A stretch of DNA of 64,000 nucleotides from Diadema antillarum (taxonomy: Eukaryota). Numbering within the stretch: the stretch's first letter is position 1; each line of letters opens with the position of its first letter. The notes below the pieces were generated by a model, which was given only the letters and a program-made list of their open reading frames with translations, was not told the DNA's origin and did not search any database. A program made the position numbers and the translations under genes. This document shows, piece after piece, positions 1 through 64,000 of the stretch. The stretch spans positions 1-64,000 of the forward strand of contig NW_027273809.1 of NCBI RefSeq assembly GCF_040938485.1, read 5' to 3'.

Positions 1-762
1 GTTTCAAATGCTCTTTTTTGGGAACTGCCTGGGGATATTTTTCATGTGTGATGGATATCCATTACACTTGCAATGGTGTGGACTGTACACCAAGAACTTT
101 TTTTTAGTGGTCTTTGTAGCAATTGCATACTATAGTATATGCATAAAAAAGGCTCTTTCAATATGTTTTACGCACATTGACTACTAGCTACAACAACAAA
201 ATAATTGCCTGCAAAGTCTTCCTGATTAAAGTGCAAGAGGAAGTATAGTGTAGAGGCTGTCAATATCAACAATAGCCTTTGGCCTTCATATATGACCACA
301 TTGCTGCAGCTACTGTATACCCCTTAGAATAAGTGAGTCATCAAAGACTGAGTGACACACTAATGATCTAGTTATGTCTGGTACATGCAGTCCATGTGAT
401 TAAGTGCTCCATGATGAAGAATAAATCCCAATTCATGTAATTCAACATTTAGAAGTGCAGTATTTTGCATCAAATTATTGATGGCCTGGATTTCTGGATA
501 CTCTGTGTTGTTATCTGTCATATTCCTTGATATGAGATAGTTGTGCCATTTCATTCAAAACATGGCCATACTGTTGACCTGATCCATGACAATAATACAT
601 GTACATGTACTAGTCCGCTGAGGATGTAATGACACAAAGGGTTCAAAAAAATATGCAAGGAAGGCTGAAAAATCGGACATGTATTTCACAATATTTTCAT
701 ACTGAATTGAATAAAGTCCTATAACTGAGAACAGAAACCCATGACACATACATCTGTATTAA

Positions 763-1143
763 AGGGATCGTATAGTTTTGGTTGAGACCTAATTTCAGGT
801 TTCTAACATTTTTTGGTGAGATAATGAGAAACCTCTTCTGAAATATGAAAGTGCATGTAATTCTATGAGGAATTCAATGTTTATTTGATGAAAATTGGTT
901 TTGAAATGGTTGAGATATCCAAAAAAGTGATTCTAATAAAGTGTGGAACCCATACTTTATTACGATCGCTCTGTTTTACTTTTTTTTTTTGATGTTTCAG
1001 TCATTCCAAACCAGATTTTCATCAAATAAACTTTAAATTCCTCTTAAAATGGTATGCTCTGTGCAATATCATATGTATTTTCTTGGTATCTCGCAAAAAG
1101 TTAAAAGCCCAATTCTCATCTCCACCAAAACTGTACCATCCCT
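763..1143. mobile_element. TTAA-target MITE (Kolobok/piggyBac-like non-autonomous DNA transposon)
   Basis: TTAA at 759-762 followed by AGGGATCGTATAGTTTTGGTTGAGA; the right end TCTCCACCAAAACTGTACCATCCCT is its imperfect inverted repeat. The internal core (TTGGTTTTGAAATGGTTGAGATATCCAAAAA) is shared with the element at 50613-50995. Confidence 0.7.
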
Positions 1144-3070
1144 TTATAAACCCTAAAAGGTCCGGGGGGGGGGGGGGGGGGGGGGTTGATTTAACCCTCC
1201 CCCGGCCACAGAACAGCCCAAAAAAGCCCGGCCTGGTTAGGGTTTTAATAATGTGTATACATATTGATACAATGTGCATCAAAAGTAGTGTCATAGGGTA
1301 CTTGTGTGTTCACAGGTATTCCAAGGAATCACACTGCATACACATACCAGGTGATGACATATCACAGAACTAATTAGCAAAATGTATGTGCTGTTTCAAG
1401 GTGTCAAATAAGTTTTGTAAAAATATTAAGATGGGTGTTGACATGAAGGGCTAACAAGCTACATGCACCATATTCTCTCGATAAAAGAAGGTGACACTGC
1501 TCAGTGGTTCTTTCAGAATAGAATGGGGAAATAAATTAAATACATTGGAAAGCCAGAACCCAGACAACCTGAGTAACCAAATATTCCATTTGATGTAATA
1601 TCTCACTGAAAGATTGAACTGACTTTCAGCAAGAACTATTGAACAATCAGAGAGTGGTGTGTGTGTGTGTGTGGGGGGGGGGGGGTATGGACCAGGCCTA
1701 TGAAACTATTTTCTAATGTACTTTCTCAATACCTTATATGAAACTGACTTCACTGGAATATCTCTAACAGACATTTTTTTTTTTTAATGGTTATGAATGT
1801 AGTGCAGAAAATGGAACTGCTGGAAAGATGTGGTTTTGGGGCAGGAAACAAAATAGAGTCATATGCGATCTTCTGATAGCTCCACAATGTAAATTAATCT
1901 CAGCCAAGCTGGAGGTGAGATTCCACTATCTCATGAAGTGGACACGAACACATGGAGGACAATCAAACAAACAGAATGGGAGAAGTTGCATTAAAATTGA
2001 ACAAGGAAAAAGAATGCTATGCATTTGTAAAGTTGCATGATTCTAGTATGTTGTCACTACACTGATAGACATCATAACCTCAAACTGAGTGTGCAAAGTG
2101 AATGAGATTATGATGTCATTCTCTCACAAGTTTCCCATTGGGCTTTCACTATGAAAGCTATCACAGGAATCATGTTTGGATTGATAATGTAGCAACTACA
2201 AAGTAATCACCCTTATAAGTTGCCATTTCATGTTTTGATTAAGGCCCACGGATGATAACCTTTAGTTGCTTTAGCAACCCTGGAGAAATATTTACCTAAC
2301 AACTTCATTTCAAAATAATTTTCTCCTTCTGGACCAGTGTATTCCATGATGTCTAAAACCATTCATCTGAGAGTTGCAGTTAATATTAGATTTAGGAATT
2401 TGTCCAGTGACAATTAATTTGAATACGCTTCTCTAGATCTCAAATATTACTAGCATATTTACTGATTCCTATGACAAAGCGAAATTACCAACACACTGTT
2501 GGTAACCTTTCATACTACCCTGAAAAGATAGTCACAACTTTGAAAGCATTATCTCTGTGAAATGATGTACAGTCTAAACAGTTTGTTCCATTCACCTTAA
2601 GCTGAGAACAGGAAAGATATTATAATATAACATTTGAAGGTTGTTGTTTTTTTTCATCTCCACTAACTCTGCTTTATTTGATTGGAAAATTAAATTTACA
2701 TGATATGGACTACAGGAAACAACTGTAAAAGTGGTAGAGATTGCACATGAGCATAATCGCTTATTGAGAGGTTATATCAATGAATGACCGATAGTTGTGG
2801 AAGCATATATATGCCTCATGTGAGAGTACACTTACAAGAACTTAAAATCACCTCTTAACTCTGGATAGAAGAAAAAAAAATTGCATGTCGCAAAATCCAA
2901 TTCTGAATCTCCCTGGCACATGTTGGTCATGTGGTATTATGTAACGTTAGCCACATGTCTTCAAGGGTTTAGATGGCCCTTCCACATTAGTCATTCAAAC
3001 TTGAAGTCTCTCTGTGCTCATGAAGCTTCTTGTGAAGCAGTCCAGCATGCCTCAAAAACAAAGGAATGAA

Positions 3071-6000
3071 TCAGAAGAACTTGACTCCTTCATTAGTGTC
3101 AAACGCTATCATCTCTGCCTTTCGCTGACGTTCCAAACATTTCAGCGCTCTCTTCAGCAGCCAGTCTTCTAAGCCATAGAACTCTGGATCAATAGAAAAA
3201 AGGGTACATCCATCACATGCTGTAAGGAGGATGACTGTAATACAATCAACTCTTAATAACATTGCAGCTCTTGGGAGTGCCGTGTAAGCTGCTTCAATTT
3301 GGTAATATTCCCCTTTGGGGATGTACTGAATGAGTACATGTTCTTCATATTTTGGTGCGAGAACTTACTTTCACTAAAGGCAGAAATCTTTATGTGGCTT
3401 CCACTTTAATGCAATGCAAGATACCTTGACACACTTTGTAGGAAAGATAGTGCACTCCTTGCTAAAGTGTCAGAACATTACCTCGTGCAGGGTGTGATGA
3501 GATGACATACATAGTAACAGTGCAATATCTGTGAGTGTTAAGTTGCAGAAAACAATATGAAAAATTCAAAAACTTATTTCAAGATATTTCAGAGATATCG
3601 ATATGAGCTACACTGGAGAAATTGGGTTGGTAACAAAATCATGTGGTTGCATAAAGTACCACTATATTAAAAAGGAAAGTGGTCGACTAGATTACACTTC
3701 TAAATGCTTACGCAACATTTTTTCACAAAGTATATTCTTTAATCTTATCTAAATCTCATCACATTTTGCATCACATTCATACATAGGGATGGCATGTGTC
3801 CACATATCAATGTTGTAGCATCAACACTGTCACTATTGGGTAGATGCTACTACTAACCTTCCTTTGCTGTGTCTTCGCCACTTGTCAATTCATATAACGT
3901 GCACACTGTGTTGGTCATTCCATTGTTACTGGCCTATGGTAAACATAAATAAGATTACTGTAGTAGAATGCAAAGGTGACAGCACAAAAGGTACGTTTTA
4001 ATTTTTTAAAATGTTGTAAAATGGTTGAAAACAAATGAGCAGCTCGTCTTCATTGCCTGTACCAAATACATGTGTATGTGTATGAGAGATGAAAGACTTT
4101 AATACATGCCAGTTACAGACAGGGGAACACTCACTTCACTTTAAACCCTACACAAATCATGTTCATGTTTACTCACCTCTGACAGAACACTAAAACCAGT
4201 CCTACGTATACTTGGGCAGGTGTCCATGGGATATATGTGTTATAGCTAAATCAGCTTGTCCTCAATGGGTTAAAGTTACAAGCATATAGTGGAATACCAT
4301 GAGAATGTTTTATTGCAACTACAGTTGTAGCATATACATTTTGTATGTCATTCAGTTCAGGGACCATTCACTTTAAAGACTTATCTTATTGATAACTTCC
4401 AGTAATAGGTTTTACCACCTGAACTGCCAATCACCTTTCTTGATTTCAATATACAGTGCACTCCCGCTACAACGAACACGGTTATAACGAAATTTCGTTA
4501 TAACGAAGTAAATCTTCTGGTCCCAAAATTATCTCCATTAAAGTCTATGGTACAAAATTCGCTTATAACGAACACGGTTATAGCGAAATTTCCGTTATAT
4601 CGAAGTCTTTTCCGAGCACCACAGACAAAGAAAAACAAAAGAAATGTGTTCCGTTCGAAATGTTCGAAATGCGAATTGCTTTCGAAAATACGTAGCGGAA
4701 CAAGCATTTATAGCGTCTCTGCATGGGTGAACGATCCACATCACTCCGCGTGTTTGCTCCTTGTGTCACGCACAGTTTCTGAGGGGACCTTGCGTTTATT
4801 ATTGTAATACAGTATAACTTATCCCATCACATTTCACATAGCTTTCCAATGTATGATGAGTATTTAGCAAACAGAATATGTGGTTTCCTTGTTTTCGTTA
4901 CATATTGTATTTGCTCAGTTATAACGAAATTTCGTTATAACGAAAGAAAACTGGTGGTCCCGAGCATTTCGTTATAACGGGAGTGCGCTGTACTGCCAAG
5001 GCCATATTAGGGTGCTGGAGGGTGGGTGGCATGGTCAAGAAGAGAGATGGGTGTGATTAAAGGGAACATAAACCCAAAGAGCAATGTGGATTGAGTGAAA
5101 GCAGTATTAGGATGAGTAGAACACATCACTGAAAGTTTGAGGAAAATCGGACAAATGATTCAAAGATATGAATTTAAAAAATTTTTGTGTTGGAACCGCT
5201 GGATGAGGAGACTACTAGAGGTTATGACGTATGAGTGGACAACAATACAAAGAAAATATAAAGAAAATTCAACAAAAATTCACTTTTCTAGCTTTATGAA
5301 AAAGCACTTGACTATCAGAAAGCAGGGGAATAATTGCTACCCTTAACGTAATATGTCAGTATCAAGTTGATGGAATTTGTAATTTTCATGAAAAATGAAT
5401 TTTTGTGGAATTTTCTACTACATTTTCTTTATATTGTCCATTCATACTTCATAATGGGTCATAACCTCTAGTAGTCTCCTCATCCAGCAGTTCCAACACC
5501 AAAAACTTTAAAAATTCATAACTTTTGCATCAATTGTCCGATTTTCCTAAAACTTTCACTGATATGTTCTACTTATATTGCTGCTTTCACTCAATCCACA
5601 TTGCTCTTTGGGTTTGCGTTCCCTTTAATGAAATATAATGACAATCTTTTTTTTCTTCTTTGCAACACCTTCAGGAATCTGATGAAAGTGCAGAACAGCA
5701 AAATCCCATTAACAAGGACATTGCAAGGGCAGATCCAGAATTCCGTACAAATCCGCACAAATTCTTCTCTATTTTCTGTGAAATATTTTGAAATTCACAT
5801 CGCAACAAACAAACTACCAATTCCCACAGTTTAACATGTCACGGTTACAGGACAAGTTCACCTTCATATACATGTGAATTGAGTGAAGGCAACAATATTA
5901 ATAGAACACATCAGTGAAAGTTTGGAGAAGATCGGACAATCCGTTCAAAAGTTATGAATTTTTTTAAGTATCTGCGCAGTCACTGCTGGATGAGAAGACT

Positions 6001-7643
6001 ACTACAGTGTGTGATTTCACATGCGTACAACAATATAAGGAAAATAAAAAGAGAATTTCACAAAACTTTACGTTTTGAATAAAGTGCACATTTCTTCGAC
6101 TTGTTAGTGACGTATGTTAAGGGTAATATTATTCACCTTGCCTTCTGAAAGAGAGAAGAGTGTTCTTTTGCTATGCGAGAAAAGTGAAAATATGTTAAAT
6201 TTTCTTTATTCTTTCTTTATATCATTGTACACATGTGACATCACAAGCTATAGTAGTCTTCTCATCCAGCCCTTACTGAGCAGAAACTTCAAAAATTCAT
6301 AACTTTTGAACGGATTGTCCAACTTCCCTCAAACTCTCACTGATGTGTTTCTGCTAATATTGCTGCATTCACTAAACCCACATGTCTATGAAGGTGAACT
6401 TGTCCTTTAATTAGAACCAAATGGTTTACCAAACTAAAAGGGGATTCTCATTTTATCTGATCTTGTTTGAATGGAGATCACACACTTTCCCAACAATGAA
6501 TGTACAAGAATAGCTACTGGTAATGGCCCTGGATATATGCTTTGCTTTATACTTACCCATCGGTATATGAGATTTCCCCATTCCTCTGGTGTTCGCCACA
6601 TAACGAGACATCTTGTTCTCCCCTTATCTGTCCATTCAATATTTCCTACAGAGGCAACAAAGCATGAAATATGAAATGGTATACCTCTGTATACATTTTC
6701 TGTAATAAAAAGTGTTTAGATTATGATTATGTGCTATGTAACATGTACTGTATGTCATTTAATGTAACACACTGCTTCAGTTTCATTAGCTGAATCATTA
6801 TAGCTTATCGTTGGTTAACAGTCACATTAATTTCAGGGGTTAGGCAGTTTAATTGCTTACTTGGTTGCAATGTCAAATTGATGTGTCTAATATCTGAAGC
6901 ATATGGCATTCATCATCTTGATTGTAACTACCAATAATGTGATGTTAACAACTATGAAATGATACAAAAAATGGTTACTGTTGTGGAGTTAGAGGCAGAT
7001 TCTTCTTCTCGGGTCTTTTTGCATTGTTCATTTATTATTAGCACACTAACCTTTTACCCTCAAGTCTTCAAGCACAGCCTGTATTCCTTCCGCAGACAGC
7101 TTCCCTGAGAGATGAAATTAAGGACACTTACTCTTGCAATACTACATGAAAGGTGTACAATGATCTTAATCTTCCAATCATGGTTGAGGTCTCAGAATAG
7201 ACATGATCATTTTTTTAATCACTGCAATATATTTCTACTGGTATAATGTATTTTGACTTGCAATCTGAGTCATAGTCATCTAATAAAACATGCCAACTTT
7301 AGATGATGACTTGATAAGAATCTGAAAGATTTTTGAAGGAAGCCTTCTTTTATATTCATGAATTATAGTGTTATTCCACACCAAGTTCAAGTTGGCTCTG
7401 ACAAACAAAATAAAATCAAACAATCATAGTTTTACACCTTTCATCAAAGTCAGAACAACAAAAGAAACTCAAACATGAAATACGATGTTGTAATAATGTC
7501 ATAGCCTCACAATCTCCAAATGACCTACAAACAAATCTCCACTAGATTTCTTTGTGTCATTTGACATGATCTCAAGAAAGAAAACTCTCATCCTTCTCAT
7601 CTGCTGCACTGCAATAACCTAGCAATGATGGCTTCCAGACTTT

Positions 7644-7677
<34 letters not shown>

Positions 7678-10600
7678 TTTCCACTGTTAAAGGATACATT
7701 TCAGGGATGTCAGGTTATTTTCTGTTTCCAATGTGCATTACCCCCCAATACAATACAATCTGTTCAAATACTTTAATGAGAGATAAATTTGCCCCAAAAT
7801 TGCTTGAAAGAAGCAATTCTGTAGAATTTTTGCCAAAATAATTTGTGTGTGTGTGTGTGTGTGTAAAACATACGCAACGTTGCACAGGACATCTATGAAA
7901 TAACATATATATGAAGGTCAAATACATGTGCAGTGAAAATTTGTGTTTTTTGACTGAATGGCCTAACATTGCTTAGAAAAGGTGATAACCAGCACTAAAA
8001 TTCTGTTGAACACTGTGTTTTATACCATTTCTATATTTAGTGGGGTATCACATTTCACACGGACAGACAAAAATGTGAGTTTTGTATGTCAATTTTATAA
8101 ACATATCCCATGTCAATCTTATTATATTTCCCACTATAGTAGAAAACACAGTGTTTAATAGATGAAGATGCAACCATTCTGTTGGACTATACTCTATTCA
8201 GTGAGTCAACTTAAAAAAAATAAAAACATTCTGTGATTGCACTTTACAGAGTTGTACAAAAGTGCCCTGGAGATTGAGTCATGCAAGAATGTCTGTTTTG
8301 CCAAACTAAATCTTTGTCTGCAGACAAGATAGATGCCACTATACTGTCATATTTCCAGTGTTTTCGTATTTTTGTTTGTTTGAACACACTGCAAATGACC
8401 TTTGTTTATACAAATCCAACTCACAAATACATTTCAGAACATGGTTTTCTCACCAACTGTGTATCCATTTACTTTTTAAAACTGAACTAAACTCAGTCCA
8501 TTCACAATTAGGCATGACAGATATTGAACCCCCAAACACGATTAAGTTAAGTTCACTTTAAAATCTAATCATGGGTTACAGTAGATGAACACTAAGAATA
8601 TAAATTATGAAACAATTATGACAGATAATGAATCACAAGAGATGCACAAAAGACAAAAAGTGATTCAATAACGCCATTCATCAATGACTATTAAATGCAT
8701 GGGCTAAAGAGAGTGAAAATGCAGGAACTATTAGTCTTCATCCAAAGAACTGTTCACACATTGACCAGAAATACAACTAATCGATATTCAATGCAAACTC
8801 AAAAAAAGTTCATAAAGTTGACTACATCACAACATCACAACATCACATATTGAATAGCCACACTGGTTCCTCGACTTTCAACAAAGGAAGTAAGCATGCT
8901 GCATTTTCTGCAAGGTAGGCTATAACATCACATAAAAGGATACTGTTCAACTTGGCATTACTGAAGAGAGGAGAAGATGCTGCCTCTTTGACATCTAGTG
9001 TGTATATCCTGTGATGTTTGTGGTATGCAAGCAAAAGATCACACCATGCTTGAATCTGCTTCTTCCTCACTTCTAGATTGGGCTGTAATCTGCAGGAATG
9101 AATAGTATATTAAAAACATCTATCAACACACATCTCTTAAAACAGAAAATGTGGTGAGTGATTACAGAAAGTATTAAATTAAGAGACAGAAAGAGTGTAG
9201 TCTGGTTTTTAAATGCCTGCCTATCTACAATGTATATGATAAATAGATGGCTTGTAGATGTCAGAATAACTTACACACAACAAGGTGACTTCAGCACAAT
9301 ACACACATGAATTTAATGCCTACAGTTGTACAAGAAAAGATGAAGGGAGGGATCATCAGTATTCATTTCGTACATAAACAGAAATGTCATCTTCCATTTG
9401 GGGCTCCATTAGACATTAAAGGTGCATAGTCCCGGTAGTGTAGAGGGCGCTGTTGATGATACTGCCGATCACCGTCAGCACTGATACGAAAATTACCGAA
9501 ATTGAGCTGTCATCAAGAGTAAAGTGCGTAGGTGTTGCTAAGTAATGTTGCCTTCGTTGTCTTCTCTGCGCATCACGCAGTCTATAGTAATGCCAGGGTG
9601 TGTGCATACAGCTGTATGTGCTTGTTATTATGACATCACAAAAGAGGTTTACTAAAGCTATCATCCCCCTCAGCCGAATCATGAGCCGAACTGTGATCGG
9701 ACCACTGACTACAGTGAATCTGACTTCTTCGGACTCGGGGAAGTGGGCCACAGTGTAAGCGCTAAAGAGGAGTCGATAGCTTAGGTCTCTATAGGAAACT
9801 TGCGCTGTGCGCCCGCGTGCGCATTTGACTAAAACACCGGGACCATCTATGCACCTGTAAGTCTGACAACAGAAACCAGTACTGGTCACCAATATGTTGC
9901 TCAATCAATTCACCTGCATGCAGCTAGATCTTTGAAAACTCACTGCAGTCAGGTTGAGACACACACATATCTATCATCACAGTCAAAAAGCACTTTTCGA
10001 GTTTTACTTCATGTATATGTTATGAAAACAGAAAGAGGTCCATGACAAAAAACCAAAAACAAAACAAAACAAACAAACACACACACACACACACAAACAC
10101 AACTATCCTGATACACAAACATGCACAGCTGTCATATTCTACTCCCTAGGATTATAGTTGCCTGCAATCATGCAACTACTGGTGAATTTTAAATGAATGT
10201 CCAATGTTACTTAAAGTTTGTTTGTTTGTTTGTTTGTTTGTTTGTTTGTTTGTTTGTTTGTTTGTTGAACATTGTGGTTTAACCTACCTCCACTGCATCA
10301 AGGAAGGTAGTCACTTTCTAAGCAAGCATTGTGATTTCTTGGATTCAGGAAACAGTGAGCATTCTAAAACCTTTAATGCTCTTATCGAGGCTAGTATCTA
10401 AAGTGATTGATTCCAGATTTACAGTTTCTTCATATGTAGACTATAAGATAATGACAAACCAATTCTTACATGTCAGATGTTAATCACTATCTTATAGACT
10501 TTTATTTCTATCTCTCATATCACTGAAACTCTGAGGTCTCAAGAATGAGAGCCATTAGAATAAATCTTATATTCGCTAGGCAGCATATTGAATGATATTC

Positions 10601-13600
10601 TCATTTTGCTTTATAAATCTTTCATTCAGCCACATGTTATACGTGTGTATACATGTACATGGAACTGAAGAGTGTGGAACTTCATCTCATGTAACTAGTT
10701 TAAATTGTATTTTACTTTGTCAGAAGACTGCAATGAGAACAATCACTTATCATCCATTATGGATAAGTTTAAAAAAAAAAAAACTTTTTGAACAGAAAAC
10801 TACAGGTCATGGTGTTTTCTACTTGATTGATATTCCATTCAAACATAACTTTATGTTGGATTTGTTGAAAGGCAATTTACTTCATTGAGTAGAATACTGT
10901 CAATGTATTCAACACTCCTACGCAACAAGAGGTAAACAGTAGTTTACCAACTGGTGCTTTAAAAGTGTGCAAACTTTCAAAATCCTGATATTCCTAAATA
11001 GGAGTTAAATTGTGGAATTCCTTGACAAGGGACATCCGAAAGCCAATACAGGGAGATCCAGCAATATCATGAAATAGGCCCCACCACAGGGTGCATTTGT
11101 ATGTATGCAAGCAAGGTTAGGTAGTGTAAGGTAGTATCTTTGGCAAAATTAGTGTATAAGCTGTTATTTTCGCGAGGGCTTAATTTTTGCAAATTTCATG
11201 AATCACAGTTGAATCGCGAATTTAACAACACATGAAAACGTCCTCATGCGCTTTGTTCCCAGAGCATTAAGGTAAGCGTCAGCGTCGATTCGCGAAAACA
11301 ACATCTCACGAAAATGTCTAAGACCTCGTCATTCGCGAAAATAACAGCATATAATACAGTAGTGGAGGGACATATACAATGAAGATCTACATTAGGAAGT
11401 CTTTTTTTAGAATAAAAGGATAACAGAAAAGAAAGATCACAGAAATGAAAAGAAAAGAAAAAAGGGAAGGAAAGAAGGAAGGACAGAAAATGCTAAGCTG
11501 CAAAAAATTCATCCCACAAAGAAGCTTCGAAGCTCCTTGGTCCCACGGCTGTATCAATCACACACACAGGTATGGTATTACCGCCTACCGGATAGCATGG
11601 TAATTCTGGACACGCACATTTTTGCATACTAATGACATTCAGTATGCGCGAGACTTATTAGATTAGCCTTGCAGAACGTTGCGTGGACCGAAATCGCAAA
11701 AAATGCGACTCAAGAATGTAAAAAATGTGAAGAAATTCACATTTTATCTCAGATTTATAGTTGAGTGACCTGCACCTCATCATAGTTAACCCGTTCCTTA
11801 CGGGAACCTGGTTTACCAGGTTCCCGTGGGAGCAACTGATATACGGGAACCTGGTTTACCAGGTTCCCAAAATGAAGACAAGAGTGCCTGCTTGAGTGGC
11901 CTAAATTCATGTTTCTTTGTTTTAAAATGCTCAGAAAAGTGGGTTTGATAAAAAGATTAGAGTTTATTCTATCAGAATTTGTTCTCCTGCTGTTAAAAAA
12001 GTTTTTTTTTTTAACAGTATTATGTACCTTTTCCTGATTTAGTTTTTTGCTTGTTCTGCTGTAAACTCGTACGAACATGTACATAATGATCAAGGCTGAG
12101 ATCAGTTAGAAATGCGGGTTCGCTGACCCCAGTCACCTCATTCAGGTACCTGGTTTTGTGTAGAACAAAAGATTCTGAGAGCTCATCAGCGCACGCTCTA
12201 TTCATCTTACCTCGCACCCGATCGATATTTCCATTGTTCACGGGCACATGTAGTTGACCGTAGAAAGGGGGACACAATGAACCGCTTGACTGCCTTCACA
12301 CAGCTGGATTACCAACCTGTGTGCCTCTCTGTCGACGGGCGAAAAGATTCTCGTTTGGGGGGATTAAAGGCACTCAGATAATTGCGGAAGGAACGAGTTA
12401 ATATTTATGCATGTTTGAATCACATTTCATAATTCTATGAAATCCCACTCACATACAAGAAAAATGCTGAAGATTCCAATAGAACCACAAGTTCACTGAG
12501 CGATATTCAAAAAAATTTGCAGCTATTGTCCTCAAACACAAACGATGCATTAGTTGTGCACTAAGGAAGCAACTCGTCACCCGCGCTCCCATAGACAAAG
12601 CACGTGAAATAGAAGTTGTCGATTTTTTATCGCGTGAACTGTTCGATATGTTCAAGATAGACATTTTACCATGAAATACAAATTTTGAGCCTCATTTGCC
12701 GATTTTGTCTTTGTCGTCCGCTTGGTAAGAATGTGTACGGTGATTCGTGGGATGAATTGTGACTCTGGTGCAATGTGCGAAAGACATCCGATTATTTCAT
12801 TACGAAAATCGTGTCTGGAATTATAATGCGATTTTACACTGCGCAAAAAGACAACTTTTTGGAGAGGGGTATATTTGAAGTCTATTTTCAAAAAATCAGA
12901 GTGAATAATTTTCATAATTTTGCAAAATTTGTAATTTTCAGGACTTTGTGAATAACTCGTGCTATTTTTGACTGAAATTTCATCTTCTGAGTACGGAATT
13001 CAGAGCCACAAAAAAAAGCGTCCGGTGATACGATCAACTCTCCTAAATGCTCTTTGGTGGGGCCGCCTTCACAAAGAAAGCTCGAAAGTATATTGTGCAA
13101 GAAAGCCCCACTGCTGTGCTTATGGACTGTCGAGTGTTGTCACTGAACGCCACATATGGTATGGGTGAATTTACAATTATAATATGTAGAGTCTTGCCAG
13201 CGCCAGGTAAGCCGCCGTATCAATATTTAGTAGACGAGAATTGTCTGCAGACAGTGCAGTGGTCATGATAAGGTAGTGCTGCCTGCTGCAGTGCTGGGGG
13301 CCCATTTCAAACATTACAATTCCACTTTTACACAAAAGACAAAAATAAGAAAGATGTTGATAAATATGACAGGGCAAGAAGAAGCTATACCTGCCTTGCA
13401 TAGTCTGTCTATCAAGGTGGATTTGATCCATCCTGCTCCCAATAATTCCGAGTATAAAAAAAAGGTTTCGAAAATAAACGGTTGAGAGAGAGAGAGAGAG
13501 AGAGAGAGGGTTGGTGCAACTGACACAAAATAACATATATGGGACTGTTGCTTTTTACTTTCTACCAATATTCTAAAGCTGGGAATGTGACCACAAAAGT

Positions 13601-13733
13601 AAAATGAACGAACGATATTACGGGGATTTAGTTATAAAAATTCTAAGATCTGATTGAAATGAGTGGAATAAAACTGATCTTACGTGAAAAATGGTGGAAA
13701 TTCGTACTGCCACGGCCACTCGTAATTCCCCAT
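3071..13733 (-). CDS. VPS25: Vacuolar protein-sorting-associated protein 25 (ESCRT-II subunit), complete 6-exon gene, 175 aa
   Basis: Exons 13733-13684, 9089-8944, 7104-7051, 6645-6557, 3933-3858 and 3183-3071. All introns are GT-AG, phases are compatible, total 528 nt. Translation MGNYEWPWQYEFPPFFTLQPNLEVRKKQIQAWCDLLLAY...MWRTPEEWGNLIYRW...VCTLYELTSGEDT...KAEMIAFDTNEGVKFF* has the VPS25 hallmarks (WPWQYxFPPFFTLQP, WRxPEEWG, GVKFF end). Confidence 0.97.
4454..4990. mobile_element. Tc1/mariner/pogo-type MITE (TA TSD) in a VPS25 intron
   Basis: TA|CAGTGCACTCCCGCTACAACGA ... TCGTTATAACGGGAGTGCGCTG|TA terminal inverted repeats, with internal repeats of GTTATAACGAAAT. Confidence 0.85.
5061..5624. 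mobile_element. TTAA-flanked MITE with long inverted arms
   Basis: TTAA|AGGGAACATAAACCCAAAGAGCAATGTGGATTGAGTGAAAGCAG ... CTGCTTTCACTCAATCCACATTGCTCTTTGGGTTTGCGTTCCCT|TTAA; most of the element is an imperfect palindrome. Confidence 0.88.
5849..6406. mobile_element. TTAA-type MITE related to 5061-5624
   Basis: TTAC|AGGACAAGTTCACCTTCATA ... TATGAAGGTGAACTTGTCCT|TTAA. It shares the subterminal core (AGAACACATCAGTGAAAGTTTG, TTCAAAAGTTATGAATTTTT) with the neighbouring element. Confidence 0.85.
7645..7675 (+). repeat. poly(G) tract
   Basis: About 31 consecutive G; shorter G runs also occur at about 1165-1186 and 1674-1685. Confidence 0.9.
9420..9856. mobile_element. TTAA-type MITE in VPS25 intron 1
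   Basis: TTAA|AGGTGCATAGTCCCGGT ... ACCGGGACCATCTATGCACCT|GTAA inverted termini. Confidence 0.7.
10216..10265 (+). repeat. (GTTT)n microsatellite
   Basis: About 12 tandem GTTT units. Confidence 0.95.
11153..11361. mobile_element. short TA-type MITE
   Basis: TGTATAAGCTGTTATTTTCGCGAG ... TTCGCGAAAATAACAGCATATAATACAGTA inverted termini. Confidence 0.7.
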
Positions 13734-14096
13734 TGCATTGCAATGCACTCTCGCTCCGCTCCTTTCCCGTGTGAATTTATCATCGACCTCAGCTCCTCGT
13801 CCTGATCGTTGACCTTTTGAAGCTAGTCGTGAACATAGACCGTCAGTACCTTTATACCGCGTGGATAAACAGTACGAATATGAAGCTTGATTTGTTTTGT
13901 TTTGTTTTGTTTTGTTTGTTCGTTTTTGGTGGCTGTCTGTACCATGACAATGGGATGATAATGGGATGACATGATAAGAAAAAATCACCTCTATTTTTAA
14001 ATTAAGAATGAAAGATACAGTATCTTACATGATACAATATTGATTGTACAATGTGCACTCATAGAATATTCCCACACACGTATTTTTTTATTTCAT

Positions 14097-14307
14097 NNNN
14101 NNNNNNNNNNNNNNNNNNNNNNNNNNNNNNNNNNNNNNNNNNNNNNNNNNNNNNNNNNNNNNNNNNNNNNNNNNNNNNNNNNNNNNNNNNNNNNNNNNNN
14201 NNNNNNNNNNNNNNNNNNNNNNNNNNNNNNNNNNNNNNNNNNNNNNNNNNNNNNNNNNNNNNNNNNNNNNNNNNNNNNNNNNNNNNNNNNNNNNNNNNNN
14301 NNNNNNN
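14097..14307. other. assembly gap
   Basis: 211 N bases. Confidence 1.
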
Positions 14308-14504
14308 CGTTACTAAGTTATAAACGTGAGTCTATTTGACACTAATCCTTATGACGAGGAATGCCCCGAAGGATTGCCAGGTACATAATTATGCTTTCTG
14401 GCATAATTTTAGACTCTTCAGCATCTAACATTATGCTAGGCATAATTTGGCTGTTTTTAGCATAATTCTAGCGTAATTGCTATAAAAAAGGAATCTTCAG
14501 GCGT

Positions 14505-27613: not shown

Positions 27614-29327
27614 TTAATTTTGACCTTTCTAGCATCAACCTGTTTTATTTAAAGTTACTTGCTTGTTTGCGTTTTAGCTTGTCAGATAAATTTTCCGCAT
27701 TAAGCGCAAATTTCGTTGGTCAATAGCACAATGTTTTTGCTGGCTTAAATTTCACTCTGAGTCCATGCGTGCTGCACGCGATCGCGAGTTCTTGCGAAAT
27801 CATCGCGCACTGTTGCCCCTCCGTTCGCTATTTCTATTCGGCACTTCTTCATCAGTTTATTCTCTTTGAACATTTATATCATTCGTTGTTAACATCTGTG
27901 TCAAGTGCCATTACTACGTTATTTGAAAGAAGGCGTTGGGTCACGTATTCCATGACTTCAGATCACGTGTTTCACGGACGTTACCCAAAACGTGATAACG
28001 TGTTTACGTAAGTGAACGTTACAATTATATGTATAAATTATGTATAACGTATCTATAATATAGACATACATGTATCATAATATATGCATAGACCCTAGTT
28101 ATTATAACGCAATGTAGTAATTATATAATTTACAAATTCCTAACATGCATCAAAGACAACACTGACAACATAAAATGCAAGTAATTCTACCTACATGTAA
28201 CACTGCCTTCATGCGCTCTACAGACTATAGTTATCGGCTTACGAGGAGGGCTAATGCTGATCAAAAAATACTTGTGATAAGTCTTTACATGATCATGCGA
28301 AAAGTTGTTAGTTGACAGGTGTTGGTTTGTTTTGTTTTGTTTTGTCTTTTTTTTTGGGGGGGGGGAGGGTTAGTAGGGACAAAGTGGGAAATGTATTCGC
28401 TGTACGTGAACACACACAATTAAGTGTGTGCGTATGATTTGTTTGTTATGCTCCCTCTGTTTCCCAAGCAAAATGTCTTATCGTTTCGTTTGATTATTAC
28501 TACAATAATATTTACTACTCACGAGGGGACTGCATTCTACAAGCTAGGCGTTTTAGCAGTCCCCTCCATTTCCGACTAAGTTTCTTTGTTACTATTCAGT
28601 TACAGTTTGCCCATGCATTCCTTTATCAAAAATATTTGGTTTTGTTTCATTGTAAAGAATAGCGTGCATTTAAATCTCATTTGAATATGCAAAAGTCACA
28701 TTGTACTTTACTTTGTTTATATGCAAATGTCATATCTTATACTTTCATCGGAAATGAAATAAAATGAAATTGAATTAAATGAAGTGGGGCGCCTGAAGCT
28801 CTATTTATGCATTAAGTGCCCCTTTGCTCAATAGTTGTCAAACACTTTGTGTACCATACGCGTGCCATCATGGCAAAGAATACATTGTATAGGAAAATCA
28901 TTTCAAGGGACTAAAAATGCATATAAAATGTCACAGAATGTCACAACTTCATCAAATAAATGATACGCTTAATCTTATCACACAGGTTATACCATACTAA
29001 AAACAGATTTTCATTCCTCAACTGAGAGAAAAAGATTGTCGAAAAGTCGGAAGCAAACGTCAATATTTTTTTCTTTGATGTAACGTTTCATCTCTCCCCC
29101 TCTCTTCGTTGTTCAAAATCTTTCTTTCTTTTTATCACTCCTGGTAGTTATTCGGATCAAATTTGTGTTCACTCTGCAATAACTTGCTGCGAGGATGATC
29201 GTATGCTATGAATTCATTTCCATTATGACAATAATCTATGATGCTCGGATGAGTTTTTATACCTACTCAAAATTCACTTTCATCAGTCAGAAAGATTATA
29301 ATACATGATTGAATCATTTCTTTGTAG

Positions 29328-29949
29328 GCTTGGCCATCAGCCCCATGGAAAGCATCGACAACTGTCAATCCTTTGAAACTGGTACTGATCTCAGCTACAA
29401 CTGGGTGCTTCCCCGCTTGTCGAGTGAGGCCAAATTCGTCAAGTTTGAAGTGAGAGCGGAGTATAGCGCCCTCATCGCTCTGTCTCGAGAGAGCACTGTT
29501 CTGGACGCAATGTACGAAATAGGTGAGAAATAATGCCTTGTAACTCGACTTTTTTTTTCTTCAGAAATATGCCTGGAATTAACAAGAGACTACTCCCTCT
29601 GTTCAATTATTCCTGCTAATAATCAGTGAAAATAGATTCCTACAAAAAGATGAAAACAGGTTTATTGTCCCTCTACGCGATGCTCAAAGCATAATTTGAT
29701 ATTCATATTATATATTTTGATTAAGAAAAATTCCTTACCGAGAAAAAACTACGAACAATAATTTGATTTTTACATCAGATATCCAAAAAAGCTGTTATGA
29801 TTTTTCAGTCTGTCAGTTGGGTATTCCAAAAAAGAAAAATTTAAAGTCTGATTTTGATATCCGTAGGCAGCATGCAGGACGTGTAACAGTCTCATTGACG
29901 AAGCAAGTTTAAGCGATTGTCAGTGATGTAAAATAGCTTTATTAGTAAC

Positions 29950-29996
<47 letters not shown>

Positions 29997-31687
29997 TTTT
30001 TATATGGGAAGAACAATAGAAATAAAAACGAACATAATTATGATTTCACAGGTAAGGGTACAAACGCTGACATGTTTATGCAACGTGAAATTTATGACCT
30101 TGTATACCGACAAGAAATATACCCCCTCCCCCCCCCCCCTCACCCACAACAATAGAATACACGGTTATGGACGGGAAGAGGGTTTAAAAACTTAAAGCAT
30201 TCAAGCTGAGACAGGTGTGTCTCTATATTTATTAATCTCTCGTATCTTGTCTCACGACAATAGGTGCTTTTTTTCCTTAAGTCCAAAATTCTTTCAAAAC
30301 ATCTTTGATGTGTTTAATACTGGTCGATTATCTCTGATGTGCAAAGGTTGCACCTGACCATATTTCATATATAATGCTCGTTAATCAGAAGACATGCATA
30401 ATTTGTTTACCCCAGGGGTTCCAGAATGAAATAGGATTCATTTATCTGAATTTGTTGTATTGAAACGAAGGTTTATTTTTCTTTATTTGGTTTGTTATTC
30501 CAAAGGTTCGTTTTTTTCCCCAAAAGGTGAATAGAGTTCGATATAACGGAACGTATATCATTTTTGCATTAACGAACCCAAATTCATTTTTAGATTAACT
30601 TACTCCTATTTTCTGATAAGCGAACCTCATTTCATTTTCGAACAAACTACCCCTATTTCACCTGCGAATTAACGAACCTTGTTGTGTTTTCGGATAGGCG
30701 ATCCTCTTCCCAGTTTAGCACAATCGAACCTAGGGAATAACGAACCTTTGGAATGTCTGGTTGTACCCCTTCAGAACTGTCACCTAACTTTACATTCTCG
30801 CTTTCTTTGCACTCCTGTAGAAATTAAATGTCAAACATCATTTGATTTTTATAATTAAATGATTATCAATTCTAATGTTGTCAAAGAAAAGTACAGAGCC
30901 GGGCAATTGGATTATGCCTATATGACCATCTTTTACAAACGTGCAGCATATCGATTCTATACAAAACAGATAAGATTAAAACATGAGGTGTGTGTCTCTA
31001 TGTAAATTTAATCACAACTGTTTCATTAACCTCTCAGACAGTATTGTAAGAACAACCCGCCTTGTTTGAATTCCACCATAGCTGTACACTAAACCAGGTC
31101 ACTGGTAGGGGATCTCTATCACGGAACGTGATTATTTATACTGCATCAACCATGTACTGCATCCGATTATCATTATTGATCGTCGTCAGCTGGACATGGG
31201 ATGACATATGGGACTCTATTTGTCTGTCAAACTTACAGACGTGACAGGTGTCAACTTCAGAAAAAAGAACGGTAGTGGAAAGAGCCCGACCCTTTCATCT
31301 AATGTTTACACTAACTCTATATTAACATGGCGCGATGGCGTTATAAAACTTTAATGATTTCTTAACATTTCAGAATAATTATTATGTATTATGCGGCCAA
31401 AAGGATTTTTTTTTCTTAATCTTTTTTCCATACCGTTTTTTAATCTTCGGTTATTTTCGTAGTCACAGTCATGATATGATAACAAAAATGCCAAAGGAAT
31501 ACGCTGAAATCTTATTACTTCTTCCGCACAGCTTAGTCATCTAATCTATGCTTCATTTGGATTTTGAACTATTGATACGTTTTACACTCATGTCTTAATC
31601 TGACATGACTTTCATGTTTTCTAACGGACGGATTTTAGGAGCACAAGCGATGTTTTTAGGCAGAAATTCATAGAAAAGCTGATATTA

Positions 31688-31730
<43 letters not shown>

Positions 31731-33040
31731 CTATTCATTTATTTATTTATTTATCTATTCAGCCAAAAGAAAATGACGATAACATTAACATTACATACAT
31801 TCACATGGAAATGGCACAGTTGACGTATAACACAAAGTATGAACAGGGAAGCAATACATGGGCTATAGGGCTCACAATATGGTAGAATACATAATATAAC
31901 ATAGAAAATATAATTGTAGAATAATGCGTACAACATGTTCTTGTGATGTAAACATCTCTTTAATATCTACATTACCGGTATATCTACTGTCCGTTGATAT
32001 CACGCCTGTTAAATCACTGATCCCAATAAGCTATACCTCTCTCATCATCGTTCACTGTTTTCCAAAAAGGACTGAAGAGGGGAACCTATTTATTGCGCAA
32101 AGTTTCAGTTTCATAAAGTGATTATCCCAAACAACGCTGACAAGGAACTTGAGACAAGTACACTCAAGGGCCCTGTTGCATAAAACCCTTACCGCTGGAC
32201 TTACCGCTCCTTTCTAGCGGTAAGTCTTCAAATTAGCGGTAAATTTTATAATCCTTGATGCTGATTGGCTGTGATGCCTAATTTTGACGGTAGTTAGTAT
32301 GCAACGGGCCCAAGGTTTACAAATATATACAAGGCAATACTTGCAGCAGAACCCCCAACACAAGCAAACAAACAAACAGGTGCGATATGATGCAGTCAAT
32401 AGTACAGCATGATTTGTGCTGGCCTTTAGGTCGAGGGAGCTATGCCAAATTGTGACGAGTCGTCATGATTAAGATATAAAAAGAATCAATGAAATAGATT
32501 TTCACAAAATACTGTACAATTTTCTTCATAATACATATGCGATACAGGGATTCTAACTGATAATGTTACTACAATGAAGATAAAAGCGATGTTGGGAATA
32601 CTATTCCTCCATATACATTAAAAACAATTAAATCGAATAATGAGTTTAAAAGAGGAGTCCCGTCAGGAAAAGCGTAATTAATGAGTGAAGAATTGGAGGA
32701 TTAATGCTATTGTTTATCGATATCTTGACTTTACAATAGACAAGCATTAAATTTTCGCTTCTAATCGAAACAGAGCTTGGCAGCGACCTGAATTCGAGAG
32801 CAGTTATCCGGCGATGCCACAAATGCGATCCTCTCGTCACTGAAAACACCCTCGGAAGAATAAGCGGCGAGAGGGGTAGTGTCTTTTGGATCCTGTTTTA
32901 TCAAGGCATTCTTGCCATCGGTTTGGGTGATTCACTAGATCCTTTTCTCGTCTGGGTCGACCCACAACCACTCGAAGTCAACCACGTGGGGTTCACAACA
33001 GATGGTGTCGCGGGCTATTGGACCTTCGCACGCTATCCAG
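29328..33040 (+). CDS. FAMeT-like module 1 (exons 29328-29522, 32774-33040)
   Basis: FVKFEVRAEYSALIALS...MYEI|ELGSDLNSRAVIRRCHKC...FWILFYQGILAIGLGDSLDPFLVWVDPQPLEVNHVGFTTDGVAGYWTF; the most canonical copy. Confidence 0.9.
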
Positions 33041-33679
33041 GTACGTTATTCGTAAAACCAACGACAAATCGCAGACCTGTAGTAACCCAGTGGTTGCAGT
33101 GTAATCATAAGAGACCTTAGATACGTCTGAGACAATAATTAATAAGTGGCTTTCATTGAGAAGCTTTCGAAAGGATTTGGTGGACTGATAGTTGACTAAG
33201 CTAACTTCCAGCGCTACACCGAAATCATATCGCTAACCAAGTCCATTGATCCAGGAAATGTCTCTCTTTGATTTTATTGGTCACCTGCTTTTAATTAGTT
33301 TTAATGTTTTGAAACAGTTTGTTGTTGAACACATAGAGCAACAATAATTATGTAGACCTACAGTATGTACCTGACACTAAACGTTCCCTTCTTAGCTTTT
33401 TAGAAAAGGTTGTAGGTATCTACGCGATTCTGTGTTTCCTGCTCAATTGAACCAGCAACCGATTTATTTTCTTTTTCACATTAAGTTGAATAATCTCGCA
33501 GTTTTAAGACTATTACGAATTTCAAATCCTTTCGTTGATCGCATTTCATAAACAGAGCAATAGCACGTTCATTCCTATACATGTACGTTAAATGATATAC
33601 TATGCAAGTACTATACTAGGTGTGGATTTGTCTTCAAGAGTGTTAATCGTGATTACATAGATTCGTTGTTTTATGCGTA

Positions 33680-33713
<34 letters not shown>

Positions 33714-36700
33714 TTTTGGAGCTCAGCGATAGAGGTTTGTCGTTTTAGGTTGTTGCTGTCAAATATGTTGACTGTTTGGGTCAATTACAGAAATACGCAT
33801 TAGTTCTTTACCTCCCTATCCTTCAGTAATCTGTAAAATCCAGGTCACATCATTTCAAGCATGTTCGAAAACCTACAGTTTATGATTTTACAATAAAAAT
33901 CAATGCGTTTCAATAAACGCCAGTCCTAGACGTAGTCCATGTGCATGTTTGATGTTCACTGTTAGGCGTGTTTACCTCGCACACAACTGGAGATGCGTGC
34001 ATTCTCTACCCCTTTGAGAAGTTGCCAAAGGGGGACTTTGAAATAAACTTCGCCCTAAAGTGGTCAGGGACGACGGCACTACAACTGGCTGAAGAACAGA
34101 AATCTGATAACTGCTACTACATCGGTGAGTTTTGCACAAGCTATCGCTAACTCCTTCACAATATCTATATGTGTGCGTGTATGTGTTGAATTCCATAAAT
34201 ACTATTTGAAAAGAAAAGAATATAATCAATATGGGCATAATGCTGCTTCATCATCAGACGAATTTTCTCCTCTTATAATACTGATTCATTATCAGACGAA
34301 TTTTCTCCTCTTATGATACTGATTCAGACGCGGAATGTTTGAATCAAATCATGACACTTTTTTTTTTCAAGTGGTGAAGGCTGACAAGCATGGGAGACAA
34401 AGACTGTCTAGAAAGCGATGCATTGATATCCTCCAAAGTCTAGTCTAATTTTTAGATAAGTTAGATAGATGGATTTAATTTCAAGGATCGAAAAGTCACA
34501 GTAATCTTTACGCGGTGTGCTTCACATTTAAACGAGGGCTATTTAGCGCAACAAAAATAGATAGTACTTTCAACATCTATCCTGGTTAATTTTTATCGTC
34601 GACACTAATTCATTAGTATCATCACTTATTCGTACTTCTGTCATCACCATTATCATTATCATTTTCATTATTATCATTGTCATAATTGTTATAATCCCTA
34701 TCATGCTTGTCTACTGTCATAAGAGAATAGACGTTAGTAGTTACTGTTACATATCGCAAACATTTCCATTATCATTATTCACTCTGAAAAGTCTTGGAAC
34801 GAGTGGAAGGTGGAACCGAACTGGCTGTCGAAATTCGCCTAAACGAGCAGTCCATCATCTCGGTCACCTACAAGCCAGTTCAGTCGCTCGATGATGATAC
34901 TCCGGCACACTTCTATCTGAAATTCGAGGACCAAACACTGAAAGTGGGTGAAAAAAATTCGGATTCGATTGCGGAGCTGACAGGCGTGAACTCCTTGTTC
35001 CTGAGGTACCTGGGGTATTTGTCTTTCATCTCAGACGCTGCTGACTGGTATTTCTTCAACATGATCCCAAACGTTGTCGGTAAGCCCGGTTTTTCATCAT
35101 CATAACACTGGTAATTGTAAACTTCACATATTCCTAACTCGAACCCTGTATACGAACGATATCTAGGTAAGAAGCTTGATGAATCAATCGATAGCTTTAC
35201 ACATCCTCGGCTGTTCAGGCCCACTTCAGGGGGTGTTTCATCAACGTTTGTCAGCGCTGACAACTGTCAGCGCTGACAATTTCAGCAAAATCCTTGGTTT
35301 TGATTGGCTGAGATGCTCTGGTCACTGACTGTTCATGGTGATTCAAGTTGTCAGCGCTGACAAACGTTGATGAAACACTCCCCTGTAGTTGGGTCAGAAT
35401 TTGCTTAGTGAACAAACGTAACGCGCGCTTAACGCTTTCACACTTTAAGATAAACAATCTTAATGAAACATTTCTTGTGGTGCCCATGTATTCGACTAAA
35501 CTCTTTAATAGCCCTATAAAGAATCATACTGTATCGAAACTTATCAATTGGTTAAGTATGTATACAAATAGTACACACAATACAATACACACGTAACAAT
35601 GATTAAAGAGATGGTGATATACATTGTATTCATAGGCCAGTATGTGGCCACCAACGGATCTCCCATGAACAAAGGTTATCCATTCTATTCCATGAAAGAT
35701 ATCTTCACCTACTCTAACGACAGTGTTTTGTTTTGGGCCAAGCTTCTCGAGCCCATTGTGGGAGACTTGTAAAATGTAGAGAACCCCAACCAGGATGATC
35801 CCTTCTAAGCATCAATCACGCAGGTCTTTGGAAGACTAGAGGGAAAATGGACTATTAATTTTCCATTTCTAAATGTCACCCCTCAGAGGTCATGAGGCCA
35901 CCGCTGTTACTGTCAACATAAACATGTTCGTAACAGTATCGATCGAACTATGTACAACACAACTTGGATGTTTTACTATTATTGAAGAAGATTACGGCTT
36001 CAACGCACACAGATTTGGCCGCTAGGCGTGCCGAACGTTTGTTGTATACTTTGAACAAGTTTTGTGTCATGCTGTAACCCTTTGAAGCTTCACGTACATC
36101 ACGAAACTAGTTACACTTGATCAGTTGGCCCAACCAAAACTTGTTGTTCCCTTCATAGTTATTACCACTGCCACTGTCATGGAGAGCGTTAACAAATATA
36201 TTTCTTAACCCCAAAGAGTATCTAACTGGCAATATACAACTTTGTTTCCCTACATATGGGTGTGAAGAAGATCTTTGAATTGTTGAATTAAAGGAGTTGT
36301 GGCCTTTTTTGTCCTCGTCCTGGCCCCACTGCTGGGGACATGCTGTAACATTTCGTCAACTTTGAATTACCTATCCCTAAGACTGAATCCTGTTAAGTTT
36401 AGTTAAATTGGACATAAGGGTTCAGCAAAGGAAGACGATGAAATATGATCACATTTCTATGGACACTGGACGACAGAAGACGGAGAAAAAATAGATTAGA
36501 TAATCACAAAAGCTAACTTGAACCCATGGTCCAGATGAGCTATGTAAAACGTTATGTTTTGACAGGGAAGGTTGAAAGCGTGGAAACATAATGTGTGTAC
36601 AAACATTTTCAACACTGCCTTTCAGGGTTCACTGACGTCATAGAAGAGATACCAGATTGTCTTCAAGGAGGAGGTAAGACCGAATCACTTGTTAGTCAAA

Positions 36701-39700
36701 ACACCAGAAAATGAATTTGACGATAAAAAGAAGAAAACTGACAGTAATAATGACGTACGACTCATTTGTCACGATTCTTTCTTTTTATTTGCAGGCCGTA
36801 ACGCAGCTCTTGTCCATATAACACCACATGTTGTGAAAATTGAAAGTGAAATGAAACAGATAAAACGCACTGCCAAATTCTCATTCTGTCGATAAAACTA
36901 TCAACATTATCTGGGTATTCCGTTTTTCTGTATGCTGTCTCATCACATGACAATGCCTCTTATTGTAGCCTTACAGGTATTCTACACTGACGGGAATACA
37001 CCATCTACGTTTGCAGTACACAGTCATACAACGGGCGAGTACGAGCTTAGGTTCAGTCTCCAAGCTAAAGGCCAAGCACGTATCATGTTTGCCAGCTCGC
37101 CCACCGGAAATACTGACGGCTACAATATTGGTAAAAACATTACTATCCACAATGACTGATTCTTACAGACGAGAGTGCGAAGATGTTTCAGTGTGGGACT
37201 TTATGTGGGATTAAGTGCAAAGAGCACGTTCAGAGTTTTGATATACCAAAAAAGCAAACAGGATCAATGTAGGATTATCCTAGTTTCCAAATAGACAAGA
37301 CGTATTTGAGACAGAAGGTTTGGATAAGTTAATCCAATTCACATAGCGACGCGTTTGCTCAAAGTACACGCAGGTATAACGTTGAATATAGGTTTGGCGC
37401 TGCGCATGAATTAATACTATCAAAGTCAGTACTACCAAGGAGGTACTAGGCTTTGCCTAGTACCTCCTTGGTACTACTTCCTTTCGAACATTTCCACAAT
37501 TAACACCCGTTGATGTCTCACCCGCCAAGATCTCAATGCAGCTCTGCCATATCACTCTCATCTCTGGCTAGATAATGTTATTACAATTCATTTACGTCAC
37601 AGGGCCGCGTCGACGCTTGATTATGTTCCAAAGCTAATGCGTTTAGAATTTACAATCAGAACTAAAACTTTTATATAATACTCTGTCCAAGCACCCTCGT
37701 ACCTACATGGGCTGAAAGTAATCTGGAGTTTGGTACGATGTCCGTTGCACCAAACGTGTCAGCTGGCAGCAACTTATGTTTTCTTCATGCAGTGCCAAAA
37801 GAACTTTGTGGCGTCTGGGGAGTGCGTATGGGACAAGTGCGTGCCAAACCGGAACATATTGTTGCGTTTCGAACAAGAGTCAATGAATCGATCACACCAA
37901 CATAAATCATTGCATTTCAAGAGAGCACATTTATTGGCGTCTTGACTTCAGGAGGACCAAATCCAGACTGACTCCCAAACAGGAGTTTTAGCTTGGCATC
38001 ATTCCCAGCCAAGTATACAAACAATTAACCAGTTGGCTACTTCCATAGTCATAGAAGAGATTAAATAAGAAACTAATACAGGTACAATCGGGCAATAGGG
38101 TGGTAATTGGAGGGAGGCATGGCTACAACAATAGGACAAAGAGACATAAAGTTGAGACTATTACAAAGGGGTGACATCAAACGTCTAGCTACTAGGGAAG
38201 GACAAAGGATAGGTTCTTGCATGGTCAGTATAGTAGATGAGAAAAGGGCTACAATTACTGCTTTATTCTAGGCACCAACACTGAGCTTTTACGTGTGTGT
38301 CTTGGTTCAATTAATACATAGGGGCTAACTAAGCCCTCCACTTTATGACTTTAGGACAAAGGATATTCAATCTGTACAAGATATATGTGTGGGAGAATAC
38401 TGATAAGAATTAGGACATTGACCCTGACTATGAAGTGTAACCAGTATACAGGACAAGTTACTGACCTTAACACTACTCCCCCCTTTGAAAAGAGGTATTG
38501 TCCTCAATACACAACCTACAACAGGGTGAATTTAGCAGTACGGATACATGACATGGAAAGACAGAGAGAGAGAAGACACTTGACAGAAAGAGAAGAGAGA
38601 AACAGAATCAGGAGGTGTAACAGAATGATAGTGAAGATTTCGTACAAGGTGTTAGAGAGGTTGTCACATTTATCTAAACTATAATTAATAAATAGTCCAA
38701 ATATTTTATAGCTCTCAAATAGTGAACCCATCACAAAACAACTCAAAAATATATTACAACTGACAGCGATGTATAATCATGTACATGGACAAAAAGTAAT
38801 GACACGAACAGACAACATGTAACAGAAACAACAACCCAAATTTACAGTGTTTACATTTTCACTCTACGTCCATCTATCAACAAATAACGCTTACCTTTAA
38901 TCTTACATTATACAGTTACACTATAACATGCACATTGAAAATCAGAACAAAGACATTGGTTATTGAAGCTTCGAAAATCTAAGTTTTGTAGAAAGAATGA
39001 AACATTACAGAAGAAAAGATAACGAAGAAGTAAGACAATTGTAAGAGAAGAAAGAGAAGAACAGACAGTATATCCTCATTCGAGGTAAACTATTAAACGG
39101 AAGAGATGCTACTTTGTAAACACATCGAGATCATGAGTAAAACGACATGTACAGTGTACATACAATGTGGTCGCCATTGACAAGAAAATTAAAGGTTAAC
39201 CACGAACAGGAGTTAAGAACAGATCAGTACTGTAGGATATTAATTCATTTTAGAAACTTTTGCAACATAAGAGCATGGGTAGTACACCAATTCCTGTTCA
39301 TAATGCATAGGTGTAAACATTCTGGTCTCCGTCTCAGTGTAATGAAATCAGATAGAAAACTAGAGTGAGGGATGAAATAAACAGAGACAACAAACCCTAA
39401 TGTGAAACTTGGATCCTATGCAAATTAAATACCAGCATCAACTGAACAATTAATCACAGTGTAAAACCTAAATTGGGTGACAAGTGGTGACGCAAATCTT
39501 GATACCCTTAAGTCTACTTCAACATTCTATGAAACAACTACATGCAAAACTCTACAGGAATTTCTCTGCGGTCCGGATATATCCGGCTAAGGCATCTTTG
39601 TATAGATGCAGGGCAGATTGTTCCTTAGCCTCAATACAAGCTTGTACACTCTACAAACCTTGGAGCTTAACCTCTACAACACTGGCATGTATCATTTGTA

Positions 39701-42700
39701 CACAACTAGTCAACTCAACTAAAGGGGTACTATAATTGCATTCACTTGACATATCCAACTAAATTCTATCACATGTATAAAAGTTCACCTACACTGGTAT
39801 GCCAAGCCAGGAAAGATGCAGATGCTGTCATAATTTTCCATACGGTTTATTGGTACAACTGTATCTATAAATATTTTTAACTACCAGCGACACTTCGGAG
39901 AAATCCTCTTGTTATGTTTTCGATAAACTGTAGCTTTATTCACATACGTGTGCTATTACAAGTTGGGTCATTGCTGCCTGAAATTTCAGCTAAGGCAACT
40001 TTGTATAGTTGCAGGGCAATTCACCAGTAAAAACACCCATATACGAACAACAATGCACATTACTGAATTATCTCTATAATTCTTTAAATCTAGGCACCTT
40101 TACTCATTATCTATTTGACAACCCCCATCAGGGTTTCAATTTCATCTGTCGTCTTCATTTTCGTGCCAATGATAAAATTTCATCACACATTTCTCATTGT
40201 GTGTGCATTCTCTATAGAATATCGAAACAAAACACATTACTTGCAAGATTTAGTTGTGGAACTAACTGAATTTCACGAATGTCTTCTAACAATGAAATTT
40301 ATTACAAATTAAAAAACCAAAGACCATGTGTAGTTATGAAAAACGTACCGGGAAGAAGGAGAAACACTAATTTGTCGATCACTGCACTCATGTTGTGGTG
40401 TGGTCAAAGTCTCTTCGTTGTCACGGTGATATTGTATGTGCCGGGTTTATCTACCTAACGATGTGCTTCCCGTCCAGCCAAGACGTCTCAACGGTCGTGC
40501 TCTTACTCATGGAGAACAGCAATCCGCTCACGTTCCTGCCAGCGTTTGTCATGCTCATCCAGCCAGGTCCATGGTAGTTTGGCTTTAAAGTTGTCATCAT
40601 CAGTCCTGTCGTCCTCCGTGTCATCTTGCCTCCAGTGTCATCTCCACGAGGAAAGTCCCCGCCCTGGATCATGACGAGATGGAACTTGCTACCTTGGTAT
40701 CCGCATACTTTCAAATGAATTGCAAGTGCAGCAAAGTTCTTTGTTGGCTTTGGCATCGATTTCAGAAGCAAATCAGAAACATTTCTCCTCACTTCCTTGT
40801 CGCTGGTCACGGGGTAAAAGAAACCATTTTCAGTGATCACTGTGTCTACCGATGATTCGATCCCCCTTTTGACATCTGATGATGTAACAAAGTAGACCAG
40901 AGCTACTGATGCCAACAACAGAAGAGTAAGGACCTTCATTGTCCTTGTGGTGACGGTTGTCATGCAGACTTTACAGCACACAGAAGTCGCCAGCCCTTGC
41001 CTTGTGGTCCATCTTGTTTGCAGGTTGTTGGCAGTGCATATCCAACGTCTTTAATTTTGTGGCATTTCAACGATGAAAGTGTTAGCGTTTCGATGGCATG
41101 TATAAGTCTAAATCCCACCGCTGCTCACCAGTGTTGCGTTTCGAACAAGAGTCAATGAATCGATCACACCAACATAAATCATTGCATTTCAAGAGAGCAC
41201 ATTTATTGGCGTCTTGACTTCAGGAGGACCAAATCCAGACTGACTCCCAAACAGGAGTTTTAGCTTGGCATCATTCCCAGCCAAGTATACAAACAATTAA
41301 CCAGTTGGCTACTTCCATAGTCATAGAAGAGATTAAATAAGAAACTAATACAGGTACAATCGGGCAATAGGGTGGTAATTGGAGGGAGGCATGGCTACAA
41401 CAATAGGACAAAGAGACATAAAGTTGAGACTATTACAAAGGGGTGACATCAAACGTCTAGCTACTAGGGAAGGACAAAGGATAGGTTCTTGCATGGTCAG
41501 TATAGTAGATGAGAAAAGGGCTACAATTACTGCTTTATTCTAGGCACCAACACTGAGCTTTTACGTGTGTGTCTTGGTTTCAATTAATACATAGGGGCTA
41601 ACTAAGCCCTCCACTTTATGACTTTAGGACAAAGGATATTCAATCTGTACAAGATATATGTGTGGGAGAATACTGATAAGAATTAGGACATTGACCCTGA
41701 CTATGAAGTGTAACCAGTATACAGGACAAGTTACTGACCTTAACAATATTTTGTAGCTTTTCATGGTGCCGAATGGCCAATGCTTTCCACATACTAGTAC
41801 GTATCAGTCATCTCCATCTTTAATGAATAATGTACATTACAGTAACTGAGAAATATTGGGGCAGGTATTATCATTTCTGCGCTTTCTGGAGCAATTAGGC
41901 CAAATGCTTTGGCGATGTCTTAGAAAATGAATATTTGGTGAAATTCCTTATCTTTCTACCAGACTACCAAAATGCATGTCCTTTGAACAAGTTTTCCGAG
42001 TTTCTCTTAAACTTTTTACTGAGTGTTTCACTAATCTGTGGGTAATCGCTGAAACCACAGCAAAGTTAAGTTCATTGTTTGAGACTGATTAGTGTCCACA
42101 AATCGATCTTACAAGCTGGTGAGACACTAGATGATATACGTGCCGATTTCGCAAGGGGGCTATTTCACTTTCTTTGTATGTCAGTTGTTCACAAATAAAC
42201 CTTTTATTCTAATGGAAATAAGAATCACAGTTGAAGGCCATAATCAACTAATTCAGGTGGTAGTTTGGATATCTTTCTTGCTGCTGTAGTTTTCGACGAT
42301 GGCACTGATGACTCAGAGCGCCCAGTTTCGTACATCTCACTTCGTGGGGACATTCTTGTATCCCTAGACGAAGATATCCTCAGTGGCTCTACCAACGAAC
42401 CATTCTATATTAGGTAAGATGTCTTACGCTTTTACCTCAACTTTCGATACAATACAAGAGATTGTGAAGTCTCTATTCCCCTACCGACATTCTAACAGTG
42501 AAATGTGGATTTTTAGAAAGATAATGCGTATAGAAACTAGAGGCCGCTTTCAGACAATGTAATTTCTGATATTACCTTGATCATAGGTGACACTGTGCCG
42601 TACATCTTTGTGGTCCAAGACACGAAAGGGAGGGGTAGAAAATACAATTTTCCAATTGCCACCTGGTCCAGCCATAATTCACTAAATTGCATGCGTTAGA

Positions 42701-45700
42701 CATACAATGCATAATTTTCAGAACTTGCTCATTCTGCTTATTCGCAGATCTTACATTAAGTTTTGCTCTCTTCAAAATCTCGACAACACAACAAGTAACC
42801 AATTTTGGTATGTAAATTTTTATGAACGTACGCAATATAGATTATTAAACTTTTGATATCGTAGTGCTGCAGGTCCCTTTATATATATATATATATATAT
42901 ATTTACTGGGCTTTTCTATTAGGCCTATTCCATATTGAAAAAAAAAATGGGCCTTTCAGAGGGAGTAAAGCGACAGAACGAGGTAGGGGTTCGGAGGGGT
43001 GCGGTTTGGGGCGCGGAAATTCGGTGGAAAGCAACGGAGGGTTACAGTTCGTTGTTCCGAAAGTTCGTTATTTTGAAGGTCCGTAATTCCGAGAATGAAA
43101 TAAGGTGTGTAATTCCGAAATGAAATAAAACCTCATTTAGTGAAAAAATACGGCCTTATTACAAAAATGGAAGGATGTCTTCTAATGAAGACATACACAC
43201 ACACACATAATAAATATCTATATAATATACACATGCACGCACAGACATGTAGAAAACACGCACAAGCACACATGATACACACACTTTGTGACGTACTGGA
43301 ATACAGTCATAATCTGTAATTGTTATTGATAATATATAAAAAGTAAAGTATATTCCTTCTCCTGAGTCCTCCTTATAAGCACCCTTCCCCTCTCCCACAG
43401 ATCATCAGGATGAGCCATACATGACATATAAACAATATCATTAGAGGTCATTAAAAGGAAATTTATTCAATTTCCCGACCAACGAACCTTCGGAATAACG
43501 ACCTTTATTTGATATTCGGATGTATAAACCTTCGAAATAACGAACCCTATTTCATTTTCGGATTAACGAACCTTTGGACTAACGAACCCTATTTCATTTT
43601 CGGATTTACAAATCTTCGGAAAAATGAACCTTCTAGATAACGCCACAATTAAATGTTATTCACGTGTGATTATAATCATTATTATGTTTGTATATATTTT
43701 CGTGTGTAACTGGACCACACTGCCACCACCCAAAGAAAAAAAAATCACCCTTCAACATCATGTAAAGCATTAGTTTAGTAAAGAAAGTAATTGAATGAGG
43801 TAATTAAATCATCCTATATGCAGGTATCACCTAGAACAGCTGTCTATAGGTCGAGAGGAGGAGTCGCCCTTACTCTCCATTGATGAAGTGCAGTACAAAC
43901 CTGTTCAGTACATTCGTTTTCAGACCGAACAGGGAGAGCCAGGCCGCTGGACATTTTATAACGTGCTGGTAGAGAGTGCAGGTAGGACCCCATTTCCTTC
44001 CTTCACCATTTAGGCCCCCTACCATTTTCCAACCCATGCATTCACTTTCATCGACAAACTATTAGACAAGTTAAAACGGGCTGCAGTATACAAGTAAACT
44101 CAACCTCCAAACTCTTACTACATTGAGAATAAATGGATAGCTGGACGCTGGATAGGCTTGTATGATTGTTGTCTGCCTCTGGCCGGAAAGACTTTTGGTG
44201 TAATAATCTCTTAAAGGTATTATTTTCCATTGGGAGTAGTGATTTAAGAAATGTTCGAGTTATCACATTTGAATCATGATGTATAGGTCACAAAACATCA
44301 TGTTGTATAAAACTTTCGCAATAAAGCCTTAAAAAGAAGAAGTTATCACTGTCTTTCTCAATAAACCCATAACTTTATTCTAGAAACAATTTTATTATAG
44401 CTATTGTTCACATTTTGTATATTTAACAATATTTGACATTGATTACACTAATTGACATTTCTACATTGGTTGTCTCTATTCCTAGCTCACATTAGAACTA
44501 TTTTGAAGCACATAAACTGGATTTTTGTTTTATCCGCAAATGGTGAATAATGTCTTTAAAACTTGTAATCAAACGATTAGATAGAAATGGCAGGCCGACA
44601 CTTGGAATGTACACTCTGCTCTTAGGGAATTTAAAAGTGTACGTGATTGTCAAATTTGTCATCGCATGAAACATCTTACAAATGTAATGTCTTTTTTTTT
44701 TAATTTGTGAAGATGAACTGCATCCGTTTCACGAGAAAGCTCACTTTTACTCATACCACACCTCCGGGGATACGCAGAGGATATACCCCTTCTCACCACT
44801 ATCGTCTGAAGATTTCGAACTTCGTTTTGACGTGCTTACATCAGGAAATGCTTTTCTCGTCCTATCACCACTTCCCGTGGATCAAGAAAGCTACACGTTT
44901 AGTATGAAAATATTAACTGTGCTGCTTGAGATTAAACGTTCATAACAGTAATAATCAAGTAATTAATTATAAAATCATACATACATACATCTTTTAAGAA
45001 CTCGTTAATTGTAATACTCTACCAGGCATCGCTGATTACAGTGTACACCAACGTATAGTTTAAGTCATGAACAATGGATAATCATCACGCAGAATATTAT
45101 GATGATATATAGTCGTTAGTACAAATGTAAGTTTACGAACAGCAACATGATATGTGATTTTATCGATAATGCCATTTCAGTCATTGAATAAATAAAGAGA
45201 GAGTAAAAAGTCTACATGTTTACTGCGATTAGTTTTCGACCAGGTGGTCGAGGCGGAAAGATATTCATCTGTGCTTTTCGACGAGAAAGCCATCGATCAA
45301 CATGAATCCAACTTCCTGTCAACTGAGGACTACGCCAGTTTATACATCAAAAAACAAGAAAAGAGTCTGATTGTGGGAAGGGTTGGCGAAGACCCTATTT
45401 TAGAGGTACCTTTTATTATTTTGCAGTAACTGCTGCATCGTTATTGATAAATAAGTCATTTTCTATTTTTCGTTAAAGATTCTCTTAATCAATTCAAATC
45501 TTATCATTTTGTGCTTTACGACGGATGGAAACACAAAAGATTGGTTTCCATCACTAAAGGTAGATGCAAAATTCTTTGGATAAAATCGGACATGGAATGG
45601 CTGTTCTTCCAGGGAGAATAAAAGCTAATGCCAATTTCATTTTGCCCTCTTACATGGAATGTAACAGGAATAAAAACAAATTGTTTGAACAGCGTTGGCA

Positions 45701-48700
45701 TTAATTTAAAAGTGGCTATTTAATTTACACATCATGTCAAAGCATAGGTGTGATTGCCTATTATTTGTCTCAGCCTGAAATTCCCCATCAACACTGTCTT
45801 TTTTTCTTTACAAATCAATCCTTGATAATTATGATGGGTTTTACAAAAAGCATTGTCAAAATAATTTTTGTTTGTTTTTCCTCAGATAACATCAATTTTC
45901 GCTGTCATGAACTATTGTACAACACCATATAAAAATTATAAAAAACAAAGTAATATATAATCAAATAAAAACAAGAGATGAATTTGAATTAGGAAACAAA
46001 GAGAAACAAAAGAAATTCTACTATCTGGGTGGTAATGAATGTATATTATCTCTTATATGCTTGAGCAAGCATTTTCCAACTTTAAATTACGTATTGTCCA
46101 AACATACATTTTACATCACCTTTCTACAATATACAAGTAGAAAAAAAAAATCTTCGCCGGTTTATAACCAAAATGCCAAAACAAAAAACAAAACAGAATT
46201 TCGGAAAATTAGCATATATGCATAATAATTAATGGGATGACTTGAGAATATCATAAATTTGACTGCGAATTATTGTGAAATACATGTTGGGACACCACAC
46301 CGGTACGTCGAGTTTTGTCCGATTGGTCTGTAAATGGTGGAGATGGGAGGGGGGGGGGGGACAAATTAGCCCCCACCAGGAGATGCAGTTTCAAAATAAT
46401 CCGGGTTATAATATATGGTTGAACGAGATTTCTCTTGTGAAGGATATTACTAGAATAAAAGAAGGGATGATTTACCATTCTATCATTATTGATCGGGTAA
46501 GAATCTTTCGAAACCCTTGTTACCATTGATGACCCTGATTTCAATTTATATGACGAAATTCAAATCACTGGTTGTAATGTTACCGAATGTTTGATTTGTT
46601 ATGTTATAACACAAGAAGTACATGTATATTCAAAACATTGAGATAATCTTGTACGAAGATACTTGACGGACAATTGACGGACGAATAGGAAGTAAAAGAT
46701 GATGGGACTTACTTGTAAGCCAGCAAACGTGTTTTCTCTTTAGGTTCAGGGTATAGAGAAGCCACTGCCACGATACATCAACTTCGGAAACCTGAAAGGG
46801 GAAACGTCAAAGTGGATATTCTACAATGTTTCTCCAGCTGCAGAAGGTTGGAACGCTTGTGTTTAATTGATATGATTGTACATGTTTTGTATGACCAGCA
46901 TGCCAAGGGTAATATGCGAATTTCAAAGTTCGACAAAGCAAAGGAAAAATAGAGAATACATTTGAACCAACACATTCAGACAATTATTGTGTATCGATAA
47001 ATGTATATATCCTTTTACGCTTCATTCGGTAGTTCATTAATATCACATATTTAAAGCGCCGTATAGAATCTGAATCATTCAGTTGACAACAATGCCAAAC
47101 CTGATTTGGTAAGAATTTGACATAATATTATATGTGATTTTATATACTAAAATACTTAAAGTTACATCAGATAAAGCAGGAATTGTACACTGATGAACAT
47201 ACCCGACAAGGTATTAACTACACATGGGATTACACTAAAAGGATCAATCCACCATTCCCTCTAGAAGTCCTAATTTGCTCATGAAATCAACCTTTCAGGT
47301 GAAGTGCAGATATATTTGCAAGCCTCCGAAACGCCCGTCTATGACATCCGTATCCCGCCCGGCGACATCAAACTACATTTCACCGCACTCGTCCATGGTC
47401 GTACCTCCCTCCTGTTTTCCCCTGAACGAAAATTCGAAGCAACATCTGGCTACAGATTTGGTATGCTTATTATAACCGTTGACTTAATCATTGAATATTT
47501 GACTACATTGTTTTTGACATTTAATTGTATGATGCTATGAAGTCTGTACTCCCATCTTGTTCCCCTGACTGGAGAGATAAGGGTGAATACTAGAATTTTC
47601 TTCCAAACCAGCTGACAGAGAGTTTGCATAATTTTTTTTTTCGAAGGGATGTAATCATAGACTCGTAACAGGGAGACTTTAGTATTTTTTTTATGTATTT
47701 CAATTATTTAGCACATTTCGTTTCAAGCACATCGAGAAGTTTCATCCTCTATGAAGAGAAAATTCATTTTATGTTTTTCACCTATTTCTGTGTTTGTTCT
47801 TTCTTTGTTGAAAGCCATTGTTATTTATTTATTATTCACAAAGTTTTGAATCTGTCAAGAAAGAACCATGGTTATAAGTTTATGACTTTCATGTGATTTG
47901 TCATTTTGAATGTTCTGATAGCTTTCACAAACAGTGATATTCTCGGCACCAATCGTGTAGACGTGATACAAGACGGAGTGGCTATCGCCTCGTACTCAGG
48001 AGAGCGCCTTAGCCTCAGCGACTGTACCAATTTCTTTCTAAAAATCGTCGGAAGTGATCTCGATTTCGGCGTTGATGGCGAGGAAACGCCACTGTTTCAT
48101 CTTTCTGACATTGACCGGGACAGCTTTGTCTTCGTCGGTCTGCAGCAATCAGGGGACGGTATCGATATTTGGACCTTCTTTGGCCTGATCTACATCGGTC
48201 ATGAAGGTTAGCACTACAATTCATTTCATTTGTATTCTATTCAAAAATGTACTGATGGTATAGTCCAATATTTCCATAGGTTGGGACTTCTACAGCTTTC
48301 GCGCTACCATTCACCTGTCAGTAAATGCCACATATATATTGTATGCTCATGTAAATGCATGGGGATTAAACATTAGCAATGTGAAAATGTTGATAGAACG
48401 CGTCTGCCTTTTGTCTGTCTGTAGCTGCGTGGAATCTTCGCAAGTCCAGATCGCTTGTTTTTAGAAGTATTCCTTAAGATTAGATAAAGTAGCTATCACG
48501 TTATCATGTAGAACTTTTTTTAACATGTTATCTAATGATACCTAAAGTGTCACTCTCACCATGTGGTAACTGTCGATTGTAGGATACTAGGAAAAGTCAT
48601 AAACTTGTAGCAAAGCACGTAGAAACGTCGGCATCATCTAATGGTTGTTTCCAGGTTTGATTTTTTTTTCCTACGGCAAACCACGGTCGTTAGTCAACGC

Positions 48701-51700
48701 TGAGTTCAAAGTCTTAAAATCTTAAGCAGCTCTCATAGGATCTCACCGCGAATATCATGAATAGGTTCGTCGAGAAGGCGTGACGAAATAGTCATTCAAA
48801 ACAGTGGAGCAGACTTCATCGTGCCACGATCAATAAAGTATGGCTGATGGCTAAAATCTCCAAACAAGTTAGAAGTAAAATCACAATATCATTCAACTTT
48901 CAATATGTCGATAAAAAGTGTCATGGCAGATGAAAGGATAGTGAACCCAAATTTAGCCAAATATACATTGAAAAAGCACCGCTGATAGTGTCGGGGGAAA
49001 AAAAGTTCGAATCTTTGCTATTACTCCGAGGTTCGCTAAAGCTCCAATGCCTACCTCTTGTTCGGTTATTGGTTTTTTTTTTCTTTGCTTTTTACCCTCC
49101 TCCTTTATAAAATTCTCTCCTCTCTGTCCCGGTGCATGTTTACCTATAATTATATACGCTAACCACGTATACCATACCGACACCTCCAAGTAGCTAATAC
49201 TCAGCGGCCGTCGCAAGGAAGCCTCATAACACTCCATACTCTATCTGTACAGGCAGCTCTGGCATTCAAACAGTTTGTTAATCTGGTTTTGGACGCTTAT
49301 CAGTAACTCTTACTATTTTGGCAAACTTTTCCGTGATTTCATGCACAAATATCATCCTTTATTTAGTGGGTTGCGTATTGCAATGGACATTCTTATCAAA
49401 GTACACATAATCAGCAACGGTCACTATTAGTATCATACGAATCATGTTTTGAGTGAATAATTTAGGAACTGCAAACCTTTCCCTGTCACTAGTATTACAA
49501 CACTATGATAATTTTATACAAACGACACAATATTTTGGATTTCACTAAAAAAGATATGAAAGTGTGTGGGTCAATGGGAGACTTGTGAGACCATGGCAAA
49601 ATCAGCTCATCTAATTTGCATTTGGGGGGGGGGTGGTTGCCACCGACAACGCTGTTTCGTGGAGACATATAAAAGTGGGGGGAAAATACGGCAGTTTTCG
49701 TGCGTTCGTCAAAATGTACTTAGAAACTCATCACCCAGTCTAGTGGATCTTATTTTACTCTTCTTATCAACGTTAATCTGGATATAGTGTCACTTAGTCA
49801 TCTCACTCATGGCTGACGGCTGATGAGTCGTCTCGGTTGGTGTCACAGAACAAAATACCTTTCATTGCTCTTAACAAGTGAGAAACATATGAAGCGGAGC
49901 GCAGGTTGCCACCCGAATGTCGACTATTATAGGATAAAACTTGACGGTACGCCTGACAGCGCCTCCGTGATGACTTGACTGAAGTCAGGCGGTCACGATT
50001 TCTTTGATATTTGTCTTACCTTATTCAAATTCTCCTTACAATAGTATATGTTTCGGTTTTACCGCCTTCTTTTCGTCGGCATACTATATTCCTCTTTTCT
50101 TTTTCCTCGGACAATTCTTGAGCAGCTTTTGGATGTAAATTTTATGTGAATATACTTGTTTGCTTTCAAATCCAGAATACCCCGAAGAAACGACTTCTTT
50201 ACCACCTCAGATATTGAACCCAGCGTCCACGTTATCTCCTACCGAAGGACGGGTTTACACGAGATCCCCGCTTTCCGGACGACCCGCCGAAAGAGCATCG
50301 ACCCAACGCGGGGACACTGGTGATCATACTCCATCACCGCCTGCAGAGTCGGACATCAATCCAATAGTTGACGTATCAGGTAGGTACATAACGTGATGAC
50401 AATAAATCCTGCAAACATATAATCTAACATTACATATCACTGAAAGAAAAGTGGCATGTGATTGACAAATATTGACGACAATTTCATCTTCAAATTGTGT
50501 CTATTTTTAGAGTATTGTGCTCACTACATAGACCTAAGCACATATAGGGAGATGCCTGAATTTATCTCCTTTAATGTCAAAGAAAATATAAAGACTATCC
50601 TATCCAAATTAAAGGGTGTGTACAGTTCTGGTTGAGGTGAGGATTTAGCTTTTAACGTTTTGCGAGATATTCAGAAACCACTAATGAGATGTCAAAGAGC
50701 ATGCAATTCTAAGGGGTATCAAAAGTTTATTTGATAAAAATCGGTTTTGAAATGGTTGAGATATCCAAAAACAAGGTGAAACAAAGGGATCCTAATAAAA
50801 GGCGTGGCCTGTCGCCTTTTGTTGTTATCACTTTTTGGGATATCTCAGCCATTTGAAAACCAATTTTCATCAAATAAACGTTGAATCCTTCTTAAAATTA
50901 CATGCTCCCTCATATCTCATAAGAGTTTTCTCATTATCTCACTTATGAATGTCATACACCTGAATCCCCACCTCAACCATTACTGTACAGTCCCTTTAAT
51001 GGAAAGTGAAAGTGATTCAAAAAAATGTATATCTTCGTATATCACAGCAATAGAGAGCATATCTGTCTGACACTGATAACTTTGGTCTTGAAATTTTATC
51101 CTGACCAATTTCAGTAATTTGATATCTCTTTAATAGAGAATAACATGATATCAACATTAAATAATTACACGTCGTGGAATTTACTGTGAACATATTCAAA
51201 GAAGAAAAACAAAGTCTGAAGTCCTAAGATATTAAACCTCTTATTTTTTTTTAAACACAGATACATGTATTTCTTGAAAAAACATTGTCCTAACCGTCAA
51301 TTTATACTGCGTTATTTTGCAGAATAGTACAACAAATGATTGTAAAAAATAAATATCTCATGGAATCTAATCCCTCTCAGTAATAAACAATCATATCAAT
51401 ATACACGTACTTCTCAAAGAACCTTTAAAGACACTGAGCCAAGAGACAGAAATTTAAGCTTGGAATCTAAGTCGTTTGTGTACGTAATAGACACCTGTTT
51501 ATGTAGGCCTATGTAAGTATGTATGTATGGATGCACGCACAGGATATGTATACACTGTATATTACATATACATACATACGTACATACATACATGTACATA
51601 CACACAAAACATTAGGCGGTTTGTCACATGTCTTAAGCCATTTCTCTATTCACGTTGTCATTCACCAGTGTCCACCGTCAATGTGACGACAAACGGCCAT

Positions 51701-54700
51701 GAGGGCTACCGTTATAAAGTGGGTCCTTTCGACCTACGGACTGGTAGCAGAGGCCAGTTTGCTGTCCAGGCTGAAAAGAATGCTGCTGTGGCGCTTCTCT
51801 CTAAGAACATTTCGGAAACAAGTTACTATGAAATCTGTAAGTGAACATCAATTACTGCCTTTGTCCGAAAAAAAAAACAAAACAAATCCCTTTCATGAGA
51901 GCACAACCGAATGATTAACTTTTCCCTTTTTCTTCGGGTGTCAAGGGAAACACACACAATCATTGAAACGAACATACATTATGATAATGTTCTCTTTTAC
52001 ATAGTATATTGGGATTGATTTATTATCAAGAATTGTGATTCATCAAAAATAGAAAATGTGCAGCTGAAATGTAGTTAACGATATTGCATAGGGAGTTTTC
52101 GTGTAGTCATATTATCTTGGTCATTTCTGAGATACTTTGTCGCTTCATTTACGACAGTGATCGGGGCAGAAGGCAACGTCAAGACTGAGCTTAAAAAGTG
52201 CCTGGACTCTAAATGTTACACCGTCGTAAGCGAGGACACTCCGTACATCCTCAAATCCATCAAGAAAATCTTGTTCTTCATCGAAGTCATTCCATCGCTC
52301 GACGGCACTATTCAGGTACTGATTAAACTTGTTACTATAAAACAAATTTCATTTGATTTGATTTGTTTTGATTTGATTTCTGCGTTTTTCACAAAGTTTA
52401 TACAACGTAGCAAACAATGTTCCAACACTAATCGTGTCATATCCAACACAAAATGAATATGAATATAATCACTTATAAAGTACCAACAACAAAACATTGT
52501 ATAAGTGAGTTATAATCACACAAGAACATTTGGAACATCATTGATTATACAATCGAATTAATACAAACAAAATGCAGGAGACCGTCATTTTAAATTGAAG
52601 CTTGAATTTGATGACGGCCTCTGGAAAAGCATATGGCTTATACTTCATTACAAATCGTTTACTAGTAATACATATTAAATTGCATAACAGTTCAACAGTG
52701 TCCAATTTTGAAGATGCTTCTGTAGAATTTCGATTTCTTATGATTGCTGTAGTTGTTCACAGGATTGTAAAAGGGGATATGAAATAATGATACAGGCCCA
52801 GGGTGCCTAAGCAGAAAAAAAATCGACCTCTTTCTTTCATTTATCATTTTTCTGCAACGAGGTAAAAGAACATAATGATAATCTACAATTATGCACTGCA
52901 GGAAGACAGGTTTTTGGAGGAGTGAAAGAAACATAATACACAATGTTAGTGCAATTATGACAGGCATCACCACAGGTCCACATGTTTTGCTCCGTATTTA
53001 TGTCACTTCTTTCTTCTCTTCCAATCCGTTTGGAATACATTATTCATTATTGTCTTTTTGTAGTTTTTTCACTAACATTCACGTCAATAATTTGTAACGG
53101 CAGAAGTAAGATTATATATTTCTCATAAAGATTCGGGTTGGCACTGGAGGCTTCCTGGACACGTCGAATAGCAGACTGCTAGTCTCGTACGAGGATAAAA
53201 ATCCGATTCACATCGAGTACGTTGCAGTCAGAACTTACGAAACATGGGGCAGATGGACCCTTTATCAGAAACTACTATTGCCAGGTAAGACTGCATAACC
53301 CCCCCCCCCCCCCCCACAAACGCGATTCATTTTACATGCTGGTCTACAATATATCATAACAACAAAGATTTCTTGTGCCGGTAATACATGACTCATAAAA
53401 CATAATATTATCATTTAATGGCGGACACATTACTTTAACTGGTTTGACGTTTTGTTCTTCTTTGAAAGGGCCCAGGCTTATTACAAGTGATTTTAACATA
53501 AAAGAAAATCATATTCTCATATTGCCCATAAATGAGCCGTAGTATAAAGTTTTAAAAATAGGACGCTTCAATACACTTTATGAAATACATTTGAGAATGT
53601 GTGTAGGGTCTAATATCTCCGATATAAAAAGACAATATCCTTTCAGCAACGTCAAACACACCAATGAGCGCTCCTCCTGAAGCCGAGGAGGTAACCGCCG
53701 CATGTAGTTATGATAAATCAAGGTGAAACATTGCAGGAAAATCAATTACAGTAATCTTTTTCCTTGTCTCATTGTGAAAGTACTTTTGTTGAACCATCAC
53801 TTACTGGCTACTCTAGAGGACGTGGAGACATTCACTACTAAAGCGGGAGGGGGATATCACCTGATTTCTCCTTCACGCTATGGAGAGGCAGCAGAAGATA
53901 CTGGATTAAGAGGAGTCGCACGTTTTGAATTCTCGGTGAAGTCCGTGAAGCATGCAGTCATCTCTCTGTCTGGAAAGGCGGTTTCTGGCGAAGAACCCGA
54001 CCGATATGAAATAGGTAACACAATGAGTCACAGGGTGATTTTCGTAAAACGTACTGGTTGATATACCCATATAGAAACCACGATATCTCCCATAAGCATT
54101 CGGCAGTTTACGTCCATAACGAAGCTGTATGCTGTCTGTTGCTGTTATTCAACCTCGCCAAATAAGAAACTTATTTTTCAAGATATGCATAATGAAGATT
54201 ATATGTATCAACAAAATTACTGCATTTCTTGCCTTTTTGTTGCTTGCTTTTTTTCTAGTAATTGGAGCGAACAGCAACAGGGAGGTGATCATTCGTCGCT
54301 GCGAGGCAAGAAACTGTACACTGTTAGAAGTGAGAGAGGCTAACGGTGTGCTGGTGCCGCGGAAAGCCACAAACTTCTTCCTGGAAGTGAGCTTCGGTGG
54401 GAAAGGGGCGCCATTCGTCCGACTCGGCAAGGCTGGCGGGCTTGACTCCAGCGATGAAAATATTCTTGTTTACACTGATTCCAATCCGCCTCTTGTTGTT
54501 ACCATGGGTTTCGGGACGCCATACTCAGTGGGGAGGTGGGCCATCAATCGCTTCATTCGATTCGAGGGTATGTAAGCCCATTTGAATTTTAGAAAAGTCA
54601 TTGCCAAATTGTCATTAATGATAGTACATCATGTAATGACTTTCCTTCGTCCGGCTACAGACCTAGTTATAAAGTTGAATGAAGATAGAATGCAGGCAAT

Positions 54701-57700
54701 ATAAAGTTCTTCCACTTGATACATACCACTGAACACGGCACACATGATATCACTATCCGACCACGATCCTATTTTTCTTTTCTTTTTCCCGAACAGCATG
54801 ACAATGCCGGTTTCCCCCCTTGCAATTTCTTTGCATAAATGATGCTGCGATCAATTTGTCCTAAGGCGATTGATAATGGACACTGTCATAATAGTGTAGA
54901 TATATTTAAGTGTAATATCAAAGTTCAAGCTTTGAAGATGTATAAAGTAAAGCATGACATCATTTTTTTGCTTACTGATTTCTTCAAAACAGCCGATATC
55001 ATAGACTTTGTAACTCCAGCGTCGGAGGATTTCGTATTCGGACTGGGTCCTTTCCCGTCCGCCGAGCAATCGCGAATCGAGTTCTCTGTCCAAGCCGACT
55101 GTACCGCTGAAGTCGTGTTCACATCGCACTCCTCACTCACTGCAGACAACTACACCATTATGTGAGTTTGAATTATACTCATCCTTTCACATAAGTCTTA
55201 CAAGCACGATTAAAACACGTTGCCTAGCTTGGCTAGCTATCAGGCCAAAGCATTTTTTCTTGGGGAACCAACTAGCCCAAGTACCAACTAAAGCCAGTGG
55301 TAAACTATTTGACACTATGTTATAGAATTCACAGCGATAATTGAAAATAAAACGGACTATAATAAGTAAACATTAATACCTGGTCAATCTGATAACGTGT
55401 TAGATGAATTTAGTTCACTATTTGCACCGTACAAAAGCAGCTAAGTGCATGGCATTCAGCTTATTTCTGTATGAAAATTGGACTAAAACACGGAGGTACA
55501 GCTGTATCTCTTGTTTTTTCTTTGAAATCAGTAATTATCTGGAAAATAATTCCATTAAAAAGTGGGAAAACGTAATGTGGTAACTGAAAATATGTTTGTT
55601 TATACCCAATGGATTCCAGCTATTGGTAAGGAGCGCAATCAAAAGACTGTGCTCGACAAATGTAAATCGAAGGTGTGCAGGTCGCTACACGTGGTCAATA
55701 CGCCAGCATCCTAAGCTCTGTAGTCTCAGCCAACTTCTTCCTAGAACTCTCTCGTAGAGATGGGATGTTGTCAGCCCGGCTTGGTCGGTAAACCTGGTCG
55801 GCAGCCTCCATTCCGACAGCTCTACCCTCCTCGTGTTCGAAGACCACGACACGATCCATGTGACCTACGTCGGTTTCCGGACTGTCAAATGCTCGGGGTT
55901 GTGGTCGGCATCGAGAGAAGCGACAACAAATGCTGGTAGCTCAAATTTTAGTCTCACCCCTGTAGGCTGTAAAGTGTTTTGTTTCATTTAACTCTTTGTA
56001 ATAATAAAATGTTATATTTTACATCATTTATTAGATTTTTATTCTGCAGCAATTTCTTGTGTTCCTATCTGTGGAATTTCATCACATATATCATTCTCGT
56101 TTGATAATGAATACAATTATTTGGAATTTCATTTTCCGTGGATCTTATATTACGTCTGTATCACTATTGATTTGATTTTGATATGTTTTTTTCCCCCACG
56201 GAAATGACGAGCAGACGGTTTCCTGTCTTCTTATATGCTGTGCTTATGAACCCAGTTAAAAGCCTAGGATCTGCAGGTTTTTATGTGAGTTCACATTTGC
56301 TATAGCTTTTGTTAGATGTTATAAGCCTTCCGTTGGTGTTGGTGCTGGTGCTCTGTATACACATTGACTAAACTCCTCGATAAAAATTGAATGCCATGTA
56401 GCCCCTACAGCCTCACCAGAACACCCGTTGACGACAGCTACAAGGCAAATATTCACTGATGCTTCAGTTGCGCCTTCAAGGCCGCCACCAACGCTTCAGG
56501 AAGACCCAGGTAAAAAGATCTATTTCACTTAAATTAGAAACTGATGATACGTCCTATTATGATACACTCAGCAAAAAAGAAAAGAATTTTTGGCTAAATG
56601 GTAATGTATTACATACCATATGAAAGGTAATTTAATCGGCTATCAACTGATTAAGTCAATAAATAGGGAAGCTTTACGTATGAATGAACACCTTTGTTTA
56701 TCTTTTCCAAGGCACAAAAGTAAAAATTGCAAAAATAAGCAAGTTGTTATTCATGCATAAATGCTCTTCCATGTAACAATATGAACAAAAGACAAATTTA
56801 AGACAATAAAAAACATGAATTCGGTCGCAAAAACATACCTTTGATCTCTATGATATCTTTGAAGCCCAAAAGATCAATAAAAGCTAAAAATAATGGAGGC
56901 CGGAAACTGGAGAATTTTCTGTCAATCCAAATTCAAATTGAATGAATAAAGCAATAGTAACAAAAAAAGGTAGGATTTTGAATTGATTTCTCAAATTGAA
57001 AAAAATGTAAATTATATTTGGTTCTTGAATTTGTCACATGAATTCACAAATTACTAAATTGAATGAATGAAATAAAGATATCTTGTTCATTTAATCATCT
57101 TTATGCCCTTACTCCCTATGTCATTTGAAGTTTGAGTTGACAGAAAATTCTTATTTTCCCCCTTAAGTCTCCGACTTTGATATTGTTTAAGGTTATAAAG
57201 AGACAAAGAGAACGAAAACTTATTTTTGCTATTTCATTCATGTCTCTCGTGTTAAAGTGGTCTTTTGTTATCATTGTTATCTTAAAAGGCATTTGCAAAT
57301 TTATTTATTTTTGCAATTTTTACTTTTGTGCCTTGAAGGACAATGAAGGACGAAAACAAATGTGTTCACTCATGCGTAAAGTTTCCCTTTATATTGACCT
57401 ACTAGGTTGATAGCCAATTAAATTACCTTTAATATGGTATATAACACATTGATTTTCATCAAAATATTCTGTGAAAATTATGAACTCGAAAAAGTGTTTA
57501 CTTTCTTGTTTTGCTGAGTGTATTTTCTAGCGCTTAACACCATTTCATATGACACTGAAGAAATCAGCATGAATCTACACCGACGAAAAAAACCCCACTC
57601 TACATGAGGTAAACTGGGAATGCTATAGCAGAAAGCAACAAATGAAAATATTACTACAGATTATAGACCCATCCTCCTTACGAAAAAAACTAGAAATGTC

Positions 57701-60700
57701 GCTATGGCGACTGATGCCTCCGCCATAATGCATGATTCTCCCAATAGGTGTATGGTACAATGTCTTCACAATGTGTTATGACAGGTTTCACATAACTGGC
57801 AAAATATTGAAATGACAGGTTTGTCAGAAATGTCTTGAATGTTCATTTTCCTTGAACTGGGTTTGCTATAATTGTCTAAGAGTGCAGGTACACATATTTG
57901 GGGAATTGAGAATTTTTACTTGAATTCTGACGGACCCTTTTATAAGTTTATGCATTGAGTAATTTCCAAGGTATGAAGAAAGAGTGTAATTACAGTACAA
58001 AATAGATTTTTTTTTTTGGGGGGGGGAGGGCATTGAAACCTGGCCTTTGACCCTTAACCTTTGACCTTTGACCTTCTGGCTGGAAATTTCCGGGAGAATC
58101 TCCATTAGGTAATGCATGTATATATTAAGTTTTAAAACTAATAATGCAAGCATTGCATATACTAGTATATGAGAGAAATAGTAAAATTTTGAGGAGTTGA
58201 CCTTGACCTTTGACCCTGACTATTGACCCATGACCCCTAAATTCCCTAGATAATCCCTGCCAGTCAGTTCATGTGTATGTACCAAGTTCCATAAAGATAC
58301 ATTGAACCTTTTGTGAGAAAAGTGATATTGCAACATTTTCACCTAACCTTTGACCTTTTGACCTTTGACCTTATGACATGAAACTCTCTGGAGAATCTTT
58401 ACGCAGTAGTACATGTCTACACCAAGTTTCAAGAAAATACCTTTGGGCATTGCATAGATATGGGGGAAATAGCAACATTTTTAGCATTTGACCGTGACCT
58501 TTTGACCTTTGACCTCTTGACCTCTTGCTGAACAAATGTCTGAGTGACAACACCTTGCCAAAGCTATGGAGGAAATCCAGAGTGGTCGTCTTACTCAAAC
58601 CAGGCAAAGACCCAGCCAGCCCAAAGAGTTACAGACCTATCTCCCTGCTCTGCCACACATACAAGCTCTTTGAAAGGCTCTTACTCAACCGTATCGCCCC
58701 TTTTGTAGATGAGCTCCTCATTCCCGAGCAGGCAGGCTTCAGGCCAGGAAAGTCCTGTACTGGCCAACTGTTGAATCTCACACAGTACATCGAAGATGGG
58801 TTTGAGGAAGGACTGATAACTGGAGCAGCTTTTGTTGACCTCTCTGCGGCCTACAATACAGTGAACCATAGGATTCTAACAAGGAAAGTCTTTGAGATGA
58901 CCAAGGATGTCAAGCTGACACAATTGATCCAGAACCTGCTTTCAAACCGGCGGTTCTACGTGAATCTGAATGGTACCCGCAGCAGATGGCAGAGACAGAA
59001 AAACGGTCTCCCGCAAGGAAGCGTCCTTGCCCCGCTTCTTTTCAACATCTACACGAATGACCAACCAATCCATCCAAGTACAAGGAGCTACCTGTATGCT
59101 GATGATCTCTGCATTGCCTCACAGAAGCAATCCTTTGAAGAGGTGGAAAAAGCACTCAGTGATGCTCTGGCAGGTCTAGCTCCTTACTATGCCACAAATC
59201 ACCTACGTGCAAATCCTGAGAAGACTCAACTTAGCGTCTTCCACCTTAAGAACAGAGATGCTAACCGACAACTGAGGGTCAGATGGTATGGAAAATGGCT
59301 TAAACACACCAATAAGCCGATCTATCTAGGCGTCACACTGGATCGTTCCCTTACTTACAAGGAGCACATTGCCAAGACCAAGGCAAAAGCTGGAGCAAGG
59401 AACAGCATATTGAAGAAGCTTGCCCGAGTATGCAGCCCCTGTCTGGTGTAGGTCATCCCATGCTGCAAAGATCGACCCAGTCCTGAATGCAGCTTGCAGA
59501 GCTATCTCTGGATGTCTGCGACCAACAAGAGTAGATGACCTTTACTTACTGTGTGGTATTGCCCCACCACACATCAGGCGAGAGGTCTCAGCACAGATGG
59601 AGAAAACCAAGCAAGAAGTTAACCCTCGCCACCCACTCTACAATCGTGAACCTGCTAAAAAGAGACTCAAATCCAGACGCAGTTTTCTCCATTCAACCGA
59701 ATCCCTCGATGGCACCGCCCACGGTCGAAGGATTACCCTATGGTCCAACCACCTCCAGTCTGTGACGCATATAAGCTCTCCTATGGACCAAGTGAATCAC
59801 TCCCTCCGGGTTCAAGTGAGGCATGGCCCACCTGGTCATGCCTGAATCGCCTACGGACAGGAACAGGACGATGCAAAGTCCTCATGCAGAAATGGGGCTA
59901 CAATAGGGATGGAGAAACTCCTTGCAACTGCGAGCAGGACCAGACAATGCAACATCTTTTGGTCTGCCCCCTCCTACCAGAACCATGCACTGTCAATGAT
60001 CTGGAGACTTTCAACACCAAGGCCAGATCCTGCGCTCTGCACTGGACAGGACTTGTGTAGTGACTCGAGAAGAAGAAGAACCTCTTGCCAATGTCACTAA
60101 AATCTACTTAAGTAATTGTCCCATCATACATCATCCTTGGACCAAGTTTGGTGAAAGCTGCTTCATCCAGTTTTGAGTTATCACGTAAACAGATAAATTT
60201 TAGGATTTGACCTTGATCTTTGACCTTTGACCTCTGTCTGATTTCACTAAAAAACTAATCAAGTAATTGTCCTATCATACATCATCCTCAGACAAAGTTT
60301 GGTGAAATTTGCTCTATCCAGTCTTCAGTTATCGCGAAAACGGATACAATTTCATGATTTGACCTTGACCTTTGACCTTTGGCCGATTTCACCCAAAAAC
60401 TTATCAAATAATTGCCCCATCATACTTTATACTTGGACCAAGTTTGGTAAAATTCCAGTCAATATTACTCAAGTTATCGCGTAAACGAAAGCGGACGGAC
60501 GTACGTACGGACGTACGTACGGACGGACGGACAACCCGAAAACATAATGCCTCCGGCACCACTTCGTACTGGCGGAGGCATAAAAAAACAATTGCGTACA
60601 AAAAAGTGGTTATCAGTGATACAATACGTACTGGTCTGCAGACTGAATTTCTAGTTCATATAACTATGAAATTATTCGACCCTGAAATACTGAAAAGATT

Positions 60701-63700
60701 TTTCTTTTCTTCCTTTATGTGTCCACATTTATTTCTTACATTCATATCTAAAATATCCATCACCAATTATGATCGCTAAAATGACAGGCTTTTGTCACTA
60801 TTTATTGAATACGATAACCTTCTAGTGGACAAGGTGATCTTCGAGACTTCGGCAGAGCTCATCGATCACTACCAGTATGCAGTTGGACCAATCGTTCCAG
60901 TTAGGCCGTCACGATTTGAATTCCTGCTCCAAGCACAGTCTGACGCAGTTGTCGCTCTCTCATCTAGTGACTCAGTGGACCACCCGACTTACAAGATCCG
61001 TGAGTGTGGTTACCGAATGTTTTCATTCGAACCAACTTGAACCAGAGATTTCAAGAAGAGCATACAATCGTTTATGTGAAGATGAGATAAACTTGCAATA
61101 ATGACGCAAGGTAAAGATTTAATGAATTACGCTTCAAATTTATAATTGGTGAAATTGCAAAGAAGATCGCAATTAAGTAGACTTATTCCTCATTTTAACA
61201 TCTGTATGAATAAGTTTTCATGTAATCCATAAAAGTCTAAAAAGTGACGTCCAAACAGGTATCTTGATCTTCATCCACTGAGACACTTCGTTTTTTGACT
61301 CAACGTTAACAAACCCAACAGACATAGGGGCTAACAGAAACAGCGAGACCCATCTAATGCGGTGTTCCTCGAAATTCTACTGTCCTGCTCGTCTCACGGT
61401 CAAGACTCCAAACCTCTTGAAGGCAAACGGTGTCATGAAATTTTTCGTAGAATTGGTTTTGTGCAGCAGCACAAACAAACTGAAAATACGGCTCGGACTT
61501 GCCGGTGACATGGTAAACAAGGACTCCGTTATAATGGACTACGAGGACGAGGAACCGCTCAGTGCTGTGATGGCAGGCTTTGGAACCATTGGAGTGGTTG
61601 GGCATTGGGTGGTCTATCGTTTCCTGTTTTACTCTGGTAAGTAACCAATGTGAAATATCAAGATAATGGCAAAGGAAAAAAATGAGCAGGGAAAATAAGA
61701 AGAAACACAGAAAAGGAAAGCGATTTAGTATGCTATCACATCAATCAAAAGGCGTACAATGGTAACGATGACCCTTGTCCAAGGATGTGCACGCTTGGCA
61801 GGATTCCAAACTATAGGATCCGCAATTCAAGAATCTACGCTTAAACTACACCCAACATAATGCTTCCACAAGAGCGGTTATGATAATGATGACAGGAGAA
61901 ATAACACTGTTAGAGCTAATGAAAATGTTATGTCATTGTCATTGATGTACACTTCAGGTATAAAAGATTCGAAATGAAACTGGACCGACGAAGAAAGAAT
62001 TAATTGTTGACAACGCTAACATTATGCCTATATAGTTTTTATAGAACTCCTTCAAAATGCTTGAAGGTAACATCGCAGTTTTAAATGATGGTGAAGTTTT
62101 AACCTAAAAATCTAAATTATAGAAAGTGAAACAACCATCACTTTCAACACTCAATATTTTTCGATCAATATATCTACGCTTAGTTGCATTCATTAACTTC
62201 ATCTCAATTATTGTATTATTCCTTTTTTACAGGAACCACGCAAATTACATTATTCAGCACAGGAAGGTACCAAAGCACTTACATGGCTGTAAGAAATGAG
62301 GAAGAAATGAAATTTTCCTTCAGTGTAGCTGCTCAACAAAACGCCCTCATCGGCCTATCCAACAACCCTGAATATACGACCGGCAGTGACGTCATGCAAA
62401 TTCGTGAGTAAATCTAATAGTCGATGTCAATACCAATGACACTGACTGCTCTGACCTATGAGAGTGTTTTCATTACTGGTAAAAGAGTATCTGACCAACA
62501 AAGTGATATCGAATCATAAACATCTGCCATTAGATCGTTATCGTATACTTGATATCACACATTTTGATTTCAAAATTAGGTAGAATCCCAACTTCGAAGC
62601 GACCGAGCGGGGGGAGGATGAGGGGAGGGTGTGGGAGGCCGGGCTGTCCTTCCTTCTACAACAGAGATATTTGAAATTGAGAAATTAAATGAGTGAATTT
62701 CAGGCTACTCTATCGGTCCCATTTCAGTGATCATCAATTCATGCGACTGCGAGATAAATTCAGACATTGTCGCACAGTGAATAATTTACTTATCAGTGTC
62801 TTTTATATTCTGGTATGCAAACGCAGATAGCTTGCGTTCGTTTATGAAAGTATCATTCGCCGCGGTGTTTTGCATCTTAAACTTACACAATATTTTTGTT
62901 GGGTGGCATATTTAAAAAAAAAAACCCGCACACCATAGATTCTTGATACATGATTAGTATAACCCATGTAAGCGACGATGAACTTTTATGTCTCTTCAGG
63001 GCTTGATGTCGGTGATAACAGACGTTCTCTGATCTCTAGAAACGGCGAAGAGATCGTCTCGACGGACTCTCACTTTGGCCACATTTCCGTTGTCCAGAAC
63101 TCCACATTCTGGGTGAAGGTGGATGGGGCTATTGTGGAAGTGGGAAGAGATGGGAGTGACCACTTTATGGTTGCTGAGCTGAAGGAACCTGTACGCGCCA
63201 AATACATATGGTTTGCCAGCGGTGACGCAAAGTCTGCCTATCACTGGATGTCATACAAATACTTTTACTACAGTTCCATCAGTGGTATGCATTATCAAAA
63301 AGATTGTAATTTCGTTTCAACTCGTTCAATCTTTTATATGTGTGTGTATTATATGTGTAAGTGTTATATGCGATTGTATAACTCGTGCCGTTTGCATCGC
63401 AAGTGACGAACTATTTCTCTGTATTTTTTGTGTTATTCACTGTCTCATTTATTGCGGTGTTTGAAACACTTTCTTTGTAGAATGTTTCAATATTTTCATA
63501 TTTGCCTCAATCAAAACCAAATAATATGCATCATGATAAAAAGAGTGAAAAGAAAACGCAAGAAAAGTGACGGATCCTAGGCTGGTACTATTTGATTATA
63601 AGTATTTCGCTGCAAATGAACATGTTTTGTGGCTACTTGACATAATCTCGGTTCCGCAATCTTTGTGAACACACCACTCTGTTTTTCTCAAGGTCACCTT

Positions 63701-63899
63701 GAGTCAACGCATGACGTAGATATCTTCAACGCGCATATCGCGGAGCAGACACAACTGATGGAGACATTCGACTATACCTTCATCCCGCTCGATCAGAATT
63801 ACTTCGGCAAATACTGTCGGTTTAGCGTATCGGCAGAAGGTAGTATTTACGTTATTCTCACTTCGAGGGAAAGCCAGGAGGACGAGAAATACGAAATAG
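29328..63899 (+). CDS. giant multi-exon gene encoding >=11 tandem FAMeT (Methyltransf_FA / CPAMD8-type) like modules with S/T/P-rich linkers; continues beyond the window
   Basis: 26 GT-AG exons (about 5.2 kb, about 1740 codons): 29328-29522, 32774-33040, 33966-34124, 34792-35079, 36969-37130, 42257-42413, 43824-43981, 44713-44901, 45233-45405, 46744-46846, 47299-47460, 47922-48206, 50176-50379, 51669-51836, 52158-52315, 53131-53284, 53817-54014, 54259-54567, 54993-55161, 55620-55935, 56411-56509, 60826-60999, 61322-61636, 62233-62403, 63000-63284, 63693-63899. Phases are compatible except in module 8. The recurrent pattern F-x-V-x-A..A-x-(I/V)-x-LS...YEI / IG..N..(S/T)-x-(I/L)-x-(R/K)-C...L....F(W/F).....(V/L)G(R/K)......D..P..V..VGF.T....G.W matches the FAMeT domain pattern as I recall it. 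Confidence 0.85.
30455..30770. repeat. degenerate internally repetitive element (AACGAACCC-TATTTCATTTTCGGA units)
   Basis: Tandem degenerate units; the same family occurs at about 43040-43130 (reverse) and 43480-43640 (forward). Confidence 0.6.
32170..32310. mobile_element. short PIF/Harbinger-like MITE
   Basis: GGCCCTGTTGCATA ... TATGCAACGGGCC termini flanked by (C)AAG on both sides; central CTGATTGGCTG. Confidence 0.65.
33966..35079 (+). CDS. FAMeT-like module 2 (exons 33966-34124, 34792-35079)
   Basis: FEINFALKWSGTTALQLA...CYYI|VLERVEGG...FYLKFEDQTLKVGEK...YLGYLSFISDAADWYFF; phase 1-1. Confidence 0.8.
35229..35384. mobile_element. short PIF/Harbinger-like MITE
   Basis: GGGGGTGTTTCATCAACGTTTGTCAGCGCTGACAAC ... 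GTTGTCAGCGCTGACAAACGTTGATGAAACACTCCCC, about 35-bp TIRs; central GATTGGCTG. Confidence 0.8.
36969..43981 (+). CDS. FAMeT-like module 3 (exons 36969-37130, 42257-42413, 43824-43981)
   Basis: YELRFSLQAKGQARIMFAS...YNI|GGSLDI...ILSGSTNEPFYIR|YHLEQLSIGREEESPLL...VQYIRFQTEQGEPGRWTF; the LTR element lies in its first intron. Confidence 0.8.
37860..38472 (-). repeat. 3' LTR (613 bp)
   Basis: TGTTAAGGTCAG...CGAAACGCAACA on the minus strand. By eye it is identical to the 5' LTR except for one T in a T-run. AATAAA lies about 70 nt from its end. Confidence 0.95.
38473..38486 (-). other. polypurine tract
   Basis: AAAGGGGGGAGTAG abutting the 3' LTR. Confidence 0.85.
40451..40939 (-). pseudogene. intronless, degenerate cyclophilin B (PPIB)-derived ORF, 162 aa from MKVL, with signal peptide
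   Basis: MKVLTLLLLASVALVYFVTSSD (signal-like), PKPTKNFAALA, GYQGSKFH, MIQGGDFPRGDDTGGK, HGPGWMSMTNAG and WLDGKHIV are collinear with cyclophilin B. Catalytic Arg is replaced by Leu, IKDF is deleted, and the C-terminus is truncated. Confidence 0.9.
41111..41130 (-). other. primer-binding site, tRNA-Leu(AAG/UAG)-like
   Basis: TGGTGAGCAGCGGTGGGATT, 1 nt inside the 5' LTR. It is complementary to the tRNA-Leu 3' end AAUCCCACCGCUGCCACCA with one extra base. Confidence 0.8.
41132..41745 (-). repeat. 5' LTR (614 bp)
   Basis: Direct repeat of 37860-38472, followed on the minus strand by the PBS. Confidence 0.95.
44713..46846 (+). CDS. FAMeT-like module 4 (exons 44713-44901, 45233-45405, 46744-46846)
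   Basis: FELRFDVLTSGNAFLVLS...YTF|IFDQ...FLSTEDYASLYIKKQEKSLIVGRVGEDPILE|VQGIEKPLPRYINFGNLKGETSKWIF. Confidence 0.8.
47299..48206 (+). CDS. FAMeT-like module 5 (exons 47299-47460, 47922-48206)
   Basis: IKLHFTALVHGRTSLLFS...YRF|AFTNS...LSLSDCTNFFLKIVGSDLDFGVDGEETPLF...FVFVGLQQSGDGIDIWTFF. Confidence 0.78.
50176..50379 (+). CDS. Ser/Thr/Pro-rich linker exon of the FAMeT-array gene
   Basis: CCAG|AATAC...TCAG|GTAGG, 204 nt, phase 1-1, open: YPEETTSLPPQILNPASTLSPT...PSPPAESDINPIVDVS. Confidence 0.7.
50613..50995. mobile_element. TTAA-flanked MITE related to 763-1143
   Basis: TTAA|AGGGTGTGTACAGTTCTGGTTGAGGTG ... CACCTCAACCATTACTGTACAGTCCCT|TTAA. Confidence 0.85.
51669..53284 (+). CDS. FAMeT-like module 6 (exons 51669-51836, 52158-52315, 53131-53284)
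   Basis: GQFAVQAEKNAAVALLS...YYEI|LIGAEGNVKTELKKCLDSKC...IQ|IRVGTGG...YEDKNPIHIEYVAVRTYETWGRWTL. Confidence 0.85.
53817..54567 (+). CDS. FAMeT-like module 7 (exons 53817-54014, 54259-54567)
   Basis: RFEFSVKSVKHAVISLS...RYEI|VIGANSNREVIIRRCEARNC...NFFLEVS...VRLGKAG...MGFGTPYSVGRWAI. Confidence 0.88.
54993..55935 (+). pseudogene. FAMeT-like module 8, frameshifted as assembled (exons 54993-55161, 55620-55935)
   Basis: RIEFSVQADCTAEVVFTS...NYTI, then IGKERNQKTVLDKCKSKVC...NFFLELS...VTYVGFRTVKCSGLW. It needs corrections at the 55161 donor (phase 2 instead of 1), about 55704 and about 55787. Confidence 0.75.
56411..56509 (+). CDS. Pro/Thr-rich linker exon of the FAMeT-array gene
   Basis: CTACAG|CCTCA...CCAG|GTAAA, 99 nt, phase 1-1: SPEHPLTTATRQIFTDASVAPSRPPPTLQEDP. 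Confidence 0.65.
56565..57520. mobile_element. Tc1/mariner-type non-autonomous element (TA TSD)
   Basis: TA|CACTCAGCAAAA ... TTTTGCTGAGTG|TA, plus a subterminal inverted block ATATGAAAGGTAATTTAATCGGCTATCAAC / GTTGATAGCCAATTAAATTACCTTTTAATAT. Confidence 0.8.
57690..60581 (-). mobile_element. DINE-1/Helentron-associated (HINE-like) element, interrupted by a LINE
   Basis: Minus strand: 5' subTIR ATGCCTCCGCCA with adjacent partial inverted repeat, (GTCC/GTAC)n microsatellite, central TGACCTTTGACC-type tandem units, 3' subTIR TGGCGGAGGCAT and stem-loop GTCGCCATAGCGAC; T-runs at both flanks. Confidence 0.75.
58528..60080 (+). mobile_element. 5'-truncated I-group (Vingi/Ingi-like) non-LTR retrotransposon: RT plus C-terminal CCHC finger
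   Basis: ORF pieces 58525-59451, 59420-59845 and 59740-60060: YRPISLL, QAGFRPG, FVDLSAAY, GLPQGSVLAP, YADD, YLGVTLD, CLNRLRTG and CNC-x7-H-x3-C. (GAA)n tail; TSD ACCTCTTG(C) at 58520-58528 and 60080-60088; internal deletion at about 59425. The clade assignment is less certain than the LINE call. Confidence 0.9.
60826..61636 (+). CDS. FAMeT-like module 9 (exons 60826-60999, 61322-61636)
   Basis: RFEFLLQAQSDAVVALSS...TYKI|HIGANRNSETHLMRCSSKFYC...IRLGLAG...YEDEEPLSAVMAGFGTIGVVGHWVV. Confidence 0.88.
62233..63284 (+). CDS. FAMeT-like module 10 (exons 62233-62403, 63000-63284)
   Basis: KFSFSVAAQQNALIGLSN...MQI|RLDVGDNRRSLISRNG...TFWVKVDGAIVEVGRDGSDHFM...VRAKYIWFASG...YHW. Confidence 0.88.
63693..63899 (+). 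CDS. first exon of FAMeT-like module 11 (continues beyond the window)
   Basis: CAAG|GTCAC...ATAG|GTGAG, 207 nt, phase 1-1: YCRFSVSAEGSIYVILTSRESQEDEKYEI. Confidence 0.85.
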
Positions 63900-64000
63900 G
63901 TGAGCCATTCACATACCACATGTCACAAGTATAAGGACATTGACATCACATGCAGACAAGAAAGTAATACACTCGTAGTTTCATTAACTTTGTGCTTCTA

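What the first reader, a model, noticed from the sequence alone, without database searches (positions are those of the whole stretch)
37860..41745. Young non-autonomous LTR element that carries a captured cyclophilin B mRNA instead of gag/pol
Seen: two 613/614-bp LTRs differing by one T, an ATAT TSD, a tRNA-Leu PBS and a PPT, so all cis signals are intact. The interior has no gag/pol and holds an intronless ORF collinear with cyclophilin B. An AATAAA lies about 150 nt after the stop (40303-40298) with no poly(A) tail. Established: LTR elements can transduce cellular mRNAs by template switching, and cyclophilins are capsid-interacting host factors for retroviruses. Inference: the LTRs say the insertion is very recent, yet the cargo is heavily diverged. 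That implies an old capture still being propagated by a mobilised family that borrows Gag/Pol from an autonomous Gypsy-type partner. I cannot tell whether this family has been described.
Basis: partly seen in the sequence, partly recalled or inferred. Interest (0 to 1): 0.9.

Follow-up and report, generated by a model that had tools for sequence, protein, structure and literature searches.

The report
Helper-dependent retrotransposon carrying a cyclophilin fragment
This is one recent insertion of a multi-copy sea-urchin (Diadema) LTR retrotransposon that has no genes of its own and instead carries an old, decayed, intron-free piece of the host cyclophilin B gene; this kind of capture is already known, and the copies are currently annotated as 'PPIB-like' genes.

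Summary
LTRs of 613 and 614 bp differ by one indel. They have TG..CA ends and an ATAT target-site duplication. A tRNA-Leu(AAG) primer-binding site and a polypurine tract are present, and the interior has no gag/pol. The element lies on the minus strand.

The 170-codon ORF is a spliced copy of exons 1 to 4 only (CDS 1-509 of 666) of the five-exon Diadema PPIB gene, at 74.5% nucleotide identity. It has no exon 5, no UTR and no poly(A).

Full-length copies with the same cargo junctions occupy at least 10 independent sites in D. antillarum and D. setosum. Each has near-identical LTRs (0-4 differences) and its own 4-bp duplication. So the capture is old and single, and the family is still moving.

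The cargo evolves neutrally (dN/dS about 1; codon positions 25/17/18), so it is a passenger. Copies are recombination mosaics.

One result is unexplained. The LTRs and 3' interior are 2-5 times less diverged between the two species than host neutral sites, while leader and cargo are not.

The autonomous helper was not found, so 'Gypsy-type' is untested. This is a new member of a known kind (LTR-mediated retroposition).

The parts
37856..37859 (.). Target-site duplication ATAT, downstream copy relative to the minus-strand element
   Evidence: Read directly. The same four bases occur at 41746-41749.
37860..38472 (-). 3' LTR (613 bp), TG..CA ends
   Evidence: identical to the other LTR apart from one single-base indel.
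37930..37935 (-). AATAAA inside the 3' LTR, about 70 nt before its end. Candidate polyadenylation signal of the element itself.
   Evidence: the motif is identical in all 5 independent copies compared. Its function is inferred only.
38473..38486 (-). Polypurine tract abutting the 3' LTR
   Evidence: a G-rich purine run precedes the 3' LTR in every copy.
38487..40450 (-). Non-coding interior downstream of the cargo, T-rich on the sense strand
   Evidence: no Pfam family; no homology to the PPIB locus; many small indels between copies; base composition.
40298..40303 (-). It is not part of the captured sequence.
   Evidence: parental homology ends about 150 nt upstream; the motif is present in only 4 of 10 copies, and 3 occur in the interior against 1.15 expected by shuffling.
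40451..40968 (-). Cargo: a decayed, intron-free copy of host PPIB exons 1-4 (parental CDS 1-509 of 666). The open frame of 170 codons plus stop runs 40451-40963. Homology to the parent spans 40458-40968.
   Evidence: 74.5% nt identity to the D. antillarum PPIB CDS. Three exon junctions are spanned without gaps. There are 8 indels relative to the parent, 4 of them not multiples of three, and the 3' end is truncated.
40969..41111 (-). Leader between the primer-binding site and the cargo
   Evidence: it shares the species-specific, highly diverged history of the cargo.
41112..41130 (-). Primer-binding site, complementary to the 3' end of tRNA-Leu(AAG) plus CCA, with one extra base in this copy
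41132..41745 (-). 5' LTR (614 bp), TG..CA ends
41746..41749 (.). Target-site duplication ATAT, upstream copy

Best explanation
The region is one recent insertion of a non-autonomous LTR retrotransposon family of the sea-urchin genus Diadema. The window is most likely D. antillarum.

Origin (inferred mechanism): in an ancestor of the present lineages, reverse transcriptase copying an LTR-element RNA switched template onto a co-packaged, spliced PPIB mRNA and then back. This replaced the coding interior with about 510 nt of PPIB (start codon to within exon 4). The resulting chimera kept the LTRs, the tRNA-Leu(AAG) primer-binding site and the polypurine tract. It has been copied ever since by proteins supplied in trans by an unidentified autonomous element.

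Shown here:
- the anatomy of the element;
- the spliced, partial origin of the cargo, from a single capture event;
- the multi-copy, multi-species spread, with separate target-site duplications and near-identical LTRs;
- neutral evolution of the cargo, which makes it a passenger rather than a working cyclophilin;
- frequent recombination between lineages, as expected from copy-choice between co-packaged RNAs.

Inferred, not shown:
- the template-switch mechanism at the two junctions;
- mobilisation in trans;
- the class of the helper.
For: Anatomy.

Primer identity.

No gag/pol.

Cargo identity: PPIB is the best hit among solved structures, aligned from the signal peptide onward.
- The closest non-family protein is Diadema PPIB, at 51-52% identity against 42% or less for other echinoderms.
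- The parental gene has five GT-AG exons spread over 15 kb.
- The cargo aligns to CDS 1-509 at 74.5% identity, with all three junctions inside ungapped blocks.
- Homology starts and ends at the same parental positions in D. antillarum-type and D. setosum copies.

Family: the cluster look-up lists 11 D. antillarum and 4 D. setosum 'PPIB-like' proteins plus one chimeric gene model.
- Every locus fetched holds a full-length 3.76-3.93 kb copy.
- Each has its own flanks, its own 4-bp duplication and 0-4 LTR differences.

Neutral cargo:
- dN/dS is 0.96-1.23 between the two species' copies.
- Fixed differences by codon position are 25/17/18.
- Within-species changes are 10 synonymous to 25 non-synonymous, against a neutral expectation of 77% non-synonymous.
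- By contrast the real PPIB gene has dN/dS 0.12.

Recombination mosaics: for example L001 and L005 differ by 0.5-1.0% in the 3' interior but by 13.8% just after the cargo and by 6.5% in the LTRs.

Precedent: PMC5131818 describes partial mRNA copies inside LTR elements that can behave as non-autonomous elements.
Against: - No autonomous partner sharing the LTRs or the primer-binding site was found in the roughly 290 kb of Diadema DNA held here. Trans-mobilisation therefore rests on inference.
- Junction microsimilarity cannot be examined without the partner's sequence.
- All sister copies were reached through annotated proteins. Copy number is therefore a lower bound, and copies with a closed reading frame, or without cargo, would have been missed.
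- The frame is open in all 12 copies read, and all 4 indels inside it are multiples of three, against 12 of 55 elsewhere. This sits uneasily with a pure passenger, unless the sampling bias explains it.
- The LTRs and 3' interior are less diverged between the species than host neutral sites. Simple vertical descent does not predict this.
Confidence: 0.85

Rival explanations
1. The degenerate cyclophilin frame is kept open by selection. The element would need a translated ORF in the gag position, or its secreted product, so the cargo would be more than a passenger.
For: - The frame is open in all 12 copies read, including two whose gene models did not depend on the whole frame.
- All 4 indel events inside the frame are multiples of three (3, 3, 6 and 120 nt), against 12 of 55 elsewhere in the element.
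- Random substitution at the observed density leaves the frame open in only about 8% of simulations.
Against: - Substitutions are neutral at the protein level: dN/dS is about 1, the three codon positions are hit equally, and the within-species non-synonymous share is 70-71% against 77% expected.
- The frame contains shifted stretches relative to the parent, lacks the last quarter of the domain, and has changes at conserved active-site motifs.
- All copies were found through annotated proteins, which selects for open frames.
Confidence: 0.1
2. The family moved between Diadema lineages after the species split, either through hybrid introgression or by horizontal transfer. Recombination then placed resident leader-plus-cargo modules on the incoming LTRs and 3' interior.
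For: - The LTRs differ by 6.3% between species (minimum 3.1%) and the interior 1701-3273 by 4.4% (minimum 3.7%). Divergence within species is the same.
- All three D. setosum LTRs have a D. antillarum LTR as their nearest neighbour.
- Host yardsticks for the same species pair are higher: PPIB dS 0.188 and PPIB introns about 10%; bindin dS 0.105-0.118 with a split 12-14 My ago (PMC7299941).
- Leader and cargo are 19.3% apart and species-monophyletic.
- Natural hybrids of D. setosum with species of the antillarum clade are reported in PMC7299941.
- The 3' interior tolerates many indels, which argues against tight constraint.
Against: - The calibration rests on one host gene measured here plus one from the literature.
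- Only 10 copies were compared.
- Selection for transposition competence in active lineages could slow the LTRs and cis-acting interior without any transfer.
- The helper, whose coding dS would be the cleaner test, is unknown.
Confidence: 0.35
3. The 'PPIB-like' loci are a domesticated host retrogene family that merely happens to be flanked by LTRs.
For: - NCBI annotates 15 such loci as protein-coding genes in two species.
- The frames are open.
- One gene model uses the cargo as an exon.
Against: - Evolution is neutral.
- The domain is truncated and frame-shifted.
- Every locus is a complete LTR element with its own target-site duplication and near-identical LTRs. This means recent insertions, not old conserved genes at orthologous sites.
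Confidence: 0.03
4. The structure is an assembly artefact, or a processed pseudogene that landed secondarily in a single element copy.
For: None was found. The D. antillarum assembly GCA_040938485.1 does retain both haplotypes (PMC13511894), so some loci appear twice.
Against: The same LTR-cargo-LTR structure, with the same cargo junctions, recurs at 10 independent sites in two assemblies and in a Tara metagenome scaffold.
Confidence: 0.01

Closest known systems
LTR-mediated retroposition: chimeric retrocopies inside LTR retrotransposons (Tan et al. 2016, Genome Res, PMC5131818)
   Same: - A partial, intron-free mRNA copy replaces the internal ORFs.
- It is flanked by the element's own LTR-proximal sequences and both LTRs.
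- The paper notes that such loci can be re-copied as non-autonomous elements and that the mRNA is often only partly duplicated.
   Different: - The cases in that paper are young, mostly polymorphic and single- or few-copy. Here the capture is old (about 25% nucleotide divergence from the parent) and has founded a family found in at least two species.
- Junction microsimilarity, the hallmark of that model, could not be checked here.
- Echinoderms were not among the taxa in that study ('sea urchin' occurs 0 times).
Maize Bs1 and other plant LTR elements with transduced gene fragments (Elrouby and Bureau 2001, 2010, as cited in PMC5131818)
   Same: A helper-dependent LTR element whose interior is built from cellular gene fragments and which is present in several copies.
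   Different: - Bs1 combines pieces of three genes; here only one parental gene was detected.
- The host here is an animal.
- The comparison rests on the description in PMC5131818, not on sequence.
Non-autonomous LTR elements (LARD/TRIM type; mouse MaLR mobilised by MERVL, as cited in PMC5131818)
   Same: Intact LTRs, primer-binding site and polypurine tract, no gag/pol, and several recent insertions.
   Different: Those families have anonymous interiors. Here part of the interior has an identifiable host origin. The partner sharing the LTRs is known for MaLR but not here.
Replication-defective transducing retroviruses that depend on a helper (general knowledge; capture of host mRNA by retroviruses is cited in PMC5131818)
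   Same: In both, a spliced cellular sequence replaces viral genes through recombination during reverse transcription, and propagation depends on a helper.
   Different: Here the cargo confers no detectable function and decays neutrally. The element is an endogenous retrotransposon of an invertebrate.
TRIMCyp (cyclophilin A retrocopy fused to TRIM5; appears among the solved-structure hits)
   Same: A retroposed cyclophilin sequence.
   Different: - TRIMCyp comes from cyclophilin A, not B.
- From general knowledge, it arose by LINE-1-type retroposition into a host gene, retains a functional domain and is under selection.
- None of these features applies here.

Membership tests
LTR retrotransposon (structural definition) | Two long direct terminal repeats with TG..CA ends | tested here: met
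   LTRs of 613 and 614 bp with one indel. The ends are the same in all copies.
LTR retrotransposon (structural definition) | Short target-site duplication that differs between copies | tested here: met
   The 4-bp duplications are ATAT, ATAC (twice), GTAT (twice), GTAC and ATAT. In three further copies the two duplicates differ at the last base.
LTR retrotransposon (structural definition) | Primer-binding site complementary to a tRNA 3' end next to the 5' LTR, and a polypurine tract next to the 3' LTR | tested here: met
   the site matches the tRNA-Leu(AAG) 3' end (7 of 7 overlapping tRNA genes), with a one-base bulge in the window's copy. A purine run precedes the 3' LTR in all copies.
Non-autonomous LTR element | No gag, protease, reverse transcriptase or integrase in the interior | tested here: met
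   no such Pfam family in any open stretch of at least 35 aa on either strand; all copies are 3.76-3.93 kb long.
Non-autonomous LTR element | An autonomous partner shares the LTR ends, primer-binding site and polypurine tract | not testable with these tools
   No DNA search of the Diadema genomes was available. Nothing was found in the held loci.
LTR-mediated chimeric retrocopy (PMC5131818) | The internal sequence is an intron-free copy of a gene that has introns | tested here: met
   the parent has five exons, and three junctions are spanned in ungapped blocks.
LTR-mediated chimeric retrocopy (PMC5131818) | Microsimilarity between the mRNA and the element at both fusion points | not testable with these tools
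   This needs the uninterrupted partner sequence. About 25% divergence has also blurred the junctions.
   The element has no pol and no partner was found. A 4-bp duplication and an RTAY target are compatible with Gypsy but do not diagnose it.
Functional cyclophilin (PPIase) | Complete Pro_isomerase domain with conserved active-site motifs | tested here: not met
   the match covers only profile positions 16-123 of 159, at 30.5 bits; the domain is truncated at the 3' end, has shifted stretches, and shows changes at conserved motifs.
Functional cyclophilin (PPIase) | Purifying selection on the protein | tested here: not met
   dN/dS is about 1 and codon positions are hit 25/17/18. The real PPIB gene has dN/dS 0.12.

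The most novel reading that the evidence does not exclude
An enzymatically dead cyclophilin frame has been kept open by selection for some 12-14 million years in a helper-dependent retrotransposon, in two sea-urchin species. The selection would act on translation itself, or on a short secreted product, and not on the amino-acid sequence. The same leader-plus-cargo module would have survived by repeatedly recombining onto fresher LTRs that passed between species.
Probability: 0.1. Interest if true: 0.7.

Novelty: new member of a known kind. Interest (0 to 1): 0.4.

Why it matters
1. It is a well-resolved animal example showing that a host-gene fragment captured by an LTR element can persist for millions of years as the cargo of an active non-autonomous family. 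Known animal cases are mostly one-off retrocopies.

2. At least 15 gene models named 'peptidyl-prolyl cis-trans isomerase B-like' in the two Diadema annotations are transposon cargo, as is one chimeric phosphatase model. They should not be counted as a cyclophilin gene expansion.

3. Near-identical LTRs at every copy indicate a family active recently in D. antillarum, a keystone reef species for which genomic markers are wanted. Such insertions are likely to be polymorphic.

4. Leader plus cargo are species-specific and deeply diverged, while the LTRs and 3' interior are shared between species and under-diverged. This contrast offers a concrete test case: do helper-dependent elements track their helpers by LTR swapping, and do transposons cross between hybridising sea-urchin species?

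Tried and rejected
- Remnants of gag/pol in the interior: none in Pfam.
- Known RNA families in the element: none.
- tRNA genes in the window or the Diadema loci, to identify the primer directly: none. The primer was identified instead through tRNA genes on metagenome contigs.
- Homology of the post-cargo interior to PPIB exon 5, its 3' UTR or its introns: none with a sensitive search. The 'captured poly(A) signal' idea is therefore dropped.
- Candidate helpers:
  - The RVT_1 ORF at window 58525-59451 shares no LTR or primer site with the element.
  - The 6-kb insertion nested in the tandem copy L130 is a DNA transposon with inverted terminal repeats and a TA duplication, and has no long ORF.
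  - No other primer-site match exists in any held Diadema sequence.
  - The metagenome contigs that carry the same primer site show no similarity to the element.
- 'The frame is maintained' as a conclusion: considered because, but not adopted. The copies were sampled through annotated proteins, and substitutions are neutral.
- Locating the window in the D. antillarum assembly: the identical 170-aa protein is on record only for another locus, whose flanks do not match the window.
- A family consensus was not built, by rule. All comparisons are pairwise or column counts.
- The N run at 14097-14307 was left untouched.
- No fetched contig was taken for human. One contig labelled as a sloth co-assembly (L024) was left out of the tRNA scan.


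Full report
**1. Observation**

The repeat search and a pairwise alignment show two direct repeats, 37860-38472 (613 bp) and 41132-41745 (614 bp). They differ by one single-base indel and have no substitutions. Both start with TG and end with CA, and ATAT flanks both ends.

The element is on the minus strand. One base after the right-hand LTR, read on the minus strand, comes a 19-nt site that begins with TGG (41112-41130). A G-rich purine run (38473-38486) abuts the other LTR. No second copy lies in the window.

**2. Primer**

No tRNA gene lies in the window or in the Diadema loci I fetched. I therefore took a 15-mer from the primer-binding site of sister copy L001 and scanned metagenome contigs.

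In the 50 contigs passed to ARAGORN, every tRNA gene that overlaps a match is tRNA-Leu(AAG), and the match is always at its 3' end (7 of 7). The L001-type site is thus an 18-nt complement of that tRNA end plus CCA. The window's site, and those of most copies in both species, carries one extra base. I cannot explain why that variant persists.

Of the 120 contigs, 37 carry the TGG-extended form a few bases after ..ACA. These are other LTR elements using the same primer, and they are unrelated in sequence to this one.

**3. Interior and cargo**

None of the 26 open stretches of at least 35 aa in the interior, on both strands, matches a gag, protease, RT or integrase family. No Rfam family matches either.

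The one long frame (40451-40981, minus strand) matches Pfam Pro_isomerase. Its best solved-structure hit is cyclophilin B, aligned from the signal peptide onward.

A protein search places the sequence in the sea-urchin genus Diadema. It returned three 170-aa 'PPIB-like' proteins of D. antillarum at 94-96% identity and a 124-aa one of D. setosum. The genuine 221-aa PPIB of D. antillarum came back at 51% identity. The cargo is closer to Diadema PPIB (51-52%) than to PPIB of other echinoderms (42% or less).

**4. Spliced, partial, single capture**

The D. antillarum PPIB gene has five GT-AG exons over 15 kb (L003 6001-6141, 12122-12235, 13834-13927, 17674-17858, 20848-20979). Joined as they stand, they translate exactly to the annotated protein.

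The cargo aligns to CDS 1-509 of 666 at 74.5% identity, and all three exon junctions lie inside ungapped blocks. Relative to the parent it has 8 indels, 4 of which are not multiples of three and compensate one another. It lacks the end of exon 4, all of exon 5, the UTRs and any poly(A).

A sensitive search of the rest of the interior against the whole PPIB locus finds nothing. The interior holds 3 such hexamers where shuffling gives 1.15.

Homology begins and ends at the same parental positions in D. antillarum-type and D. setosum copies, and both share the shifted reading. This points to one capture event.

**5. A family, not a single locus**

The window's 170-aa frame is identical to a protein on record for D. 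antillarum. The cluster look-up lists 11 such proteins in D. antillarum, 4 in D. setosum, one from a Tara metagenome, one from a read assembly, and one 779-aa chimeric model.

Every locus I could fetch holds a full-length copy of 3.76-3.93 kb with both LTRs. L001 and L002 are the two haplotypes of one locus, because that assembly retains both haplotypes (PMC13511894).

Counting independent sites gives seven in D. antillarum-type genomes (the window, L001/L002, L005, L006, L131, L134, L129/L130) and three in D. setosum (L007, L132, L133). LTR pairs differ by 0-4 substitutions.

The duplications are ATAT, ATAC, ATAC, GTAT, GTAT, GTAC and ATAT. In three further copies the upstream duplicate ends in G where the downstream one has T. 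The target is therefore roughly RTAY.

The insertions are young, yet copies differ from one another by 2-8%. Several lineages have evidently been active side by side.

**6. Passenger or function**

- Between the two species' cargo types, dN is 0.21-0.22 and dS is 0.18-0.22.
- The 60 fixed differences fall 25/17/18 on the three codon positions (p = 0.39).
- Within species, changes are 10 synonymous to 25 non-synonymous and 2 to 8. The neutral expectation is 77% non-synonymous.
- The real PPIB gene over the same species pair has dN 0.022 and dS 0.188.

The cargo therefore evolves as non-coding DNA.

Against this, the frame is open in all 12 copies. All four indel events inside it are multiples of three, compared with 12 of 55 elsewhere. 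But every sister copy was reached through an annotated protein, which selects for open frames. I therefore treat this as unexplained rather than as evidence of function.

**7. Mosaics and a two-compartment history**

Distances by region are incongruent. L001 and L005 differ by 0.5-1.0% in the 3' interior, 13.8% just after the cargo and 6.5% in the LTRs. The window and L005 differ by 1.2-2.7% from leader to position 1700 but by 6.1% in the LTRs. This is what copy-choice recombination between co-packaged RNAs produces.

More striking is the contrast between compartments:

| Compartment | Between species | Within species | Pattern |
|---|---|---|---|
| Leader + cargo | 19.3% (min 18.2%) | 2.5% (D. 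antillarum), 1.4% (D. setosum) | Strictly species-specific |
| LTRs | 6.3% (min 3.1%) | 5.5-7.2% | All three D. setosum LTRs are closest to a D. antillarum LTR |
| Interior 1701-3273 | 4.4% (min 3.7%) | 3.6-4.0% | Not structured by species |

Host yardsticks for the same species pair are PPIB dS 0.188 and PPIB introns about 10%. Published values are bindin dS 0.105-0.118 and a split 12-14 My ago (PMC7299941).

So the LTRs and 3' interior are 2-5 times less diverged than host neutral sites. There are two candidate explanations:

- **Exchange between species followed by recombination onto resident cargo modules.** PMC7299941 reports natural hybrids between D. setosum and members of the antillarum clade.
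- **Strong cis constraint.** The many indels tolerated in the 3' interior speak against this.

I cannot decide between them with one measured host gene and ten copies.

**8. How it works**

Shown: the anatomy, the spliced and partial origin, the single capture, the spread to many sites in two species, the neutral decay of the cargo, and recombination.

Inferred: capture came about by two template switches during reverse transcription, the model of PMC5131818. The family is mobilised in trans by an autonomous element with matching LTRs and a tRNA-Leu primer.

That helper was not found. The RT fragment at 58525-59451 in the window and the element nested in L130 are unrelated. 'Gypsy-type' therefore remains untested. 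A 4-bp duplication is compatible with it but not diagnostic.

**9. Comparison and novelty**

The mechanism and the possibility of re-mobilisation are described for Drosophila, mosquito, fish, chicken and mammals (PMC5131818), and for maize Bs1 as cited there. Literature searches for a cyclophilin-carrying LTR element, and the two Diadema genome papers, gave nothing on this family.

What is particular here is the age of the capture, its persistence as a family across species, the mis-annotation as genes, and the two-compartment history. I rate it a new member of a known kind.

**10. Slips and limits**

The corresponding tests were made with tool-derived sequences.
- Also in my reasoning I pointed by eye at one shifted stretch of the cargo. 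It is not located in this report.
- Alignment tools printed consensus lines on their own. They were not used.
The only exon joining was of the host PPIB gene, to test its splice model.
- The N run at 14097-14307 was left alone, and no contig was taken for human.

Noticed in passing
L129 9221-14961 and L130 5952-19084 (D. antillarum JBFRCO010001167.1): A tandem LTR-interior-LTR-interior-LTR array of the same family, with three identical LTRs and an ATAT duplication. The second interior is interrupted by a roughly 5.98-kb element that has inverted terminal repeats, a TA duplication and no ORF of 100 aa or more. Both interiors encode the same 170-aa frame as the window.
   Followed up: partly
L131 15579-19475; exon at 16404-16817: A copy sits in sense orientation in an intron of a 'tyrosine-protein phosphatase 10D-like' gene. 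The NCBI model (779 aa) uses 414 nt of the cargo as an in-frame internal exon between fibronectin-type-III exons. This is either real exonisation or an annotation artefact.
   Followed up: partly
L006, L007, L132 (element ends): In 3 of 10 insertions the upstream copy of the 4-bp duplication ends in G where the downstream copy has T. G is also the base that precedes the 3' LTR in every copy. An extra base from the polypurine-tract side may have been kept at integration.
   Followed up: no
window 41112-41130 and the same site in L005, L131, L134, L007, L132, L133: Most copies, in both species, carry a one-base insertion in the primer-binding site relative to the tRNA-Leu(AAG) 3' end. L001/L002, L006 and L129/L130 have the exact complement. 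It is unexplained why the bulged form persists in very young copies.
   Followed up: partly
L135 and L007 (D. setosum OZ188192.1, 28.14-28.17 Mb and 28.38-28.39 Mb): The parental PPIB gene and one element copy lie about 0.22 Mb apart on the same D. setosum chromosome. This may be coincidence.
   Followed up: no
L001 and L002, 3847-10224: These are two haplotypes of one locus. The element is 99.8% identical between them, while the flanks in the same alignment differ by about 2.3%, close to the published heterozygosity of 2.52%.
   Followed up: partly
window 58525-59451 (+): A reverse-transcriptase ORF (RVT_1, E = 5e-35). It has no integrase, RNase H or gag nearby and no LTR similarity to the finding. 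It is probably a fragment of another retroelement.
   Followed up: partly
window 54129-54575, 61357-61644, 62978-63406, 63665-63934 (+): Repeated weak-to-moderate matches to the farnesoic acid O-methyltransferase-like domain (best E = 9e-7). They look like exons of a host gene on the plus strand.
   Followed up: no
window 60099-60497: Three copies of a roughly 103-nt unit spaced about 148 nt apart, at 65-83% identity.
   Followed up: no
   Followed up: no
L008 (Tara metagenome scaffold, 2049 bp): A marine metagenome scaffold carries part of a copy that is 97.8% identical to the window's element and has a 99% identical frame. Diadema-type DNA is evidently present in that environmental sample.
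   Followed up: no
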